From positions 44,883-108,882 of IMG/VR virus record IMGVR_UViG_3300025400_000011: a DNA stretch of 64,000 nt; one strand, given 5' to 3'. The stretch is from a virus. The position numbers and the translations under genes are program-made. Below the pieces are notes generated by a model that saw only the letters and a list, made by a program, of their open reading frames with translations, made no database searches and was not told the origin of the DNA. Shown piece by piece: positions 1 to 64,000 of this stretch (positions within the stretch are counted from its first letter, which is position 1; each line of letters opens with the position of its first letter).

Positions 1-738
1 AACTTAATAGAAAAACCTATAAACACTTGGCGTCAAAAGATTAAGACGTGTAAGTTTAACTGTTGGGATTGTGATTACTGTACAAAAGTATGGAGAGCCA
101 AGGGTAATAAAAACAATAAGAAAGTTGAAAAGGTAGCTCAATTATTAATAGACACTGTTAATCAGCCAATAGGAGATACTGTAGAAGGTATTACTTCAGA
201 TAAGATGAAACAGTTGTTAAACGGTATTGGTAAAATATCGACAGGTTACCTCGAAGTGGGTGTGTTAAACGGTGGCACATTTTGCGCTACCATTAAAGAT
301 AATAATCTCAAGGCATATGCAGTCGATCATTGGCAAGAACAAACCAAATCTGCTAATGGTAAGGTAGATCTTGAATCCTCGAAAGAAAAATTTATTGAGA
401 ATGCTAAAAAGTATAAAGGTAATAACACTTTAAAGATATTCAATAGCCATTTTTTACAAGTCGAAAAATCTGATATTGGTAATATAGACTTTTTCTTTTA
501 TGATGCAGATCATAGCGAAGAAGCCAACTATCAAGCTATAATGTACTTTGCAGATAAGCTAGTAGATGAAGCTGTTCTTATATTTGACGATGCAAATTTT
601 GATGGGGTAGTTAGCGGTGCTAAACGCGGTATTGCTGATGCTGGTTTAGAAGTAATATACGATAAGATATTATTAAATGATTTAGAAGATCCTGATATGT
701 GGTGGAATGGTTTTTACCTGGCTATTGTAAAGAAATAA
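1..738 (+). CDS. 5'-truncated fusion: Cys-cluster domain (CxxxCxxCxxC) plus class I SAM-dependent methyltransferase (Methyltransf_24-like)
   Basis: Frame 1 is open from base 1 (NLIEKPINTWRQKIKTCKFNCWDCDYCTKV...) into the tracked ORF 205..738, which has YLEVGVLNGGT, FFFYDADH and LIFDD motifs. Confidence 0.75.
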   Translation, partial: NLIEKPINTWRQKIKTCKFNCWDCDYCTKVWRAKGNKNNKKVEKVAQLLIDTVNQPIGDTVEGITSDKMKQLLNGIGKISTGYLEVGVLNGGTFCATIKDNNLKAYAVDHWQEQTKSANGKVDLESSKEKFIENAKKYKGNNTLKIFNSHFLQVEKSDIGNIDFFFYDADHSEEANYQAIMYFADKLVDEAVLIFDDANFDGVVSGAKRGIADAGLEVIYDKILLNDLEDPDMWWNGFYLAIVKK

Positions 739-752
739 TATAAAATATAGCT

Positions 753-1820
753 ATGAGTGACTTTTTAGACCGTTTTTATCTCGGAGACGAAATCTATCTC
801 TTTGTACTCTTTACTATTATGGTAGTAGCGGGTATTGCCAAAGAGCATAACCTGTTTGGATGTACGTACGGATGGTTAAAATTTAAACTTAAAAGTAACA
901 AGTTAGTTATTGCTGTTATTAGTCTTATTAGCGGTATATTACCTCTAGAAGGTAGAAGTACAGTTAGTGCAGGTATATTAGATACAGCAACAGCTTCAAA
1001 GGAGAAAGATGTAAAAGCACGTCAAAAACTTGGACCTATCGACTTCCTTACCACCCATCACTATTATATGTGGTCTCCTATTGAGAAACCAGTAATACTA
1101 CCAATGGCTGCGTTTGGTATTACATATGCAGTATGGTTAAAAATGTTATGGCCGTTGATAGCTGTTAGTGCTGCATTTATTTTTTACTATTTATTCTTTG
1201 TTATTAAAGAAGACGAAATAGAGATTACACCTCAAGAAAATCTTGGCGCTGGTAATTTTATCAAAAACGTAATACCGTTTATTGCTGCTGTTCTTACGTA
1301 TATGCTACTTGGAGGAGAAGGCCCAGAGTTAGTGTTTCCTATCTTCGGTACTCTATTAGCTTATTATCTGTATATTACTAAGACTTATAGCTGGAAAAAG
1401 ATTAGTAGTTATGTTAATTGGACTACAATCACACTGATTGGTGTCATCTTCTTTACATCTGGTTATATGCAAGAGCATAGAGCTTGGATTGAACACGCTG
1501 TAAGAAACTGGGGCTTGGATCCACATACATTTAGTGGTATGTATATTATTAGTATGTTACTATTTGCTGCTAGCTTTAGTATGGGTAGTGACGGTAAGTT
1601 TGCTGCACTAACAGTATTAGCTACAACAGTATTCGGTAGACAGTATCTACTATGGTTTTTTGCATTAGATTATTGTGGTTATCTTTTAACTCCAATGCAC
1701 GAATGTGTTATGATTGGTAAACGTTACTTTGGTACCCCTCTATCCACATATTATAAAGCATTAGGTACCTGGGCATTTTTACTTTTATTAACTGCAGCTA
1801 TTTTTACTTTTATTAAATGA
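753..1820 (+). CDS. Polytopic membrane transporter-like protein (DUF401/ion-transporter-superfamily-like)
   Basis: Many hydrophobic helices; YYMWSPIEKP and GYLLTPMHECVMIGKRYFG motifs. Confidence 0.6.
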   Translation: MSDFLDRFYLGDEIYLFVLFTIMVVAGIAKEHNLFGCTYGWLKFKLKSNKLVIAVISLISGILPLEGRSTVSAGILDTATASKEKDVKARQKLGPIDFLTTHHYYMWSPIEKPVILPMAAFGITYAVWLKMLWPLIAVSAAFIFYYLFFVIKEDEIEITPQENLGAGNFIKNVIPFIAAVLTYMLLGGEGPELVFPIFGTLLAYYLYITKTYSWKKISSYVNWTTITLIGVIFFTSGYMQEHRAWIEHAVRNWGLDPHTFSGMYIISMLLFAASFSMGSDGKFAALTVLATTVFGRQYLLWFFALDYCGYLLTPMHECVMIGKRYFGTPLSTYYKALGTWAFLLLLTAAIFTFIK

Positions 1821-1936
1821 AAAACTTATTAACAGCATTCTCACGGTTTTGAAGGTGGATTCGTCTTTACTTTTTAGCTTTGACAAATCCGTTTATTTTT
1901 TATTTTAAAACTCATACAAACTGTAGTATTTTTTAC

Positions 1937-1942
1937 TAAATA
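1937..1942 (+). promoter_or_regulatory. T4-like late promoter core TAAATA
   Basis: TAAATA 18 nt upstream of ATG 1961. Confidence 0.55.
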
Positions 1943-1960
1943 TTAACAACCAATACTACT

Positions 1961-2986
1961 ATGGCATATTTTAATCCAGCAAACGCTTACTCAGGTTATT
2001 CAGGCTACGGTGCACAAGGCTTCCAAGGAGCTCAGGGCGCTACAGGTGCTCAAGGTGCACAGGGTTTCCAAGGCCCACAAGGCGTTTCTGGTTACTCAGG
2101 CTTTACTGGCATAAGTGGTTATAGCGGTTTTACTGGTATTTCTGGTTACTCCGGCTTCAGCGGTGTTAAAGGTTCAACAGGTCTTTCTGGTACTTCAGGT
2201 TACTCAGGCTTTACTGGTATTTCAGGCTACTCTGGTTTCTCTGGCCCACAAGGCTTCCAAGGACCTCAAGGTTTTTCAGGTACATCTGGTTACTCAGGCT
2301 TTACTGGTATTTCAGGTTTTAGTGGTCCTGGCGCTAACCAAACATTAAACACAAACAGCACTGTAGTATTCCAAACACTTTCAGCATTTTCAATCAGTGC
2401 AGTTAACTTAATCACGTTAAACGAGTATTTTGCATCTGCATCAAACTTTACTACATATGGTAATACGTTATTAAGTGGTGCTACTACAGTACAAGGTAAC
2501 ATGACTGTAAACGGTGTAGTCTTAGCTTCAGGTAATCTAGGTGTTGGTACAGCTTCACCAAGTTCCACATTAACAGTTAACGGTACATTATCAGCTGCTG
2601 GTGCAGTTGCTGTATCCAATAACACATTTACGATTGATAAGACTGGTAACGTAGTAGCTTTAAGCTATAGTTCAACATCTACAAGACTACAAAAGACTAA
2701 CATCAGAGATTTAGAAGATGTTATTCCTGATGCTTTAGGCGTTACTCAAAACCTACACCCAGTTGTATACGATAGTTTAGTTGATGCATCAAGCAAAGAC
2801 AACATCGGTCTTATTGCTGAAGACGTGTATTCTTTATTACCAAATGTGGTTAACCAATACACTGATGCTAATGGTGACCAAACATTTGTTGGTATTGATT
2901 ACAGCCGTCTAACAGCTATTCTTATTGATAACATTAAAGTGTTATCAAACAAGATTCAAGAGCTTAGTGCAAAGCTGCCACAATAA
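1961..2986 (+). CDS. Short tail-fibre protein: Gly-X-Y/Gly-X-Ser repeats plus C-terminal peptidase S74-like chaperone
   Basis: GAQ/GYS/GFT triplets; C-terminal STRLQKTNI...IGLIAEDV...IDYSRLTAIL and a coiled coil. Confidence 0.8.
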   Translation: MAYFNPANAYSGYSGYGAQGFQGAQGATGAQGAQGFQGPQGVSGYSGFTGISGYSGFTGISGYSGFSGVKGSTGLSGTSGYSGFTGISGYSGFSGPQGFQGPQGFSGTSGYSGFTGISGFSGPGANQTLNTNSTVVFQTLSAFSISAVNLITLNEYFASASNFTTYGNTLLSGATTVQGNMTVNGVVLASGNLGVGTASPSSTLTVNGTLSAAGAVAVSNNTFTIDKTGNVVALSYSSTSTRLQKTNIRDLEDVIPDALGVTQNLHPVVYDSLVDASSKDNIGLIAEDVYSLLPNVVNQYTDANGDQTFVGIDYSRLTAILIDNIKVLSNKIQELSAKLPQ

Positions 2987-2999
2987 CGTAAGTTAGAGT

Positions 3000-3233
3000 G
3001 TGGCTACACTTAAAACAAGCGTATTCAATCTTACCGAAACTCTAATAAACACTATTAGAGTGTATCGACAACAAGGAGCGGTGCTTGCTTCTGAGAGTAG
3101 GCAAGTTGCACGTATGGATTCTTGTTCAAACTGTGAAAAGCTATCTGAAAAAGGCATATGTAATGTATGTGCTTGTTATATGAACTTAAAGGTTCGTCTT
3201 GAAGCAGCTAAATGCCCACTTGGGAAATGGTAA
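3000..3233 (+). CDS. Small Cys-rich protein (DUF6171-like)
   Basis: RxxxCxxC...CxxCxC...K.....CPLGKW pattern; GTG start 5 nt after TAAGTT. Confidence 0.7.
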   Translation: MATLKTSVFNLTETLINTIRVYRQQGAVLASESRQVARMDSCSNCEKLSEKGICNVCACYMNLKVRLEAAKCPLGKW

Positions 3234-3249
3234 AAACGTATTTCTGCTG

Positions 3250-3255
3250 TAAGTA
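3250..3255 (+). promoter_or_regulatory. Late promoter core TAAGTA
   Basis: 6 nt upstream of ATG 3262, no Shine-Dalgarno. Confidence 0.55.
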
Positions 3256-3261
3256 ATAATA

Positions 3262-4296
3262 ATGCCTGTTATTAATATACAGTCCCTTACAAGTCCTACT
3301 ACTTTAGCTGTAGGTACAGATGTAGGTAATCCGTATTCTTTCCAGCAATGGTTACAAAATAATAGCAATATTGATGTTAACTCTCAAGTTAGCCAATACA
3401 ACACGTATTTAAAGACTTGGTACAAGAACAGAGCCAACTCACCGGCTACTATGTCTTTATATGTAAAGAACCTTTACATTAACTTCATAAAACAGCTTGG
3501 ATTATCCACTCGTAATCCAGAAGAACAGGCATTTTTTAGTAGTATAGATTATAACAATGATTTGGATATACAAGGAGCAATAACTTATTATGCTCGTAAA
3601 CTAAAAGACGTATCTAGATATATAGCAGAACAACGTAATAACATAGTTTACTCCAAGATAAAAAATAACTTAATAGGTACTAGTGATTATCTGTCGAGCT
3701 TGTTTTATACCTATATCCTCAATGTTTTTACCATTAAACCAGATCCAAATAATGTGGTCATTACAAATGGTGATTTATTACAATACTTGCCTTCATTAAG
3801 TGCAATAGCGGATACTTTTAGTGTAGAAATAGAAGAGTTATACGACACTGCAAATTACTTAGATAGAGATCCAAGTGTAGATATTTCTCAGTACACCACC
3901 TTTGCTGCTAATACAAGTGCGCAGTTATATGAAACATCTTTTTACGATGTTCCTTCAGAATATATTCTTAACTTAATTATTCAGGCCCTACAATCAGCAA
4001 ATACGTTAAATCCTTGCTATGGTGTATCCGGCTTCGTAGGCACAACTATAAGTAATAATACAAATAACACTTCTACAATGAGTAATGTCTATGTTTATTC
4101 AGGCGACGGTCAAAGCACGTCCTACCCTCTTGCAGGTATCACAAACGGTGATGCCTCTTTATATAGAGTTACTCTTGATGGTTTAGTACAAACACCTGGT
4201 ACAGCTTATACCATAAGTGTTCAGAACGCAAATATACTTTTTAGTGGTATCCCGCCACTTGGTTCAGAAATAGTCATCGTAGCTCCAACCTCATAA
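3262..4296 (+). CDS. Putative virion structural protein (baseplate/fibre-associated)
   Basis: 344-aa ORF; C-terminal GDGQSTSY...VTLDGLVQTPGTAYTI...FSGIPPLG beta-domain common in phage structural proteins; late promoter. Confidence 0.6.
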   Translation: MPVINIQSLTSPTTLAVGTDVGNPYSFQQWLQNNSNIDVNSQVSQYNTYLKTWYKNRANSPATMSLYVKNLYINFIKQLGLSTRNPEEQAFFSSIDYNNDLDIQGAITYYARKLKDVSRYIAEQRNNIVYSKIKNNLIGTSDYLSSLFYTYILNVFTIKPDPNNVVITNGDLLQYLPSLSAIADTFSVEIEELYDTANYLDRDPSVDISQYTTFAANTSAQLYETSFYDVPSEYILNLIIQALQSANTLNPCYGVSGFVGTTISNNTNNTSTMSNVYVYSGDGQSTSYPLAGITNGDASLYRVTLDGLVQTPGTAYTISVQNANILFSGIPPLGSEIVIVAPTS

Positions 4297-4297
4297 C

Positions 4298-7200
4298 ATG
4301 TCGCTAACAACAGTAAACCAACTTAGTCTTATACCTGCAGCCGCTGGGGTTTCAGGCCGTTCTGGTTTTTCTGGCTTCTCTGGGTTTCCTGGAGCACAAG
4401 GAGCACCCGGTGGTGCTTCTGGTTATAGTGGTCAATCAGGTACTTCTGGTTTCTCTGGGTTTACCGGTTTCAGTGGTTTTAGCGGTCTAAACGGTACAGT
4501 AGCATATTCCGGTACTTCTGGTTTCTCTGGGTTTAGCGGTTTTAGCGGTTATTCAGGCGCTACCGGTTTTAGCGGTTTTTCTAGTTTTTCAGGCTTCTCT
4601 GGGTTTTCAAGTTTTAGTGGTTATTCTGGCTACACCGGTCAATCTGGTTTTAGTGGTATATCAGGCTTTAGCGGTATAAGTGGTTTTAGCGGTATATCTG
4701 GTTATAGTGGTATGAGCGGTTTTACAGGTATATCTGGTTTCAGTGGTGCTCCTGGTGCAGCTGCAGCTTCCGGTTATTCTGGTTTTAGCGGTTATAGCGG
4801 TATTTCCGGTTATAGTGGTTTTTCTAGCTTTTCCGGTTACAGCGGTTTTAGTAGCTTTAGTGGTTACTCGGGCTTTAGCAGTTTTTCAGGTTTTTCAGGT
4901 TACTCCGGTTTTAGCAGCTTTAGCGGGTTCTCTGGTTTTAGTAGCTTTAGTGGTTTTTCAGGTACATCAGGTTATTCTGGTCAATCTGGTTTCTCAGGCT
5001 TCACTGGTTTATCAGGCTATTCTGGTACGAGTGGTTTTAGCGGGAATTCAGGTACATCAGGTTATAGCGGGTATACCGGTTTACAAGGCTATTCTGGTTT
5101 AAGCGGTTATTCCGGACAATCAGGTTTTAGCGGCATTTCAGGATGGTCAGGAGATTCAGGTATTAGCGGTTATTCTGGCTTTAGCGGTCAATCTGGTGCT
5201 TTAGGCATTTCAGGTTTTTCTGGTTACAGTGGTCAATCAGGCTACTCTGGTACTTCTGGTTATGTAGGTATTTCTGGTTACAGTGGTTTTAGCGGACAAT
5301 CTGGTTGGTCTGGTTATTCTGGTATAAGTGGTACTAGTGGTTATTCTGGTCAATCAGGTTTTTCAGGCCCGTCTGGTTATTCCGGCTTTACAGGTATTTC
5401 TGGCTACTCTGGCTTTAGTGGTCAAGTAGGTACAACCGGTCAATCAGGTTATTCTGGTTTTAGTGGTCAATCAGGTTACAGTGGTCAATCTGGCTTCTCT
5501 GGTATTTCAGGCTTTAGTGGTTATACAGGTACATCTGGTACTTCTGGTTACTCCGGTATTAGCGGTTATTCAGGCTTTACTGGTATTTCAGGTACCTCAG
5601 GCTATTCCGGTTCAGTAGGTACATCCGGTACTTCAGGTTATTCCGGTACTTCTGGTTATTCAGGGCTTTCTGGTTACTCAGGTACAAGCGGCTATTCCGG
5701 TACTTCAGGCTATTCTGGTACAATAGGTACAAGCGGTTATTCTGGTATTAGTGGTTACTCAGGCTTTACTGGTATTTCAGGCTATTCCGGTTTTACAGGT
5801 ACTTCAGGCTTTACTGGTATATCTGGTTATAGTGGTATTTCAGGCTTTAGTGGCTTTACTGGTATTTCAGGTTATTCTGGACAATCAGGCTACTCCGGTA
5901 CTTCTGGTACGGTAGGTACTTCAGGTTACTCCGGTTATTCTGGCTTGTCTGGTGCTTCAGGTTATTCTGGTTTATCAGGCTTTAGCGGTATATCAGGTTA
6001 TACAGGTATTTCAGGTCATTCAGGCTTTAGTAGTTATTCTGGTTATAGCGGTCAATCAGGTTTTACAGGTATTTCTGGTTTCTCAGGTTGGTCAGGGCCA
6101 ACAGGCGGTTCGGTTTACGGTAGAACGTACTTCTTTAATGAAACTAATAGTGATCAAAACCCAGCAGTATTTGAACAACTAACCTTACAACCAGGTGGTA
6201 TTAGTATAGAAGACGATCAAGTCACTATTACATCTGCAGCAGGTATAAGTGCTATTGGTTGGTACTTAACACCCCCAGGTGAACCTGGTTTAGTATATAT
6301 TGAATCAGGTCTATGGGATATTGAGTTCTACCGTTACGTAACGGGTGGTAGTGCTGGGTTTATATTCAGTATATACACATTCTCGATGGCTACTAGTGCC
6401 ACGAGTACATTTATTTTAAGTGCTGATTCAGGACTTGTTTCTGATACAGTTTCGACATATCAAAAGATAGGCGCTGTTACAAGTAGTATCACCTCTCTAT
6501 CTTCTACAGATCGTATTTTACTACAAGTAGCTGCTTATACTAACAGTGTAACACCAGTAACTGCTGCTTACCAATATAATGGTAGTTCAGTGTACAGTGT
6601 AGTACGTACTCCTATTGGTCAAGGTGTTGCTGGTCAGTCTGGTTATTCTGGCTACAGCGGTTTAGGTTATTCAGGCTACAGTGGTCAATCAGGCTATAGT
6701 GGTTTTACAGGCTTTAGTGGCTTCACTGGTATTAGTGGTTTCACTGGTACTTCAGGTTATTCAGGCTTTACAGGTATTTCTGGTGCTTCAGGCTATTCTG
6801 GTACAGTAGGTATTAGCGGTACTTCAGGTTATTCCGGCTTCACTGGTATATCTGGTTACTCTGGTATCTCTGGTTTTTCAGGCTTTACTGGTATAAGCGG
6901 TACTTCAGGTTACTCTGGCATTTCAGGTTATTCTGGTATTTCTGGTTATAGTGGTTATTCTGGTGCTTCAGGTTATTCTGGTACATCTGGCTTCTCTGGT
7001 ATCTCAGGCTTTACTGGTATTAGCGGTTATTCAGGCTTTACAGGTATTTCAGGTTATAGTGGTACTTCAGGCTACTCAGGTACATCTGGTTACAGCGGTT
7101 ATTCCGGTCAATCTGGTTTCTCAGGTATATCAGGCTATAGTGGTACTTCAGGCTTTAGCGGTATATCTGGTTATAGCGGTTTTACAGGTCAATCTGGTAC

Positions 7201-10200
7201 TTCAGGTTATAGCGGCTTAAGCGGTTATAGCGGTACTTCAGGTTTCTCAGGCTTCACAGGTATAAGCGGTTATTCCGGTCAATCAGGCTTTAGTGGTTTC
7301 ACTGGTATATCTGGTTACTCTGGTACTTCAGGCTTTAGTGGTATATCAGGCTTCTCTGGTTACACCGGTATTTCAGGCTTCTCAGGTATTAGCGGTTGGT
7401 CAGGCTATTCTGGCTTTACGGGTTTATCAGGCTTTAGTGGTTACTCCGGTTTATCAGGCTTTACAGGTATTTCAGGTTACTCAGGCTTTAGTGGTCAAAT
7501 AGGCTACTCTGGTCAATCAGGCTTTAGTGGTTTTACTGGTGTAAGCGGGTTCAGTGGTACATCTGGTATTTCTGGTTATTCTGGCTTTACAGGCATTTCC
7601 GGCTTTAGCGGTATTTCAGGCTTTAGCGGTATAAGCGGTTTTAGCGGTATTTCTGGTTACTCTGGTTTATCAGGGTTCTCAGGTTACACAGGTATAAGTG
7701 GTTTCTCAGGCTTTACAGGCGCTTCTGGTTTCTCTGGTATATCAGGCTGGTCTGGCTATAGCGGCTTTAGCGGTTTTTCAGGCTTTAGTAGCTACTCCGG
7801 ATTTAGCGGCTTTAGTGGTTTCTCAAGCTATTCCGGTTTCTCAGGGTTTAGCGGTTTTTCAAGCTTCTCTGGTTTCTCTGGTTTTAGTAGCTTCTCTGGT
7901 TTCTCAGGCTTCAGTAGTTATTCCGGTTATACAGGTGTTTCTGGTTACTCTGGTTATTCTGGTTTTACTGGCTTCTCAGGCTTTACTGGTTGGTCTGGTT
8001 TTAGCGGTTATCAAGGCTACTCTGGTTTTAGTGGCTTCTCTGGTTTTAGTGGAGCAGGTATAACAAGTACTGCTACTACAAGTTATATACCTAAGATGTC
8101 AAGCTCGACATCTGTAGCTAATAGTTTAGTATATGACAACGGTACTAATGTAGGTATCAATACTACTAGCCCAGCACATACATTACATGTCCAGGGGGAT
8201 ATATATTCTTCTGGTGCTATTATCGGTAGTATCAACAATACACTTAAAACAACTAATGTCGGTGCTACTAGTTCAATATATGTAAGATCAGACGGTAGCA
8301 CAGGCGCATTTAATGATTCTAATACTGCTTTCTATGTAGATAATATCGGTAACTTATCTATTTTCAATCAGCTTTACTATAACTCTTCTACACAAAAGTT
8401 CGTCATTGCTGGTACATTGCAAGCAGCTTCAATAGGTGCAACAAGTGCAATATATATTGCTGCAACAGGTGTTACACCTTCATTTAGTGCATGCAATACA
8501 CCTTTCTATGCTGATAATACTGGTAACTTCTCGTTAGGTAATAAGTTTGCTTGGAACAGTAAGACAAACGTTTTAAATGTTGGTGGTACAATAAATGCTG
8601 CTAATATAGGTGCAACAAGTGCTATATACATTGCTGGTGCAACAGTAACACCTTCATTTAGTGCTTCTAATACACCTTTTTGGGTAGATAGTTCTGGTAG
8701 ATTATCTCTAGGTAGCAAACTTACCTGGGACGGTAATGGTACGTTAAATGTAGGTGGTACTATTAAGACTACAACAGCAGACGCTACAAGTGCAATATAT
8801 GTAAGAGCAGATGGTGGTGTTGGTGCATTTAACGACTCTAATACAGCTTTCTGGGTAGATAATACTGGTAACTTATCTATTTTTAATAAACTTTATTACA
8901 ATGCTTCTACTCAAAAGTTCTGGATCGGTGGGACATTGCAGGCTTCTACAGTAGGTTCTACTAGTGCAATATATGTACGTACAGATGGTAGTGCTGGTGC
9001 ATATAACAACTCAAGCACACCATTCTATGTAGATAATACAGGTCAATTTTCTCTTGGTAATAATGTAACTTGGAGCGGTGGTGCATTAACAGTAAATGGT
9101 ACTGTTACTACTGGTGCATTAACAGCTACAGGTGGTAAAATATCAAACTGGAATATTAATACCAATAGTTTTACATCAACTAATGGTGATATAACTCTTA
9201 ATAGTAGTTCTACCCCTTATATAGGCGTTAATACAACCACATTTGGTAGTGCTGGTATATTCTTAGGTAAGAGTGGTACTAACTACGTATTCTATGCAGG
9301 TAACGGTAGTAATCAAGCTTTAAAATGGGACGGTAGCGCATTAACAGTATCCGGTACTATTGGTGCAACTGCTGGTAATATAGGTGGTTGGGGTATAGGT
9401 AGTACATCTCTTACATCAACTAATATAACTATTGATAGTTCTGCCGGGTCAATAACAAGTACAGATGGTGCTGGTAGTTATGTATATCTTACTTCAAACT
9501 TTGTAAGCGGTTATGGTGGTGCTGTAACTAATAGCGCATCTTACAAGTTATATGCTTTAGGTAATGGTGCATATTTAAATATTTCAAATGCCTCTTTTAG
9601 TGTTGGTGGTGGGGTAGCTAGTAGCTCATTAGCTACGTGGTCGGTTACAGGTGGTGGTGGTACAGTTTCAATGACCCCCGGCAGATTAGATGCAAGTTCT
9701 GCAGTTTCTGGTTTTAGTGGTACTTTCACTCGTCTAGTAGTTGGTAATAACGGTTTTGATGTTACAGGTGGTGGTACAATATCTGGAGATGTAGGACTAG
9801 GTACAGGTGCCAAGATATACCTACATGCAGCTTCAGGTTGGGTAGGAGTTTCAGGCGGTATTGCATTCGGAGATGGTACTACAATGAACACTGCTGGTGG
9901 TTCTACTGGACCACAAGGTGCTTCTGGTACTTCAGGGTGGTCTGGTTTTAGCGGTATAAATGGCTCTAACGGTGCTTCTGGTACTTCAGGGTGGTCTGGT
10001 TTCTCTGGACAAAAAGGTGCAACAGGACCGCAAGGATTAAGAGGCCCAACAGGACCACAAGGGCAAAGAGGTCCTACAGGTTCTCAAGGCTTTAGCGGTA
10101 TTTCAGGTTGGTCTGGCGCAAAAGGTGCTCAAGGTTCACCTGGTTCAACTTCTTATAACCAATCTCTCAACACATACAACTCTGTAACATTTGCAGGTCT

Positions 10201-10855
10201 AACAGTTTCTGATGGTACAGCTAGTGATGTAGTAGCTACATTTAGTGGTTTAGTAAACCTTCAATCAGGTACAGTTGGACCACACGTAATATATACTGCA
10301 GGAGCTGCAGGTACCACTGGTAATGAATACGGTTTAGGTTTATCCGATTCTTCGTATGGTAATCCTGCAAATACTTGGTTAAAAGGTAACGGTGATGCTT
10401 CCTTTGGTGGTGCTGTTTCTAAAGGCTCTGGTTCATTTAAAATTAACCATCCGTTACCCTCGTTAAGTGCTACAAACTATTTAGTACATTCATTTATTGA
10501 AGGTCCAAGAGTAGATCTTATATATAGAGGTACAGCAGCACTTAGTGCAGGTCAAGCTGTTTTAAACTTAGATGAAACAGTAGGTATGACAGAAGGTACG
10601 TTTGTAGCTTTATGTAGAGAGGTACAAGTATTTGTTACAAATCAAACAGATTGGTCTGGTGTGCGTGGTTCAGTTACTGATAATATTTTAACCATAACAT
10701 GTCAAGATCCTTCTGCTACGTCTACTGTTAACTGGATGGTAATAGGTGAACGTCATGACCCACACATTATTAGTACAAGCTGGACTGATGCAAGCGGTAA
10801 ACCTATATTAGAACCAGTTATTCCACCACCAATACCATTATCTGCTATATTATAA
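4298..10855 (+). CDS. Giant tail-fibre-like protein with two long Gly-X-Ser repeat blocks, ~50-aa beta repeats and C-terminal tip domain
   Basis: 2185 aa; G-[FYITQLW]-[ST] triplets; NVGINTTSP fibre motif; collagen GPT/GPQ segment; C-terminal KGSGSFKINHP...LVHSFIEGP domain seen at phage fibre ends. Confidence 0.8.
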   Translation: MSLTTVNQLSLIPAAAGVSGRSGFSGFSGFPGAQGAPGGASGYSGQSGTSGFSGFTGFSGFSGLNGTVAYSGTSGFSGFSGFSGYSGATGFSGFSSFSGFSGFSSFSGYSGYTGQSGFSGISGFSGISGFSGISGYSGMSGFTGISGFSGAPGAAAASGYSGFSGYSGISGYSGFSSFSGYSGFSSFSGYSGFSSFSGFSGYSGFSSFSGFSGFSSFSGFSGTSGYSGQSGFSGFTGLSGYSGTSGFSGNSGTSGYSGYTGLQGYSGLSGYSGQSGFSGISGWSGDSGISGYSGFSGQSGALGISGFSGYSGQSGYSGTSGYVGISGYSGFSGQSGWSGYSGISGTSGYSGQSGFSGPSGYSGFTGISGYSGFSGQVGTTGQSGYSGFSGQSGYSGQSGFSGISGFSGYTGTSGTSGYSGISGYSGFTGISGTSGYSGSVGTSGTSGYSGTSGYSGLSGYSGTSGYSGTSGYSGTIGTSGYSGISGYSGFTGISGYSGFTGTSGFTGISGYSGISGFSGFTGISGYSGQSGYSGTSGTVGTSGYSGYSGLSGASGYSGLSGFSGISGYTGISGHSGFSSYSGYSGQSGFTGISGFSGWSGPTGGSVYGRTYFFNETNSDQNPAVFEQLTLQPGGISIEDDQVTITSAAGISAIGWYLTPPGEPGLVYIESGLWDIEFYRYVTGGSAGFIFSIYTFSMATSATSTFILSADSGLVSDTVSTYQKIGAVTSSITSLSSTDRILLQVAAYTNSVTPVTAAYQYNGSSVYSVVRTPIGQGVAGQSGYSGYSGLGYSGYSGQSGYSGFTGFSGFTGISGFTGTSGYSGFTGISGASGYSGTVGISGTSGYSGFTGISGYSGISGFSGFTGISGTSGYSGISGYSGISGYSGYSGASGYSGTSGFSGISGFTGISGYSGFTGISGYSGTSGYSGTSGYSGYSGQSGFSGISGYSGTSGFSGISGYSGFTGQSGTSGYSGLSGYSGTSGFSGFTGISGYSGQSGFSGFTGISGYSGTSGFSGISGFSGYTGISGFSGISGWSGYSGFTGLSGFSGYSGLSGFTGISGYSGFSGQIGYSGQSGFSGFTGVSGFSGTSGISGYSGFTGISGFSGISGFSGISGFSGISGYSGLSGFSGYTGISGFSGFTGASGFSGISGWSGYSGFSGFSGFSSYSGFSGFSGFSSYSGFSGFSGFSSFSGFSGFSSFSGFSGFSSYSGYTGVSGYSGYSGFTGFSGFTGWSGFSGYQGYSGFSGFSGFSGAGITSTATTSYIPKMSSSTSVANSLVYDNGTNVGINTTSPAHTLHVQGDIYSSGAIIGSINNTLKTTNVGATSSIYVRSDGSTGAFNDSNTAFYVDNIGNLSIFNQLYYNSSTQKFVIAGTLQAASIGATSAIYIAATGVTPSFSACNTPFYADNTGNFSLGNKFAWNSKTNVLNVGGTINAANIGATSAIYIAGATVTPSFSASNTPFWVDSSGRLSLGSKLTWDGNGTLNVGGTIKTTTADATSAIYVRADGGVGAFNDSNTAFWVDNTGNLSIFNKLYYNASTQKFWIGGTLQASTVGSTSAIYVRTDGSAGAYNNSSTPFYVDNTGQFSLGNNVTWSGGALTVNGTVTTGALTATGGKISNWNINTNSFTSTNGDITLNSSSTPYIGVNTTTFGSAGIFLGKSGTNYVFYAGNGSNQALKWDGSALTVSGTIGATAGNIGGWGIGSTSLTSTNITIDSSAGSITSTDGAGSYVYLTSNFVSGYGGAVTNSASYKLYALGNGAYLNISNASFSVGGGVASSSLATWSVTGGGGTVSMTPGRLDASSAVSGFSGTFTRLVVGNNGFDVTGGGTISGDVGLGTGAKIYLHAASGWVGVSGGIAFGDGTTMNTAGGSTGPQGASGTSGWSGFSGINGSNGASGTSGWSGFSGQKGATGPQGLRGPTGPQGQRGPTGSQGFSGISGWSGAKGAQGSPGSTSYNQSLNTYNSVTFAGLTVSDGTASDVVATFSGLVNLQSGTVGPHVIYTAGAAGTTGNEYGLGLSDSSYGNPANTWLKGNGDASFGGAVSKGSGSFKINHPLPSLSATNYLVHSFIEGPRVDLIYRGTAALSAGQAVLNLDETVGMTEGTFVALCREVQVFVTNQTDWSGVRGSVTDNILTITCQDPSATSTVNWMVIGERHDPHIISTSWTDASGKPILEPVIPPPIPLSAIL
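4346..6105 (+). repeat. Gly-X-Ser coding repeat block 1 (9-bp period)
   Basis: Continuous GFS/GYS/GIS/GTS/GQS triplets with varied synonymous codons. Confidence 0.95.
6632..8050 (+). repeat. Gly-X-Ser coding repeat block 2
   Basis: Same repeat resumes after a ~175-aa globular insert. Confidence 0.95.
8258..9090 (+). repeat. Five ~50-aa tandem repeats (ATSAIY...F[YW][VA]DN.G..S)
   Basis: Two subtypes (IYVR.DG..GAFNDSN; IYIA...VTPSFSA) in order A-B-B-A-A'. Confidence 0.85.
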
Positions 10856-10858
10856 TCA

Positions 10859-12421
10859 ATGCTTTCTGCAACACAAGTCGACGTTAATACAACATCTGAC
10901 CAGATTAACGCTCAGTTAGTAACCCTATCTGAAAAGTATCTAGGTAATAACGTTATTGTACTATCTGGTACTAATACAGGTTATATAGGTGCAAATATTG
11001 CACCTTTAGCACCATGGGGTAACTTAGCTAATAAGTACTTCCCTACTGTTGCTACATTATCTCAGAGTGGAGACAATATATTAACTAAAGACCAGCTTGG
11101 TGGTTATTTTACACCTAATAATCTTGGTGCTTCTACTTATTTAGCTAAAAACCTTACACCGTTTATTAATATTAACGAGGTCAAACCTGGTGTAATATAC
11201 AAATATGCTGATCCAGCTAAGTTTAACAAAGGTAGTGGTTTATCTGAAAAAGATCAAGATAATATTATAACCCATATACAGGACCTAAGTTGGTTAAAGG
11301 CTACTAACACAGGTACTATATATGATGGTCAGGTTATCGGTACTACTGATTATCAAAAGTTTGTTCCTTATCAATCTGCTTATGAAACTACTAAACTAGA
11401 TACTAACGGAGTAGTAGATGTTCGTAATGATTATGAGTTTTGGACAGGACCGCAGAAAAACATCTGGTTAACCACTAATAAGTTTACGGAAGAAGATTGG
11501 TTAAAGTACCATGATATAGATAACAGGGTACAAAGACTACTCATTAACACCGGACAAGAGCTATACTCTTGGAACACTGATGTGTTTGGTAATCAATATG
11601 CATTATATAAAGCACCGCCTGTAGAAGGGCGTACTATATACCATATGCAAAATGCTTATGGTCCGTTGTGGGTAAGAACAGTAGACGGGATAGTATATTC
11701 AGCTACAGATGCACTTACTGCTATATACAACAAGTACTTAAACGAGCCTGCTATATATGCTCAGTTATCAGCTAATAATATTAAAAATCTTGATGTATTT
11801 TATGATACTCTAGTGTTTGATTTGAGCGGTTATACAATATTCGAAAAGATAACGTTCGATTATAATACTAAGACTATACAAACAACAGATAAAGACTTTT
11901 TATGGTTAGATTATCATCAAAACGTTTCTAGTCGTTTACTTTCCTCTTCTTCTTTAACAGGTATACATGTTAAAGATAGTGCTGCGGTTTATTATGGTGG
12001 TAACTGGTATGATGAAAACAAAAAGACCATTACTTCTTGTTTATTATTGTCTGCTGCAGTTACTACAACAAGTACTACTTCTGCACTAGTAGTGCCTGTA
12101 CTATATCAGTACGATATTAACAACCCTTCAAAGAGAACTAGAATATTCCCTACCAATAATACTGATTTTGATTACTTTACATATAGTAGAGGTATAAGTT
12201 CAGTAAATAGCGATCAAGAGTTATTAACTTATATGGAAGCACCTGTTATTACATATAATAAGGATATTGGTTCTTATATTATAAGTTTTGTTGCTTTTAT
12301 TAATCAAAACTTCAAAATAGTAACTTACAATACTAAGGAAGCTTTACTTGGTAGAATACTAGTTAACGAAGCAGTAATACCAATCGTAACAGATACAGGA
12401 AGCCCAGTAACAGTCGTATGA
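10859..12421 (+). CDS. Putative virion structural protein
   Basis: 520-aa Thr/Asn/Tyr-rich ORF in the structural block; no recognised family. Confidence 0.55.
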   Translation: MLSATQVDVNTTSDQINAQLVTLSEKYLGNNVIVLSGTNTGYIGANIAPLAPWGNLANKYFPTVATLSQSGDNILTKDQLGGYFTPNNLGASTYLAKNLTPFININEVKPGVIYKYADPAKFNKGSGLSEKDQDNIITHIQDLSWLKATNTGTIYDGQVIGTTDYQKFVPYQSAYETTKLDTNGVVDVRNDYEFWTGPQKNIWLTTNKFTEEDWLKYHDIDNRVQRLLINTGQELYSWNTDVFGNQYALYKAPPVEGRTIYHMQNAYGPLWVRTVDGIVYSATDALTAIYNKYLNEPAIYAQLSANNIKNLDVFYDTLVFDLSGYTIFEKITFDYNTKTIQTTDKDFLWLDYHQNVSSRLLSSSSLTGIHVKDSAAVYYGGNWYDENKKTITSCLLLSAAVTTTSTTSALVVPVLYQYDINNPSKRTRIFPTNNTDFDYFTYSRGISSVNSDQELLTYMEAPVITYNKDIGSYIISFVAFINQNFKIVTYNTKEALLGRILVNEAVIPIVTDTGSPVTVV

Positions 12422-12918
12422 TAACTAACTATACATTTACAACTTCAACAAGTAGTGCAAAACTATATACCCCTACCATTATTGTTTTTAAACCAAGCAA
12501 TATATCATTAACAGGTAACCAGTTTTTAAGCAAAATGGTGTATCAGTTACCAGACGGGGTTATAACTAAAGTAAACACATTTGTACCTAATGGTTACGGT
12601 AATGATGATTGTAGATCGGATTTTGTATACACCGTACCTAACGTTACTACTACTTCAGTTAGCGGTTACACTACAGCTGTTATTAGTATATCTGCCTTTA
12701 TAGGTCCAGGTAACTACTTTAATCCTTCTACATATACATTAAGTTTAACAGGTATACCCCCAAAGTTTACTCGCAATCCTTTAGCTTCTGCTGAAGCATA
12801 TGTATTTGATGAGGTTCATTTAGTTAAAATGAAATCCTGGGGTCCAGATAATAATCAAATACTTGCTTTAGAAGGTAAAAATCCAAACTATTTACTGCTG
12901 AATTATAATGGATTGTAA
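12418..12918 (+). CDS. Hypothetical protein (structural block)
   Basis: ATGA-coupled to upstream gene. Confidence 0.6.
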   Translation: MITNYTFTTSTSSAKLYTPTIIVFKPSNISLTGNQFLSKMVYQLPDGVITKVNTFVPNGYGNDDCRSDFVYTVPNVTTTSVSGYTTAVISISAFIGPGNYFNPSTYTLSLTGIPPKFTRNPLASAEAYVFDEVHLVKMKSWGPDNNQILALEGKNPNYLLLNYNGL

Positions 12919-12931
12919 CATACATAACAAC

Positions 12932-12937
12932 TAAATA
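12932..12937 (+). promoter_or_regulatory. Late promoter core TAAATA
   Basis: 9 nt upstream of ATG 12947. Confidence 0.6.
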
Positions 12938-12946
12938 TTACTACCG

Positions 12947-15900
12947 ATGCCACTTAAAATTACAGATTTACCGCAAGTACCAGCCGGCACAATATCCCAA
13001 AACATTTCTATTCCTGTTTCCCAAAGTGAAACAGATCCAAAGACTTATAAAATGTCTTTAGCTCAGACCGTTGCTTGGTTACAGACCCAGGGCATTGGTG
13101 CAGGTGGTACCGGGCCACGTGGCCCTACAGGTCCTATTGGCCCAACAGGTCCTATTGGCCCAACAGGTGGTATTGGACCAACAGGCCCACAGGGTATTCC
13201 TGGTTCATCAGGTTATTCTGGGTTTGGTGGTAACTCAGGCTTTTCTGGTTTTATTGGTTCATCAGGTTTCTCAGGCTTTCAAGGGGATTCAGGGTTTTCA
13301 GGTTTCCATGGTTCATCAGGTTATTCTGGTGTAAGTGGTCCTTCAGGTTTTTCTGGTTCTGCTGGTTCAAATACCGGTTTACCTGGTCCTGGTCTAGTAT
13401 ATACCGGTTATTATAGAGGTAATAACTATACATATTATAACTCTAACGATCGTAAAGACGTGGTCAGTTATTCTGGTGGTGGTGGTTTAGCTTATTATAT
13501 CGCTAATAGTGAAACTTTAAGTAGTACTGGTTATACCGGCTACACAGGATGGCCAGCACCTGGTACAACAAGTGACTGGGCTTCATTCCAAGAAAACTTT
13601 CAAAGTGTAGCTACAGACTTATTATTAACTAATGACGTAGCAGTAGAAAAGGTTATTACATTAGGTACAGTTGGTAACCTTTCTGCAGGTATTATACGTT
13701 CAGTAAATACCGATTGGGTAGGTACTGAAAATAGTAAAGGTTTTTGGTTAGGTAACGACGTTGATGGTTATCCAAAGTTTTTCATTGGTGATTATTCTCC
13801 GGGCGGTAGTTACCTAATATATGACGGTTCCCCTATAGACGGTTTTACAAATGGTACTATCATATTATCTGGTACTATATTAGCAGATCAAGGTCGTATC
13901 GGTGGTGTGGGTATTGCTAAAGGCCAGCTATATACTGGTAACCCTGGTACAGCTGGCTCTATTACAACTCCGTTCTATGTTAACGGTACCTCAGATGATG
14001 GCATGACTGACCGTACTTATGCAGCAATGGGTAATGCTCTTAAGTTTTACCGACACAACGGTATTAATTATTTTAATCTCTCTGGTGGTATAACAGCCAC
14101 TTATGGTTCTATAGGCGGGGTAGGTATTGCACTAGATAGAATTTATACTGGTAATCCTGAAACAGCTGGTTCCATTACAACCCCGTTCTATATAAATGGT
14201 AGTGCTGATCCAGGTGGTAATACAAATCGTACCTATATGACTATGGGAGATACGTTTAAGTATTACAGAGTAGCTGGTGATTCATCTAATAGTTATACCC
14301 CTATCAACTATATGTGGTTGTCTGGTGGTATTACTGCTACGTACGGCTCTATAGGCGGGGTAGGCATTGATACTGATCACATTTATACAGGTCGCCCTGA
14401 TACTGCTGGAACAATAACAACACCTCTCTTTATTAACGGTAACAATTCTGCAGTAGACGGTTCTAATACTGGTCAAGCTATAATGTACTTGGGAGATTCT
14501 TTTAAATACTATAAACAAGCTGGTGTTTCTTCTCCTACTTATAACTTACTATTAGGTAGTACAGGTTTACAAGCTGATTACACTTTGAGTTCTACAGGAG
14601 ATTACCTCTGGTGGAATGGTAGTACTTTAAAATTAAAAGGTAGTATTGAAGTTACAGGAGACTCTAACTTTGCTACGACAGGTCAAGTACAAGCAGCTTC
14701 AGCAGCTGCATACTCACAATCAATCTCATATGCAGATAAAATTGCAAACGGCACTTATCCAGGTAGTACATTTATTTCACAAAACTCTATCATATCACCG
14801 ATTATCGCTGGTGTAGATGGTTATTTTAACAGCTACTTTAAAGTAGGTTCTGGTGGTATAGTGTTAGACGGTAATAATAAACGTATGTATATCGGCAACG
14901 GTAACTACGGTAACACTGATACAGGGTTTTATGCAAGTTACTCTGGTTGGTTCTCATTAGCTGATAAACTTACATATAACCCTTCTACAGGGCTAGCTAT
15001 TACTGGTGCTATTACAGTACAACCAGGTGGTAATGCGGCTACAGTTGCTAATGTAACAGATGCTTATAATAATGCTTCTGGTGTTGCTGATGCTGTAGCA
15101 AGAGGTAACTACACAGGTGCAGGTACTTCATTTATTAGCGGTAAGTCTATATTCTCTCCTTATATTGCAGGTGCAAGTGGTTATATTGGTGGTACCTTCA
15201 CAGTAGGTCAAGCTCCTAATCACATTTTATTTGACGGTATTAATAAAAAGATGTATATCGGTAATGGTAACTATGCTAATGGAGATACACCTTTCTATGC
15301 TGATGGTACTGGTCAGTTCTCCTTAGGTGCAAGGTTTACTTGGGATACATCTAGTAACTTAACAGTGGGTAACTATATTGGTAATAAATACCTACAATAT
15401 AACTACGGTAGCAATACACTAATACTTAAAGGTGCAGAGTCAGCTGATGGTATTACTATTACATCAAATCAGGGCATGAGGTATGTAAACGATAATGGGG
15501 TATTTACTATTACTGGTGGTTCAGCAAACGGTGTAAATCATGGTGCACAAATCGACTTTGTTGGTACTGGTGGTGCTGGTGCAGGTAGTTACGGTTTATT
15601 AAGCTTAAATGCTGGCTGGCCAGATTCTAATACCAGTGACGGTCGTATACGTTTTGGTGTAGGTAATGCAGGCACTAACGGTTATGGCGAAGGTTTAAAC
15701 TATGAAGCATTTACTATATGGAAAGACGGTTTAGTAGAAGTTGGTAGAGATGGTAGTTTAGCAAATAGCGGTAATTTACAAGTAGACAACGATATACATG
15801 TACATGGTTATATATATGCTACTAAGAGTGCACAGTTCTATCAAAACGTTGCTGTGAATGGTCAAGTAGCTGTTTATAACAACGCAGATTATACTATACA

Positions 15901-16291
15901 AACCGGTACAGGAAATCTTACTTCTGGTGGTACAGTTAACTTCCAAGTAGATTATAACGGTAATGTTAACGCAACAAGCTTTAACCCTACCTCTACAAGA
16001 AAAGTTAAAAACAACATACGCCCTTTAAGTACATTTATTTCTAATCCTTTAAATACTCTTTCAAAACTTGAAGGTATCGTATATGATAGTAGCTTGTTCC
16101 CTAAGGTAACTAATCAAATAGGTTATATTGCTGAAGATGTATATCAAGTTATACCTGAAATCGTGCAGTTAGATGAAAACAACGAACCTAAAGCACTAGA
16201 TTATTCTCGTATTACAGTTGTATTAGTAGAAGCTATTAAACAACTTAACGACAAGATTACATCCTTACAAAACACTATTAACTCCAAGTAA
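12947..16291 (+). CDS. Long tail-fibre protein: collagen/GXS segment, internal repeats, C-terminal peptidase S74-like chaperone
   Basis: N-terminal KITDLP anchor motif; GPT/GPI and GFS triplets; three GGVGI...YTG.P.TAG.ITTP repeats; STRKVKNNI...IGYIAEDV...LDYSRITVVLVEAIKQL. Confidence 0.85.
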   Translation: MPLKITDLPQVPAGTISQNISIPVSQSETDPKTYKMSLAQTVAWLQTQGIGAGGTGPRGPTGPIGPTGPIGPTGGIGPTGPQGIPGSSGYSGFGGNSGFSGFIGSSGFSGFQGDSGFSGFHGSSGYSGVSGPSGFSGSAGSNTGLPGPGLVYTGYYRGNNYTYYNSNDRKDVVSYSGGGGLAYYIANSETLSSTGYTGYTGWPAPGTTSDWASFQENFQSVATDLLLTNDVAVEKVITLGTVGNLSAGIIRSVNTDWVGTENSKGFWLGNDVDGYPKFFIGDYSPGGSYLIYDGSPIDGFTNGTIILSGTILADQGRIGGVGIAKGQLYTGNPGTAGSITTPFYVNGTSDDGMTDRTYAAMGNALKFYRHNGINYFNLSGGITATYGSIGGVGIALDRIYTGNPETAGSITTPFYINGSADPGGNTNRTYMTMGDTFKYYRVAGDSSNSYTPINYMWLSGGITATYGSIGGVGIDTDHIYTGRPDTAGTITTPLFINGNNSAVDGSNTGQAIMYLGDSFKYYKQAGVSSPTYNLLLGSTGLQADYTLSSTGDYLWWNGSTLKLKGSIEVTGDSNFATTGQVQAASAAAYSQSISYADKIANGTYPGSTFISQNSIISPIIAGVDGYFNSYFKVGSGGIVLDGNNKRMYIGNGNYGNTDTGFYASYSGWFSLADKLTYNPSTGLAITGAITVQPGGNAATVANVTDAYNNASGVADAVARGNYTGAGTSFISGKSIFSPYIAGASGYIGGTFTVGQAPNHILFDGINKKMYIGNGNYANGDTPFYADGTGQFSLGARFTWDTSSNLTVGNYIGNKYLQYNYGSNTLILKGAESADGITITSNQGMRYVNDNGVFTITGGSANGVNHGAQIDFVGTGGAGAGSYGLLSLNAGWPDSNTSDGRIRFGVGNAGTNGYGEGLNYEAFTIWKDGLVEVGRDGSLANSGNLQVDNDIHVHGYIYATKSAQFYQNVAVNGQVAVYNNADYTIQTGTGNLTSGGTVNFQVDYNGNVNATSFNPTSTRKVKNNIRPLSTFISNPLNTLSKLEGIVYDSSLFPKVTNQIGYIAEDVYQVIPEIVQLDENNEPKALDYSRITVVLVEAIKQLNDKITSLQNTINSK

Positions 16292-16330
16292 TATCCAGGT
16301 AAAATAGGTAGTATAACTAATCTTCACTAC

Positions 16331-16336
16331 TAAATA
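16331..16336 (+). promoter_or_regulatory. Late promoter core TAAATA
   Basis: 6 nt upstream of ATG 16343. Confidence 0.6.
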
Positions 16337-16342
16337 TTTTAT

Positions 16343-19300
16343 ATGGCGATTGTTAGTACCTACCCAGTTAGCTTAACCTACAAATACGGAGTTAATGTAG
16401 GTACTCCAAACTCTTCATATACAACAAATGACGGAGTTACATTCGCGTTTAATCCGTTACTATCTGGAGCTAAAGATGTTACTTTAAATCAAAGTACGGT
16501 AAGTGTATTAACAAATAACTTTGCACTTTCGGATTGTTTAAGTTCTGAACCTTATTTAAGTAATTTACAATATACAACTCAATCAGTTTTAAGCATTGGT
16601 AGTTATTACTTGTCTGCTTCTACAGCTGTTAATAGTAAAATACAGTTTATCACTGATTCTACTAAAGCTACCTTATTTACATTAAACTTTAATACAGTAC
16701 TTAATACTGTTTCTTTCTCTTATTCGAACTTGTTTGTTACCTGGGTTGATGGTGATAGCTATATTAGAATGGCAGCACCGGTTAATGACAACTCTCAGTA
16801 CTTTACATATAACCTATACAAAAATAATATAAGCCTGTTTGTTGATGCACCAGGAGACTCTAGAGACGGTTATGTCTTATGTAATGTAGATAGCACTTAT
16901 TTAGAAGTAGCCGTATTTGCTGGTTTTAACAATACTATCAATGTTTTTACAATAAACCGTTTATCTGAACCGTCATACAAGTCTTTAGGTAACTCTAGTA
17001 ACATAAAATATGTAAGTGCTCCCAATAGTATCAATGTAGCAGCAACTACATCTGCATTAAAGTATAACTATCTATTAACAGCACCTTATACTAATGTTGA
17101 TCCTACCACTAATGAACTAGGATACAATATAACCCCTCTTAAAAACTATTATTCACCTCAGCACATACAGACTCCTGTATTAAGCGCACAATCTCGTTCA
17201 TATAATAAGATTTTTACAGGTTTAAACACTGAAGATGGTTACGAAAAGATTTATTTGAGTTATTTAGGTAATGAAGTAGCTCAAACATTTTATAAAGATA
17301 CAGACACCTATTTTCACTACCCTGTCAGCGCTGTAAACATTGCTTTATCAGCGAGCACATTAGCTGCAGCAGGTGCTTATGCAAGTTCGTCACCTTGGCG
17401 TTCAGATCGTTTATTTGTAAAGCGTGCCGACTACAGAAAATACACCCCTTGGGGCAATGTTAACGGTTCTCCGCAAAATGGAGTGCTATTCTGTTCTTGG
17501 TTATGGTTATCTTCTGGTGCAGGTACTGCTACTACTCCAGTATGGGTAGATAGGTACTTTGATCCAACTAAAATCAGCACTACAGCGGTGTTAAACACAA
17601 ATGGTGCTGGTCCAAGCAATAATAACTATCCAGACGTCGTGTGGGACACTATTTCAACACAAGTACTAAGTGGTGAAAGTTTATATGTTTATCATAGAAT
17701 AGGAAATAATGATAATCAGCTAGTGGTAGACACACTATCTAGTAACTTAACACATTATATACAAGAATGGGCTAACCCGCTTGTCAATGCAGCTACAGGT
17801 CTGAGTGCAGGGTATGTAAACAACTTTTCTGCAAGTGCTTCTGTAACAACTTATCAAAACACAAGAGAACCTGCACTTAATACAGGTACAAGTTTTGCGG
17901 TAATGAGCATGGACAATAATGACTTTTATTCTCCAGGCATTACATTAGCGTTCCAGGCTTACAATAATGATTGGGCTGCTATAAGAGGGGATCAGATAGT
18001 AGGTAACTATTATAATGGTGGTATTGGGTTCTTTAAGTATAACCCACTATTAACTCCTTTTGTAACTATATTAGGTAATAACTTACAGACATATAATACT
18101 AATATTGTTAGTTTAGCAAATACTTCCACTGCACCAGCAAGTGGTAATAACTTTGCATTAAAGAGTAGCTACGATGAGAGCTATTTTATAGTAGATGTAT
18201 ACTTTAATGTATATGAGTACGATCAGGACGGTGTAAAACTCAATCAATACAACTTAAATGATGGTGGTGCTACAGTTAGCGGGGTTCTATTAGGTGCTCA
18301 CTTAGTAAACTTTAGTAGTGTACGCCGTATAATGGTATTTACAAAGATCGGTACCGCAGTACACTGGTACATGTTTGATACTATTAATAATGCTTTATTG
18401 CTTTATCAAGGCAGTCAAGCTGGTGTTAATAACTATGCTTTAGATATAGAATGTAATCCTTATTTCTATACCGGTACAGGTAATAGTACTGTTGATAATA
18501 ATGACATTATATTCCATTTACAAAACGACGTACTTGTAAAGGGTCTCAACACAAGCTCTCCACAATATATACTTTCTGCTTATAAAGCTGAGTATATTGC
18601 ATGTGACCATGAAAATAATATTTGGTTATTATATGCTGATAACAACTTATGTAAGTTAGATAACTATGGTAGACTACTATGGGATATTAGTTTAACAAAC
18701 AGTCAAGCATTTACCGATGATAAGGGTAATCTAAGAAACTCTAAACGTATTATTAACTTTACAGCCGAGCTTGACTCAAATAGTAATAAAATGCTTTACT
18801 ACGGATTAGTAATCGACGGCAGAACACAGAGTGTTATTAAAGTAGAGCCATTAAGCGGTGGTATTGTAATAAACAATCAACTAACACCTGCTACATATTA
18901 CAGTTTAAGTTCATCTCCATTAAACATACAACCAGCAGGAGATTGTACTGGTTATGATTACCAGCGCAAGTATGTTTACGATGCTGAAAATACTCCAAAC
19001 ATTGTAAGAGTAAAAGCTTTCATTAAAAACATATCAACTCTTGAAGCCCTTGATGTTATTACACTAGATTATGATGTATCTAATCTAACGCCTGGTTGGC
19101 ACCATTTTGCAGTTACTATTACTCCTGGAGACGAGATGAGAATGTATGTAGATGGTAGTTATGTAAACCGTGCACAGTTAGTTACACCTCAGTTCGGTAT
19201 ATACAGAGTTTATAACAATAGAAATAACTCAGATTTAGTTATTGGTACTTCTAGCTTTAAATCTCAAACGTTATATCAATATACCAATCAAAATGTAGAT

Positions 19301-19636
19301 CCTTATAGTTTTAACGGTAGTATAGCAGATGTACGCTTCTATGATACTGCTTTATACATATCTGATATTAAAGCTATACAAAAGAGGTTCTTTACTAATA
19401 GCTTCTCTGATCTTACTTGGTCTGCCCCAGCTGGTCAACGTTATTATATTGAACAAGTAGAACGTTTCTTCCCACATCGTTTACCTGGTGCTAAATCTCA
19501 TAAGTTTAACATTAAAATTAAGAACTCCAACATTATTGATCCAGGTATCAGAAGTATTATAGAGCAAAATATAATCGCAGCTCTAAGTAAAACGACACCT
19601 GTTTACACCGAACTTAATAAGATAATCTGGCAATAA
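16343..19636 (+). CDS. Large structural protein with C-terminal LamG/concanavalin-like domain
   Basis: PGWHHFAVTI...MYVDG...FNGSIADVRFYDTAL. Confidence 0.7.
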   Translation: MAIVSTYPVSLTYKYGVNVGTPNSSYTTNDGVTFAFNPLLSGAKDVTLNQSTVSVLTNNFALSDCLSSEPYLSNLQYTTQSVLSIGSYYLSASTAVNSKIQFITDSTKATLFTLNFNTVLNTVSFSYSNLFVTWVDGDSYIRMAAPVNDNSQYFTYNLYKNNISLFVDAPGDSRDGYVLCNVDSTYLEVAVFAGFNNTINVFTINRLSEPSYKSLGNSSNIKYVSAPNSINVAATTSALKYNYLLTAPYTNVDPTTNELGYNITPLKNYYSPQHIQTPVLSAQSRSYNKIFTGLNTEDGYEKIYLSYLGNEVAQTFYKDTDTYFHYPVSAVNIALSASTLAAAGAYASSSPWRSDRLFVKRADYRKYTPWGNVNGSPQNGVLFCSWLWLSSGAGTATTPVWVDRYFDPTKISTTAVLNTNGAGPSNNNYPDVVWDTISTQVLSGESLYVYHRIGNNDNQLVVDTLSSNLTHYIQEWANPLVNAATGLSAGYVNNFSASASVTTYQNTREPALNTGTSFAVMSMDNNDFYSPGITLAFQAYNNDWAAIRGDQIVGNYYNGGIGFFKYNPLLTPFVTILGNNLQTYNTNIVSLANTSTAPASGNNFALKSSYDESYFIVDVYFNVYEYDQDGVKLNQYNLNDGGATVSGVLLGAHLVNFSSVRRIMVFTKIGTAVHWYMFDTINNALLLYQGSQAGVNNYALDIECNPYFYTGTGNSTVDNNDIIFHLQNDVLVKGLNTSSPQYILSAYKAEYIACDHENNIWLLYADNNLCKLDNYGRLLWDISLTNSQAFTDDKGNLRNSKRIINFTAELDSNSNKMLYYGLVIDGRTQSVIKVEPLSGGIVINNQLTPATYYSLSSSPLNIQPAGDCTGYDYQRKYVYDAENTPNIVRVKAFIKNISTLEALDVITLDYDVSNLTPGWHHFAVTITPGDEMRMYVDGSYVNRAQLVTPQFGIYRVYNNRNNSDLVIGTSSFKSQTLYQYTNQNVDPYSFNGSIADVRFYDTALYISDIKAIQKRFFTNSFSDLTWSAPAGQRYYIEQVERFFPHRLPGAKSHKFNIKIKNSNIIDPGIRSIIEQNIIAALSKTTPVYTELNKIIWQ

Positions 19637-19637
19637 T

Positions 19638-19895
19638 ATGACAACATTTCAAACTAATACATATTACGATTATAAGGATGCATATAATGATATTATTGCT
19701 CAAATAGCAGGTAGTGCTGCTTTAAACTCAGCACAGATTGCTGATTGTATTAAAGCTATACAAACTATTGCACCTTATCCAACACCTACTGGTTCAGTTA
19801 GCAACACTCCAGTTACTAACCCTACCCCGACGCCGGTTACTCCGCCTCCAGTATATAACCCACAAACACCTTCTAATTTCGCAGCTCTACCATAA
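19638..19895 (+). CDS. Small protein with Pro/Thr-rich tail
   Basis: 85-aa ORF, TAATG-coupled to the next gene. Confidence 0.6.
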   Translation: MTTFQTNTYYDYKDAYNDIIAQIAGSAALNSAQIADCIKAIQTIAPYPTPTGSVSNTPVTNPTPTPVTPPPVYNPQTPSNFAALP

Positions 19896-22800
19896 TGGCA
19901 ACTACAGTAACCAATACCCCTGTTACTTTTAACTATACCGGACCAAACGGGTATATTAGTACGGTTACATATAGTTATATACCAAACGGCACTTCACAGA
20001 TTTCATTATCTATTGATGAAAAAGCTGCACCTACCAATCCACCAACCACTGTAAAGCTTTCTCCGTCTAACTTACCTAACGGTCAGTTAACAGTCGCGTA
20101 CAATCAAACCATTACTGCTACAGGCGGTACAGGGCCTTATACATTTGCAGTTAATAGCAGCAATCCTATTTCTACTGCAGATGGTAACAATATATATTTT
20201 GCTAATGTTGTTATAGGTCCTACAACCGCTGGTAAAGTAACTTCTAAAGCAGATTGGGGACCTAAGCACTCTGGTGGTTATTTTGCAGGAGATGTGGTAT
20301 GGTTAGTAGCTACCCCTGCAGCTGGGCACACATTTAATAACTGGGTAGTAGTAAACAGTGATGGTACCACATTTAATGATGTAGATACAAGTATAGCTAA
20401 TCAAATAAGCTTTTATATGCCTCCAAACGGAGTTACTGTTATAGCTAACTTTGACTCGTCTAATATTTCTAGTCAGTATCTATTACCTAATGGTTGGACA
20501 TTATCTCAAAGTGGTGTACTAGCTGGTACACCTACTTCTACAGGTGCTTTTACATTTACAGTAGAAGCTACAGACAGTCTTGGTAATACTGGCAGTCAAA
20601 CATATACCTTAACTGTATTGCCTGCAGCTTTACCTGATTTTACTCAACCATCACCCCCAGCAGGCTTCCCTCCTACTCCTACTGCTGATACGAAGAGCTA
20701 TAGGTATGTACGCGGTATTTCTTACGTATCACCTGGTATTATTACACTAGACGGGGTACCTACTAACAATCAAACAGTAGGTTGCTGGATAACCAATACA
20801 GCTTCCCAACCTGTTGTACTTAAAGTACAAGATATAAGTGTATTTTTAAATCGTGCGCCTCTTAGAAACATACCAGACGGTACAACAGTAACTCTATACG
20901 ATCAATATGGTAATATTTTAGCTGATACAAGCGGTTACACATTAAAGAACATACAGACATTAACTTTATATTATAAGACAACTGCAACAGACCTTATTTG
21001 TACAGCTTTAGTCACTACAAGTAATCAAGGTACAGCTTGGATACCAGTAACAACGTTAAGTGCTACTGGTACTGGCCGTATTATAGAGGGCTCTAATCAT
21101 GCAGCTATATTTGGTCCAGATGTAGGTAATACTGGTAGCGGTTTATTTGCAGGTGGTAATGCAGATAACACATATATAAGAAGCGTTGATTTCCAAGATT
21201 TTATTCGAGTTAGCAACGGTGTAACTGGTTCATTAGTAGGTAATAATAACTTTACATATAGACTGTATGGTCAAGGCTTTAAAAACCCATACTACGGACC
21301 ATTAATAACTAATACTGGTATTCCTACATACGGAGACGAAGTTGGTTTCGGTCAAATAGCTAATAGTACAGCAGGCACTCCTTTTGGTAGTAAAATATTA
21401 GACACGATTTTAGAGTTCACTGTAGTAACACCTGCTTTAATACAAGACACTACACCTTTAAAGCTATATACACCTTACACATATGCTCAAACAGTGCAAT
21501 CGGTTTGGTTTCAAACAGTTTCTGCTTATGCAGTTAATACTGGCGGTTATAGTGGTTATTCAGTTGATTGGGGTGATGGAATCGTAGACAACGTTAGTAA
21601 CCCAAGTGTACCTGGTTCTGATGTATTCTTTGTACATTCTTATTCAACCCCAAGCAACACACCTTATAGTGTTAAAGTAAGTGCATACAATACAGGGGTA
21701 CTTGCTAACTTTAACTCTGGTACTTTATTAGCTAGAGCTTCTCTACCTAATCAGTATTATGTACAAGATAATTTTCCTGAAATAAGTTTAGCAGACTATT
21801 CTAAGACTTTAGGTGGTATTATACCTGTATTGCCTTATGCAAAGACTGACATTGAAGTCGGTTCCAATGAATGGGCAGTAGCCGATAATATTAATGCTGC
21901 TTTACAAAAAGTAGATGCTAACTTTCAGTATTTAAACACTATTTCAAGTACAATAAGAAGAACACCTTCATTTGAACTAGTACAATGGTTGTACGACTTA
22001 ATACGGTACCCAACTTGGAATGATAACCTGTCAGGCTCTAATGCTTACTTTAACCTATCTTCTACATATAACTTTGGTGTAACACCTGGTACAATAGTAG
22101 ACTTTAAATCTTATAAGTCAGCTTATATAGCACCAGATTATTATAACTACATAACATATTCCGCTGCAAGTACATATAGTTTTGTAGAAGTACGTAAAAA
22201 CGATTTCAACAACACCACTGTTTTAACTCTAAGTTCAGTTATACCTAACGGTAATAACATTAATATTATAACTACAGACGTTAGTGCTTCTAACCTTTAT
22301 GTATTAGCTGCAAATACAGGCACTATTAGTCCTGTAACATTATACAGATTTAACTTAGACTATATTAATGGTGCTGCTAACATTATTAATCAAATCGGTG
22401 GTGAGCCAGGTGGTTTAACTGATGCCTATAACTTCTCATCAGGTGAAACAATGAGAGATATACCTAGCGATATACATCTCTTTAATAACCGGGTATATGT
22501 GGGAGATAAAGGCAATAACTGTGTTAAGGTTTACAACTCTGCTTTAACATATGTAGATACCATATATTCACAAGATTTAAGCGCTTATAATGTAGGGCCT
22601 TTCGATGTTGATCCTGCTACTAACAACGTATTTTTATTAGGCACATTAAAAGCACCTAATACACCGGTTATTGTTAATGTACAGCTTTCTGCTCTAGATG
22701 ATGCTACAACTACATATGCTATTACCTGGGATCATGATGGTAACAGACTAGCCAGTGTAAGAAGCGATACTACGGCTAACTTTTTAATATACGGGGAGGT

Positions 22801-25150
22801 AGATGGGGCTGGTGGTAACTACTCTTATATAGATCAGGTATTAAACCCTTATCTATCTTCTGCTAACCCCACCCCACCACCTAACCTCACTCGTTATGCA
22901 TTTAACTCAACCACCCCTTACATAAGGTTCACTGTACAGGCATTAGGTAGAGATCAGGGCTTTAACTCAGGTTATAGTTCGAGCACACCTACACCAAATA
23001 AAGACGTTTTCCCATCACCTTACAAGGTTAACGTTTATAATACTTCAAGTACACTCTTAAGTTCATTAGCTGTTCCAGAAGTACCTGCAGATGCTAATGT
23101 ACGCAAACTTTTAGTAGAAAACACTGGTGTATTTTTCTATATTGTAACAGATTCTTATATATACAAATATACCACAAACGGCTTGTTTGTAAACAGAGTA
23201 AACAACCCAAGCCTTGGTTCTAGTTTCTTAAATGAACCTATAGTAACAGCCTTTATTGATGATAGGAACTACTTCTATGTTGCTACAGCTACGAGAATAT
23301 TTAAGTTTATTGATATCTCTGATACTGCTGACTTGTTTGACATTACAGTAGTACCAACCTATTACAACTTGTTGTCTTCTTATCAAATAGGTGAAAACGA
23401 GCTTATTCAAGATTGGGTTTATAATAAAGCTGTAAACAAAGTGCTTAAAAATCACGACATACTTGCAAAAAGTATAGCCGGAAAGTACGTTTATACTGTA
23501 GATACAAGTAATAACTTAGTATCATTTACTACTCGGGCACTTTCTAGTAAAGATGTTATTAACTCTTTAAGTGCTGATAATAGTTCTTATGTACATAGTA
23601 ATGAAATAGTAAGTTCAGCTGTTGTTAATAGGGTTCTAGATAAGATTTATGACATACAAATAGCAATATTAAATGCTGTAACACCTGAAATAATAGTACA
23701 ACCTTCTTATTATACAAATAACGTATTAGGTAAAGTGTCGTTTGCTGAACAAAATGTGTTTACAGTTTGGCAGTACGTACAGCCACAACCTATCATTATA
23801 GAGCAACCAGCCTCTATTACCAACTTAACACAAGGTCAGAGCGCAACCTTAACATTCAGTATTTCTTCTGTTGTTGCTAGCGCGGTAAACTATCAGTGGT
23901 ACTATGAAGGTACTGTAATACCTGGTGCTTCAGCAAGTACGTATGTACTGTCAGCTGCACAACTTACAGATGCAGGTGGTTACATTTGTGTAGGTAGTGA
24001 TAATGTAGGTTCCTTATTAAGCAATAGCGCTACTGTTAATGTAGTGCTTGAAACGTTGTTCTATTATCTATCTGCTTGTACGGTTGGTAATCTATATAGT
24101 TCAATCTATGGCACTACACCTACTCGTTATGGTAATGATTACACACTAGACTTTAATATATTAAATGCTGCATTATCGTCAAGTCTCGTTATTAAGTTAG
24201 AAGAATCTTACGGCTCCACATTTGGTACTTTTGCTAACCCAATCTACATTACAGTAAAAGAGAATACAGTACCGATTTATTCAACAAGTACTGCAGCAGC
24301 TACAAGCATTACAGTGCCTCTCAGTGCGTATCTTGCAACAGATAGTAGTGGTATACAACCTGATGGTTACCCAGGCACATATACAGATAACTTTAGTATT
24401 ACGTTAAATGTAGGAGCGGTAACTGCAGCAAACCCAAGTATACCTAAGATGACAGTAACTTGTTCTGATGGGGTGTTGTATAATGCTTCATTTACTAATG
24501 CTATAGGTGCAACAAGCGATATGTCAACAAGCACATTAACAGTATCTGCTTTAAGTGGTACTATGACATATGCCGGTGTTACTAATAATAGTTTAGGTGG
24601 TTACATTAACACCAACCCTTATATTACTCATACTTGGAAGATTGACGGTACATCTAATGGTACTAATCCAGTGCTTTATAAAGCTCCTGCTACACCACAT
24701 ACCTATTCTACAATAACAGCAACTCGTACAACAACTCCTGGTGAAACCGAGGTTACATTAGCTTATAGAAGAGATATTCCTACGACACCAACCGCTCCTT
24801 ATTATACTCTAGACACTCAATCTACTATTGAAGGGGTAGGTAATGGATACTTAATCGGTGGTGGTACATATCCTGCAGGTACATTAGTAACAGTGCGGGC
24901 AGTAACAACATATGCTCACCCAGCCGGTGAGTTACCTCCAGGTCTAGGGCCTGATAGCAATAACGGTCCAATTATTATTTCCGGTGCTGGTATATGGGAT
25001 GTAGACACATACGCTCAAGTACCTACTTCTGGTGGTGGTACTATTATTAACTTACAACTAGACCCAACCTCCCATTCAGTATCGGTTATGACAATCTATA
25101 TAGACGGAGATAAGCAAATAATAGGCGTCTTTAAAGCAGCAACTTCTTAA
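19895..25150 (+). CDS. Multidomain adhesin-like virion protein (Ig/PKD-like, InlB-B-like, NHL and I-set Ig segments)
   Basis: LPNG...YNQTITATGGTGPYTF and G.FTFTVEATDSLG (putative Ig); VDWGDG...HSYSTP (PKD); PSDI...VYVGDKGNNCVKVYN (NHL); IIEQPAS...YQWY...AGGYIC (Ig). Confidence 0.7.
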   Translation: MATTVTNTPVTFNYTGPNGYISTVTYSYIPNGTSQISLSIDEKAAPTNPPTTVKLSPSNLPNGQLTVAYNQTITATGGTGPYTFAVNSSNPISTADGNNIYFANVVIGPTTAGKVTSKADWGPKHSGGYFAGDVVWLVATPAAGHTFNNWVVVNSDGTTFNDVDTSIANQISFYMPPNGVTVIANFDSSNISSQYLLPNGWTLSQSGVLAGTPTSTGAFTFTVEATDSLGNTGSQTYTLTVLPAALPDFTQPSPPAGFPPTPTADTKSYRYVRGISYVSPGIITLDGVPTNNQTVGCWITNTASQPVVLKVQDISVFLNRAPLRNIPDGTTVTLYDQYGNILADTSGYTLKNIQTLTLYYKTTATDLICTALVTTSNQGTAWIPVTTLSATGTGRIIEGSNHAAIFGPDVGNTGSGLFAGGNADNTYIRSVDFQDFIRVSNGVTGSLVGNNNFTYRLYGQGFKNPYYGPLITNTGIPTYGDEVGFGQIANSTAGTPFGSKILDTILEFTVVTPALIQDTTPLKLYTPYTYAQTVQSVWFQTVSAYAVNTGGYSGYSVDWGDGIVDNVSNPSVPGSDVFFVHSYSTPSNTPYSVKVSAYNTGVLANFNSGTLLARASLPNQYYVQDNFPEISLADYSKTLGGIIPVLPYAKTDIEVGSNEWAVADNINAALQKVDANFQYLNTISSTIRRTPSFELVQWLYDLIRYPTWNDNLSGSNAYFNLSSTYNFGVTPGTIVDFKSYKSAYIAPDYYNYITYSAASTYSFVEVRKNDFNNTTVLTLSSVIPNGNNINIITTDVSASNLYVLAANTGTISPVTLYRFNLDYINGAANIINQIGGEPGGLTDAYNFSSGETMRDIPSDIHLFNNRVYVGDKGNNCVKVYNSALTYVDTIYSQDLSAYNVGPFDVDPATNNVFLLGTLKAPNTPVIVNVQLSALDDATTTYAITWDHDGNRLASVRSDTTANFLIYGEVDGAGGNYSYIDQVLNPYLSSANPTPPPNLTRYAFNSTTPYIRFTVQALGRDQGFNSGYSSSTPTPNKDVFPSPYKVNVYNTSSTLLSSLAVPEVPADANVRKLLVENTGVFFYIVTDSYIYKYTTNGLFVNRVNNPSLGSSFLNEPIVTAFIDDRNYFYVATATRIFKFIDISDTADLFDITVVPTYYNLLSSYQIGENELIQDWVYNKAVNKVLKNHDILAKSIAGKYVYTVDTSNNLVSFTTRALSSKDVINSLSADNSSYVHSNEIVSSAVVNRVLDKIYDIQIAILNAVTPEIIVQPSYYTNNVLGKVSFAEQNVFTVWQYVQPQPIIIEQPASITNLTQGQSATLTFSISSVVASAVNYQWYYEGTVIPGASASTYVLSAAQLTDAGGYICVGSDNVGSLLSNSATVNVVLETLFYYLSACTVGNLYSSIYGTTPTRYGNDYTLDFNILNAALSSSLVIKLEESYGSTFGTFANPIYITVKENTVPIYSTSTAAATSITVPLSAYLATDSSGIQPDGYPGTYTDNFSITLNVGAVTAANPSIPKMTVTCSDGVLYNASFTNAIGATSDMSTSTLTVSALSGTMTYAGVTNNSLGGYINTNPYITHTWKIDGTSNGTNPVLYKAPATPHTYSTITATRTTTPGETEVTLAYRRDIPTTPTAPYYTLDTQSTIEGVGNGYLIGGGTYPAGTLVTVRAVTTYAHPAGELPPGLGPDSNNGPIIISGAGIWDVDTYAQVPTSGGGTIINLQLDPTSHSVSVMTIYIDGDKQIIGVFKAATS

Positions 25151-25366
25151 TTAACTAATAAAACCAGTCTTGTAATCAAACTTTACAAGATTGGTTGAAG
25201 CTTCTTTAATTTTAAAGACAGTTTCGTTATTAGCTAGATTGCATTTCCAAAACACAGCCTTATGTGCTTCGTATTGATCCTTAGCTGTAACACTTATTTC
25301 TTTTAACGTTATTTCTTCAGTAGTGGTTTCATCAACCATGCCTAAGACGGCAATATATTTGTTCAT
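25151..25366 (-). CDS. Hypothetical protein
   Basis: 71-aa ATG ORF abutting the convergent structural gene. Confidence 0.6.
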   Translation of the reverse strand: MNKYIAVLGMVDETTTEEITLKEISVTAKDQYEAHKAVFWKCNLANNETVFKIKEASTNLVKFDYKTGFIS

Positions 25367-25433
25367 ATTTTAGTCATTAAATAGTGTTATCTTGGATTGT
25401 ACAAATATTTATAATATTTCTTAATATATCTAG

Positions 25434-25461
25434 TAGAACTTTAGAAAAACTATGTTATACT
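25434..25461 (+). promoter_or_regulatory. Sigma70-like promoter TAGAAC-N16-TATACT
   Basis: Upstream of ATG 25475; TGT before the -10 box. Confidence 0.45.
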
Positions 25462-25474
25462 GTTGGAGTAAATT

Positions 25475-25699
25475 ATGAACACCATATCAGAAAACGTTAT
25501 CGTTAAGGACATCAATACCCGCACCCTCGGAGACGAAAGTGTAGAGACTCGTATGAATGCCGTGACCCGTCGTTTCAATCCAACTAAGTACCACGTACTT
25601 GGATTCTTGAATCGTTCAAGTCAAGTCATTTTACAACCTCGTTTTTACAACGTTCGCGATTCAAAGGGACGTTGGGCAAAGATCCGTCAGTCACGATAA
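25475..25699 (+). CDS. Small basic protein
   Basis: 74 aa with RDSKGRW motif; flanked by promoter and terminator. Confidence 0.7.
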   Translation: MNTISENVIVKDINTRTLGDESVETRMNAVTRRFNPTKYHVLGFLNRSSQVILQPRFYNVRDSKGRWAKIRQSR

Positions 25700-25710
25700 T
25701 CGATAACACC

Positions 25711-25751
25711 AAGGAGCCTACTATTGCGAATATATAGTAGGCTCCTTTTTT
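25711..25751 (+). terminator. Intrinsic terminator
   Basis: AAGGAGCCTACTAT / ATAGTAGGCTCCTT 14-bp stem plus T-run. Confidence 0.85.
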
Positions 25752-25758
25752 ATCCACT

Positions 25759-26004
25759 ATGACTGTTAATTTTCTTGATATTGCATTTGAGTGTAAGTTA
25801 GCATCTTTTCAACAAGATGCGGTTAAAGCTTTATTATGTATTGAAAAGGATATAACAATAGACATTAAAACGGTTAAAATGTTTACACCTGATTTTCCAC
25901 GTAGTTTTAGAGAGTGGTTACACATAAATAATCCTGATGCTATATTTTTTAGTGGACCTCCTAAAAAAGTATACGATAATACCGAATACAGAGATTTTAT
26001 TTAA
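25759..26004 (+). CDS. Hypothetical protein
   Basis: 81-aa ORF in tandem array. Confidence 0.55.
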   Translation: MTVNFLDIAFECKLASFQQDAVKALLCIEKDITIDIKTVKMFTPDFPRSFREWLHINNPDAIFFSGPPKKVYDNTEYRDFI

Positions 26005-26013
26005 TACAGAAAT

Positions 26014-26265
26014 ATGCAAATAACCATTATTGGTAATATTAACGAGTTTACTGCAAGCGAGCAGAAGACTCTTTACTCAGACGGTGCAGATATGACAACA
26101 GGTATGTATTATCTTGTTGCTGATGCAAAAGACTTCGTTACTCAAGGTAGAGAAGTAATACCTAACTTGCCAGCATTAAGGAGCTTAACAGCTTCGGCTA
26201 ACATTAGTTGGATTATTACTAACTACCGCGGTAATAGAGTAGCGTTTGGTTCAGCTTCAGCTTAA
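26014..26265 (+). CDS. Hypothetical protein
   Basis: 83-aa ORF. Confidence 0.6.
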   Translation: MQITIIGNINEFTASEQKTLYSDGADMTTGMYYLVADAKDFVTQGREVIPNLPALRSLTASANISWIITNYRGNRVAFGSASA

Positions 26266-26268
26266 AGC

Positions 26269-26303
26269 TTGCACTAGTCTAATAAAGTACCATAATAGGT
26301 ACT
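26269..26303 (+). promoter_or_regulatory. Sigma70-like promoter TTGCAC-N16-CATAAT, -10 flanked by AGTACC/GGTACT inverted repeat
   Basis: ATG 26304 is 7 nt after the -10 box. Confidence 0.7.
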
Positions 26304-26597
26304 ATGAATAAAGCATTCTTACGTAGACAAGCCGCTTCTAAGTGGAAAGACTTACAATGCGGTATTTGGGAACGATGGGACTATCGTTGCTGTTATCTTG
26401 TCATACGTCAACTTGATAACGGTAAGTTCAAACCTATGATCGGTGCTATGGGTGATTTGAGCATGCCCGGTGCAGATCTACCACCAGCTGGTTACCATCA
26501 ACTTAATACATTAGAAGAAGCAAAAAACTTTTTACACAAATACGTTGCCTATATTCGGGAAGTATGGGATAAACAAGTATTAGACGGACGCAAATAA
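26304..26597 (+). CDS. Hypothetical protein
   Basis: 97-aa ORF directly after promoter. Confidence 0.65.
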   Translation: MNKAFLRRQAASKWKDLQCGIWERWDYRCCYLVIRQLDNGKFKPMIGAMGDLSMPGADLPPAGYHQLNTLEEAKNFLHKYVAYIREVWDKQVLDGRK

Positions 26598-26600
26598 ACT

Positions 26601-27053
26601 ATGCAAACATTCTTACCATACGCTAACTTTCGAGAATCTGCTAAAAGTCTTGATATGAAAAGACTTGGCAAGCAGCGTGTTGAAGTATTACAACTACTTA
26701 ACTCATTTCATAAGCTTGATTATAAAGGCTGGAAAAACCATCCTTGCCGTGAAATGTGGCGCGGGCATGAGAATGCTTTAGCTTTATATGGCATGATTAT
26801 ATGTGAAGTATGGAAAGAACGTGGTTATAAAGATACGTGTTACGATAAAATACGTGTTTACTACGATGAATCCAAAGATACAACGTTTCCTTGGTGGTTA
26901 GGTATGTTAGATGTACATTTAACACATCAATCAATGCTAATAAAGAAATATCCAGATCATTATAAGCAAGAGTTTCCAGATGCACCAGAAGGATTAGAGT
27001 ATATTTGGCCCTCGAGCAATCCCAATACCTTTCAGACTTTAACTAGTAAATAA
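26601..27053 (+). CDS. Pyrimidine-dimer DNA glycosylase-like protein (MSMEG_6728/DenV-related)
   Basis: MQTFLPY...LDMKRLGKQRVE...HP..EMW.G...PWWLG...HQS.L..K.P..Y...EYIWP. Confidence 0.85.
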   Translation: MQTFLPYANFRESAKSLDMKRLGKQRVEVLQLLNSFHKLDYKGWKNHPCREMWRGHENALALYGMIICEVWKERGYKDTCYDKIRVYYDESKDTTFPWWLGMLDVHLTHQSMLIKKYPDHYKQEFPDAPEGLEYIWPSSNPNTFQTLTSK

Positions 27054-27059
27054 TAACGT

Positions 27060-27200
27060 ATGAAAACATTAATCATTATTCTCGTTCTCGCAGCAGCTGG
27101 CTTCTTAGCTTATAAGAAATTCTTCGCTAAGAAATCCGCTTCATCAGTAGCTCCTGCAACACCAGCAGCTCCTGATCCAACAAATCAGCAACAACAATAA
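27060..27200 (+). CDS. 46-aa single-pass membrane protein (not in ORF track)
   Basis: MKTLIIILVLAAAGFLAYKKFFAKKSASSVAPATPAAPDPTNQQQQ; TAAATA at 27047-27052, 7 nt upstream. Confidence 0.75.
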   Translation: MKTLIIILVLAAAGFLAYKKFFAKKSASSVAPATPAAPDPTNQQQQ

Positions 27201-27212
27201 TAAAAATAGTGC

Positions 27213-27240
27213 TTGATCTTAATCGGTCAGGCACTATAAT
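27213..27240 (+). promoter_or_regulatory. Sigma70-like promoter TTGATC-N16-TATAAT overlapped by an 11-bp imperfect inverted repeat
   Basis: ATAGTGCTTGA...TCAGGCACTAT spans the -35 and -10; boxA-like GTTCTTTAGACA follows at 27248-27259. Confidence 0.65.
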
Positions 27241-27246
27241 TATTTT

Positions 27247-27370
27247 CGTTCTTTAGACACTTTGTAAGTTTAATCGCTTACATTACAAAGACTCTTTTAA
27301 CCAAAGCCTGATCCCTGCGCGATAACGTATACTTTCGCGGTGCAGCTATAGCAAAAAATACAGGGCTGTA
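27247..27370 (+). ncRNA. Candidate structured RNA / leader (element A)
   Basis: Non-coding stretch after promoter; stems CTTTGTAA/TTACAAAG, CGCGA/TCGCG, AGCCTG/CAGGGCT; motifs shared with 62362-62445. Confidence 0.4.
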
Positions 27371-27395
27371 GAGTTTCATAAAGGCATCTATTTTT

Positions 27396-27914
27396 GTGGT
27401 CATATTCAAACCAAATAAACTTATTAGAAAAGCGTATCCTATGATTAACTGGGATACGCTTTCCCTTGTTTATTCTGCAATACTTGATCCTGTATACAAA
27501 GCTAAAAAGAAAAGAAACTTTGTTATCAGGATAAGAGGTGTAAAACATGGTACATGGAACTGGTATAGCTATAATTCAGATGGAGCATACTTTGTTATTG
27601 CACTTAAACTAAGAATAGGTCAGTTTCATAGAGTTATAATACATGAGTTTAGACATTTTATTCAAGATAAGATTCTACACGTACCTATGACTGCAGATTA
27701 TGAAAAGATGTACTACCGTCACCCATTAGAGGTAGATGCTAGATATTTTGAAAATAAAGGTTTGCACTTCGCTAGAAGGTTATATAATCGTATTGAGAAA
27801 CAGAAAAAAACATTCGCAATATTAAATGAATACAGACCAAAAGGTGAAAAAACTAATCGAAATGGGAATACTTCCCGATCCAAACTACGTTCCAAGGGAA
27901 AAGGTAGCAAATAG
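27396..27914 (+). CDS. Putative zinc-metallopeptidase-like protein (HExxH)
   Basis: IIHEFRHFIQ...YYRHPLEVDA; start uncertain. Confidence 0.6.
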   Translation: MVIFKPNKLIRKAYPMINWDTLSLVYSAILDPVYKAKKKRNFVIRIRGVKHGTWNWYSYNSDGAYFVIALKLRIGQFHRVIIHEFRHFIQDKILHVPMTADYEKMYYRHPLEVDARYFENKGLHFARRLYNRIEKQKKTFAILNEYRPKGEKTNRNGNTSRSKLRSKGKGSK

Positions 27915-28053
27915 GTTTGGTGTGATGGTATGGGATCACAAGACTGCAGGTACTTGTCAAGTAATGACTGGTGATAGCTTTAAACAAGCTAAGCAGTATA
28001 TGGCAAGACCAGGACATCGTTCCGGTATACAGAAGCTAGGCTATAGAGGTTAA
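27826..28053 (+). CDS. Hypothetical protein
   Basis: 75-aa ATG ORF overlapping the basic tail of the upstream gene. Confidence 0.5.
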   Translation: MNTDQKVKKLIEMGILPDPNYVPREKVANRFGVMVWDHKTAGTCQVMTGDSFKQAKQYMARPGHRSGIQKLGYRG

Positions 28054-29453
28054 AGTTTGCCCATCGGCTTACTGTTAATAGCTTCCTGCTTCTTACGTTC
28101 TTCTATTACCTGTTTTAAAAGCTTAAACTCATCTGGGTTAATAGCTGTTACAGGCATTACTTCAGTCTTATTATCGACTACCGGCTCTGGTTTAGGTTCA
28201 GGCTTAGGCTCTGGCTTTGGTTCTAGTTTCTTAACAGGCTTACTTAATCTATAGTTTTTAACAATAACGTTAAAGCATAGAAGTAAAGAAACTGCTAAAG
28301 GATCAAACACGGACATGATTAACCAAATAAACCAAGTCACTGTTTGATCTAACTGTAAGTTTAATGTTTTAGCTACATATTTAAAAGTACCTACATCTGT
28401 AGTGAGTATTTTTGATTGAAGTATGTTATTAGCTGATTCAAGCTTTTGTATTTCATTTTGATCAGATTTAACTCTAACCTCATTTGACTTAATCTTGTTT
28501 TCTCTCAAAGTCACTAACCCAGCAATGCTAGCTTCTGTAGAGCTCTGTATTTTATCAAAGCCTTGCTTATCTTTAGTTATTTCAGCTTGTATTTGTAGAA
28601 TCTGATCTTCATTAGTTTTAATAGAAGCTAGTAACTCTTTGTTTGTTTCTTCTATTTGCGTTTCACTAATAGCTCTAAGCTTATCAGTACGATCTTGTAC
28701 AGCTTTTATTTGTACATCTATTTGAGCTCTTTCTGCAGCTTGTTGCTCTTTAACTATACGTGCTTTATCAAGACTACTCTTTTTAAAGAACCCACCATCA
28801 TCGTTTTTATCTAACCATGTCTGTATTTCTTTATCTAGTATAGCTAACCTATCGTTATAGAGTTTTATCTGTTCAGAAGTTTTATTAACGCTTGTTTCAA
28901 GCTGAGCTCTATTAGCATTGACTGCATCAATAGCTTTTTTCTTATCATTTTCAATAACAGCTCTAATCTCAGTCACTCGCTGCTCTTTTTGCTTTATTAG
29001 CATATTAAGCTGTTCAACTTGTTTGTCTTTATTAGTATTAACTAAAGCTACGTCTTTATCATTATTAGGTATAACTGAAAACGTTGTTACATCACTTTTA
29101 TATGCTTCAATCTGTCTATTATTGTTGTCTATTTGTTGTTGAAGATCTTTAACTTTTAAAGAAGTAGTGGTATAACCTGAAGCGAGGTATCCGTAAATGC
29201 CTATAGAAGTAATCGCCATCAGTGCAATACAAGCTATAAAAAGGTAGGCCTTTAAAGCAGTATTCATTTTTTCCCAATATTGATGTAAAAATGTAACAGC
29301 CACAAGTTTACCTACCTCTAATGTTGTACCCATTATCAATATAGGGGTACCTGCTCCTACAAATAATAAGCTTAAACCAATAATACTAAAATAAGCTCCA
29401 ACTGATGCTATTGCCAAAGATGCCAACAGCAAGATAAATGCTAATAGTAACAT
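28050..29453 (-). CDS. Membrane-anchored long coiled-coil protein (start revised to 29453)
   Basis: Three N-terminal TM helices (LEVGKLV), long coiled coil, C-terminal TM (VFDPLAVSLL), PKPE repeats; minus-strand TAAATA at 29464-29459 is 5 nt upstream of ATG 29453. Confidence 0.75.
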   Translation of the reverse strand: MLLLAFILLLASLAIASVGAYFSIIGLSLLFVGAGTPILIMGTTLEVGKLVAVTFLHQYWEKMNTALKAYLFIACIALMAITSIGIYGYLASGYTTTSLKVKDLQQQIDNNNRQIEAYKSDVTTFSVIPNNDKDVALVNTNKDKQVEQLNMLIKQKEQRVTEIRAVIENDKKKAIDAVNANRAQLETSVNKTSEQIKLYNDRLAILDKEIQTWLDKNDDGGFFKKSSLDKARIVKEQQAAERAQIDVQIKAVQDRTDKLRAISETQIEETNKELLASIKTNEDQILQIQAEITKDKQGFDKIQSSTEASIAGLVTLRENKIKSNEVRVKSDQNEIQKLESANNILQSKILTTDVGTFKYVAKTLNLQLDQTVTWFIWLIMSVFDPLAVSLLLCFNVIVKNYRLSKPVKKLEPKPEPKPEPKPEPVVDNKTEVMPVTAINPDEFKLLKQVIEERKKQEAINSKPMGKL

Positions 29454-29511
29454 ACTTATATTTAGTAGAAAAGAAGTAGACTTATTCGGCATCCGCTATA
29501 ACTATTGATTG

Positions 29512-29568
29512 GCCGGTAGTTGTATTTAGTGGGTGTGAAATGGGTGTTTAACAACTACCGGCTTTTTT
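29512..29568 (+). other. 12-bp perfect hairpin with 27-nt repeat-containing loop and T-tract (terminator or small RNA)
   Basis: GCCGGTAGTTGT / ACAACTACCGGC; loop has TGGGTGT twice; lies between divergent genes. Confidence 0.55.
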
Positions 29569-29580
29569 AATGTCTATTTG

Positions 29581-29586
29581 TAAATA
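29581..29586 (+). promoter_or_regulatory. Late promoter core TAAATA
   Basis: 5 nt upstream of ATG 29592. Confidence 0.6.
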
Positions 29587-29591
29587 ATATT

Positions 29592-30581
29592 ATGCCATGG
29601 AACTTTCGTAAAGTAGGTAATAAGACTTGTGCTTATAATAAAGCTACAGGTAAGAAAAAGGGTTGTACAGCTGGCAGCGCTAAAGCCTATAAAGCAGCTT
29701 TATATGCTAATGCTTTAGAAGAAAAAAACACACCTAATAAAATTACTCAAAAGGATGTTATGTCTGGAGTGCGTAAGAGCATGCCACCACCATCTATTAA
29801 ACATAAAGATAAAAAAACTTACGATAGAAAGAAGTTTAAAACTTTTAAAGCATTTTGGGATGAAAACGCAATGGGGTTAGACGGTAGTCAGAAAATTACA
29901 GATGATACTACAGCTACTGCAGAAAGTACAGCTGGTACTTTAGGTTATGGTAGTAGTGATACTACTTATAATACTGAACCAGGTCAAGGCGCACCAAACA
30001 GCCCTATAAAGTATGAAGTTAAAAAGAAAAATGCTGTTATAGACAGTGTAATAGAGTATTTAGAAAAGTTTGTAGATGGGGAAATGCCTAATGAAGGAGA
30101 AGAACTAGAAGCGTTTTTAAGCGATTTAAAACATATGGCTGATGAACTACAAAAAGTAGGTGTTGAGCCAGTAGACATATTAGCTGCTATTGAGTTTCCT
30201 AATATGGCACAGCAGTATCTAATACGCGGACCTTCAGCAAAGGGTAATGCCGGTAAGGGTGCATTAGAAGATCTTAAAGATGTAAGAACTGCTGAAATAT
30301 TAGAAGATGAATCTAATCCAGGCGGTTCAAATGATAATGCTATGCCTTCTCGAGAGATGAGCGAAGATGACGACCCAACTGAACAACAAGCAGGCAATAT
30401 AGGTGAAAACTTTATAGATGGTAAACATCCAGGACGTAAGGGATTAGCAAAAAGATCAGGTGTTAACACTAAAGCTAGTGTAAGCACGCTACGTAATGTT
30501 GCAAAACACTCTTCTGGGGAAAAAGCTCGTATGGCTCATTGGTTAGCTAATATGAAAGCTGGTAAAGCAAAACATCATTAA
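29592..30581 (+). CDS. Mosaic late protein with basic and acidic modules (possible internal head protein)
   Basis: Basic N-terminus, acidic middle, basic C-terminal ENFIDGKHPGRKGLAKRSG...HWLANMKAGK module. Confidence 0.55.
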   Translation: MPWNFRKVGNKTCAYNKATGKKKGCTAGSAKAYKAALYANALEEKNTPNKITQKDVMSGVRKSMPPPSIKHKDKKTYDRKKFKTFKAFWDENAMGLDGSQKITDDTTATAESTAGTLGYGSSDTTYNTEPGQGAPNSPIKYEVKKKNAVIDSVIEYLEKFVDGEMPNEGEELEAFLSDLKHMADELQKVGVEPVDILAAIEFPNMAQQYLIRGPSAKGNAGKGALEDLKDVRTAEILEDESNPGGSNDNAMPSREMSEDDDPTEQQAGNIGENFIDGKHPGRKGLAKRSGVNTKASVSTLRNVAKHSSGEKARMAHWLANMKAGKAKHH

Positions 30582-30621
30582 AATATATTGAAGTTACTAC
30601 TCTTCTGGATAAATAGAAGAT

Positions 30622-31809
30622 ATGGGTAAAAAAGTCGCAATGATTGGTATAGGTAAGCTCGGTAAGGACTGTGCTGAAGTTATGGCTTTAGCGGGTCACG
30701 AAGTTTACGGGTATGACACTAATAAAAACATACAATCCGAACATATAAAGATTGTAGATACTATTAGAGAAGTTATAGAAGGTAAAGACATTATTTTTAT
30801 AGCTGTACCCACACCTCACAACCCTGCTTATGGTGGTGAAACACCTACAAGTCGTTTAGAGCCTAAAGACTTTGATTACACTATTGTTAAAAATGTTTTA
30901 AGACAGGTTAACTTGTGGACTATTGATAAACAACTTATCGTACTCATTAGCACTGTATTGCCCGGTACAGTTAGAAGTCAACTCATAAAACTAATACCTG
31001 ATAAACGCTTTGTATATAACCCGTATCTAATAGCTATGGGTACCATTAAAGAAGATATGGTTAAACCAGAGATGGTTATTATTGGTACAGAAAAAGGCGA
31101 GACATCAGATGATGCTAAAGAGTTGCTCGAGTTTTACAATACAGTTATTGAAAAGGACTATAGAGCAGAAATAGGTACTTGGGATGAAGCAGAGTGTATT
31201 AAAATATTTTATAACACGTTTATTTCTACTAAACTAGCTTTAGTTAATATGATACAAGATGTTGCTGAAAAAAATGGTAATATCAATGTAGATGTTGTTA
31301 CTAAAGCATTAAAAAATAGTGATTACCGTATTATGGGCCCGGCATATATGACTGCTGGTATGGGTGATGGTGGAGCATGTCACCCTAGAGATAATATTGC
31401 TTTACGTTGGTTAGCACAGCGTTTAGAGTTAGGCTACGACTTGTTTGATAGTATAATGACTAGTAGAGAAATACAAGCAGAAAACCTAGCTTTACGGTGT
31501 GTAAAAGAAGGAGAAAAAGTGTGTGTTATAGGTAAAGCTTATAAACCAGACGTGCCTTATACTAACGGTTCATATAGCTTATTAGTTGCATATTATATTG
31601 AGAAACATGGCGGTAAAGTAACTTATTACGATCCTAACACTGGAGACTCTACTTTTGATTTCAAAGCTGATGTTTACTTAATAGGTTACTGGAGCTGGTG
31701 GGTAGACGAAATAGATTTTCCGTATGGTAGTGTAGTTATTGACCCTTGGCGCAAAAACAAAAAATACGACTCTAGAATTAAAATAATACATTACGGTAAC
31801 ACAAGGTGA
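30622..31809 (+). CDS. ugd: UDP-glucose/GDP-mannose 6-dehydrogenase family protein
   Basis: GIGKLG Rossmann; FIAVPTP; STVLPGT; YNP; K.FYN; GDGGACHPRD catalytic Cys; TAAATA 6 nt upstream. Confidence 0.9.
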   Translation: MGKKVAMIGIGKLGKDCAEVMALAGHEVYGYDTNKNIQSEHIKIVDTIREVIEGKDIIFIAVPTPHNPAYGGETPTSRLEPKDFDYTIVKNVLRQVNLWTIDKQLIVLISTVLPGTVRSQLIKLIPDKRFVYNPYLIAMGTIKEDMVKPEMVIIGTEKGETSDDAKELLEFYNTVIEKDYRAEIGTWDEAECIKIFYNTFISTKLALVNMIQDVAEKNGNINVDVVTKALKNSDYRIMGPAYMTAGMGDGGACHPRDNIALRWLAQRLELGYDLFDSIMTSREIQAENLALRCVKEGEKVCVIGKAYKPDVPYTNGSYSLLVAYYIEKHGGKVTYYDPNTGDSTFDFKADVYLIGYWSWWVDEIDFPYGSVVIDPWRKNKKYDSRIKIIHYGNTR

Positions 31810-32027
31810 TCTTAATACGCAGAGCAACTAAAGGTGGTAGAGATTATACCGTTATTATGCTTAAAGGCGAAGAACCTAAGTGGATCTTAACTACTGATTA
31901 TGAACACAGACGTATATTAGAGATTTTTAAACAAGACAAGTTCTATGATGGTATTGAAAATGATTTTTCTGATAAAGATTGGCAAATGTTAATGAGTATA
32001 CCGACCTATAAAAAAGATAAAGAATGA
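31806..32027 (+). CDS. Hypothetical protein
   Basis: 73-aa ORF overlapping both neighbours by 4 nt. Confidence 0.55.
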   Translation: MILIRRATKGGRDYTVIMLKGEEPKWILTTDYEHRRILEIFKQDKFYDGIENDFSDKDWQMLMSIPTYKKDKE

Positions 32028-32782
32028 AAAACTTAATAGTAGTAGGTGACAGTCAAGCAGCAGGGTTCACTGAAGATAGTGGTACAATGAAGAGTTATGG
32101 GCAGTGGCTAGCTGAGTACAACAACCTACAGCTATTTAACTTTAGTAAACCCGGTGTAGATAATACTTTTATTAAACGTAGTCTGCTCTCAAATATAGGT
32201 AAGTTTAAACAAGAAGAAACATTCGTTATATTTCATACAGCTCCGTTCACAAGAAGATTGTTCTGGTTTGATGAAAACAAACCTATTGATAAAAGCGATC
32301 ATATATGGTATCCAAGCTTTACAGGAAATGATAGTAAAGGATGGTACCGCTCTAAGGGTAACGCTAGAGGCAAAAAAGGAGTGAAGACAGCTGTAAATAT
32401 TACCGATCACAAGAACGTATTCGGTAATCATTACTTTGATGTATATTATCATACATATTTTTCTTTGCTTGAATCTTACGGGGATACATTAGATGCTTTA
32501 TTATCCGTACAGGACTATTTAAACAACAGAAACTACAAGTATCTATTCGTTTTAAACAACAAGAATCTACTTAAAGAAAGTGTACCACACAAAGAAGAGT
32601 TTTGTTATGCTTTAGATAACTTGGATTACACTAAGTTTCTTTTTCAAGATAAAGGATTTGATGATTTTATTCTTATTAACAAATATACTGTTACAGAGAC
32701 AGATTATCATGCTAGTGCAAAAGGGCATGAAGAATATAGCAAGTTAGTTCAAGAACATATTACTAAACATAACTTGATTTAA
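32024..32782 (+). CDS. SGNH/GDSL-like protein
   Basis: VVGDS, G..N and DYH...GH motifs. Confidence 0.65.
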   Translation: MKNLIVVGDSQAAGFTEDSGTMKSYGQWLAEYNNLQLFNFSKPGVDNTFIKRSLLSNIGKFKQEETFVIFHTAPFTRRLFWFDENKPIDKSDHIWYPSFTGNDSKGWYRSKGNARGKKGVKTAVNITDHKNVFGNHYFDVYYHTYFSLLESYGDTLDALLSVQDYLNNRNYKYLFVLNNKNLLKESVPHKEEFCYALDNLDYTKFLFQDKGFDDFILINKYTVTETDYHASAKGHEEYSKLVQEHITKHNLI

Positions 32783-32801
32783 TAATAATAGTTCTTATAA
32801 T
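32774..32801 (+). promoter_or_regulatory. Sigma70-like promoter TTGATT-N16-TATAAT
   Basis: ATG 32809 is 7 nt after the -10 box. Confidence 0.65.
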
Positions 32802-32808
32802 ACTACAT

Positions 32809-33111
32809 ATGGCAACTAAAAACAATCCATCTAAACTACACCCTGAAGTTCTAAAGTTATATGGTTCACCTATATACCGTAGGAAGATTAAACGTATTGT
32901 TGAGACTGCAAAGACTTTCCATAATATGATAGGTAAAAAGGTACCTAATCGTGTCAAACTTAATAAGCATAATCCAACTGATAAAGAACTGCAAGATTTT
33001 AATAAAAAAAATGCAATAAAGTTAGATAAAGAATGTCTACATTATTTTGCACAACCTAACGATCCAAGTCAGGAACGTAGACTTGCAAGACCACAAACAC
33101 CTATACAATAA
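32809..33111 (+). CDS. Small basic hypothetical protein
   Basis: 100-aa Lys-rich ORF after promoter. Confidence 0.6.
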   Translation: MATKNNPSKLHPEVLKLYGSPIYRRKIKRIVETAKTFHNMIGKKVPNRVKLNKHNPTDKELQDFNKKNAIKLDKECLHYFAQPNDPSQERRLARPQTPIQ

Positions 33112-33113
33112 GC

Positions 33114-33148
33114 TTGCATAACAACAAGTAAGGTACCATAATGTACCT
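33114..33148 (+). promoter_or_regulatory. Sigma70-like promoter TTGCAT-N17-CATAAT, -10 forming the loop of AGGTAC/GTACCT
   Basis: ATG 33149 follows the right arm directly. Confidence 0.7.
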
Positions 33149-33694
33149 ATGAACATTGATCCTAACATTATTGCCGTATCTAAAGACGGCAAATACGTTT
33201 ATCCGGTAGATCATATCTCTGGACATAAAACGTTTGCTCCTATTGATTACTTCAAAAAGACTGTCACTGAGAAATATGGTGGCAGTGTTGAAAGGTTCGT
33301 TAAAGAGTACATTACAAGAGAAACTAAAAAATATTTAGCAGCTGGCTATACACCGGAACAAATTAAGGATCTTGCTTCTAAATGTAAAGGTAACAAATTA
33401 CCTAAGATTAATGTTAAGCTAAAACCACACCCAAATGCACCTAAAAAAGAAAGACGTAAGCGATTAGCTTCTCATGCAGAGACATCTAAACTAGTAGTTA
33501 ATGAAGACGGGGTAGAAGAAAGAGTTCGTACTTACCCCTGGACTGGTAATCCAGATTATTTTAGAAGTGAAAAATCTTATATAGATTTAGCAGAAACTTC
33601 TAAAGAAGCTTGCTTAATGCCTCATATCTATCTTGATGATGAATGTAACGGTTGTAAGTATTACGAAATTTGCCAATGCCCTCTGAAACAATAA
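33149..33694 (+). CDS. Hypothetical protein with C-terminal Cys cluster
   Basis: C....P...L...CNGCKYYEICQC; N-terminal domain resembles 35208..35483. Confidence 0.65.
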   Translation: MNIDPNIIAVSKDGKYVYPVDHISGHKTFAPIDYFKKTVTEKYGGSVERFVKEYITRETKKYLAAGYTPEQIKDLASKCKGNKLPKINVKLKPHPNAPKKERRKRLASHAETSKLVVNEDGVEERVRTYPWTGNPDYFRSEKSYIDLAETSKEACLMPHIYLDDECNGCKYYEICQCPLKQ

Positions 33695-34206
33695 ACATAT
33701 TCGTCGATTTAGACGAAACTCTAATTCATACTCTTGGTATGAAAACCATTGCAGGAGATCTTGGTAATGAATCTAATCTTTGCGATACACCTGTAACTAT
33801 AAGCTTAAGCAAAAAAGAACAATACGTAACAATATTGCGACCTGGTGCTAATTATCTGTTATTTGCTTTAAGAGACTTTGGTAAACTTTATATGCTTACA
33901 AGAGCTCATAAAGATTATGCTATAGCAATGAACAAAGCTTTTAACTTTGGTTTTAATGAAGATAAAATATTTGATAGGAAATTTATTGAGAAACCAAAAT
34001 ATAACACACCGACAGGTGTAGCGCATGGTAGAAACTTTCTTATTGATGACTTAGACGTTAAAGATAATTTCGAGAAGATAACCTTTATTAAAAGATTTGG
34101 TAAAAGTGGTTATATTCAAATACCTGCTTTTTACGGTAATAAAGAAGAAGGTATAACACATAGTTTAATAAGCGATATTATAGACGATATTAAATCAAAT
34201 GCCTAA
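33676..34206 (+). CDS. HAD-superfamily (FCP1/NIF-like) phosphatase
   Basis: VDLDETL...LRPG...LIDD; ATG 33676 preferred over TTG 33670. Confidence 0.75.
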   Translation: MPSETINIFVDLDETLIHTLGMKTIAGDLGNESNLCDTPVTISLSKKEQYVTILRPGANYLLFALRDFGKLYMLTRAHKDYAIAMNKAFNFGFNEDKIFDRKFIEKPKYNTPTGVAHGRNFLIDDLDVKDNFEKITFIKRFGKSGYIQIPAFYGNKEEGITHSLISDIIDDIKSNA

Positions 34207-34834
34207 GCTCTCTATATTAGTTTGCACGCTTAACTCCCGTAAACCGTTTTTTGATGTTATTAACAAAAAGATCAAAAGACAGTTAACACCTGATGTTGAG
34301 TGTCTTACATACTGTGATAACGGGGAAATAACTATTGGTGCTAAAAGAGAAGTCCTTAAACATCAAGCAACAGGGGATTATATTGTTTATGTAGATGATG
34401 ATGATCGTATTAGTCGTTATTATGTTCGTAATATATTAGAAGCTATTAATAATAAATACGGGTATCAACCAGATTCAATAGGTATAAGAGGTTTTCAGAC
34501 TTCTGATTTAAAAGACTTAAAGTACTTTGAGTGCTCGTCTTTACATAAAGGTAAAAAGTGGAGCACAGTACATAACGGTATAGTTCTCAAACCTACTAAC
34601 CATATTAACCCAGTAAAAAGAGAAATAGCATTAAAATGTCCTTTTCCTGATTTGTATTACGGAGAAGATAAGTTCTATTCAGAAGCATTAAAACCTTTAA
34701 TAATAACCGAAATAATGGCTGATGGTTGGTTGTATTGGTATGATTATAGACCTAATAACTCTGAATCCGTGAGAATGGATATTATTGATAAGAATAAAGG
34801 TTTAAAGTTATTACACGCTGCTGGATTTGAATAA
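34199..34834 (+). CDS. Glycosyltransferase family 2
   Basis: LSILVCT...IGAKR...GDYIVYVDDDD...GED. Confidence 0.85.
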   Translation: MPKLSILVCTLNSRKPFFDVINKKIKRQLTPDVECLTYCDNGEITIGAKREVLKHQATGDYIVYVDDDDRISRYYVRNILEAINNKYGYQPDSIGIRGFQTSDLKDLKYFECSSLHKGKKWSTVHNGIVLKPTNHINPVKREIALKCPFPDLYYGEDKFYSEALKPLIITEIMADGWLYWYDYRPNNSESVRMDIIDKNKGLKLLHAAGFE

Positions 34835-34854
34835 GAGGTTGAGTAAGTGTTGTT

Positions 34855-35184
34855 ATGAAATCTAAGAATGATAAATTTACAACACCTGAAGCACCTACAC
34901 CGAGGAAAGATTACGACCCTAAAAGCTTTCCAAATCCAGACATGGTACATGTCTTAAAAACTAATAAAGTAGACGTACGCTTTAAAAAAGACGGTCAAGA
35001 TTTGTTGTTATGGTGTAACTATTCAAAACTTAATAAAGATAAGCCTGGTCAAGGTTTAGAGGTTTGGGGTAGATCGCAAAATATTATTGAGCACATCACT
35101 CGTACGGTATTATCATTTTACCCACGAGCTGAGGTTACTTCTCAAAATATGAACGCAAACATAGTTTTTAGATTGAACTCTTAA
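34855..35184 (+). CDS. Hypothetical protein
   Basis: 109-aa ORF; TAAGTG 5 nt upstream. Confidence 0.6.
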   Translation: MKSKNDKFTTPEAPTPRKDYDPKSFPNPDMVHVLKTNKVDVRFKKDGQDLLLWCNYSKLNKDKPGQGLEVWGRSQNIIEHITRTVLSFYPRAEVTSQNMNANIVFRLNS

Positions 35185-35207
35185 TATATCTTAATAAGTC
35201 CTTTATT

Positions 35208-35483
35208 ATGGAAGATACAATTAATCAATCCACCGTTCAGTCAGCAACTAAAAAACGTCGTGCTCCATCCGCTAAAAGAGCCGCTACTAAGGTACAAAAA
35301 GAACAATCTCGCGGATTTCCTCTACCGTTATATCTTACTTGCCCAGTAACGAATAAAACCAACAAATACACATCTTTAGCATATATTCGTAAACTTATTG
35401 CAAAGCATGGCACTATAGAAAACGTTAAAAAAACATACGTTTCTACAGAGGGCAAAAAGCTACAAAATAATAAACAAAGTTAA
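35208..35483 (+). CDS. Small basic hypothetical protein
   Basis: 91 aa; LTCPVT...KHGTIENVKKTYVSTEGKK. Confidence 0.65.
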   Translation: MEDTINQSTVQSATKKRRAPSAKRAATKVQKEQSRGFPLPLYLTCPVTNKTNKYTSLAYIRKLIAKHGTIENVKKTYVSTEGKKLQNNKQS

Positions 35484-35517
35484 TGCAGATTTAAGGTCTT
35501 TTGGATAAGTATACATA

Positions 35518-35829
35518 ATGAGCTTATCAGCAGTACCAGTAAATAAGGTTGGCAGTCTAGTATGTAACCAACTGGCCTTTTTGTATGATGGTAGCGGTAA
35601 TGTTAATGCTGCCTATTTAAATGCAGGTGATTACACGCCTATTATTATTAATGCAACAGGCGGTACACCTGGTGCAGTTTATACAGTAGTTGCAGGTGTA
35701 AGTGCATCTGTTAACTTAGCGGCTGGTACGTTATCAGCTGGTAATGTAGTAGGTATTTCGGCTTATTACAATCCTACAAAACCAGGTTGGCCAAATTACA
35801 CAAAATACAGCACATACACTGCATCTTAA
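35518..35829 (+). CDS. Small putative virion protein
   Basis: Ala/Gly/Val/Thr-rich; TAAGTA 6 nt upstream. Confidence 0.6.
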   Translation: MSLSAVPVNKVGSLVCNQLAFLYDGSGNVNAAYLNAGDYTPIIINATGGTPGAVYTVVAGVSASVNLAAGTLSAGNVVGISAYYNPTKPGWPNYTKYSTYTAS

Positions 35830-35849
35830 TTTTGTAAATATATACAACC

Positions 35850-36113
35850 ATGGCATCAAATTATACAGTAACTGGACACGGCGATTTAGATACGATCTTT
35901 AACCCGGTCACCGCTACTAATCACGGACCAAATGCCCCTACTACTGGCTTTAAAGTTGGTGCACAAGACTTAGCTGCTCGTTATGCAGGTTCTAATAACC
36001 AATCATTCGACGTTATTACGTACAATACTACCTTTTATTCACAAAGCAAAGCTTTAATCAATGGTAGTCAAACTGGTGACTTAAGGTACATTTTCCAGAA
36101 AATAGGTTATTAA
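35850..36113 (+). CDS. Small putative virion protein
   Basis: 87 aa with repeated GDL..IF motif; TAAATA 9 nt upstream. Confidence 0.6.
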   Translation: MASNYTVTGHGDLDTIFNPVTATNHGPNAPTTGFKVGAQDLAARYAGSNNQSFDVITYNTTFYSQSKALINGSQTGDLRYIFQKIGY

Positions 36114-36119
36114 TATATC

Positions 36120-36160
36120 TTGATCTTTAAGGGCGATAGGTTAATTAACTTTAACCTATT
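36120..36160 (+). promoter_or_regulatory. TTGATC -35-like element followed by 9-bp inverted repeat ATAGGTTAA/TTAACCTAT just before the start codon
   Basis: IR at 36136-36144 / 36151-36159; ATG 36161. Confidence 0.45.
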
Positions 36161-38002
36161 ATGAGCGAGAAAACCAGCCCATCCCCATTAACTGATTCTA
36201 GTATTAGTAGTTTAGAGTTAGAACTTTTACAGCCAGCAGAGCCAGTAAAAGAAGTACAGAGAATAAGCAAAGAGGATATTACTTTTGTTATTCCTGTATA
36301 TAAGTTAAAAGCTACAAGGCTTAAAAACTTTATGTTTATACTGCCGTATATTGCGGCAACAAAGTGTAAGGTCATCGTTGCAGAACAAACAGATGAACCA
36401 ACACCATCAGGTATACCTGAGCTTATTAAGTCTTTAGATAATGTAAAGTATGTAATGTGGCCCAAGAAGTTCGATGAAGATGTACCAAAGAGGTTTCATC
36501 GCACTGCTTTAATAAACTACATTACTCAGTTTCATATTGATACTAAATGGGTATGGGTCAACAATGCAGATGTACATTTAAAATGGGAAAAGCTGTTTAC
36601 TTGGTTAGACCCAGTTTATGATTTTATCCAGCCTTACAACGAGTGTAAGATGGTAGATGAAGAAACCACTACAAAGTTAGTTAATGGACAAAAGGTAGAG
36701 CTTCATTTTACTGATCCGTTAGGGGAGTATGAAAACTGCTATGGGGATCATTCTTTCTTATACCGTAAACAACGCTTCTTAGATGAAGGTGGTATGGATG
36801 AGAACTTTATTGGTTCTCGTTATGAAGGCTTAGACCTATACAGGATGATGATTCTTAAGAATATACCTATTCAAAAGATTAAAGCACCTGCTGCTCATCT
36901 ATGGCACGAAATAGATGTAGATGAGTATAATATGATTAGTAGTTTACACTTTGTTAAGTTAGAAGCAAAGTTTAGTAATGAAGCTAAATCATTAGAAACT
37001 ATAGATATTAAGTTCTTAAAAGAGTGGCGTAAAAAGAAACCTACATTGCGTCACCGTAATGATATGGCTGTTATTACAAGTCATTTTAACTGGGCTGGTT
37101 ACAAGCGTCCTAAAGCTAACTTAATGCGGTTTCTACGCTATATGGAATCGCAACAGATTCCAGTATACGGGGTAGAGGTATCATTATCAGATAGCTTTAC
37201 CACGGAAGGTAATGATAACTGGTTACGTATTAAAGGTGACCAAAATAATATCTTATTCCAGAAAGAATGTTTATTAAACTTAGCAGAAAAAATGGTACCT
37301 GAAAAGTACACCAAGATTGCTTGGTTTGATCACGATGTGTTTTTAGACAATAACTCCTGGTATGATGAAACTTCATTTGCACTAGACCACAATCAAATCG
37401 TACAAGTATTTGATACATGTTACTGGACCACTGAAACAGGTACTATTGGTAAATCGTTAGAAGCAATGTGCAAATGTCCTCCAAGGGAAGAACGCTGGAC
37501 CGGGCACCCTGGCTTTGGTATAGCTGCTAAGAGAACAATGTGGCATCCAGAAATAGGCGGGTTATATCCTTATTGTCCATTAGGTCATGGTGATACTACA
37601 TTCATGTATAGTATCTTCGAAGTACCTATAGGTGTTCACACTCAAATAGGTATTGGATTAAATAACTGCCCTGATTACATACCTTATCACAAATGGTATA
37701 ACAATATTATAGACTTTGCTGCAGGAGCACCAATCGGTTCAGGTGAAGGTAAAGGTGCTAAAAAGCTTGTATCATATGTACAGGGTAACTGCTTCCATGA
37801 ATGGCATGGCGATATATTCAATCGTAGCTATGTAGATAGAGCTTTCTTAATGACTTGGTACAATCCTGAAAAACATATCTTTATTAATGAGAAAGGTATA
37901 TTAGAATTACGTAATGTACCTGAAACTTGGTTAAAGATGATACAAAAGTACTTCTTTGATAGACGAGAAGATGGATGCATATTGAAAGGAATTCCACAAT
38001 GA
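36161..38002 (+). CDS. Two-domain GT-A-fold glycosyltransferase-like protein
   Basis: TFVIPVY...NADV...GGMDENFIG (GT2/GT7-like); second domain FQKECLLNLA...KIAWFDHDV...HEWHG. Confidence 0.7.
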   Translation: MSEKTSPSPLTDSSISSLELELLQPAEPVKEVQRISKEDITFVIPVYKLKATRLKNFMFILPYIAATKCKVIVAEQTDEPTPSGIPELIKSLDNVKYVMWPKKFDEDVPKRFHRTALINYITQFHIDTKWVWVNNADVHLKWEKLFTWLDPVYDFIQPYNECKMVDEETTTKLVNGQKVELHFTDPLGEYENCYGDHSFLYRKQRFLDEGGMDENFIGSRYEGLDLYRMMILKNIPIQKIKAPAAHLWHEIDVDEYNMISSLHFVKLEAKFSNEAKSLETIDIKFLKEWRKKKPTLRHRNDMAVITSHFNWAGYKRPKANLMRFLRYMESQQIPVYGVEVSLSDSFTTEGNDNWLRIKGDQNNILFQKECLLNLAEKMVPEKYTKIAWFDHDVFLDNNSWYDETSFALDHNQIVQVFDTCYWTTETGTIGKSLEAMCKCPPREERWTGHPGFGIAAKRTMWHPEIGGLYPYCPLGHGDTTFMYSIFEVPIGVHTQIGIGLNNCPDYIPYHKWYNNIIDFAAGAPIGSGEGKGAKKLVSYVQGNCFHEWHGDIFNRSYVDRAFLMTWYNPEKHIFINEKGILELRNVPETWLKMIQKYFFDRREDGCILKGIPQ

Positions 38003-38613
38003 GTAGACAACCCACATACACGCTAGATACTTTTACTAAACATATACCTACTTGGGAACGAGTATTAGATGAACCATATAGACAGACCTTTATTAATACC
38101 CCTACCAATATATTAGATATTGGTGCAGCAGAAGGGGCAGCAACTATATGGTTCGCTGAAAATCTTATTAGTAACCCTAAGTCAAAGGTTTACAGTGTTG
38201 ATAGTTGGTGGCAAAAAGAACTCGAAAAGAAGTTTGATGCTAATGTTTCAGATAGTGGCCTCTCATACAGAGTAATAAAACAAAAAGGTAGTATACCGCA
38301 CATTCTTAGTGAACTCGTTGTTAAGCAAACAGGCTGGAACAAGTTCGGTGTTATACATTACAACTATAGCACTAACACTATAGATGCTCTTAATATTATC
38401 ACTACATGTTTTAACCTACTTTTAAGGGATGATGGTATTTTAGTTATTAATAACTACGACACCACACATAAAATTAACCTATTAGGCGGTACTGCAGTGC
38501 ATTATAGAGAAGCACTAGAGTTTTTAAAGAGAGTGTATGCAGGTAGATATGAAGTGTTAGTTGCAGATAAGCTTTTGATACTTAAAAAGCTATCACCAGA
38601 ACAAATACTATAA
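37999..38613 (+). CDS. Class I SAM-dependent methyltransferase-like protein
   Basis: ILDIGAAEGAATIW...VYSVDSW...GILVINNY; ATG 37999 overlaps upstream stop (ATGA). Confidence 0.7.
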   Translation: MSRQPTYTLDTFTKHIPTWERVLDEPYRQTFINTPTNILDIGAAEGAATIWFAENLISNPKSKVYSVDSWWQKELEKKFDANVSDSGLSYRVIKQKGSIPHILSELVVKQTGWNKFGVIHYNYSTNTIDALNIITTCFNLLLRDDGILVINNYDTTHKINLLGGTAVHYREALEFLKRVYAGRYEVLVADKLLILKKLSPEQIL

Positions 38614-40082
38614 TGGAAAATAAAATCATATGGGGTGCATCTGGTTTATCCCACGATGCTGCATTATCTGTAATAAAAGACGGTAAACTTGTATTTGCGT
38701 CTTCATCAGAACGCTATTCTCGTGTTAAAAATGATCTTAACTTTGACCCACTTTTAATAAGAGATGCATTAGAGTTTGGTAAACCAGACGTTATAGTATG
38801 GTACGAAAAGCCTTTTAAAAAGTTCTTAAGACGGTTAGTTGTAGATAAACTTTGGCAACCATATAGTGTAAAAGACGTATTTAAGAAGCACGAAGTACAA
38901 GCACCCATACAGTACGTAGATCATCATTTATCGCATCTATGTGCATCTCTATATACTGCACCATTTAACACGGATAAAACATTAGGATTAGTAGTGGATT
39001 CAGTAGGAGAGTTTGATACACTAACTGTGTGGGACATAGATAACGGTAAATACAAATGCATTGATAAGAGAAAATATCCAAACTCATTAGGTTTGTTTTA
39101 TTCTTCTATTACAGACTTGTTAGGTTTAAAAGCTCAAGAAGAAGAATATATTATGATGGGTATGGCAGCTTATGGTACCAATAACTATAAGAAATACTAT
39201 AACTTTTTTTTAGAAAACTTATTTGATAACGATTGTAACTTAGTTATTGATTTACGTAGAGGTTGTAGAGGTTTATTAACTAAAGAAGAAGTAGAAGCTA
39301 ATAAGTTTGATATTGCTTTAGCTGCTCAAAAAATATACGAAGATATTGTAGTAGACATTACAAAAGAGTATCTTGCTAAAACAGGTTATAAAAAGCTTAT
39401 ACTGTCTGGTGGTTGTGCACTTAACTGTACAGCTAATACTTTTCTATTAGAGTTAGTAGATGATATGTGGATATTTCCTAATCCAGGAGATTCTGGTTCT
39501 GCAGTAGGTGCTGCTCTAGCCTATTACAATCAACCGGTAGAAATGCGCAATCTCTATCTTGGTCATGATGCTCAATCTAGTGTTGATATAGATGAACTAG
39601 TAAACTATTTAGATACTAACAAAATGGCCGGTGTAATATATGGTAAAGCAGAGTTTGGTCCAAGAGCATTAGGACATCGTTCTATTTTAGCAGACCCTAG
39701 AGTACACAATATTAAAGATATTGTTAATGAAGTAAAAGGACGTGAAAAGTTTAGACCGTTTGCTCCTATTGTATTAAAAGAGCATTTTAACGAAATATTC
39801 TATAATAAGGGTACGAGTGATTCTTATCCTTACATGCAGTACACTCATATGTGTAAACGTCCAGATGTATATCCAGGTATAGTACACGTTGATGGTAGTT
39901 CTCGAGTACAAACAGTAGACGTAAACACTCCTTTTATACACCAAGTGCTTAAAAAGTGGTACGATAAGACCGGTTGTCCTATTTTACTTAATACAAGTTT
40001 AAACATAAAAGGTAGACCTTTACTTAATAGTAGAGAAGATATAAAAGAGTTTGGCCATACTAAACTAAAAATATTTGGCTAA
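38613..40082 (+). CDS. Carbamoyltransferase (NodU/CmcH/TobZ family)
   Basis: HDAA...ERYSR.K; HHLSH; GGCALNC; EFGPRALGHRSILADP; KGRE.FRPFAP; LLNTSLN. Confidence 0.92.
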   Translation: MENKIIWGASGLSHDAALSVIKDGKLVFASSSERYSRVKNDLNFDPLLIRDALEFGKPDVIVWYEKPFKKFLRRLVVDKLWQPYSVKDVFKKHEVQAPIQYVDHHLSHLCASLYTAPFNTDKTLGLVVDSVGEFDTLTVWDIDNGKYKCIDKRKYPNSLGLFYSSITDLLGLKAQEEEYIMMGMAAYGTNNYKKYYNFFLENLFDNDCNLVIDLRRGCRGLLTKEEVEANKFDIALAAQKIYEDIVVDITKEYLAKTGYKKLILSGGCALNCTANTFLLELVDDMWIFPNPGDSGSAVGAALAYYNQPVEMRNLYLGHDAQSSVDIDELVNYLDTNKMAGVIYGKAEFGPRALGHRSILADPRVHNIKDIVNEVKGREKFRPFAPIVLKEHFNEIFYNKGTSDSYPYMQYTHMCKRPDVYPGIVHVDGSSRVQTVDVNTPFIHQVLKKWYDKTGCPILLNTSLNIKGRPLLNSREDIKEFGHTKLKIFG

Positions 40083-40083
40083 T

Positions 40084-41553
40084 ATGCCTGAAAAACCACC
40101 ATTAATACATGATGCAGTACAGAGACTAGTAAATGTCAAGAAAACATTAGACACTACTAGTTCTAGTTTCTGTTTAGCTAAGTGGAATCAAGTAACTATA
40201 CATCTTACTAATGGTACTACACATAGTTGTCATCATTGCCCTGCTCATAAAATACCTTTAGACGAGCTTAAGAACAACGTTTCTGCTTTACATAACACTA
40301 GCGAAAAGAAAGAAAAACGTAAGATGATGCTCGAAGGTAAGCGTCCAGAAGAGTGTAACTTTTGCTGGCGTGTTGAAGATCTTAATAACCCAGACTTGTT
40401 TAGTGATAGAGTTAAGAAAAGTTCTAACCTCTGGAATGACAATACTATAGAGATTATACCCAAGCTACCTTGGGATACTGATGTCATACCTAAGTCGATG
40501 GAACTAGACTTTTCTAATGCTTGTAACTTTAAGTGTTTATACTGTTCACCGGTTTACTCTTCTACTTGGGCTAAAGAAATAAGAGAACATGGTCCTATAC
40601 ATGCAGGTGCATTTATTAACAACTCATTAAAGATGATAGCTATGGAGGAAAAGACTCCTATAGAAGATGAAGACAGTAACCCATACGTACAAGCATTTTG
40701 GAAATGGTTTCCTGATATACTAGAAAGCGGTCAATTAAGAGAGTTGAGAGTTACAGGCGGGGAGCCCTTATTGAGTAAAAATACGTTCAAGTTAATGGAC
40801 TTTTTTATTGAACACCCTCAACCAGAGATGGTATTCAGTGTTAACTCAAATCTTGGTGCACCAGAAGCTTCGATTACTAAGCTTATAGACAAGCTCAATA
40901 AAATAACATCAGCTAAAGCAGCTAAAAGAGTGGCCCTATACACAAGCGGTGAAGGTCACAGTGAAAGAGGCGAATACATACGTTACGGACTTAAATACGA
41001 TACATGGTTAAGTAACGTCGATCGTATACTAAAAGAATGTCCAGAAGTAGAAATGATTTTTATGTGCACATATAATGCACTATCAGTTACTTCGTTTAAA
41101 GGGTTTTTAATGGATGCATATGACTTGATACAGAAGTACACCGATCCTTATGTACGTATGCAGCCTATTATTATTAGTATACCATATCTAAGACAGCCTG
41201 AGTTTTTAAGTGCATGGAACCTTACTGAAGACTTTTTAGGTTATATAGAAGAGTGTACTGAATACATGAAAGAAAAAACTCGTAAAACTAAAAAAGATCC
41301 TGATGCACCAGAAAGATATAGTGTGGTTGAGCCAGGCTTTCCTTTATTATGTACCCAAGAAATGGAAAGAGTGCTTGAGGTCATGAAAAATGCTATAATT
41401 AACAATGTAGGCAGAAATCATGACGTTGCGGTTCTACGTAGAGCGTTTCATCAGTTTATAGATGAATGTGATAGTAGACGTAACACTAGCTTTTTAACTA
41501 CATTCCCAGAAATGGCTGATTTTTATTATTTTTGCAAAAACAACTACCCATAA
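40084..41553 (+). CDS. Radical SAM protein with N-terminal Cys-rich (twitch/SPASM-like) domain, paralogue 1
   Basis: FCLAKW...SCHHC...CNFCW; CNFKCLYC; VTGGEPLL. Confidence 0.88.
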   Translation: MPEKPPLIHDAVQRLVNVKKTLDTTSSSFCLAKWNQVTIHLTNGTTHSCHHCPAHKIPLDELKNNVSALHNTSEKKEKRKMMLEGKRPEECNFCWRVEDLNNPDLFSDRVKKSSNLWNDNTIEIIPKLPWDTDVIPKSMELDFSNACNFKCLYCSPVYSSTWAKEIREHGPIHAGAFINNSLKMIAMEEKTPIEDEDSNPYVQAFWKWFPDILESGQLRELRVTGGEPLLSKNTFKLMDFFIEHPQPEMVFSVNSNLGAPEASITKLIDKLNKITSAKAAKRVALYTSGEGHSERGEYIRYGLKYDTWLSNVDRILKECPEVEMIFMCTYNALSVTSFKGFLMDAYDLIQKYTDPYVRMQPIIISIPYLRQPEFLSAWNLTEDFLGYIEECTEYMKEKTRKTKKDPDAPERYSVVEPGFPLLCTQEMERVLEVMKNAIINNVGRNHDVAVLRRAFHQFIDECDSRRNTSFLTTFPEMADFYYFCKNNYP

Positions 41554-41554
41554 T

Positions 41555-42157
41555 ATGAAAGAAAAAACTTTAAAAGAACTACAAAGACAGTATTTTAGTC
41601 CAGAGGGCTTTGCATACGACGAGTTCCTATCTTATAACAAGTATAGAATGAACCCAGTATCATCATTTGATTATGCTGGACCCAGTCGTATTAAAAACAT
41701 ACTTAATCCAGAACAAGACAGCTGTATTGTTATTATAGAAAGAGATTCTGGAACGAACATATCTTTAATGGATGGAGAAATGGGTAGAGGTTTGATAGAC
41801 AAATGTCTAGAAAAAGAATGGAAGCCTAAACTCATTGTACCCGGTAGATCTTTTAGTTTTAACAATACTAAAGCAGAACCAGGAGAGCCTGTAGAGATCA
41901 AGTTTCAGTTTTATAACTCGTTTCCTATAGAAAAAACAGAGGATAATGAAAGTGCTTTAAACCTGGTTGTAGGAGAGATTATATTTGCGTTTAAATCGTT
42001 TTATAACTTTGATGAAATAAACTTTACTCAAGATCTGTTAGAAGCTATACTTAAAAAGGAACCGGCATTTTTTAAAATAGATTTAATAAATGAAAAAACT
42101 CACATGAACGGATTATTTAGTTTAGTACCTCCACCAGTAGCAGAACCACAACAATAA
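41555..42157 (+). CDS. Hypothetical protein between radical SAM paralogues
   Basis: 200-aa ORF. Confidence 0.65.
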   Translation: MKEKTLKELQRQYFSPEGFAYDEFLSYNKYRMNPVSSFDYAGPSRIKNILNPEQDSCIVIIERDSGTNISLMDGEMGRGLIDKCLEKEWKPKLIVPGRSFSFNNTKAEPGEPVEIKFQFYNSFPIEKTEDNESALNLVVGEIIFAFKSFYNFDEINFTQDLLEAILKKEPAFFKIDLINEKTHMNGLFSLVPPPVAEPQQ

Positions 42158-42170
42158 GCTAAATTATTAT

Positions 42171-43649
42171 ATGTCACTTAATGGCCAAATGGATGGTACT
42201 CTAAAAACGGTTAAGAATAAGCTTAATGCTGTTAGCCCTAGCTTTTGCTTAGCTAAATGGAATCAGGTAACTATACATTTAAATAATGGTACTACTCATA
42301 GTTGCCATCATTGCCCTTCTCACAAAATACCTTTAGAAGAGCTTAAGAACAATCCGTCTGCTCTACACAATACAAACGAGAAAAAGAACACTCGTAAAAT
42401 GATGTTAAACGGAGAAAGACCTAAAGAGTGTAACTTTTGTTGGCGAGTAGAAGATTTAAAAGATGAAAACATATTTAGTGATAGAGTGAAAAAAAGTTCT
42501 GACCCATGGAATGATGATCGTATCGATACGGTGCCTAAGATGCCATGGGACGTTAATGTTATACCAAAGTATATCGAGTTAGACTTTTCTAATGCATGTA
42601 ACTTTAAATGTTTATACTGTTCCCCTGCTTATTCTACTAGCTGGGTAAAAGAAATAAAAGAACATGGACCTATAGAAGCTGGTAAGTTTCGAGTAAATTC
42701 TTTGCAGGCTTTAGCAGCAAAAGGAGAACTACCTTTTGATGGAGACGAAGAAGATAACCCATACATTCAAGCTTTTTGGAAATGGTTTCCAGACGTACTA
42801 GCAAGCGGAGAGTTAAGAGACATAAGAATCACAGGCGGTGAACCTTTACTCAGTAAAAATACGTTTAAGTTGATGGACTATCTTATAGACCACCCACAAC
42901 CTAATCTTATTTTTAATATTAACTCAAACTTAGGTGCACCTAAACCGTATATTGATAAACTTATTGAATATGCAAATAAACTTCACAACACAAAAGCTGT
43001 TTCTAGGGTAACTCTTTTTACTAGCGGTGAAGGTTATGGGGAAAGAGGTAACTATATAAGAACTGGTTTAGACTATAAACAATGGTATGAAAATGTAGAC
43101 CGTATTATTAGTTCTTGTCCAGCACTATACACAACATATATGTGTACATACAATGCATTATGTGTTACTTCATTTAAAGACTTTCTAAAAGATGCACTCG
43201 CTTTAATGAAAAAGCATGTAAATTACATTGATCGTTGGCATCCGATTTTATTAAGCATACCTTATATGAGAGACCCAGAGTTTTTAGCTGGCTGGGTTTT
43301 AACACCTGACTTTTTAAAGTATATTGAAGAGTGTATAGAGTACATGAAAGAAAACGAGCAGATTATTGGTCCACACCCTTTAAAGGGTACCTTACCTAAA
43401 TACGATCAATGGGAGCAACTTGTCAGGCCTGGATTTACACCATATATTATACACGATATGGAGCGAGTGTTAGAGGTTATGAAAAACGCTATTAATACTG
43501 GAGCGGGTAGAGTAACGGATTTAGCTATATTACGTCAGTCATTTCATAAGTTTATTGACGAAAGCGATAGACGCCGTGGAACCAACTTTGTAGAAACGTT
43601 CCCAGAAATGGCGGGTTTCTATTATATGTGTAAGAATGAGTATCCGTAA
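42171..43649 (+). CDS. Radical SAM protein, paralogue 2
   Basis: Same motifs as 40084..41553 with long identical stretches. Confidence 0.88.
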   Translation: MSLNGQMDGTLKTVKNKLNAVSPSFCLAKWNQVTIHLNNGTTHSCHHCPSHKIPLEELKNNPSALHNTNEKKNTRKMMLNGERPKECNFCWRVEDLKDENIFSDRVKKSSDPWNDDRIDTVPKMPWDVNVIPKYIELDFSNACNFKCLYCSPAYSTSWVKEIKEHGPIEAGKFRVNSLQALAAKGELPFDGDEEDNPYIQAFWKWFPDVLASGELRDIRITGGEPLLSKNTFKLMDYLIDHPQPNLIFNINSNLGAPKPYIDKLIEYANKLHNTKAVSRVTLFTSGEGYGERGNYIRTGLDYKQWYENVDRIISSCPALYTTYMCTYNALCVTSFKDFLKDALALMKKHVNYIDRWHPILLSIPYMRDPEFLAGWVLTPDFLKYIEECIEYMKENEQIIGPHPLKGTLPKYDQWEQLVRPGFTPYIIHDMERVLEVMKNAINTGAGRVTDLAILRQSFHKFIDESDRRRGTNFVETFPEMAGFYYMCKNEYP

Positions 43650-43664
43650 TAGCTAAGTATATAG

Positions 43665-43958
43665 ATGAGTTCCTATAAACTATTAGCTGAAAAGTATAGT
43701 CAAGTTCTAGAAGAAGAAGGTAATGATTTAGCAGCTTTATTACATAACCTAGAAAATAATATTAAGACTGTAAACAATAGGGATTTATCAAGCGCGTTTA
43801 ATCAAGTCTTATTAGCTTTAAATGCTTCTACAGATAACAACGTAAAACAAGCAGCTATTACTTTACTGAATCAACAAACTCAAATAGCTTCAGAAGAAGA
43901 TGAAGCTATAGATAATGAAAATGACAACACAACCGGTGTAAATGGTAACGGATATTGA
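43665..43958 (+). CDS. Small acidic late protein
   Basis: MSSYKLLAEKYSQVLEEE...; TAAGTA 5 nt upstream. Confidence 0.6.
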   Translation: MSSYKLLAEKYSQVLEEEGNDLAALLHNLENNIKTVNNRDLSSAFNQVLLALNASTDNNVKQAAITLLNQQTQIASEEDEAIDNENDNTTGVNGNGY

Positions 43959-43985
43959 GGCAATTTTTACTAAATAATATTATAT

Positions 43986-44684
43986 ATGGCTACCTACTAC
44001 AATTCTCAAGTAACACAAAATCAAGTTGGCAACAACCCTACCACTTATCAAGGGATTGATTGCAATATCAGCGACACGAGAGCTGCTATACTTTTCAATG
44101 TAATACCTAATCCAGTAAACAGTTTATCAGGTACAGGTAGTGCACAAGCAAACTTTACTTTAAATTACGTGAATACGGCTAATAATACCGGCGTAGAAGG
44201 TCTTTCATCTGGTACAGGTTCCATATTTGTTGACGGTGCTTATCAATGCACTACAGCAACAGGTACAGTATCTTATCTAGCAGGTGGTACATATACACAA
44301 AGCATTAGCGGTGTTGTAATTACAAATGGTGGATTAGGCTATTGGGGTCCAGGTAATGATGGTGCAGTAACTTGTACTTTCTCAGCTCCACAATCCGGTT
44401 CAAATCGCGCAACTGGTGTGCCTATTGTTGGTAACGGTAACATTATTGGCGTACAAATCACTAACACAGGTTCAGGTTATGCTAACCCAGGTTCTGCTAC
44501 AGTAACATTTTCGTCTCCAGTAGCTCACAAAATGTATTTACAAAAGCATGATTATTCTTGCTTTGAATTTACAGTACCTGCTACAGGTAGTAACGGTGGC
44601 GGCGCACAAGCTGTCACATTAACCCCAGTAGGTTATAAAGTAGAAGGTCCAACAAAGCGCCGCAAGTATCTCTTAGGTTACTAA
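43986..44684 (+). CDS. Putative virion structural protein
   Basis: Two I.GV.ITN.G.GY repeats typical of myovirus structural proteins; TAAATA 9 nt upstream. Confidence 0.65.
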   Translation: MATYYNSQVTQNQVGNNPTTYQGIDCNISDTRAAILFNVIPNPVNSLSGTGSAQANFTLNYVNTANNTGVEGLSSGTGSIFVDGAYQCTTATGTVSYLAGGTYTQSISGVVITNGGLGYWGPGNDGAVTCTFSAPQSGSNRATGVPIVGNGNIIGVQITNTGSGYANPGSATVTFSSPVAHKMYLQKHDYSCFEFTVPATGSNGGGAQAVTLTPVGYKVEGPTKRRKYLLGY

Positions 44685-44685
44685 G

Positions 44686-46740
44686 TTATTTCGACGTAGC
44701 TCTATAAACTCCGTCCCAATCAGCTCCAAGGTTAGCTCCTTGGAGCTCTTTTATTCTCTCTAGCATAGCCTCGTAGTACTTTTTGAGTTCAGGATTGTAT
44801 TTCTTTAACGCTGTAGCTAGTTGTATGGCTTCATCCCATTTTTGAGTTCTATAATCTATTAAGAACGCTTCGTGCATTCTGTTTACTTCTGTAACCATCT
44901 CGGTTAAGCTGTTTTCTAATATAGTGTAAATTCTAACACCTTCTTTTTTACCCTTAACTGCTATACAGTCAAGTTCAAAACATTGATAGTCGTTTTTAAC
45001 GTATTTGTGCGTTACCGGTCCAACAATAATACGCACCCCATACGGTTTTGATTGTCCTTCTAGACGAGAAGCCAAGTTGACACCATCCCCTAAGCATGTA
45101 TAATCAAAGCGCTGAGTACTACCCATATTACCTACTACTACAGAAGCAGTATTGATACCTAAACCCATACCAAATGCTGGTATACCTTCTTTAGTTATTT
45201 CTTCATTAAACGTGTCAAGTCTCTTTAGCATTTGCATAGCAGTCTTAACAGCATTACGAGCATGATCTGGATCATCTAAAGGAGCGTTCCAGAAAGCCAT
45301 TTGTGCGTCACCAATATATTTGTCGAGGGTACCGTCGTTATCTAATATGGCTTGAGTCATAGCAGTCATATAACGATTCATTATCATTGTCAGACCTTGT
45401 ACGTCTTTACCATAATGCTCTGATATAGTTGTGAAGCCTCTTACATCAGTAAACATAATAGATAACTCTCTTTCATCTCCACCAAGCTTTAACAAACCTG
45501 GATTTTTTTGTAGTTTCTCTACTAATGCTGCACTTAAATAAGTACCAAATTGCTTCTTGATCTGCTGCTTTAACTTAAACTCCATTACAAATCTAAAGAA
45601 TATAGCACCTACCCAAGGCAGCAATACCGCTAAAGTAGGCCAAGTATAATCCGTAAGATATCCGTAATTAGCAAATAAGCGTAATCCAATAAAATAAGGT
45701 ACACATAAGAATGCTGTGATTAGTAGGCCATTTAGGATATACCCCAAATAACAAGCAGCAACAATAAGAATAATAGCAAGTATAATACCACCTGTAAGCT
45801 CATATAGATCGAATGTTGAGGGCCTTTGTAATCTGCTGCTATCTATCAACATTTGCAAGGTTTGAGCAGATACCTCATACCCTTGGGAAATACCAACAGG
45901 AGTAGCTACAGTATTATTTAGGCCTTCTGCAGTTAAAGCAATGAATACTATCTTATCTTTAACAATGGACCAGTTAGCATCTGCAAATGAAACCGAATCA
46001 AATGTGTATTTAAAGTTTATCCACACTCTACCGTTAGCATCAGTAGCGATAGGTGGCGTGCCTTTAACTCTAATAGCCTGTACTCCAGCTTGATCTACTT
46101 TAGCTTGATAAGACTCTTCTCCACCAAACATTCTTAGTGCTTCTAAAGGTATAGTGGGGTAGGTTTCTTTCTTTACTTGTACTACTAACGGTAAACGTCT
46201 CGTAACTGAGTCTATTTCAGGGGTTGTTAACAACATACCGACACCGCCCGACGACTGACCTATCTCTTTAGTTGGTCCAATAGCGGCAGGGTACGTATAT
46301 AACCAATCACCTAAGTCTCCACCTATTGCTGCTAAACCTCTTGGTACAGGCTGTCCTTTACCTTTTTGTGCTGCTGATTGTGCAGTTATTACTGGATATT
46401 TTTGTAAAGTACTATTAAATATTGTATCACCACCTAATCTATCTTTCTCTGAAAATAGAATAGGCATAACAACTAACTGCGCACCATTATTAAATGCTTT
46501 TTCCAAACCTTCGCTCAATACTGCTCTGGACATCGGCCACTGGCCAAACTTGTCTAACGTCGCCTCGTCTATGGTTACTACAACAATATTATTACTTTTT
46601 ACTTTACTTTGTTGCCTTTGATAATAATCTAATCCTTTTAAGCGGGCTGTTTCAATAAAAAACGGATCCTTTATTCTTAATATAACTAGTCCAGCAAGGA
46701 TAGCAAACCCAGTGAGCATTATCTTATATGTATGTTTCAC
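44686..46740 (-). CDS. CHASE2-domain class III adenylate cyclase (start revised to GTG 46740)
   Basis: CHASE2 (IVVVTIDEATLDKFGQWPMSR, D.VTRRLP), three TM helices, cyclase IMFTDVRGFT, DKYIGDA, FDYT.LGDGVNLASRLEG, VKGK; Lys/Asp-Thr signature points to ATP; minus-strand TAAATA 5 nt upstream of GTG. Confidence 0.92.
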   Translation of the reverse strand: MKHTYKIMLTGFAILAGLVILRIKDPFFIETARLKGLDYYQRQQSKVKSNNIVVVTIDEATLDKFGQWPMSRAVLSEGLEKAFNNGAQLVVMPILFSEKDRLGGDTIFNSTLQKYPVITAQSAAQKGKGQPVPRGLAAIGGDLGDWLYTYPAAIGPTKEIGQSSGGVGMLLTTPEIDSVTRRLPLVVQVKKETYPTIPLEALRMFGGEESYQAKVDQAGVQAIRVKGTPPIATDANGRVWINFKYTFDSVSFADANWSIVKDKIVFIALTAEGLNNTVATPVGISQGYEVSAQTLQMLIDSSRLQRPSTFDLYELTGGIILAIILIVAACYLGYILNGLLITAFLCVPYFIGLRLFANYGYLTDYTWPTLAVLLPWVGAIFFRFVMEFKLKQQIKKQFGTYLSAALVEKLQKNPGLLKLGGDERELSIMFTDVRGFTTISEHYGKDVQGLTMIMNRYMTAMTQAILDNDGTLDKYIGDAQMAFWNAPLDDPDHARNAVKTAMQMLKRLDTFNEEITKEGIPAFGMGLGINTASVVVGNMGSTQRFDYTCLGDGVNLASRLEGQSKPYGVRIIVGPVTHKYVKNDYQCFELDCIAVKGKKEGVRIYTILENSLTEMVTEVNRMHEAFLIDYRTQKWDEAIQLATALKKYNPELKKYYEAMLERIKELQGANLGADWDGVYRATSK

Positions 46741-46745
46741 TTGTA

Positions 46746-46768
46746 TATTTACAAATAACCAATAAATA
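46746..46768. promoter_or_regulatory. Back-to-back divergent late promoters
   Basis: TATTTA 46746-46751 (drives cyclase) and TAAATA 46763-46768 (drives ATG 46776). Confidence 0.65.
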
Positions 46769-46775
46769 GACTTAC

Positions 46776-48266
46776 ATGTACAAGAGAAAACCAGGCGAAT
46801 CATTAACAGAGTATAGAGATAGAGTTCTTAATACTATTAGTACAAGTTTTTGTGCTGCTAAGTGGTATAATGCTACTATATGGCTTGGTAATGGTACAAC
46901 TACAAGCTGCCATCATCCTCCAGCACAAGATATTCCTTTAGAGGAGATAAAAGACAATCCTTCTGCCATTCATAATACGTCGCATAAAAAGTTGATGCGC
47001 AAGATGATGCTTGAGGGTAAGAAACCAGCTGAGTGTGAGTATTGCTGGAGAGTGGAAGGTATGGGACCTGATAAAGTTAGTGATAGAGTGTTTAAATCTA
47101 TCATCTATGATGAAGAAGACGTACAAAAGTTAGCTACCTTACCTTGGGACGCTAATGTTGATCTTAAAACATTAGAGATTAGTTTTGATAGAACATGTAA
47201 TCTAGCTTGTTCTTATTGTAACTCAAGTTTTTCTACTACCTGGGGTAAAGACATTAAAATTAACGGTCCATATAAAAATCTTGTTAGTGACGGTTCCGGT
47301 ACATACAAGTTAGATGGTAGTTGGGCAGACACATATAAAACTAACCCAGAAGATAATCCTTATTTACAATCTTTCTGGAAGTGGTGGGATGCTAGCTTAA
47401 ACAAGAACTTAGAAGAACTGAGAGTTACGGGCGGAGAGCCTTTATTAAGCCCTGAAACGTGGAAGCTGATGGATAGGTTTGAAACTCAGCAACTAGACAT
47501 GAGATTATCTATTAATAGTAACTTAATGCCTAGAGAAGAGCTTATTACTAAGTTTATTGAGAAGTCTAAAAACATTAAAAATATTCAGGTATATACTAGC
47601 TGTGAAACAGTAGGCGCTCAAGCAGAGTATATTAGAGATGGGTTAAAGTATGATTACTGGAAAGGTAACTTAACACGTCTAATCACTGAAGGTAACTTTA
47701 GAGATCTTAACGTGATGATGACTATCAACAGTCTTTGTTTGTTTAGTATTACTGATTTTCTTGATGAGATGTACGGACTTAAAGAGTTAGCAAAGAATAC
47801 TGATAAACGAAAGCAGTTGTTATTAAGTCTTAATATTTTAAGATTTCCAAGCTTTCAAAGCCCGTTAGCATTACCTGGACATATTAAAGATTATTGCAGA
47901 ACTAGATTACAAACTTGGTATGACGCAAGTAAAACTCGTCCACTATGGCACGTAGATGAACTAGCTAGTATTGAACGTCTTATAGACTACTTAGTAGCAG
48001 TAGATGCACCGCACCGCAGAACAAGCAATAAGATTACCTTATGGAGAGATTTTAAGTCATTCTATAAACAGTATGATCAACGTAGAGGTAAAAGCATATC
48101 AGTATTCCCAAGCATTTTAACAGACTGGTTTGCACAGTTACCAGATACTGATACATCTACTATGACTGATGAGCAAATAGATGAAACAGCTCTTAAAGAA
48201 GGTTGGATCTCACACTCCGAGAACCCAGCTCGTCCAGGATCTAGTCCAGATAACTCTTCTTTATAA
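46776..48266 (+). CDS. Radical SAM protein, paralogue 3
   Basis: FCAAKW...SCHHP...CEYCW; CNLACSYC; VTGGEPLL; YDQRRG. Confidence 0.88.
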   Translation: MYKRKPGESLTEYRDRVLNTISTSFCAAKWYNATIWLGNGTTTSCHHPPAQDIPLEEIKDNPSAIHNTSHKKLMRKMMLEGKKPAECEYCWRVEGMGPDKVSDRVFKSIIYDEEDVQKLATLPWDANVDLKTLEISFDRTCNLACSYCNSSFSTTWGKDIKINGPYKNLVSDGSGTYKLDGSWADTYKTNPEDNPYLQSFWKWWDASLNKNLEELRVTGGEPLLSPETWKLMDRFETQQLDMRLSINSNLMPREELITKFIEKSKNIKNIQVYTSCETVGAQAEYIRDGLKYDYWKGNLTRLITEGNFRDLNVMMTINSLCLFSITDFLDEMYGLKELAKNTDKRKQLLLSLNILRFPSFQSPLALPGHIKDYCRTRLQTWYDASKTRPLWHVDELASIERLIDYLVAVDAPHRRTSNKITLWRDFKSFYKQYDQRRGKSISVFPSILTDWFAQLPDTDTSTMTDEQIDETALKEGWISHSENPARPGSSPDNSSL

Positions 48267-48271
48267 AGTAC

Positions 48272-48313
48272 TTGATTTTGTCATAATAGGTACGATAATA
48301 CCTGTATTATGAC
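48272..48313 (+). promoter_or_regulatory. Sigma70-like promoter TTGATT-N16-GATAAT inside an extended inverted repeat covering the start codon
   Basis: GTCATAATA-GGTA / TACC-tg-TATTATGAC around CGATAA. Confidence 0.6.
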
Positions 48314-48497
48314 ATTTTTAGAAAAACTTAAACACATTATTATTGGGTTTGCGTCAGTCATTATTTTAATCAATATACCATTTGGTATATATTTTGGTTT
48401 TAAAGGCATTGTCACTAACAACGATTGGATGTCTACCGCTGGTACTTTTCAAGTATTAACTGGTACATATATGTACCTCTTCTTAACTAAAGAATAA
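48309..48497 (+). CDS. Small two-helix membrane protein
   Basis: 62 aa, hydrophobic. Confidence 0.6.
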   Translation: MTFLEKLKHIIIGFASVIILINIPFGIYFGFKGIVTNNDWMSTAGTFQVLTGTYMYLFLTKE

Positions 48498-48498
48498 T

Positions 48499-48579
48499 AT
48501 GGTCGTTTCTTATATAACAGCATTAGTAATAGTTGCTCTAGTAATAGCAGCTTTAATAAAATATCTACCAAGAGATTAA
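48499..48579 (+). CDS. 26-aa membrane peptide (not in ORF track)
   Basis: MVVSYITALVIVALVIAALIKYLPRD fills the gap with 1-nt spacers each side. Confidence 0.55.
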   Translation: MVVSYITALVIVALVIAALIKYLPRD

Positions 48580-48580
48580 T

Positions 48581-49006
48581 ATGAACAATAAAATTACTTG
48601 TACCAGGTATCACGACCTATCAGTTGGACACAGAGTGTGTGGTCAAGGCGGTAAGTGTGAAAATCTTCACGGTCATAACTACCGTATACACCTCACAGTA
48701 GAAGCAGAACAGTTAGATACTGTTGGTCGAGTTATGGACTTTTCTGTTATTAAAGACAAGTTTGTTATATGGTTAGAGCAGCAATGGGATCATAAGTTCT
48801 TGGTTTGGGAAAACGATCCGTTTACAGATACATTAAAAAACTTAAACCCAGAAGGTGTTGTTGTAGTGCCTTTTAACCCAACTGCAGAAAACTTAGGTCA
48901 GCACTTAGTCAACGTTATTGGACCTCAGCAACTTGCTGGTACTAATGTTAAGCTTGTTAAGGTTAATATTGAAGAGACTCGTAAGTGTAGTGTTACTGTT
49001 GAGTAA
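48581..49006 (+). CDS. queD: 6-carboxy-5,6,7,8-tetrahydropterin synthase
   Basis: GHR...CENLHGHNY...VMDF...DH...PTAENL...EET. Confidence 0.9.
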   Translation: MNNKITCTRYHDLSVGHRVCGQGGKCENLHGHNYRIHLTVEAEQLDTVGRVMDFSVIKDKFVIWLEQQWDHKFLVWENDPFTDTLKNLNPEGVVVVPFNPTAENLGQHLVNVIGPQQLAGTNVKLVKVNIEETRKCSVTVE

Positions 49007-49943
49007 TATTCATTAACACGCCATCTCCAGAGCCCTGCTTTGCTTTAGCGGTACCGCCTGTGTACTTGTATATAACTTGAGCATTAGTAGTTTTAGGTAC
49101 AGATATATGTAGTACGTTTCCACCTACTGATGACTTTAATATAGCATCAGTGTTTTCTTCAACGAATACAAACTTGTTAGGATCGATAACCTCGATAACC
49201 TTAATATCTTCTGGTTTAATACCGTTATTGTTGAGATTATCTTTTTCGTGGCTATCAGTTTTTTGTTTTGCTACATCAAATACTGGTTTAGGACTATCAA
49301 GTAATAGGTTATTACCAACACCACCCTCATCCATATTAAGAATAACAGGAGGAGAAGGCATTGTTTGAGCGGAAGCTACATAGGTACCTTCAAATGCTTT
49401 ATCTAAAGTAACTTTACCTGCTGCTGTAGATACGTCAATACGACCAACTATGTACTGACCGTTTCTTCTATCTAATGCCGGTAGTAGAATAACCAAGCTT
49501 CTACCCATTTCATCTACAGCGAGACTCACATCAGTACCACGAACAGCTATACTCGCTGTAGGTGTAGTAACTGCAACACTATTGCTATTATGATGAGCTA
49601 ACTTACCTGAAGTATATCTCAATGTACCTAAAGCAGCCTTAAAGCCTATTTTACCGTTACCTGTGGAAGGATCATACACAAACGTATCTATTAAGAGTTT
49701 ACTGTGCTCTGTTACTTTTACTTCTGTATCATCTGCAAACTTTATATTAGTACGAGCTTCAAGTGTCTCCACAGTATCATTCATTTCTACCCCAGTCTTT
49801 AACTCGCACTTAATAAATTCACTACCTCTGGTTATACGGGTAGGTCCTGTAATAGAAGTAATCTGTCCTGCAGCACCAAATGCTACAGCACATGACAATA
49901 CTGTTAGTAGAAAGAATAGTATTGTAAGAGTAACAAGTTTCAT
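48993..49943 (-). CDS. Exported FecR-domain protein
   Basis: Signal peptide; D.VET...F.D.T.V.V.E.S.L.ID.FVYDP...G.LRYTSG...TPTASIAVRGT; minus-strand TAAATA 5 nt upstream. Confidence 0.85.
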   Translation of the reverse strand: MKLVTLTILFFLLTVLSCAVAFGAAGQITSITGPTRITRGSEFIKCELKTGVEMNDTVETLEARTNIKFADDTEVKVTEHSKLLIDTFVYDPSTGNGKIGFKAALGTLRYTSGKLAHHNSNSVAVTTPTASIAVRGTDVSLAVDEMGRSLVILLPALDRRNGQYIVGRIDVSTAAGKVTLDKAFEGTYVASAQTMPSPPVILNMDEGGVGNNLLLDSPKPVFDVAKQKTDSHEKDNLNNNGIKPEDIKVIEVIDPNKFVFVEENTDAILKSSVGGNVLHISVPKTTNAQVIYKYTGGTAKAKQGSGDGVLMNITQQ

Positions 49944-49958
49944 AGTAATATTTACATT

Positions 49959-49982
49959 AAAAAAGCCCGCCTAAGCGGGCTT
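49959..49982 (-). terminator. Intrinsic terminator after curlin-like gene
   Basis: AAGCCCGC/GCGGGCTT stem; A-run on + strand is the U-tract on - strand. Confidence 0.8.
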
Positions 49983-50001
49983 GTGTCTCGAACAAATCCT
50001 A

Positions 50002-50685
50002 TTATGGACTCGACTGAGAGATTGTTACATTGTTGGAACTACCAGTTAAGTTATATTGCAACGTTTGTGTTGTCGTACCGGATTGAGATACGGTCAAGTT
50101 GTTGCTATTACCGTTAACTGTTACTGTCTGGTTATGCCCAGATGTGCCTGTTACTAAACCTGTCTGAGTTAAAGCAAAAGTATTACTATTGCCAGCAACT
50201 GTATAGTCAAGTTTGTTATAGGAACCATTTGCTACACCAATGTCAAATGAGTTACTGTTACCAGCAACGTCAAATGCAAAGGTACCGTGAGCTGTAGTAG
50301 CTTGTGCTGTACCAGTATGTGTTCCGTCATTATTAAATACCATTGAGTTAGAACCACCAGCAAACACTGCACTAAAGTTATTATTAGCACCGTTCATAAA
50401 CAGCTTTTGAGTGTTGCTATCGCCAGTGTTCCATAACTTAAATGTGTAGTTGTCTCCAGTTAAATTGAAGTCAATAGCATTGTTATCACCAATTTGCTTG
50501 ATGTTGAAGGTACCATTATCACCGGTAATGGTGGATTGGGACCCGTTTGCGCCGATCCTGTTAGATGCGCCTGTTTGAGTAACAGTGTCTGTAGCAGAGG
50601 TCGAAATCTGATCCAAGTAGATCTGATTTTGAGCCTTTACCGAGACAGCTAATACTACAAAGAGTAATAGTGTTAAGTATTTCAT
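50002..50685 (-). CDS. Secreted curlin-like beta-solenoid protein
   Basis: Signal peptide (..VKA|Q); ~11-aa half repeats ending G-x-x-N (QTGASN, QIGDNN, NTGDSN, VAGNSN, VNGNSN, LTGSSN); downstream of csgF-csgG. Confidence 0.7.
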   Translation of the reverse strand: MKYLTLLLFVVLAVSVKAQNQIYLDQISTSATDTVTQTGASNRIGANGSQSTITGDNGTFNIKQIGDNNAIDFNLTGDNYTFKLWNTGDSNTQKLFMNGANNNFSAVFAGGSNSMVFNNDGTHTGTAQATTAHGTFAFDVAGNSNSFDIGVANGSYNKLDYTVAGNSNTFALTQTGLVTGTSGHNQTVTVNGNSNNLTVSQSGTTTQTLQYNLTGSSNNVTISQSSP

Positions 50686-50705
50686 AGGGGTGTTGCCAAT
50701 ACTTA

Positions 50706-51533
50706 TTACTTTTTACTATTAAAGTTATTACTTCCGTTAACTTTAAACTTCCATAACCCTTTGTGCTCTCCCTGATGGATAAGTTCTATAACACTTTGAT
50801 CTATAGCGGCTCTCAGTGCTAGATTTACTGGCTCATTACCAGCTGCACCAAGTTCTGCTTCACCATATTTTGTTCCATCACTTGAAAATGCCAATGCATT
50901 ACCACTTATTGTAGCACTATATATTGTTTTGGTAACAGCAACGGATATTAATACTTCTCCGGTGTTAGTGCTTACCAACCTTAAACTTGTTGTAATAACA
51001 TCTTTGGAGTATTGTACATTAGCGCCAATACCTAATATGCTTGCCCCATACCCGCCTGTTTGTACATCTGTATCATAACCTATAATACCACCTTCAGCAA
51101 TAACACCTGCAAATAACATTGGTCTTAGTGCACCAGGGGTCTTGTCACTTAAAAAGTCTTCTCTTGTTTGACGATAAAGAGTTCTCTCTTTAATTAAGTC
51201 GTCAAGGTTAGCTCTTTCTAATACTTTAAACCACTTACCGTAGCTTGCCTGTTGTAAAGAGTCTATAAGCCAACTCTCAGCACCTTGAGTTACAGCAGAA
51301 CTGAACAAAGCTAAATTAGTAGCTGTCTTACGTTGACCGGTTTTATCTTCGAACCTATACACAGCAACTGTCATAGTGGGACCGTCAATAGGCGGTAATG
51401 CCTTTAACTGTAAGGACAAAGGACTCTCTTGTACTTCTGGTTTCTCTATGATACGCTTATGCTGAGCAGCTACTCTTAAAGTAGAGCACCCTGAAGTAAG
51501 GAGCAGCAGAAATGCTAAAACAAAATACTTCAT
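50706..51533 (-). CDS. csgG: Curli secretion channel CsgG-family lipoprotein
   Basis: Lipobox LTSGC; VAVYRFEDKTGQRK...FSSAVTQGA...WFKVLER..LDDLIKER...EGGIIGYD...LRLVST.TGEVL.SV...KTI...NEPV.LALRAAI. Confidence 0.92.
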   Translation of the reverse strand: MKYFVLAFLLLLTSGCSTLRVAAQHKRIIEKPEVQESPLSLQLKALPPIDGPTMTVAVYRFEDKTGQRKTATNLALFSSAVTQGAESWLIDSLQQASYGKWFKVLERANLDDLIKERTLYRQTREDFLSDKTPGALRPMLFAGVIAEGGIIGYDTDVQTGGYGASILGIGANVQYSKDVITTSLRLVSTNTGEVLISVAVTKTIYSATISGNALAFSSDGTKYGEAELGAAGNEPVNLALRAAIDQSVIELIHQGEHKGLWKFKVNGSNNFNSKK

Positions 51534-51988
51534 TAACCCCCTCCTGGTACAGTTAGTAGTGTACTAATTGGTATGGTCAACGTTGAAGTTGAGTTAGCAA
51601 CAGGATCAAATATACTTAAAGTAGCACTACCATTATCAACACTCCAATTAACATAAGCCCCGCCTGGTAAGTTAAATGTACCAAACGATGGACCGTTTGT
51701 CTGGAATATTTGATTAGTTAACTGAGCGGCTATTTGAGAATAAATACGAGCATTTAAGTTACCAATAAACTGATTAATAGGGGTGTTTTGTGCCGCTGCA
51801 GCTGCTGTTGCTGCTGTGGCTTCTGCTTGAGCCTGAATGGTTACCTTACGATTATATGCTAAAGATTCTATTGTGAGTTCGTGATTAGAATACCCAACAC
51901 CGCTAAAAGCAGGAGACTTAAATTGGAAAGTCTGTTGTGTTGCGTTGGCAAGACTTGCCATAAATGCTAATAATAGCAGGTATTTCAT
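51533..51988 (-). CDS. csgF: Curli assembly accessory protein CsgF-like
   Basis: Signal peptide then FQFKSPAFSG (CsgF F.NP.FGG equivalent); QF...L..RIYSQIA.QL; coupled to csgG. Confidence 0.78.
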   Translation of the reverse strand: MKYLLLLAFMASLANATQQTFQFKSPAFSGVGYSNHELTIESLAYNRKVTIQAQAEATAATAAAAAQNTPINQFIGNLNARIYSQIAAQLTNQIFQTNGPSFGTFNLPGGAYVNWSVDNGSATLSIFDPVANSTSTLTIPISTLLTVPGGG

Positions 51989-51993
51989 ATCTA

Positions 51994-52007
51994 TATTTAG
52001 CTAAGTA
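51994..52007. promoter_or_regulatory. Back-to-back divergent late promoters TATTTA-GC-TAAGTA
   Basis: Minus copy is 5 nt upstream of csgF ATG; plus copy precedes the small ORF and cNMP-binding gene. Confidence 0.6.
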
Positions 52008-52027
52008 TGTGTACACCCCTAACACCT

Positions 52028-52219
52028 ATGAACGAACAATTCACTAGAACTCTACCTGTATACTTTCCTTCCAAGGACTTTATGACAGTTCTTAAACCAG
52101 ACAATAAAATCTTATTGACTGATATACCAGCAAGCAAGTTACGCTCTAAACAGAACCAAATGTACGTGTTAGCTGATACTTCTGAGGGCTCAGTGCTTGT
52201 ACCAGTAGATAATGGTTAA
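52028..52219 (+). CDS. Small hypothetical protein (start 52028 or 52007)
   Basis: ATG 52007 overlaps the promoter, so ATG 52028 is preferred. Confidence 0.5.
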   Translation: MNEQFTRTLPVYFPSKDFMTVLKPDNKILLTDIPASKLRSKQNQMYVLADTSEGSVLVPVDNG

Positions 52220-52874
52220 AGAGAAAAAAGCTAAGAAGATTAAAATTAAGCCCGAAGAGATAATGACTTCGGCGTTATTTGCTGGAGTTAATCCAAAGGT
52301 TATTAAGAAGATAGCTACCTTTCCAAATGCATTAGAACATCAACCTGGAGAGGTTATTATAAAAGAGGGTGATATCGGCAACTTTATGTTCGTAGTATTA
52401 CAGGGACAAGTAGATGTAACTAAAGCTGCAGGTGGTAAAGAGGTCTTCCTTACTACATTAGGGCCTGGCACGTTTGTAGGAGAAGGTGCTTTAGTATCCG
52501 GTGCACCTCGTAACGCTACTGTTAAAGCTAAAACCCCAGTTAAGATTGCATACTTTGATAGAGCTGCTTATAACGCTACAATTTCAGCTGATCCGATTAT
52601 ATCAGATACACTGATGAAAGTGTATAAGGAGCGTGTAAAGGATCAAGTTAAAAAGGTCAATATAGCTAAATCAAAAGCATTTATTATTTCTGCTGCAGTT
52701 GCTTTAATACCGTTGATTCAAACATTTTTGCCTCATATACCTCATATAAAAGATTTATATAATATGCTACCGCCAGGAACAGTCGCGTTATTAGGACCGG
52801 GTGGTGCTGCTTTAGCTTATAAACTACAACAAGGTGATATGGCAAGTTTAGTAGGTAAACTTGATAAACTCTGA
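52212..52874 (+). CDS. Cyclic-nucleotide-binding domain protein with C-terminal hydrophobic helices
   Basis: GEVIIKEGDIG..MFVVLQGQVDV...LGPGTFVGEGAL...PRNATVKA phosphate-binding cassette; no CRP HTH. Confidence 0.88.
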   Translation: MVKEKKAKKIKIKPEEIMTSALFAGVNPKVIKKIATFPNALEHQPGEVIIKEGDIGNFMFVVLQGQVDVTKAAGGKEVFLTTLGPGTFVGEGALVSGAPRNATVKAKTPVKIAYFDRAAYNATISADPIISDTLMKVYKERVKDQVKKVNIAKSKAFIISAAVALIPLIQTFLPHIPHIKDLYNMLPPGTVALLGPGGAALAYKLQQGDMASLVGKLDKL

Positions 52875-52907
52875 TTGATTTCTTAAGGTTTCTTCTTATG
52901 TATAGGT

Positions 52908-53672
52908 ATGAAGAAAATCTTAATAATGGGATTACCTGGCGCTGGCAAAACAACTCTAGCAATAGAGTTAGCAAAACTGCTTAACGCTGTACACTTTAAC
53001 GCTGATGAAATACGCAAAGAGATTAATAAGGATCTTAAGTTTTCCGTGGAGGATCGATTGGAGCAAGCCCGAAGAATGGGATTGCTTTGTGATATCGTTA
53101 CTCGTTCTGGGCAATTTGCTGTGGCTGATTTTATTTGTCCTATTCCTGAAACGAGAGCTGCTTTTGGGGACGCATTTATAGTTTGGGTAAATAGAACACC
53201 GGTTAGAGACTTTGCCGATACAACTAAGCTATTTGTACCACCAGATGATCCAGATGTAGTAGTAAATGATGAAGGTTCAGCTCTATACTGGGCTACTAAA
53301 ATTAAAAAACAGCTTATTCCTACCTTTAATTCGAAAGCATCTACAGCATTTATGTTAGGTCGTTATCAACCATTTCACGATGGCCACAAAGCACTTATTG
53401 TAGAAGGTATTAATCGGGTCGGTCAAGTTTGTATTGCTATTAGAGATACTCAGGGCACTGATGAAAAGAATCCTTTCTCGTTTGAAGAGGTAGAAGCTAA
53501 TATACGTAAAGGTATGCTTGATTATGAAGGCAAATACACTATAATACGTGTTCCTAACATTACTAACATATTCTATGGTAGAGATGTAGGTTATAAGATT
53601 GAGCAGATTGATCTCGATAAGAAATTACAAGAAATATCAGCAACTAAAATACGCAACGAAATATTAAAGTAA
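52908..53672 (+). CDS. APS-kinase-like P-loop domain fused to HxGH nucleotidyltransferase
   Basis: GLPGAGKTT...NADEIR...FS.EDR; GRYQPFHDGH...ISATKIR. Confidence 0.8.
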   Translation: MKKILIMGLPGAGKTTLAIELAKLLNAVHFNADEIRKEINKDLKFSVEDRLEQARRMGLLCDIVTRSGQFAVADFICPIPETRAAFGDAFIVWVNRTPVRDFADTTKLFVPPDDPDVVVNDEGSALYWATKIKKQLIPTFNSKASTAFMLGRYQPFHDGHKALIVEGINRVGQVCIAIRDTQGTDEKNPFSFEEVEANIRKGMLDYEGKYTIIRVPNITNIFYGRDVGYKIEQIDLDKKLQEISATKIRNEILK

Positions 53673-53673
53673 T

Positions 53674-54390
53674 ATGCAAGGTAAGGTCGCCATAGTAATG
53701 CCTTATTATAATGATAAGGAGTTACTCGCTAAAGCTGTAATGGGTATTCTCGGTCAAAATTACTATGACTGGGAACTATTCCTTGTTGATGATGGCTCAG
53801 TACCTGGTAATAGAGCCTGGGACATATTACCAAGCAATATAACTAGTAGAGTAAGAGTAGTACAAAAACCTAATGGCGGGGTTTGTTCAGCTCGTAATGC
53901 AGCGCTTAATATTATACGTCTTGAAAAAAGACATGATTATGTAGCGTATTGTGATGCTGACGATGTATGGGACGAAACTTATTTAGTACAACAACAAGCC
54001 CTATTAGACGAAAATACTGATTTTGTATACTCTGCAGTAACTTGTAAGTTTGTAGATGGTTCACCTGCTTATCCTTTTGGTATACCTTTCTTTGAAGAGT
54101 GGCCCGGTTTAGAAACTTTATTTAAGTGTAACTTTATCTTTATATCTGGTGTAATGCACAAGATAAAATGTTTAGATGTAGGGGACTTTGACCCTACTTT
54201 AAACTCTATTGAAGATTGGGACTATTGGTGTAGAATAGCTAAAGCAGGTTATAATGTAAAGCGTAACAAAAATGCGCATTTTACATACACTGTAAAAGCT
54301 AACGGTAATGGTGGTAGAAGTAATGCTACAATATACAACGCGTTTTTTAAAAAACATGATCTCCTTAATAACACCAACCCACAAGCCTGA
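53674..54390 (+). CDS. Glycosyltransferase family 2
   Basis: VMPYYN...VDDGS...NGGVCSARN...YCDADD...EDWDYW. Confidence 0.9.
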   Translation: MQGKVAIVMPYYNDKELLAKAVMGILGQNYYDWELFLVDDGSVPGNRAWDILPSNITSRVRVVQKPNGGVCSARNAALNIIRLEKRHDYVAYCDADDVWDETYLVQQQALLDENTDFVYSAVTCKFVDGSPAYPFGIPFFEEWPGLETLFKCNFIFISGVMHKIKCLDVGDFDPTLNSIEDWDYWCRIAKAGYNVKRNKNAHFTYTVKANGNGGRSNATIYNAFFKKHDLLNNTNPQA

Positions 54391-55570
54391 TTTTTTACTG
54401 AGACTTTACGAGTCTCTTAAAATACAGACATGTAAAGATTTTGAGTGGGTAGTGGTACCTAATAATAACGCTGATGTATCGTTTTTACCTAAAGAAGACT
54501 GGATACGTATTGTACCTTATACTGAAGCAAGTACCTTAATAGGTGCTGTTAAAAACTTCGCTTTTAATCAAGGTAAAGGTGAATGGTTGGTAGAGGTAGA
54601 CCATGATGATGAGTTAACTTCAGATTGTGTAGAAGAGCTAATAAAAGCAGCTAAAGAAAATAAGTGGGATTTTATTTATTCAGACTCTTTAGATATAATG
54701 CCTGATAATACATCTAATATCTTTAACCCGGCTATGAACTGGAAACAATATACATATGTATATAAAGGTGTGCAGTATGTAGTCAATAAAACATTTTCTC
54801 CAATGCCGCAATCAGTATCACGTATCTGGTTTGCACCAAATCATATTAGAGCATGGAATAGAGATTTTTACAAACGCATTGGCGGGCACGATACAACTTT
54901 AAAAGCACTAGATGATCAAGACTTAATGTGCCGTACCTATATAGAGGGTTCTATGTTTAAAATAGAAAAAGTACTCTATGCATATTATTATCATAATAGC
55001 AACTCTTTTGCTTCTCAAGAACTAAACACGTGGATACAACAATATACTATGATACTGTATGAAAAGTATATTGAGCAGTTAATGTTAAAGTGGTGTAAAA
55101 CAAATAACTTAATGGCTGTAGATATCAATAAGAGAGGTACAAGACCAGGGTACACTAAAGTTAATCTTGATACTGATATTTTTATTTTAAAAAATAACTC
55201 TATTGGATTGATAGTAGCAGAGGATGCACTACAGTTGTATAAAGACTCGGAATCGGTTATGTTAAAAATATGGAACATATTAGCTGATGGGGGTATGTTA
55301 CTGTCCAATACTCCTTCTACTGATGGTAGAGGTGCATGGCAAGACCCTAAGCATATATCGTTTTGGAACTCTAACTCATTTTGGTATTACACAAAAAGTC
55401 AATGCGCTAGTATTTTACCCACACCTGTTAAGTTCCAAGCTACACATATAAAGAACTGGTATCCAACAGATTTCCATAAAGAACATAAAATAGATTATGT
55501 TATGGCTCACTTAACTGCTTTAAAAAGTGATATGTTACGTAGTGTGTTACCTGGATTAACTGAGATTTAA
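54356..55570 (+). CDS. GT2 fused to methyltransferase-like C-terminal domain (start revised to 54356)
   Basis: MISLITPTH...EVDHDD...DDQDL; C-terminal L.DGG.L...PSTDGRGAWQDP.H.SFWN. Confidence 0.8.
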   Translation: MISLITPTHKPDFLLRLYESLKIQTCKDFEWVVVPNNNADVSFLPKEDWIRIVPYTEASTLIGAVKNFAFNQGKGEWLVEVDHDDELTSDCVEELIKAAKENKWDFIYSDSLDIMPDNTSNIFNPAMNWKQYTYVYKGVQYVVNKTFSPMPQSVSRIWFAPNHIRAWNRDFYKRIGGHDTTLKALDDQDLMCRTYIEGSMFKIEKVLYAYYYHNSNSFASQELNTWIQQYTMILYEKYIEQLMLKWCKTNNLMAVDINKRGTRPGYTKVNLDTDIFILKNNSIGLIVAEDALQLYKDSESVMLKIWNILADGGMLLSNTPSTDGRGAWQDPKHISFWNSNSFWYYTKSQCASILPTPVKFQATHIKNWYPTDFHKEHKIDYVMAHLTALKSDMLRSVLPGLTEI

Positions 55571-55584
55571 ACTTAAATATTTCT

Positions 55585-56610
55585 ATGCACGAAACTATCA
55601 GCAACATGTTTTTAGGTTACATTGATATTAACGAAAATGTTAGTAACTTTGTAAACGAGTTTAATAAAGATATTAATCCAGAAGGTTTAGGTAAACGTAT
55701 TGAAGGTTGGGCTGTAGACATTTCAACAGATGCTCCATTAACTGCTGGAGACTTTAAAGTAGGTAGTACAGGTAACAAAGAACAAAAAGTTACATTTGGT
55801 GTAACTATGGTAGAAAGACCAGATGTTGCAAAGTTTTATAATAAAAACGAAAACGACAACAACTCATTAAAATATCTTAAGAGTGGGTTTGCTATCACGT
55901 TTGATTTGATACCTGGAGAATATGCTATAGTTATAAGAGAAAAACCAGTGTTTACTATTTCTATAACAAATGATAAAGAAGTAGTCAATATTATAGATGG
56001 TACTTTAAGACTCAATACAAATGCTAAACCTGAGTTAGTAGTTGTAGATAACTTTTACAAAGACCCAGACGCAGTAAGAGAATTTGCTTTAAAACAAGAT
56101 TTTCAAGCTAATGAAAAATATCATAAAGGTTCGCGTACTGTAAAGAGTTTTGTACCAACCTGGCTAAAAGATGAACTTGGTAGGTTATTAAACATGGAAG
56201 TGTCTGAGTTCTATGGTGCTAATGGGGTGTTTCAATATTGTGTTGCAAAAGATCCTATTGTCTATCATTATGATACTCAACATTATGCTGCTATGGTTTA
56301 CTTAACACCAAATGCTCCACTACAAACTGGTACTTGTACATATCGTAGCAAAATAACAGGTTTATACGGAGCTGCTACTGAAGAAGATGCATTACGCCTT
56401 GGCAAAACAACATACGATTTAGATTATGCAAGCTTTAATGGTAACAACTTTTATGATAAACATAATATGGAGCTTGTAGATTCTGTAGCTAACGTTTATA
56501 ATAGATTAGTTATTTTTAATGCACGGTCTTTACATTCAGCTACAAGTTACTTTGGAGATACTAAAGAAAATGGTAGATTGTTTCAACTGTTCTTTTTTAA
56601 TGTAAAATGA
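55585..56610 (+). CDS. 2OG-Fe(II) oxygenase-like protein (DUF6445-like) with extra N-terminal domain
   Basis: VVDNFY.DPD.VR; HYD; YLTP; YNRLVIF...HSA..YFG...RLFQLFF; TAAATA 5 nt upstream. Confidence 0.75.
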
Positions 56611-57179
56611 AAGTAGGTAGGCATACCTATGGTACAGAGTTTCTTACTGTTCACCCTTTTGGTTCTAATGCTGAACTATATATCGGTAGTTTTTGTAGTA
56701 TAGCAGGTAACGTAAAAATATTTCTAGGTGGTAATCATAGAACTGATTGGATTAGCACTTTTCCTTTTAGTATAATAAAAAAAGAAGAGTTTAAGAAATA
56801 TCAAAATATTGACTTCAATAAAAGCAAGGGCGATGTAATAATAGGTAATGATGTGTGGATAGGGCATAGTGCAACAATCATGTCAGGTGTTACTATTGGA
56901 GATGGTGCAGTAGTTGGAGCAGAAGCAGTTGTAACTAAAGATGTTGCACCATATACTATAGTAGTAGGTAACCCAGCTAAGCCGGTGAAAAAACGTTTCT
57001 CAAGAGAAGTTATTAATACTTTACTCGAAATTAAGTGGTGGGAATGGAGTGATGAAGTTATTAATGAAGTAGTTCCTTATCTTTGTACGAATGATACCGT
57101 TAATATTATTGCTGCAGCTGAAAAATTAAAAGAAATAAAAGCAGAAGTAGATAAAGAGTGGATAAACCCGTTTATCTAA
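56607..57179 (+). CDS. Hexapeptide-repeat O-acetyltransferase (CatB/Vat-like)
   Basis: IGSFCSIA...GGNHR..W.ST.PF...IGNDVWIG...[27 protein letters not shown]...KWWEW. Confidence 0.88.
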
Positions 57180-57187
57180 AATAAAGC

Positions 57188-57223
57188 TTGATCTTTAAGT
57201 ATAAAGTACCGATAATAGGTACT
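57188..57223 (+). promoter_or_regulatory. Sigma70-like promoter TTGATC-N17-GATAAT, -10 flanked by AGTACC/GGTACT
   Basis: Near-identical to 26269-26303; ATG 57224 is 7 nt after the -10 box. Confidence 0.7.
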
Positions 57224-57400
57224 ATGAAACGCATTAAACACATCCCTAACGACGAACTTTATTTTAACTTACGTCAACTTAGTGAAGTAGCTAAAGTTGT
57301 TGCATATGCAGGTAGCAACGAAGAAGCTGAATACTTCACAGTAAATTATTTACGCCCTATAATAGAGAAAACTGAAAAACTTCTCAGTGTAAAGTCGTAA
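57224..57400 (+). CDS. 58-aa hypothetical protein (start revised)
   Basis: The tracked TTG start is the -35 box; ATG 57224 fits the promoter. Confidence 0.65.
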   Translation: MKRIKHIPNDELYFNLRQLSEVAKVVAYAGSNEEAEYFTVNYLRPIIEKTEKLLSVKS

Positions 57401-57427
57401 TGGTGGAGGTTAATCCGATTAATCCAG

Positions 57428-57460
57428 AAACCCCTACAGCAATGTAGGGGTTTTTATTTT
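57428..57460 (+). terminator. Intrinsic terminator (GCAA tetraloop)
   Basis: AAACCCCTACA-GCAA-TGTAGGGGTTT plus T-run. Confidence 0.85.
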
Positions 57461-57503
57461 GACTGTAAAACTTTATTTAAGTAGAGTTTTTACGAAAATA
57501 ATA

Positions 57504-57511
57504 TATAAATA
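57504..57511 (+). promoter_or_regulatory. Consensus T4 late promoter TATAAATA
   Basis: 10 nt upstream of ATG 57522. Confidence 0.7.
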
Positions 57512-57521
57512 TATTTGACCT

Positions 57522-58589
57522 ATGGCAAACACAATTGAATCCTTAGCCGCACGTTTAACTGCGGTAGAAACCAAATTAACCACGCTGGCAGGCCTACAGG
57601 CTCCTGGCGTTGATGCTGCTAGCATCCAAGAACTAGACACTCGTCTTACTATTGTTGAAAAAACAGTAAACGATCTCGTCGCAAAACCAGCTGCTGATGC
57701 AGTTGCTGCTATTGTAGCTGCTCCAGCTACCCAAGCACCAGCTCCAGTTGATGCTGTCGTCGCTTTAAGCCCGTCTGCTGCAGTACCTGCTGCTGCTGAT
57801 ATTGTATCAGATGTAGTTGCTGCTCAAGCCGCTGCACCTGCTGTTGCTAACCCAGATGTTGCTGCAGCTGTTAGTGCCGCAGTTACTGCTGTAGTTACAG
57901 CTGATCCTGCTACAGTACAAGATCCAGTAGCAGTTACAGCTGCTATTACTGATGCAGTTGCTGCTGCTCCTGCTATTACAGATCCTGTTCAAGCTCAAGC
58001 TGCTACTGATGCTGTTGCTGCTGTTGTTACAGCTGCTACAGGCACAGCTCCAAGCGATACTACTACAGCCGCTGTTGCTGACGCAGTTGCTGCTTGTCCA
58101 GTAACTAATACAGTTGCAGATATCGTTGCAGCTGATCCAGTTCCACCTGCTACAGCTCAAGCAGTTGCTGCAAGCGTAGTAGCAGATAGCTCAAGCGCAG
58201 ATGTTCCTGCTGCTGCAACCGTTGTAACTAACGTTGTTGCTGATGTTGCACAAGCACCTGCAGCAGATCATCCTGATGTTGTTGCTGCTGTATCAACAGC
58301 TGTTGCTGCAGTTGTTAATGCAGACCCTGCTACTGTAACTGATCCAGTTGCTGTAACAGCTGCTATCACTGATGCAGTTGCTGCACTACCTGCTCCTGCT
58401 GCAGCAGTACAAGACCAAGTAACAGCTGCTGTTGTTAATGTTGTTGCTTCTGCTACTGGTGTTGATACAGTTGCTCCTGCTGTTGTTGCACAAGTTGCTG
58501 ATGCAGTACAAGCTGATCCAGCACTTGATGCTATTGCTGATCGTTTAACAACAGTTGAAACACAACTCGGTACGTTGGGAAAATCGTAA
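57522..58589 (+). CDS. Ala/Val/Asp/Thr/Pro-rich protein with terminal coiled coils (short form, 355 aa)
   Basis: No F/W/Y; RLTAVE, RLTIVE and RLTTVE motifs; internal duplication. Confidence 0.85.
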   Translation: MANTIESLAARLTAVETKLTTLAGLQAPGVDAASIQELDTRLTIVEKTVNDLVAKPAADAVAAIVAAPATQAPAPVDAVVALSPSAAVPAAADIVSDVVAAQAAAPAVANPDVAAAVSAAVTAVVTADPATVQDPVAVTAAITDAVAAAPAITDPVQAQAATDAVAAVVTAATGTAPSDTTTAAVADAVAACPVTNTVADIVAADPVPPATAQAVAASVVADSSSADVPAAATVVTNVVADVAQAPAADHPDVVAAVSTAVAAVVNADPATVTDPVAVTAAITDAVAALPAPAAAVQDQVTAAVVNVVASATGVDTVAPAVVAQVADAVQADPALDAIADRLTTVETQLGTLGKS

Positions 58590-58666
58590 CCAGCGTGGGG
58601 CGTATTGCATCAAATGCAACACGCTGGGCTATAAAAATTAATCCGCTCAAAGGTTGGAAGTTTTAA
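58577..58666 (+). other. Predicted -1 programmed ribosomal frameshift and 27-codon extension
   Basis: G GGA AAA at 58577-58583 in the correct phase; 6-nt spacer; stem CCAGCGTG/CACGCTGG; -1 frame open to TAA 58664-58666. Confidence 0.7.
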
Positions 58667-58671
58667 TATTC

Positions 58672-58701
58672 AAGAGCTCCAGAAATGGAGCTCTTTTTTT
58701 T
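58672..58701 (+). terminator. Intrinsic terminator (GAAA tetraloop)
   Basis: AAGAGCTCCA-GAAA-TGGAGCTCTT plus T-run. Confidence 0.9.
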
Positions 58702-58752
58702 GGTTATTGCCAAAGAGTGCAATTTGGAAGTGGAGATATTTTATAAAGCCTA

Positions 58753-58760
58753 TATAAATA
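58753..58760 (+). promoter_or_regulatory. Consensus T4 late promoter TATAAATA
   Basis: 7 nt upstream of ATG 58768. Confidence 0.7.
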
Positions 58761-58767
58761 TAGTAGT

Positions 58768-61101
58768 ATGAAACAAATCCTAAAACTAATCGCATTAACT
58801 ATATTGACGTTTGCAGTTAGTACTTCACTTATGGCGGGCGGTGGCTCACCAACAGTTGTTAGTACAACAAACGGCACTCCAATAGTAACCGTAACAACTA
58901 CTCCAGTAGATGTAGTTGCAACTAACGCTTACGGTTTCTCTATTGATAATACATATGTTAATACAACTACCACGACGATCCCTACTACAGTCGCTTTATA
59001 TAGTGATAATAGTTCAGTAACAACAAACGGCTCGCCAGTTGTCACTGTAAACCATGGTACAATACCAGTACAGACTGTCACAACAGGTAATGTCACTACA
59101 ACATCAACAGCACCTCGCACTGTTACATCAACAGCTAATGGTGCTACTATTGCTACAACATATCTTGATACAGTAACAACGATTACACCGAAAACTTGGA
59201 CAACTGTTAACGGTGCAACAACATCTGTAACAGGTAACGCTGTCGTAACTACTACACCAGCAGTAACACCTTCTACAGTTGCTACTACGACTAATGCAGT
59301 AGCTGTAACTACATCAAACGGAACACCTATCGTAACATTAGCTAATTCTTATGCCCCTGTTACTACTACAAGTGGTGGTTCAACTATTGTTACTACTAAC
59401 TTAAATGTATTAACAACTACAACAGTACCAGTTGCTACTACTACAGTAACAACCCCTATGACGGTTATTGCAGATAGTACAGGTAATACTATTAGTACAG
59501 TATACGGTACACCAACATCTAATACAAATGTATCATTTGCAGTTTCAACAGCTAATAGCTCTTCTCTTTATACAGTAGCTACTACATCTAACCAGTCATC
59601 TACAGTTACTAAGAACGGTACTGCGGTAGTTGGTGCTACTATTGCTTATTCAACTGCTAATAGCGTTGATGCAAGTAACAATCCAGTAGTTAAGACTTAT
59701 AAGCTGACAACTACAACAACTACTACTCCAGTAGATACAGCTACAACAGTTACACCTGTTACCGTTACTAAAGATGCTAATGGTAATCTTATTAGCACAT
59801 ATTATGGTGCACCAACAACTACAGACAATGTAGTTAACAATGCAGTTGTTACAACAGCTAATGCTTTATACAGCACAGCTACAACAACCCAGAACGTTGC
59901 TAGTCAAACAGTATTTGGTAACCCAACAACCACATATGCAAGTGTAAATGGTACAGCTGCTTCTACTACTGCTTATTCGCAAGCTAAGGCAAAGTCAGCT
60001 GATGCTAAAGTGTTAAACATCGCTAAGACGACTACAGTTACTACTGTTACACCAGTAACAACTACTGCTACAACAACTACACCTGTTACCAATGTAACTA
60101 CTAATACGGCTGTTACTACTACAGTATATGCTGATGGTACTACACCAACACTAGTTACATATAGTTCACCAGTAGTTACAGAAAATACATCAGTATCGAC
60201 TGCTAAGGTAGTTACCAACTCAACACAAACTGCAGTAACTAATGCAGTAGCTAACTATAGCACTCGTATCGATCAGTATTCATATCTACAGGCTGCAAGT
60301 CGTCGTTATAATATGCTTGTTGATTCTAACCCGTTAGATCGCAACTATGGCGGTACTTGGAATGCTAACAAGAATGACGGTTGGAACTCTTATCTAACAT
60401 ACACCCGTACAAGTAGCAATACAGTTGATACGTATAAGACTTCAAGCAACACATTCACTATTGGTGCTGAGTCGTTTGTAACTGCTGACGTACTATTCGG
60501 TATTAAGTACGATTTCGTTAATGCTAATATTAACGGTGATCAAGCTACTGGTACATTACAAAAGCATCACTTAGGTTTGTATAACTTAACCACGTTCAAC
60601 AATCTATTAGTATTAAAGTCTGATCTTGGTTTTGCTTATGACCGTTTTGCTAATACCCACACATTAGCTGCTCTAAACTATGCTAATGCTGGTAAAGGTA
60701 ACGGTAAAGACATCTGGTTAAATGAGCGTTTATATTCAAAGAGCTACTTTGGTTTTGCTCCTTTTGTCGGTGGTCGCTTTGAAACAAGCTCACTTGATGC
60801 TATTGCTGAAACAGGCGATGCTTATACAGCTCAATCATTTACAGCCACTAAAGTAACACGTGCTGCAGCAGAAGGTGGTTTACGCTTTGACTATCAGTTC
60901 GGTGATGCTTTCAGAGTTATTGCTGAAGGTGGTTACTTAACACCTACTAAGTCAAAAGGTATTGACGGTATTACATCATACAAGCTTAACTTGCAAGCTA
61001 CACCAACAAAGACCATTTCTGGTACTATTGGTGCAGGCCAGCAAAAGCAAGCAACGTTAACTGATACTAACCTAACAGCTGACGTCACATTCAAGTTCTA
61101 A
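58768..61101 (+). CDS. Autotransporter-like outer-membrane protein with Thr-rich passenger
   Basis: Signal peptide; ~480 aa Thr/Val-rich repeats; ~250-aa amphipathic beta-strand C-terminus (PFVGGRF, GGLRFDYQF) ending VTFKF. Confidence 0.75.
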   Translation: MKQILKLIALTILTFAVSTSLMAGGGSPTVVSTTNGTPIVTVTTTPVDVVATNAYGFSIDNTYVNTTTTTIPTTVALYSDNSSVTTNGSPVVTVNHGTIPVQTVTTGNVTTTSTAPRTVTSTANGATIATTYLDTVTTITPKTWTTVNGATTSVTGNAVVTTTPAVTPSTVATTTNAVAVTTSNGTPIVTLANSYAPVTTTSGGSTIVTTNLNVLTTTTVPVATTTVTTPMTVIADSTGNTISTVYGTPTSNTNVSFAVSTANSSSLYTVATTSNQSSTVTKNGTAVVGATIAYSTANSVDASNNPVVKTYKLTTTTTTTPVDTATTVTPVTVTKDANGNLISTYYGAPTTTDNVVNNAVVTTANALYSTATTTQNVASQTVFGNPTTTYASVNGTAASTTAYSQAKAKSADAKVLNIAKTTTVTTVTPVTTTATTTTPVTNVTTNTAVTTTVYADGTTPTLVTYSSPVVTENTSVSTAKVVTNSTQTAVTNAVANYSTRIDQYSYLQAASRRYNMLVDSNPLDRNYGGTWNANKNDGWNSYLTYTRTSSNTVDTYKTSSNTFTIGAESFVTADVLFGIKYDFVNANINGDQATGTLQKHHLGLYNLTTFNNLLVLKSDLGFAYDRFANTHTLAALNYANAGKGNGKDIWLNERLYSKSYFGFAPFVGGRFETSSLDAIAETGDAYTAQSFTATKVTRAAAEGGLRFDYQFGDAFRVIAEGGYLTPTKSKGIDGITSYKLNLQATPTKTISGTIGAGQQKQATLTDTNLTADVTFKF

Positions 61102-61122
61102 TCCAACTTACAGTCATAATCC

Positions 61123-61148
61123 AAGGCCCTAGCAATAGGGCCTTTTTT
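61123..61148 (+). terminator. Intrinsic terminator (GCAA tetraloop)
   Basis: AAGGCCCTA-GCAA-TAGGGCCTT plus T-run. Confidence 0.88.
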
Positions 61149-61162
61149 ATGTAATTAAGTTT

Positions 61163-61840
61163 ATGAATATAGGTTTTTTTGGAGATAGTTTCTGCAATAA
61201 TAAAAGCGAAGGAACCTATATTGATATGTTAGTAAAGCAGTACAGTTTAAATGTAGTTAACTTAGGGGTAGGTGGTAGTGGGGTTGAAGATGTATTACTG
61301 TTACAACTTAAACCTTTTCTCGATTCTAAAAACTATCCAGACATATGTGTGTTCTTTTGGACTAATCACGGTAGACTATTTAATAGATATATAAGACATA
61401 TTAATGCTAAGAGTGTAGAGATGTTTAATGACAGCCCTATATGGCTTGCAGCTAAAGAATACTATAAACATTTATACGATTATGAATATACTGAAATACA
61501 ATATAAAGCTTTTCTACAATATGTAGACCTTAATGTACTATCTCAGTTTCCATCTACTACTAAAATAATACACTTGTGGTCATTTGGATCTTTTCATTGT
61601 GATTTCTCTAAAGAAGCTTTAACACCAGATAAAGTTAACTATTTATATAAGTTTAAAAGCGGTGTTGAGATACAACCAGCTCTATTGCCGTTAAGTTTGG
61701 TCGGTCAAAGCTTTGATATGCTACCAAGGGATACACGGTATAATCATCTTGAGGGTTATAAAAACGAAATAGTAACAAGCTGGATTAAAGAAGCTATTGA
61801 TAAGTATGAAGTAGGCAAACTACTAACTTTTAACTACTAA
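61163..61840 (+). CDS. SGNH-like protein
   Basis: IGFFGDSFC...NLGVGGSG...NHL...N. Confidence 0.6.
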   Translation: MNIGFFGDSFCNNKSEGTYIDMLVKQYSLNVVNLGVGGSGVEDVLLLQLKPFLDSKNYPDICVFFWTNHGRLFNRYIRHINAKSVEMFNDSPIWLAAKEYYKHLYDYEYTEIQYKAFLQYVDLNVLSQFPSTTKIIHLWSFGSFHCDFSKEALTPDKVNYLYKFKSGVEIQPALLPLSLVGQSFDMLPRDTRYNHLEGYKNEIVTSWIKEAIDKYEVGKLLTFNY

Positions 61841-61841
61841 C

Positions 61842-62216
61842 ATGAAGCTTAATATTGCAGTCGAGAATGCAGTAAAGAAATATGCTAATGATATTATCGA
61901 TACTATTAAGCAAGAAAAATACAATGTAGAGGTTGATTTAGATTTTTCTCCAGCAGCAAATTTAAATGAAACAGAAGAAGCCTCCTCTGCCATTATAGTT
62001 TCTGATTTAGGTATTGTAGTGGTGTTTCCAGACTTTAAGAAGTGTTCAGCTAGAGCAGCTGTATTTAAAGTGGGTGAAGCGAAAAGACTTGAGAAGGAAG
62101 GTTTTGATAAAGACTGGATAGAAGAGCACGGTGAGGTTTATGGTGCGTTGTTGCCATACAATGAAAAGAATGTAAATATACTTGGCTATTATTTAACACA
62201 TAAAATATATGATTAA
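61842..62216 (+). CDS. Hypothetical protein
   Basis: 124-aa ORF. Confidence 0.6.
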   Translation: MKLNIAVENAVKKYANDIIDTIKQEKYNVEVDLDFSPAANLNETEEASSAIIVSDLGIVVVFPDFKKCSARAAVFKVGEAKRLEKEGFDKDWIEEHGEVYGALLPYNEKNVNILGYYLTHKIYD

Positions 62217-62325
62217 AAAGATTTACTCCTTCTTTAACAACAAGTACCAAAACTGGAAACTAAAGCGTAAGCATAAAAAGATGCTTGAAGAGATTCGTAA
62301 ACGCGATCCTTTTATTTATAATTAA
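62209..62325 (+). CDS. 38-aa basic peptide ending RKRDPFIYN (not in ORF track)
   Basis: MIKKIYSFFNNKYQNWKLKRKHKKMLEEIRKRDPFIYN; overlaps upstream stop. Confidence 0.6.
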   Translation: MIKKIYSFFNNKYQNWKLKRKHKKMLEEIRKRDPFIYN

Positions 62326-62327
62326 GC

Positions 62328-62355
62328 TTGACTTAAACAAATAAGGCACTACTAT
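62328..62355 (+). promoter_or_regulatory. Sigma70-like promoter TTGACT-N16-TACTAT
   Basis: Shares AGGCACTA with the promoter at 27213. Confidence 0.6.
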
Positions 62356-62361
62356 TGTATT

Positions 62362-62445
62362 ATCTGGACCGGCGATAACGTCAAAGGACTACGACAACTT
62401 GTGGGTCGGCCGACCACCGCAATAAAAACGGGGCCACTATTTTTT
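62362..62445 (+). ncRNA. Candidate structured RNA / leader (element B)
   Basis: GC-rich island; outer stem TGGACCG/CGGGGCCA; palindrome GGTCGGCCGACC; T-run; motifs shared with element A. Confidence 0.45.
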
Positions 62446-62447
62446 AT

Positions 62448-63170
62448 ATGCGTATTGTAAGTATATCTGACACTCATGGTCTTCATGACAAACTCTTATA
62501 CCCAATACCAGAGGGTGATGTGTTAATACACTGCGGAGATATCTGCGGTAAAGGAACTAAAGAAGAAGTAATATGGTTTAGTAAATGGTTTACTAGCCAT
62601 CCACACAAGCACAAGATATTTATAGCTGGTAATCATGACTGGGTTTTTGAAAAAGAACCAGAAACAATAAAAAGTATCTTACAAGAATATATGCCAAACG
62701 TGCATTACTTGCAAGATAGCGAGATAACTATAGACGGGATTAAGTTTTGGGGCTCTCCTGTTCAACCTACTTTTTTTAACTGGGCTTTTAATCGAGATAG
62801 AGGTACAAATATACAACAACACTGGAACCTTATACCAAAAGATATTGATGTACTCATAACGCACGGTCCACCTTATGGTGTATGTGATAAAGCTTTAAAG
62901 CCGGGATTTGTATATAGAGCGTTTCAAAAATATAAAGCTTTTGAAACTGTACATGTAGGGTGTGAAGATTTATTAAAAACGGTTGAGACTGTTAAGCCTA
63001 AACTACATTTGTTTGGGCATATACATTTAAATGGTGGAAGTTACAATAACGCTATGCAGCATACTGTGTTTGCAAACGTGTGTATTATGGATGAAGATTA
63101 TAAGCCTGTAAAGAAACCTCAAGTATTTGAGCTTGATTTAGATAAAAAAGTTACTATTATTAATACTTAA
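62448..63170 (+). CDS. Metallophosphoesterase (MPPED/239FB-like)
   Basis: ISDTH, HCGD, AGNHD, THGPP, GCEDL, FGHIH. Confidence 0.9.
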   Translation: MRIVSISDTHGLHDKLLYPIPEGDVLIHCGDICGKGTKEEVIWFSKWFTSHPHKHKIFIAGNHDWVFEKEPETIKSILQEYMPNVHYLQDSEITIDGIKFWGSPVQPTFFNWAFNRDRGTNIQQHWNLIPKDIDVLITHGPPYGVCDKALKPGFVYRAFQKYKAFETVHVGCEDLLKTVETVKPKLHLFGHIHLNGGSYNNAMQHTVFANVCIMDEDYKPVKKPQVFELDLDKKVTIINT

Positions 63171-63635
63171 ATGTCAAAAAGATTAACTAAAGAATGGACC
63201 TCTACAGCTGAAGGTGCCTATGGTGCTAGTGGTAAAAAGGGCCGTAGCGGAGAACTGTTCTTTGCAGAAGTTTACAGAGCAAAGGGATGGCATGTTATCG
63301 ATAGAGAATCGAACAAGCAAGATCAACTCCAGGGTAATGATATTATATTAATAGATAGTAACGGTAATGATTACACTATTGATGTAAAAAACAATTTAAA
63401 AGATAATGGAAACTTTTATGTAGAGGTGCATCCGAGAGGCTGGCTTTTTAATCCAACTAAAAAAAGTGCGTTTATAAGTCATGTTAATACTGACACCAAA
63501 ACTATTGTTACCTATTTACGCACACAAATGGTTAAATTTATTAAAGAAAAGTATGCTGATTACTCGAATGAACTTTTAAAACTTAATATTAAAGAGTTGA
63601 ATTTTATAAAAATAAATAAAGTAGAACATATATGA
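63171..63635 (+). CDS. Putative PD-(D/E)xK nuclease-fold protein
   Basis: G..GE..F...D...IDVKN...F.VE. Confidence 0.5.
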   Translation: MSKRLTKEWTSTAEGAYGASGKKGRSGELFFAEVYRAKGWHVIDRESNKQDQLQGNDIILIDSNGNDYTIDVKNNLKDNGNFYVEVHPRGWLFNPTKKSAFISHVNTDTKTIVTYLRTQMVKFIKEKYADYSNELLKLNIKELNFIKINKVEHI

Positions 63636-63817
63636 ACGGAAAAGGCGACAAACCAAGACCACTAGCTGTACCTTACTCAAAGTACGCTGATAACTATGAT
63701 CAGATTAACTGGGGTAAAAAACCAGCTAAAGATATAAAAGAACTTAAGAGTAAACCTAGTTCTTCTTTGATTAATCCAAGTAATATTAAAGATGATACAA
63801 GAGATACAGACTCCTAA
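63632..63817 (+). CDS. Small phage-type protein (GKGDKPRP motif)
   Basis: MNGKGDKPRP...YADNYDQINWG. Confidence 0.6.
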   Translation: MNGKGDKPRPLAVPYSKYADNYDQINWGKKPAKDIKELKSKPSSSLINPSNIKDDTRDTDS

Positions 63818-64000
63818 AACTATTGGATTTTTTGGAGATAGTTTTTGTGGGAGTTATGGTAAAGATAAACGGCCTTTTTTTAATGACTTTTTTAAAGCTA
63901 ATCCTTTTTATAAAACTTACCTTCAACAGGTTACTGAACATTATAATTTAGAGTGTGTAAATTTTGGTAAAGGTGGTTCATCTATATGGGATAGTGTATT
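63792..64000 (+). CDS. 3'-truncated SGNH-like protein, paralogue of 61163..61840
   Basis: MIQEIQTPKTIGFFGDSFCG...NFGKGGSSIWDSV, open to window end. Confidence 0.7.
   Translation, partial: MIQEIQTPKTIGFFGDSFCGSYGKDKRPFFNDFFKANPFYKTYLQQVTEHYNLECVNFGKGGSSIWDSV

Follow-up and report, generated by a model that had tools for sequence, protein, structure and literature searches.

Gene content of the region

The window analyzed here spans 64,000 nucleotides of the record of a large, uncultured lake myophage (IMG/VR IMGVR_UViG_3300025400_000011; 108.9 kb, 58% complete according to CheckV), and the genes under study occupy positions 44,686 to 52,874 of that stretch (Table 1). Judged from its gene content, it represents a variant form of a region already known from phages, the pelagiphage-type 'viral curli' (T8SS) region. 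Its core, which runs from csgF through csgG, a curlin-repeat gene and a FecR-domain gene to an adenylate cyclase, is the published pelagiphage T8SS region (Wittmers 2022, PMC9599517), found in HTVC008M and Melnitz. A first-pass annotation, made by reading the sequence, had grouped these genes with a divergent cNMP-binding protein. All the genes it named were recovered: CsgG, CsgF, FecR, CHASE2, Guanylate_cyc and cNMP_binding were confirmed by Pfam, whereas the curlin protein, which on its own has no significant Pfam match and fails Curlin_rpt, was recovered through a family profile. The block is nonetheless not contiguous, since the minus-strand run from csgF to the cyclase is interrupted by three plus-strand ORFs between FecR and the cyclase.

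Table 1. Features of the region, in window coordinates
Feature	Position	Strand	Basis
CHASE2-sensor class III adenylate cyclase, 705-aa ORF	44686..46803	-	Pfam CHASE2 + Guanylate_cyc
Radical SAM paralogue	46776..48266	+	Pfam Radical_SAM 24.9 bits, below cut-off
62-aa hydrophobic ORF (orf62), candidate gene	48309..48497	+	ORF list; no Pfam match
QueD / 6-pyruvoyl-tetrahydropterin synthase-like gene	48581..49006	+	Pfam PTPS 1.5e-25
Exported FecR-fold protein, 316 aa	48993..49943	-	Pfam FecR 31.4 bits (cut-off 24)
Terminator-like G+C hairpin then T run, between curlin-like gene and FecR	49963..49982	-	
Secreted curlin-repeat (CsgA/B-like) protein, 227 aa, Q-x-G-x-x-N repeats	50002..50685	-	Family profile
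CsgG-like outer-membrane lipoprotein pore subunit, 275 aa	50706..51533	-	Pfam CsgG 161 bits, 3.2e-47
CsgF-like pore cap / nucleation factor, 151 aa	51533..51988	-	Pfam CsgF 41.1 bits, 2.5e-10
70-aa ORF (orf70), overlaps cNMP gene start	52007..52219	+	Conserved only in closest relatives
cNMP-binding protein, 220 aa	52212..52874	+	Pfam cNMP_binding 75.9 bits, 2.4e-21

The csgF, csgG and curlin-repeat genes are adjacent and co-directional, in the order seen in HTVC008M and Melnitz; the FecR-domain gene lies directly 3' of the curlin gene, and the cyclase follows further downstream on the same strand. N-terminal signal sequences are predicted by hydropathy for the FecR, curlin and CsgG proteins, that of CsgG ending in LTSGC. 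The window CsgG scores 146.7 bits against the NCBIfam CsgG model, which is under the equivalog cut-off of that model, and is 44-45% identical to its counterparts in HTVC008M and Melnitz. The curlin family profile matches a curlin-repeat protein of solved structure (8c50_A, E 9.7e-10) and CsgA (8enq_A, E 0.011), and the Melnitz and HTVC008M homologues of the window protein pass the Curlin_rpt cut-off. With canonical curli systems the region shares CsgG, CsgF and, at the family-profile level only, a curlin-repeat subunit. The initial remark that csgE and csgC are lacking was borne out, neither being matched across the 108.9-kb record (58% complete) while the E. coli control was detected, and HTVC008M and Melnitz likewise have no CsgE or CsgC. 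The block is flanked by glycosyltransferases, an APS-kinase-like protein and radical SAM enzymes, and no lysis genes were identified among its neighbours by Pfam.

The three plus-strand ORFs between FecR and the cyclase (radical SAM, orf62 and QueD) are passengers carried in a slot prone to recombination, and not conserved parts of the module. The radical SAM gene is a paralogue of those at 40075-41553 and 42171-43649. L161 and L164, the nearest relatives, do not have it here; both do have QueD, which converges on the FecR gene with a 14-nt overlap, in the same slot and 100% identical.

The cyclase and its FecR-fold partner

The cyclase ORF matches CHASE2 (137.7 bits, 6.7e-40) and Guanylate_cyc (71.7 bits, 7.8e-20) and is laid out as a first TM segment (26-44), a periplasmic CHASE2 domain (45-338), three TM segments (339-409), a catalytic domain (446-628) and a helical tail to residue 705, the 1+3 membrane plan being predicted by hydropathy. 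An internal ATG at 46719 (M29) is possibly the true start. The ATP-type signature attributed to this enzyme holds at the level of sequence: the metal-binding Asp pair, the adenine-specifying Lys and Asp/Thr/Ser, and the transition-state Arg are all present. D453, K495, D499, R580 and KGK are invariant across 51 phage cyclases, which have D, T or S at position 569; at the transition-state Asn position 30 of them have N, like the window cyclase, and 21 have S.

The FecR-fold protein consists of a signal-like helix (2-19), a conserved beta domain (26-200), a disordered linker (210-256) and a small C-terminal beta domain (261-314). The AlphaFold2 model of its N-terminal domain (pLDDT about 90) superimposes on the PupR CCSSD, solved together with the PupB NTSD (6ovk_R; Z 15.5, rmsd 2.6 over 135 aa) and on 4m0n (Z 13.9), with an rmsd of 2.6-2.8 over 135 aa for the two. 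The fold of this periplasmic domain is shared with the FecR/PupR regulators of cell-surface signalling. Where those regulators have an anti-sigma domain and a TM anchor, the window protein has a cleavable-looking signal sequence, and family alignment, hydropathy and the AlphaFold2 model all lack a cytoplasmic anti-sigma domain or TM anchor; a different C-terminal domain takes the place of the STN subdomain of the PupR type; and the gene partner is a CHASE2 cyclase instead of an ECF sigma factor and a TonB-dependent transducer. The published account of the viral region does not name CHASE2 and takes FecR as an iron regulator (PMC9599517). We considered a role as regulator of iron transport and rejected it, given the missing anti-sigma/TM part and the pairing of cellular relatives with CHASE2 sensors, not with iron transporters.

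Those cellular relatives are found in Alphaproteobacteria. Among 401 genomes, FecR-like matches occur in 134 and CHASE2 matches in 178, and at least 28 genomes carry both within about 0.3-10 kb. In all 13 pair loci examined the FecR-like gene adjoins that of a CHASE2 protein, which in ten cases is a CHASE2 cyclase alignable with the phage enzyme over most or all of its length; eight of these ten align as one stretch to residue 705, full-length homologues with 32-35% identity. FecR and CHASE2 cyclase hence constitute a conserved alphaproteobacterial sensor pair and not an iron regulator. The pairing is general, for exported FecR proteins also lie beside CHASE2 sensors in the Burkholderia 'BiofilmReg' operon and in P. 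aeruginosa PA4035/PA4036-type pairs (PMC5192318), although in these the output is a histidine kinase, the FecR protein bears LysM and there is no T8SS. Neither FecR nor the cyclase was found in any of seven bacterial csgG loci examined. With the sensor pair cellular in Alphaproteobacteria and missing from bacterial csgG loci, the phage block is a fusion of two cellular modules.

Linkage and recombination of the module

We surveyed 80 IMG/VR loci picked by CsgG similarity, scoring each gene where the flank was long enough. Every locus has CsgF (80/80), and no scorable locus lacks the curlin-like gene (71/71), FecR (62/62) or the cyclase (31/31); the genes always share one strand, and the 2.2-kb gap between FecR and cyclase in the window falls inside the 270-5739 nt seen in the 31 loci with both. 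The region is thus a conserved multi-gene unit, which upholds the early view that it is not a relic biofilm operon. The expected conservation of the neighbourhood was seen for csgFG, FecR and the cyclase, which co-occur throughout, but not for the cNMP receptor, present in one of the 80 CsgG-selected loci and missing from the other 79.

Linkage does not imply joint inheritance of alleles. In L005 the cyclase is 94% identical to that of the window and FecR 54%, in L164 FecR is 95% identical and the cyclase 74%, and in L188 the CHASE2 domain is 92% identical and FecR 52%. The cyclase and T8SS/FecR blocks recombine independently, and these three comparisons reveal no co-variation of the CHASE2 domain with FecR or T8SS genes. 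Nothing in this shuffling hints that particular FecR and CHASE2 alleles have co-evolved.

A phage-only family of cNMP-binding proteins

The CNB domain of the cNMP-binding protein (residues about 10-140) has an intact phosphate-binding cassette, FVGEGALVSGAPRNAT, and GEGAL...PRNAT is invariant in the 15 family members aligned. In this it resembles the CRP/FNR cAMP receptors, but their C-terminal HTH is missing and hydrophobic helices stand in its place. Neither Pfam nor NCBIfam detects an HTH, the matches stopping at about residue 150, in agreement with the initial reading. The same reading had the protein tethered to the membrane and divergent from csgF; the divergence is plain, and for the tethering hydropathy predicts a strong hydrophobic helix at 156-174 and a weaker one at 185-201, in a tail modelled by AlphaFold2 with low confidence (pLDDT 42-57) and with no detectable relatives.

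According to sequence searches this is a phage-only family, comprising 81 metagenomic clusters with no cultured phage among the matches. The cNMP gene is adjacent and divergent to csgF in 7/9 informative IMG/VR loci and head-to-head with csgF in 46/65 informative metagenome loci, at 37-99% identity, the two sets sharing some contigs; the T8SS is missing from the flank in 19 of the 65. The csgF-adjacent state is found on both sides of the family tree, including the early branches L201 and L206, and the cyclase is present wherever the contig extends far enough. The receptor is restricted to one, mostly lake, subclade (by sample names, relatives of the window block come mostly from lake metagenomes), and none is encoded in the complete HTVC008M and Melnitz genomes. 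Most phages with the T8SS and cyclase do without it, so the module must be able to work without that receptor.

The small orf70 between csgF and the cNMP gene is 82-99% identical in L004, L005, L161, L164, L173 and L176 and has no Pfam or PADLOC match. It has no tblastn match in L006, L075, L076 and L080, where a gap of about 30-110 nt separates csgF from the cNMP gene.

Comparison with known systems

Viral curli were first noted by Zaragoza-Solas 2020 (PMC7029224), and the linkage of a viral T8SS with FecR and an adenylate cyclase has been published by Wittmers et al. 2022 (PMC9599517). The T8SS regions of Pelagibacter phage HTVC008M (gp014-019) and Methylophilales phage Melnitz (gp99-104; PMC9004378) have the same order and orientation as the window (csgF, csgG, curlin-repeat, FecR, variable slot, cyclase), with 28-45% protein identity. 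They differ in the slot, which in pelagiphage-type regions holds a second curlin and in the window the opposite-strand cargo, and upstream of csgF, where pelagiphage-type regions carry two small TM/coiled-coil proteins that were not found in the window or the 108.9-kb record. Homologues of these proteins (Melnitz gp97/98, HTVC008M gp011/012) lie next to csgF in 41/77 loci and in none of the cNMP-type relatives. From their position they are probably the 'HK' of PMC9599517, although Pfam detects no kinase domain in them. In the window the divergent orf70 and cNMP-binding membrane protein replace the 'HK' genes, and PMC9599517 does not mention them.

Signalling from an outer-membrane protein through CHASE2 cyclases to a cAMP receptor has a cellular precedent in S. 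meliloti, in which NsrA acts on the CHASE2 cyclases CyaD1/D2/K and these on the cAMP receptor Clr (PMC7529298, PMC13001267). The cyaD1 locus includes clr and smc02178 (PMC4222275), and SMc02177 is a FecR-domain protein (PMC5498481) whose place beside cyaD1 rests on gene numbering and the text of these papers. As in the window, a CHASE2 cyclase, an exported FecR-domain protein and a dedicated cAMP receptor are encoded together, and in the CyaD1-type enzymes, too, TM segments enclose a periplasmic CHASE2 domain and the class III catalytic domain comes after them. Signal perception in S. meliloti requires the outer-membrane beta-barrel NsrA, whereas the outer-membrane partner in the window would be CsgG/CsgF. 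Clr belongs to the CRP-type transcription factors and carries an HTH, whereas in the putative window receptor a hydrophobic tail follows the CNB domain; and curlin, present in the window, has no part in the S. meliloti system.

Interpretation

We think it moderately probable that the block forms a self-contained envelope-to-cytoplasm cAMP circuit. An infected cell would gain an outer-membrane CsgG/CsgF pore and curlin-like subunits, and, by analogy with the cellular pairs, the periplasmic FecR-fold protein would sense jointly with the CHASE2 domain. FecR and CHASE2 would then couple the state of the envelope or periplasm to cytoplasmic cAMP synthesis, with pore or fibre status, or something coming in through the pore, as candidate inputs. 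The phage CNB-hairpin protein would read cAMP at the inner membrane and its tail provide the output, be it to permeabilise the membrane, to time lysis or to control a partner in the membrane. On sequence grounds, this small membrane-anchored protein is a candidate for the receiver, so far missing, of the signal that the phage makes. A trans-envelope cAMP reading, with the curlin-like protein as a conjectural ligand of FecR/CHASE2, had been put forward at first pass; the linkage, the cyclase active site, the tie between cNMP gene and csgF, and the S. meliloti precedent all speak for the cAMP circuit as such. The T8SS-FecR-cyclase linkage was already published. What goes beyond the published paper is the origin of FecR/CHASE2 as a sensor pair, the phage-only cNMP family and the independent recombination of the cyclase and T8SS/FecR blocks.

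A different reading, possible but in our judgement unlikely, is that infected cells bear curli-like fibres that make them aggregate ('sibling capture') or keep superinfecting phages out (Wittmers 2022; Zaragoza-Solas 2020), with the cyclase and FecR, the latter iron-linked, only regulating fibres or host physiology through host cAMP receptors, and with the cNMP protein an unrelated neighbour. The full export set and curlin-repeat subunits with signal peptides agree with it, as do the curlin gene's own terminator, which fits high expression, the published expression in ocean metatranscriptomes and published arguments (PMC9599517, PMC7029224), and the majority of module-bearing phages without a cNMP protein of their own. 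Yet the FecR-fold protein lacks the anti-sigma/TM part and its cellular relatives partner CHASE2 sensors, Melnitz showed no clumping (PMC9004378), and a head-to-head arrangement of the cNMP gene and csgF kept over 37-99% identity is hard to square with an unrelated neighbour.

The speculation that CsgGF times lysis (Buchholz 2022, PMC9004378) can be extended to a scheme, improbable as a whole, in which CsgG/CsgF has been repurposed as a gated pore and cAMP gates the CNB-hairpin protein, which would resemble a holin/pinholin or an antiholin; the block as a whole would set the time of lysis or inhibit lysis when superinfection occurs. That only one or two hydrophobic helices follow the CNB domain accords with such a role, and the logic of a cyclase with a CNB-fused effector also occurs, at the domain level only, in Pycsar. 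However, no lysis genes were identified beside the block, the cNMP tail lacks detectable relatives, and the scheme is a special case of the output step of the cAMP circuit proposed above rather than an independent model.

Pycsar is a host defence in which a class III-type cyclase, a cytosolic pyrimidine cyclase, is combined with a CNB-fused effector. The window resembles it in having a class III cyclase and a CNB domain to which a small effector portion is attached, a likeness resting on domain-level HMM matches only, and could conceivably carry a Pycsar-like abortive module, or a CNB protein that soaks up or decoys the cyclic-nucleotide signals of host immunity, with no link to the T8SS. We find this very improbable. 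The PADLOC matches (47 bits to the CNB part of PycTIR/effector models, 86 bits of the catalytic domain to PycC models) extend no further than the CNB and class III cyclase domains, which are generic; unlike cytosolic pyrimidine cyclases, the window enzyme is a CHASE2 receptor in the membrane and has the adenine-type Lys and Asp/Thr/Ser; the cNMP gene adjoins csgF in a T8SS context of a phage element, 5.4 kb away from the cyclase; and a membrane anchor would be superfluous for a sponge. The idea that these are uncoupled passengers brought together by a hypervariable island and joint transfer, to which the island mosaic, the radical SAM and QueD cargo inserted within the block and the independent recombination of its parts lend some colour, merits hardly any credence against complete linkage and order (FecR 62/62, cyclase 31/31) across myo- and podophages (PMC9599517), conserved active sites and a cNMP-csgF adjacency that persists over deep divergence.

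Promoter-like motifs

A late promoter had been proposed for each transcription unit of the region, which proved true only in part. TATAAATA is not present in 44-53 kb. The shorter motif NTAAATA occurs close before start codons more often than expected (13 observed vs 2 expected). It does precede FecR and csgF, the first gene of the minus-strand unit, which has GCTAAATAT in front of it, but it is found before neither orf70 nor the cNMP gene. The motif also occurs 33 nt upstream of the internal ATG in the cyclase ORF. Devoid of the motif seen at csgF and FecR, the cNMP gene may differ from them in the timing of its expression.

Layout and identity of the viral curli block

The source record is an IMG/VR virus of 108,882 bases with a CheckV completeness of 58%, and the tail-fibre, carbamoyltransferase and radical SAM genes present in the window are typical of large aquatic T4-like phages. 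The identities proposed in the first-pass annotation for the CHASE2 cyclase, FecR, CsgG, CsgF and cNMP-binding genes were borne out by Pfam, which likewise gives the cNMP protein no DNA-binding domain, in keeping with the reported lack of an HTH. The curlin-like protein was identified through its family rather than from the window protein alone: a profile of 17 members matches the curlin-repeat structure 8c50_A (E 9.7e-10) and CsgA 8enq_A (E 0.011), and the homologues from Melnitz and HTVC008M score above the Curlin_rpt cut-off. As also annotated, neither CsgE nor CsgC was found in the record. Hydropathy points to signal sequences in the FecR, curlin-like and CsgG proteins and, in the cyclase, to a first transmembrane segment followed by CHASE2, three further transmembrane segments and the catalytic domain. 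All the genes of the described chain are thus present, but their run is interrupted by plus-strand radical SAM, 62-aa ORF and QueD genes.

Features of the curli-like block and the adjoining cNMP gene in the window
Feature	Position	Strand	Evidence or location
CHASE2 and class III cyclase	44686-46803	-	Pfam CHASE2 137.7 bits, cyclase domain 71.7 bits
Radical SAM paralogue	46776-48266	+	between FecR and cyclase
62-aa ORF		+	between FecR and cyclase
QueD/PTPS gene	48581-49006	+	between FecR and cyclase
FecR protein	48993-49943	-	Pfam FecR 31.4 bits (cut-off 24)
G+C-rich hairpin with T run	49963-49982	-	between curlin-like gene and FecR
Curlin-like protein, 227 aa	50002-50685	-	own sequence without significant Pfam match
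CsgG	50706-51533	-	Pfam 161 bits
CsgF	51533-51988	-	Pfam 41.1 bits
cNMP_binding protein	52212-52874	+	Pfam 75.9 bits; no DNA-binding domain

The core of this block has already been published, and the initial observation is real except for the continuity of the block and its promoter claim. A single co-directional block csgF-csgG-curlin-FecR-curlin-cyclase is found in Pelagibacter phage HTVC008M (gp014-019) and in Methylophilales phage Melnitz (gp99-104). Zaragoza-Solas et al. 2020 (PMC7029224) described curli genes in pelagimyophages, and Buchholz et al. 2022 (PMC9004378) considered that such genes might form a pore that times lysis. According to Wittmers et al. 2022 (PMC9599517), the T8SS cluster of podo- and myo-pelagiphages includes an adenylate cyclase, FecR and a 'histidine kinase', none of which belongs to bacterial T8SS operons, and the viral curli region occurs at 65/65 GOV2.0 stations.

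An alignment search of IMG/VR with CsgG returned at least 554 relatives, and the neighbourhood comparison called for at the outset was carried out on the best 80 loci. There, csgF, FecR and the cyclase co-occur wherever the flank suffices, with CsgF in 80/80, the curlin-like gene in 71/71, FecR in 62/62 and the cyclase in 31/31, with every gene on one strand. FecR and cyclase are separated by a gap that varies from 270 to 5739 nt. In the window this slot holds a 2.2-kb insertion, in the nearest relatives (L161 and L164) QueD alone and in another (L173) 3.8 kb, and such variable content argues that the radical SAM, 62-aa ORF and QueD genes are cargo and not parts of the module.

Expression signals

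A phage late promoter had been annotated for each unit, a claim that is only partly borne out. The canonical T4 late promoter TATAAATA has no occurrence in 44-53 kb of the window, but an NTAAATA motif (often CTAAATAT) precedes both csgF (GCTAAATAT) and FecR (TGTAAATAT). Across the window this motif is about six-fold enriched in the 60 nt ahead of start codons, where 13 copies were counted and 2 expected; most sit at -11 to -16, and the starts it precedes include 1961, 12947, 16343, 43986, 49943(-), 51988(-), 57522 and 58768. It is also found ahead of the inserted radical SAM gene and, as GTAAATA, 33 nt before M29, an internal ATG of the cyclase ORF. No NTAAATA-like motif lies before the cNMP gene or before orf70, a 70-aa ORF between csgF and the cNMP gene. 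With the motif so near the ATG, transcripts would carry very short leaders or none, and the stretches inspected ahead of the FecR, csgF and cNMP starts show no Shine-Dalgarno sequence.

A phage-specific CNB protein divergent from csgF

The distinctive element of the window is the cNMP protein, which combines a cyclic-nucleotide-binding (CNB) domain with a putative membrane hairpin, is phage-specific and is kept beside csgF in a mostly lake-derived subclade, whose sample names point to Trout Bog. Its family comprises 81 clusters of 213-220 aa, all metagenomic, on source contigs of up to 220 kb; no member was found in cultured phages, the complete HTVC008M and Melnitz genomes included, and the record holds this single gene, with no second CRP-like or cNMP protein. 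Down to 41% identity, family members keep the phosphate-binding cassette F-x-G-E-G-A-L-V-S-G-A-P-R-N-A-T invariant or almost invariant. Hydropathy reveals a strong hydrophobic segment at 156-174 and a weaker one at 185-201, and the AF2 model places after a confident CNB domain (pLDDT ~90) two helices, 155-175 and 188-207, whose low confidence is what would be expected of membrane segments folded without a membrane. An Atlas search with the hydrophobic tail gave no matches.

The annotated linkage of this gene to csgFG holds for most, but not all, of the family. In IMG/VR, csgF and the cNMP gene stand head-to-head in the window and in six relative loci (L004, L005, L006, L075, L076 and L080; identity down to 40%), and are not so arranged in L073 and L079. 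Among the 80 cNMP loci from JGI metagenomes, 65 are informative: csgF is adjacent and divergent in 46 of them, with a gap of 28-462 nt and at 37-99% identity, and the remaining 19 have no T8SS in the flank. The cyclase is present wherever the contig reaches far enough. On a midpoint-rooted maximum-likelihood tree of 56 family members, the csgF-adjacent state appears on both sides of the root and on early branches, and adjacency changes 6 times, versus 13.3 for shuffled labels; this distribution indicates that the adjacency is old and has mostly been kept. Seen from the other side, the cNMP gene occurs in just 1/80 of the CsgG-selected loci (best 80 of at least 554). In most lineages, the module clearly functions with no phage receptor.

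Downstream of the cNMP gene, a protein encoded at 52908-53672 (+) combines an APS-kinase/P-loop kinase domain at its N-terminus with a weak match of the cytidylyltransferase type. In relatives with neighbouring genes about 55-75% identical, this protein is conserved at 98-100%, and in L079, L215 and L217 the APS-kinase-like gene lies upstream, not downstream, of the cNMP gene.

The FecR/CHASE2 pair as a cellular module

FecR/PupR-type folds are known for protein-protein contact in trans-envelope signalling. A 17-member alignment of the phage FecR-fold protein resolves a conserved N-domain (~25-220), a variable low-complexity linker and a conserved C-domain of ~70 aa. The AF2 model contains a confident beta domain (26-200, pLDDT ~90), and superposition matches this domain to the cell-surface-signalling domain of PupR (6ovk_R; Z 15.5, with an rmsd of 2.6 across 135 aa) and, at Z 13.9, to the anti-sigma factor 4m0n. 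Neither an anti-sigma domain nor a transmembrane anchor is present, and the protein is soluble, either periplasmic or secreted. The C-domain ends in a motif, G.G...I.I.Q, that resembles the final repeat of the curlin-like proteins; the hhalign comparison of the two is not significant (probability 8%, E 0.004, 28 columns), and fold searches with the C-domain gave weak Ig-like matches with Z below 3.

The cyclase is under purifying selection as a predicted adenylate cyclase: both metal-binding Asp, the adenine-specifying Lys, the transition-state Arg and a KGK motif are invariant across 51 phage enzymes, with D, T or S at the second specificity position. Membership in Pycsar, the bacterial anti-phage system of cyclase and CNB effector, was rejected, since PADLOC matches to its models extend no further than individual domains and the cyclase carries adenine-type residues.

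A profile of the cyclase alignment found, among genome contigs, only phage-like contigs binned into MAGs and no cellular context. Searching for the two partners in 401 Alphaproteobacteria gave a FecR-like match in 134 and a CHASE2 match in 178, and in at least 28 genomes both lie on the same contig 0.3-10 kb apart. A FecR-like gene adjoins the CHASE2 protein in all 13 pair loci fetched; in ten, the CHASE2 cyclase can be aligned with the phage enzyme over most or all of its length (eight as a single stretch reaching residue 705, at 32-35% identity), and in the other three the CHASE2 part alone matches. One pair locus has a cNMP-like gene 1.5 kb away. CsgG is present in 58 of the same 401 genomes, never near CHASE2 or FecR among the matches listed except on phage contigs binned into one MAG, and in 7/7 bacterial csgG loci fetched there is no FecR or cyclase within 10 kb. 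Given a cellular FecR/CHASE2 pair and csgG loci that lack both genes, the phage block fuses two distinct cellular modules. The result accords with Wittmers et al. on the genes found outside bacterial T8SS operons, and contradicts the reading of FecR as an iron regulator, which we reject: the protein has no anti-sigma domain or membrane anchor, and its cellular partner is a CHASE2 sensor. Viewing FecR as a CHASE2 co-sensor also corrects the function ascribed to it in the literature.

An exported FecR-domain protein paired with a CHASE2 sensor has also been noted in Burkholderia and P. aeruginosa (PMC5192318). The S. meliloti CHASE2 cyclases CyaD1, CyaD2 and CyaK require the outer-membrane barrel NsrA and signal via the cAMP receptor Clr (PMC7529298, PMC13001267); clr and smc02178 lie within the cyaD1 locus (PMC4222275), and the Clr target smc02177 encodes a FecR-domain protein (PMC5498481) which, on our reading of the gene numbering, sits beside them. 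Many Alphaproteobacteria carry a FecR-like domain inside open frames of 1,000-6,900 aa, some ~10 kb or less from a CHASE2 gene (for example, by genome and contig, G271:C1:2360134, G092:C2:222049, G389:C1:160938 and G300:C13:163579). A Foldseek match to the 'cell surface anchoring domain' 5ix9 was discarded as too weak; it falls in the FecR domain's N-terminal half (Z 7.3) and not in the C-domain. Taken with the long frames, the resemblance hints at a link between the FecR/CHASE2 pair and giant surface proteins.

A possible second-messenger circuit

The proposal that the block constitutes a trans-envelope cAMP system is plausible, with cellular precedent in S. meliloti, but unproven. In its fullest form, a complete phage-encoded circuit, we regard it as improbable. 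The outer-membrane pore/fibre device and the periplasmic FecR-fold adaptor would signal an envelope event, such as superinfection, fibre assembly or contact with a neighbouring cell, to the CHASE2 cyclase; the cAMP produced would directly gate an effector of a new type, a CNB domain fused to a membrane hairpin, which might permeabilise or depolarise the inner membrane and so set the timing of lysis. If true, the effector would be the first holin-like protein gated by cAMP, and the viral T8SS would have its first assigned function.

The CNB-hairpin protein goes beyond the literature and offers the strongest candidate to date as receiver of phage-made cAMP. The viral curli region is among the most widespread unexplained gene blocks in aquatic phages, and earlier work had found the cyclase without a receiver for its signal; the lake-phage variant supplies a candidate that is small, readily tested and predicted to be soluble over its N-terminal 150 residues. 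Through it, both the role of phage-made cAMP and the question of whether the FecR/CHASE2 pair, also unexplained in bacteria, senses the outer-membrane device become approachable.

Mosaicism and associated genes

Close relatives of the window are sharply mosaic, with patches of 92-99% identity abutting others of 50-70% (43826-46739 against L005; 48993-51988 against L164). Against L005, the cyclase is 94% identical, the cNMP protein 73% and CsgF, CsgG, curlin and FecR 52-66%; against L164, identity is 93-99% for the T8SS and FecR genes and 74% for the cyclase (CHASE2 86%, catalytic domain 62%); against L188, CHASE2 is 92% and FecR 52% identical. One breakpoint falls inside the cyclase gene, separating its CHASE2 and catalytic parts. 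The exported FecR and curlin-like proteins are the most divergent. These identity patterns give no sign of FecR-CHASE2 co-evolution and no positive indication of an interface, the blocks shuffling independently, and any contact between the two would hence run through conserved surfaces.

A paralogous pair of ~92-aa proteins, with an N-terminal TM helix followed by a coiled coil with motif ALIDRIRMLDNDLIRL, travels with the viral T8SS, located either ahead of csgF or, on the opposite strand, beyond the cyclase (L001:17666-18304, Melnitz gp97/gp98; L002:10104-10666, HTVC008M gp011/012; and, for example, L087:8965-9516). In CsgG-selected loci the pair adjoins csgF upstream in 41/77 and is found anywhere in the locus in 55/77. 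It is probably the 'HK' of Wittmers 2022, and Pfam detects no kinase domain in it. The pair and the cNMP protein were never together in any locus examined, and a third group of loci has neither.

Species-representative MAGs labelled Bacteroidetes, Flavobacteriaceae, Rhodobacteraceae and Pirellulales hold short phage contigs bearing the module (L010-L022; G004), a single MAG having five CsgG-bearing contigs (G004 contigs C87, C129, C173, C200 and C240). They probably reflect contamination during binning, and any count of 'bacterial' T8SS-cyclase loci would be misled by them.

The window encodes, all on the plus strand, three radical SAM paralogues of ~490 aa (40075-41553, 42171-43649 and, inside the T8SS-cyclase block, 46776-48266), which are 36-62% identical to relatives. 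Carbamoyltransferase, glycosyltransferase and QueD genes are their neighbours, and in the related contig L012 four such paralogues lie directly downstream of the cyclase (14074-21829).

Follow-up and report, generated by a model that had tools for sequence, protein, structure and literature searches.

Two proteins are very probably produced from a single mRNA of a late gene in an uncultured T4-like phage from freshwater, through a −1 slip of the translating ribosome, as judged from the nucleotide sequence of the gene and from comparison with its relatives. It is highly likely that this monocistronic gene ends in a programmed −1 ribosomal frameshift cassette, consisting of a slippery heptamer, a closely spaced zero-frame stop codon and a downstream hairpin that would itself be translated in the −1 frame. 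The central idea of the original prediction, that a −1 frameshift converts a 355-residue product into a 381-residue form with a basic, tryptophan-containing tail, is supported by the present analysis, and the lineages that lack the heptamer were found to have lost the tail as well. Comparison of the relatives shows slip site, RNA structure and tail each to be under selection, and the three elements to be retained or lost jointly.

Locus and transcription of the gene

The window, i.e. the whole stretch of 64,000 nucleotides that was analysed, comprises bases 44883–108882 of an IMG/VR virus record of 108.9 kb with a completeness of ~58%. The protein encoded by the zero-frame ORF terminates in Leu-Gly-Lys-Ser-stop (codons TTG GGA AAA TCG TAA), and the positions of the ORF and of the accompanying signals are given in Table 1. 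Since a terminator-like hairpin upstream closes the preceding gene, the 355-aa gene constitutes its own transcription unit. The TATAAATA box in front of the start codon presumably functions as a late promoter, an assignment made by analogy with the late promoters of T4. The neighbours of the gene in the window encode acyl- and glycosyltransferases and an exported Thr-rich protein, and genes for collagen-like tail fibres are also present in the window. A phage tRNA that might modulate the shift was looked for, and no tRNA gene was found in the record.

Table 1. Features of the late gene and of its putative frameshift cassette (positions are those of the window).
Feature	Position	Strand	Basis or remark
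Terminator-like hairpin closing the upstream unit	57426–57455	+	Hairpin prediction
TATAAATA, T4-late-promoter-like box, 10 nt 5′ of the ATG	57504–57511	+	Read from the sequence
Zero-frame ORF P0001, 355 aa	57522–58589	+	Acidic, aromatic-free, predicted all-helical
Slippery heptamer G GGA AAA in X XXY YYZ phase, codons 353–354	58577–58583	+	Sequence, phase check
Putative −1 extension of 27 new codons (58583–58663) with stop TAA (58664–58666)	58583–58666	+	Translation P0002; protein-level conservation in relatives
Spacer of 6 nt: last sense codon TCG and zero-frame stop TAA (58587–58589)	58584–58589	+	Sequence
Candidate stimulatory hairpin: 8-bp outer stem (58590–58597/58620–58627) and inner stem (58605–58610/58614–58619)	58590–58627	+	Folding
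Intrinsic-terminator-like hairpin (58672–58695) with T-run, 5 nt past the −1 stop	58672–58703	+	Hairpin prediction

The stretch was detected in many freshwater DNA runs and in six lake metatranscriptome runs. In four RNA libraries, contigs were present that span the gene from approximately position 57529 onwards (starts at 57529–57534), and one RNA-library contig, belonging to a close variant of the L002 type, extends 61 nt past 58596 and thus through the hairpin. Such contigs show neither levels nor ends of transcripts, RNA libraries can contain DNA, and the gaps seen at 57450–57493 and, for the variant of the window itself, past 58637 carry no weight. The contigs accordingly lend weak support to transcription of the gene through the hairpin, and their starts are a weak hint at the late-promoter box. 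No insertion or deletion at the heptamer was present in the RNA contigs, in which rare variants are dropped.

Putative frameshift site and downstream hairpin

The coordinates, the phase of the heptamer, the stems, the −1 peptide and the location of its stop codon 5 nt before the terminator, all of which had been described beforehand, were verified on the sequence. A stop codon closes the −1 frame 18 nt upstream of the heptamer and no start codon lies between the two, so that this frame could be entered solely by a shift; the computed length of the trans-frame product is 381 aa. The +1 frame is likewise open for ~20 codons in the clade of the window, and the openness of the −1 frame by itself is therefore weak evidence, the weight being carried by the comparative data. 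In the whole 108.9-kb record, one other ORF of at least 100 aa possesses an in-phase heptamer near its end followed by a −1 extension of at least 10 codons, and it runs antisense to a real gene.

The hairpin of the window, which follows after a spacer of 6 nt, was calculated to have a folding energy of −21.7 kcal/mol in a stretch of 50 nt, and folding of a 90-nt region yielded −25.6 kcal/mol, corresponding to a z-score of −2.5 with respect to dinucleotide shuffles. In nearly all sequences with an intact site a hairpin starts 4–9 nt past the heptamer (mean z-score −2.2), the hairpins of different clades being quite different in sequence. The original prediction had proposed to look for a covarying stem, and compensatory changes of paired bases were indeed found in the relatives. 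In the RNAalifold consensus of the window's clade the outer stem is invariant over 7 bp, and both sides of one inner pair have changed. For a homologous short hairpin compared over 18 sequences, 95% of cells pair versus 25–40% if the partner is slid, and three pairs are doubly changed. Between the conserved arms of the stem lie 3 nt in the short type and, in the long type, either 24 or 36 nt, a whole number of codons in each case. Both the stem arms and conserved residues of the tail (Thr-Ser-Val and Arg-Trp) are specified by the same bases, and conservation of RNA and of peptide is for this reason partly confounded.

The additional pseudoknot that had been suggested, in which the bulge at 58598–58602 would pair with 58644–58648, did not withstand comparison. 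The pairing exists in the window sequence alone and was retained at a comparable place in none of nine relatives, one of which (L003) has a pairable 5-mer directly after the 3′ arm of the stem and eight of which have none. The hairpin was also considered as an intrinsic terminator; this was rejected, as it is devoid of a T-run and is crossed by the RNA-library contig mentioned above.

Conservation among relatives

Scans of viral and metagenome sequences delivered 17 close loci with complete ends, which carry six distinct tails. All 17 share the in-phase heptamer with the zero-frame stop 0–1 codon later, the spacer of 6 nt, the stem arms CCAGCGT and ACGCTGG and a −1 frame that is open for 20–27 codons. 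The main ORFs of L002 and L003 are 97% and 86% identical to that of the window, the tail region being far more diverged: between the window and L002, the identity amounts to 97% in the main ORF versus about 50% in the tail. Insertions and deletions in the tail region of the close loci are multiples of three. In a quick tree the window's clade is positioned on a deep, fully supported branch with all seven members intact. Distant relatives of the 355-aa type (L089–L097) retain the cassette too; they are ~50% identical to cluster P0005, which is in turn 45% identical to P0001.

A search at the protein level resulted in 71 clusters, mostly of 214–215 aa, nearly all of which terminate in Leu-Gly-Lys or Leu-Gly-Asn, and a profile scan of viral contigs in 65 loci, the contigs that carry them reaching 524 kb in length. 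The sites were counted in those 87 related loci whose gene end is complete. GGGAAAN is present in phase in 73 of these, with −1 tails of 11–27 aa, and GGGGAAG in six, with tails of 18 aa; seven loci have a broken site and a tail of 2–14 aa (median 5) that is cut short or aberrant. The gene end differs in the one remaining locus, where the tail was not scored. When reduced to 52 distinct heptamer-plus-tail sequences, a tail of at least 11 aa accompanies the intact or GGGG site in 46 of 46 cases, and the four AGG-type sites are followed by tails of 2–5 aa. The zero-frame stop directly follows the heptamer in 49 of the 52 sequences and comes one codon later in the other three. According to the quick tree, the broken sites represent at least three independent changes, each time with damage to the tail, and the GGGG sites at least four. 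Fusion of the tail in frame was seen in none of the 71 protein clusters, and both products therefore seem to be needed. Homologues down to about 45–50% identity, in which a missing heptamer or a closed −1 frame would have spoken against the prediction, retain the heptamer in phase, together with the hairpin and a −1 frame that is both open and conserved.

Selection on the slip site and the tail

Codon usage offers a view of the heptamer that is separate from the amino acids encoded. Away from the terminal site, G is the last base of 19% of the Leu codons in the genes of the family and GGA accounts for 17% of the Gly codons, which gives a joint background of 3.3%. The terminal Leu-Gly-Lys is nevertheless written as NNG GGA AAN in 40 of the 52 distinct sequences, compared with the 3.3% expected, and GGG, which makes up 1% of the Gly codons elsewhere in the gene, occurs seven times at the Gly of the heptamer. 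This synonymous excess shows selection on the bases rather than on the residues.

The tail bears the signature of a coding sequence: second codon positions are near-invariant at hydrophobic sites and the first and third positions vary. The pN/pS of the tail is 0.67 in the −1 frame versus 1.0 and 1.13 in the other two frames, a value that is moderately low and was obtained at distances near saturation. For the end of the main ORF the ratio is 0.41, against 0.86 and 1.52 in the other frames.

Predicted protein products

The 355-aa protein has a pI of 4.05 and, as stated in the original prediction, is free of aromatic residues, with a count of zero for Phe, Trp and Tyr. Its model is all-helical with a mean pLDDT of 78.8. 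The tails of the family have a mean net charge of +2.9 and ~3 aromatic residues, and follow the pattern hydrophobic-Thr/Ser-small-hydrophobic-basic-basic-Trp-Phe. Their hydrophobic moment is 0.56 for a helix versus 0.21 for the periodicity of a strand and exceeds that of shuffled sequences; in tails of the short type, with a net charge of +3, the amphipathic character is clear. The window tail has a net charge of +5, two Trp and one Phe, and was modelled with AF2 as a helix with a pLDDT of 75–83. It also contains Asn-Pro and Gly and shows a low moment in its best 18-residue stretch, its helical amphipathicity being weaker than that of short-tailed relatives.

The tail may tentatively be regarded as an amphipathic helix at the C-terminus by which a minority of the subunits of an oligomer would be tethered to a membrane or to another hydrophobic or acidic surface, a suggestion derived solely from composition. 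In view of the weaker amphipathicity and of the Pro and Gly residues, such an anchor is more firmly indicated for the short type than for the window. The tail was considered, too, as a tag shared in frame by other phage proteins; a tail HMM and a motif scan over six frames of the 108.9-kb record gave nothing significant, and this explanation was abandoned.

Family identity and genomic context

Searches of the protein against Pfam and PHROG revealed no family, and Foldseek comparison with PDB and BFVD no match at E ≤ 0.001. The matches in the ESM Atlas were virus hypothetical clusters only. No relative was detected by DNA and protein searches of a collection of deposited phages or among 185,579 scanned genomes of bacterial and archaeal species, and a scan of viral contigs with P0003 produced no match. 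On the basis of these searches the family is a large, virus-only one of T4-like phages, the latter assignment following from the Gp23-type capsid and T4-type scaffold genes that the relatives encode. In most loci the family gene is located beside genes for a metallophosphoesterase, glycosyltransferases or PstS; in six related loci it comes immediately after the genes for the scaffold (gp22-like) and the major capsid protein (Gp23). The protein had been judged beforehand not to resemble a tail assembly chaperone, and this holds, family matches being absent and the neighbours being other genes.

Discussion

The mechanism is that of a textbook canonical −1 frameshift, and the gene family is a new place for such a shift. 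While decoding GGA (Gly353) and AAA (Lys354), the ribosome would have the base of the hairpin, 6 nt downstream, at its mRNA entrance, with the zero-frame stop one codon away. A fraction of the ribosomes would slip both tRNAs back by one base, onto GGG AAA, and would then read through the hairpin and along 27 codons of the −1 frame to the TAA at 58664–58666; those that do not slip would terminate at 58587–58589 and release the 355-aa form. The heptamer of the window carries A AAA and not A AAG, the shiftiest version in E. coli.

We infer a tandem slip of this kind, aided by the hairpin and by the stop close to the site, rather than a slip of the P-site tRNA beside the stop. The latter, a single-tRNA −1 shift on G GGR or A AAR at a slow ‘shifty stop’ to which the hairpin is auxiliary, would result in the same products and is considered a serious but rather unlikely alternative. 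It would account for the position of the stop, directly behind the heptamer in 49 of 52 sequences and one codon later in three, and for the GGGGAAG sites, which arose at least four times with the full tail always kept, as well as for the seven GGG codons at the slip position of genes that otherwise use GGG for 1% of Gly. Conversely, the full X XXY YYZ motif including the Y run, needless for a pure P-site slip on Gly, is retained in 40 of 52 sequences, and the stop in the window is one codon further off. The six GGGGAAG variants keep their full tails despite the poor re-pairing expected of the A-site tRNA, and for this reason a slip in the P-site may be the real event. That the region is not recoded at all, but forms an untranslated 3′ end with a stabilising or processing hairpin of which the heptamer and the open −1 frame are by-products, is very improbable. 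Admittedly, no element is better conserved than the hairpin, whose arms explain some of the conserved residues; divergence is much more rapid in the tail than in the main ORF (about 50% versus 97% identity between the window and L002), and the +1 frame is fairly open as well. An untranslated end would nevertheless leave unexplained the heptamer produced by synonymous choice in 40 of 52 sequences versus 3.3% expected, the second-position conservation at hydrophobic sites, which falls outside the stem arms, the reduction of pN/pS in the −1 frame only, the fact that all indels are multiples of three and the exact coincidence of tail truncation with a broken heptamer. Charge, aromatic residues and helical periodicity are, moreover, common to tails whose hairpins differ in sequence. 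It is scarcely credible that the tail stems from slippage during transcription of the G or A run or from a small ORF with an initiation site of its own. Runs of G3 and A4 are present and a GTG codon occurs within the window tail, but runs of 3–4 bases are far shorter than known transcriptional slippage sites and the RNA contigs, which drop rare variants, are free of insertions and deletions at the site. A separate ORF would lack a start codon in the interval from the upstream −1 stop to the heptamer, and the internal GTG is replaced by GTT, GTA or GTC in relatives.

If the −1 frameshift is accepted, its tail could also serve as a docking peptide that fixes a minority of the subunits to a component of the virion or prohead, in the manner of the frameshift extensions of capsid and tail proteins, and not as a membrane anchor, which is somewhat unlikely. 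In favour of docking, six related loci place the gene directly after the gp22-like scaffold and Gp23 genes, a late-type promoter box precedes the gene, and the protein is acidic and helical, as are the scaffold components of T4. Most loci are, on the other hand, flanked by genes for metallophosphoesterase, glycosyltransferases or PstS instead of structural genes, and the protein lacks similarity to any structural family or fold.

Several known systems can be set beside the putative cassette. G_GGA_AAG is highly shift-prone in E. coli and is the site of lambda G/GT, whose long form is in the minority at 30:1, and T7 gene 10 and B. subtilis cdd are examples of terminal −1 shifts (PMC5009743). 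With lambda G/GT the present gene has in common the same type of heptamer near the 3′ end of a late phage gene, with two products from one mRNA. It differs in that the protein does not belong to a chaperone family, the gene is not located between those for tail tube and tape measure, the −1 part is a tail of 11–27 aa instead of a separate domain, and a conserved hairpin follows the site. As in 10A/10B of T7 and T3, slipping by −1 within the final codons of a late gene would yield a C-terminally extended form, which is the minor one in T7/T3 (PMC5009743). Unlike 10A, the present zero-frame product does not represent a capsid protein, as indicated by its all-helical model without fold match and by Gp23 being a separate gene in the relatives; the T7 heptamer is, in addition, of the G GU type, and the extension here is shorter. 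The resemblance to cdd of B. subtilis lies in a shift on the last sense codons, with the stop 0–1 codon after the site (52 of 52 sequences), and in the short extension. Mejlhede et al. reportedly found in 1999 that the cdd shift beside the stop adds a short C-terminal extension. In cdd, a hexamer CGA AAG is combined with an upstream stimulator resembling a Shine-Dalgarno sequence, in contrast to the full heptamer and downstream hairpin here, and the present case is a viral one whose conservation extends over a large family.

A downstream hairpin as stimulator is also known from dnaX of E. coli (tau/gamma), where it follows a heptamer ending in A AAG (see also PMC5009743). The present cassette is similar in joining a bacterial-type heptamer to such a hairpin; the dnaX shift, however, meets a stop almost at once and leads to a shorter product, whereas the shift here would lead to a longer one. 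As regards the tail, a ‘works like’ comparison with MinD and FtsA can be made from composition, with no homology claimed, in that a short basic aromatic helix is predicted at the extreme C-terminus. The C-termini of these two proteins are short, basic, aromatic and amphipathic membrane-targeting helices; unlike them, the helix here would reach only a fraction of the molecules, by way of recoding. In full-text literature searches, neither a frameshift in this family nor an amphipathic tail supplied by recoding in phages was found to have been described.

A well-supported recoding event is thereby added to those of T4-like phages, among which, to our knowledge, the bypass in gene 60 is the best known. 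Automatic annotation misses the longer isoform, the tail being contained in none of the 71 predicted protein clusters. At the same time the tail provides a functional handle on an otherwise featureless virus-only protein; the shift would supply the long form with its only aromatic and most basic residues. The natural variants, comprising sites of the A AAG, A AAA, A AAC and GGGG kind, hairpins that vary in sequence and size, and independent losses, represent a ready comparative set that is suited to testing the interplay of slip site, adjacent stop and hairpin in non-model hosts.

It may further be speculated, at a level that is best called doubtful, that the frameshift sets the ratio of soluble to membrane-tethered forms of an abundant and strongly acidic helical protein that works with flanking genes of phosphate stress and lipid renovation. 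The flanking genes meant are those for a PlcP-like phosphoesterase, glycosyltransferases and PstS in most of the related phages. If this were true, the phage would coat part of the host membrane, or organise it, during late infection, and the hairpin would double as coding sequence, so that expansions of its loop would lengthen the anchor, as in the clade of the window.

Family gene, size classes and start region

The protein encoded at window 57522–58589 contains an internally duplicated segment rich in Ala, Val, Pro, Thr and Asp, and it is in the middle part, with this duplication, that the three size classes of the family (214, 312 and 355 aa) differ. Divergent C-termini were found in two family members, the protein clusters P0071 and P0005, one of which carries an in-frame extension of 23 residues unlike the tail, while the other ends in Asn-Arg-Trp-Glu-Asn-Asn. 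A near-identical copy of the gene on the metagenome contig L010 (1319 bases) has its frame broken after 97 codons, probably by an assembly or sequencing error in this short contig.

The same promoter-like box, TATAAATA, precedes both the family gene and the gene downstream of it, and no Shine-Dalgarno sequence is visible ahead of either gene. If these boxes act as T4 late promoters do, the mRNAs of both genes would be nearly leaderless. The first covered base of the RNA-library contigs over the family gene lies at 57529–57534.

Promoter-like boxes ahead of the family gene and its downstream neighbour
Feature	Window position (box to ATG)	Distance from ATG
TATAAATA box before family gene	57504–57521	10 nt
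TATAAATA box before next gene (58768–61101)	58753–58767	7 nt

Genomic neighbourhood

In the flanks of the related loci L024–L088, the usual neighbours of the family gene encode a metallophosphoesterase, GT2 or GT4 glycosyltransferases, or PstS; at six of these loci the family gene directly follows genes for a gp22-like scaffold and the Gp23 capsid protein. The downstream gene in the window encodes an exported Thr-rich protein of 777 aa. Since this gene adjoins the family gene also in L002, L003, L013 and L018, the two are, on gene order, a syntenic pair within the window's clade.

Long tails and slip-site variants

In the window's clade the tails owe their length to expansions, in whole codons, of the stretch between the conserved arms of the stem (window 58598–58619; 3582–3617 in the related locus L090); the two arms are spaced by 24 or 36 nt in this clade, as against 3 nt in the short type. 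As the tail is lengthened between the arms, peptide insert and predicted hairpin loop are one and the same DNA.

The sole other in-phase heptamer in the record that lies near an ORF end and has a long −1 extension, A AAA AAG (window 49597–49974, plus strand), is probably meaningless as a frameshift site because its ORF runs antisense to the gene at 48993–49943.

At the slip site itself, G GGG AAG replaces G GGA AAG in six relatives (L024, L026, L029, L038, L051 and L063), a change from GGA to GGG with at least four separate origins, and the 18-aa tail is complete in all six. Since the rest of the family genes use GGG for only 1% of their glycines, the four-G run seems to be tolerated as an alternative site of slippage. 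In further relatives (L037, L045, L048, L049, L077, L079, L081 and L082) the site is broken by the use of TTA as the leucine codon or GGC as the glycine codon. The tail of these lineages is truncated or aberrant; the main ORF is intact despite this damage, and the short isoform by itself evidently can suffice.
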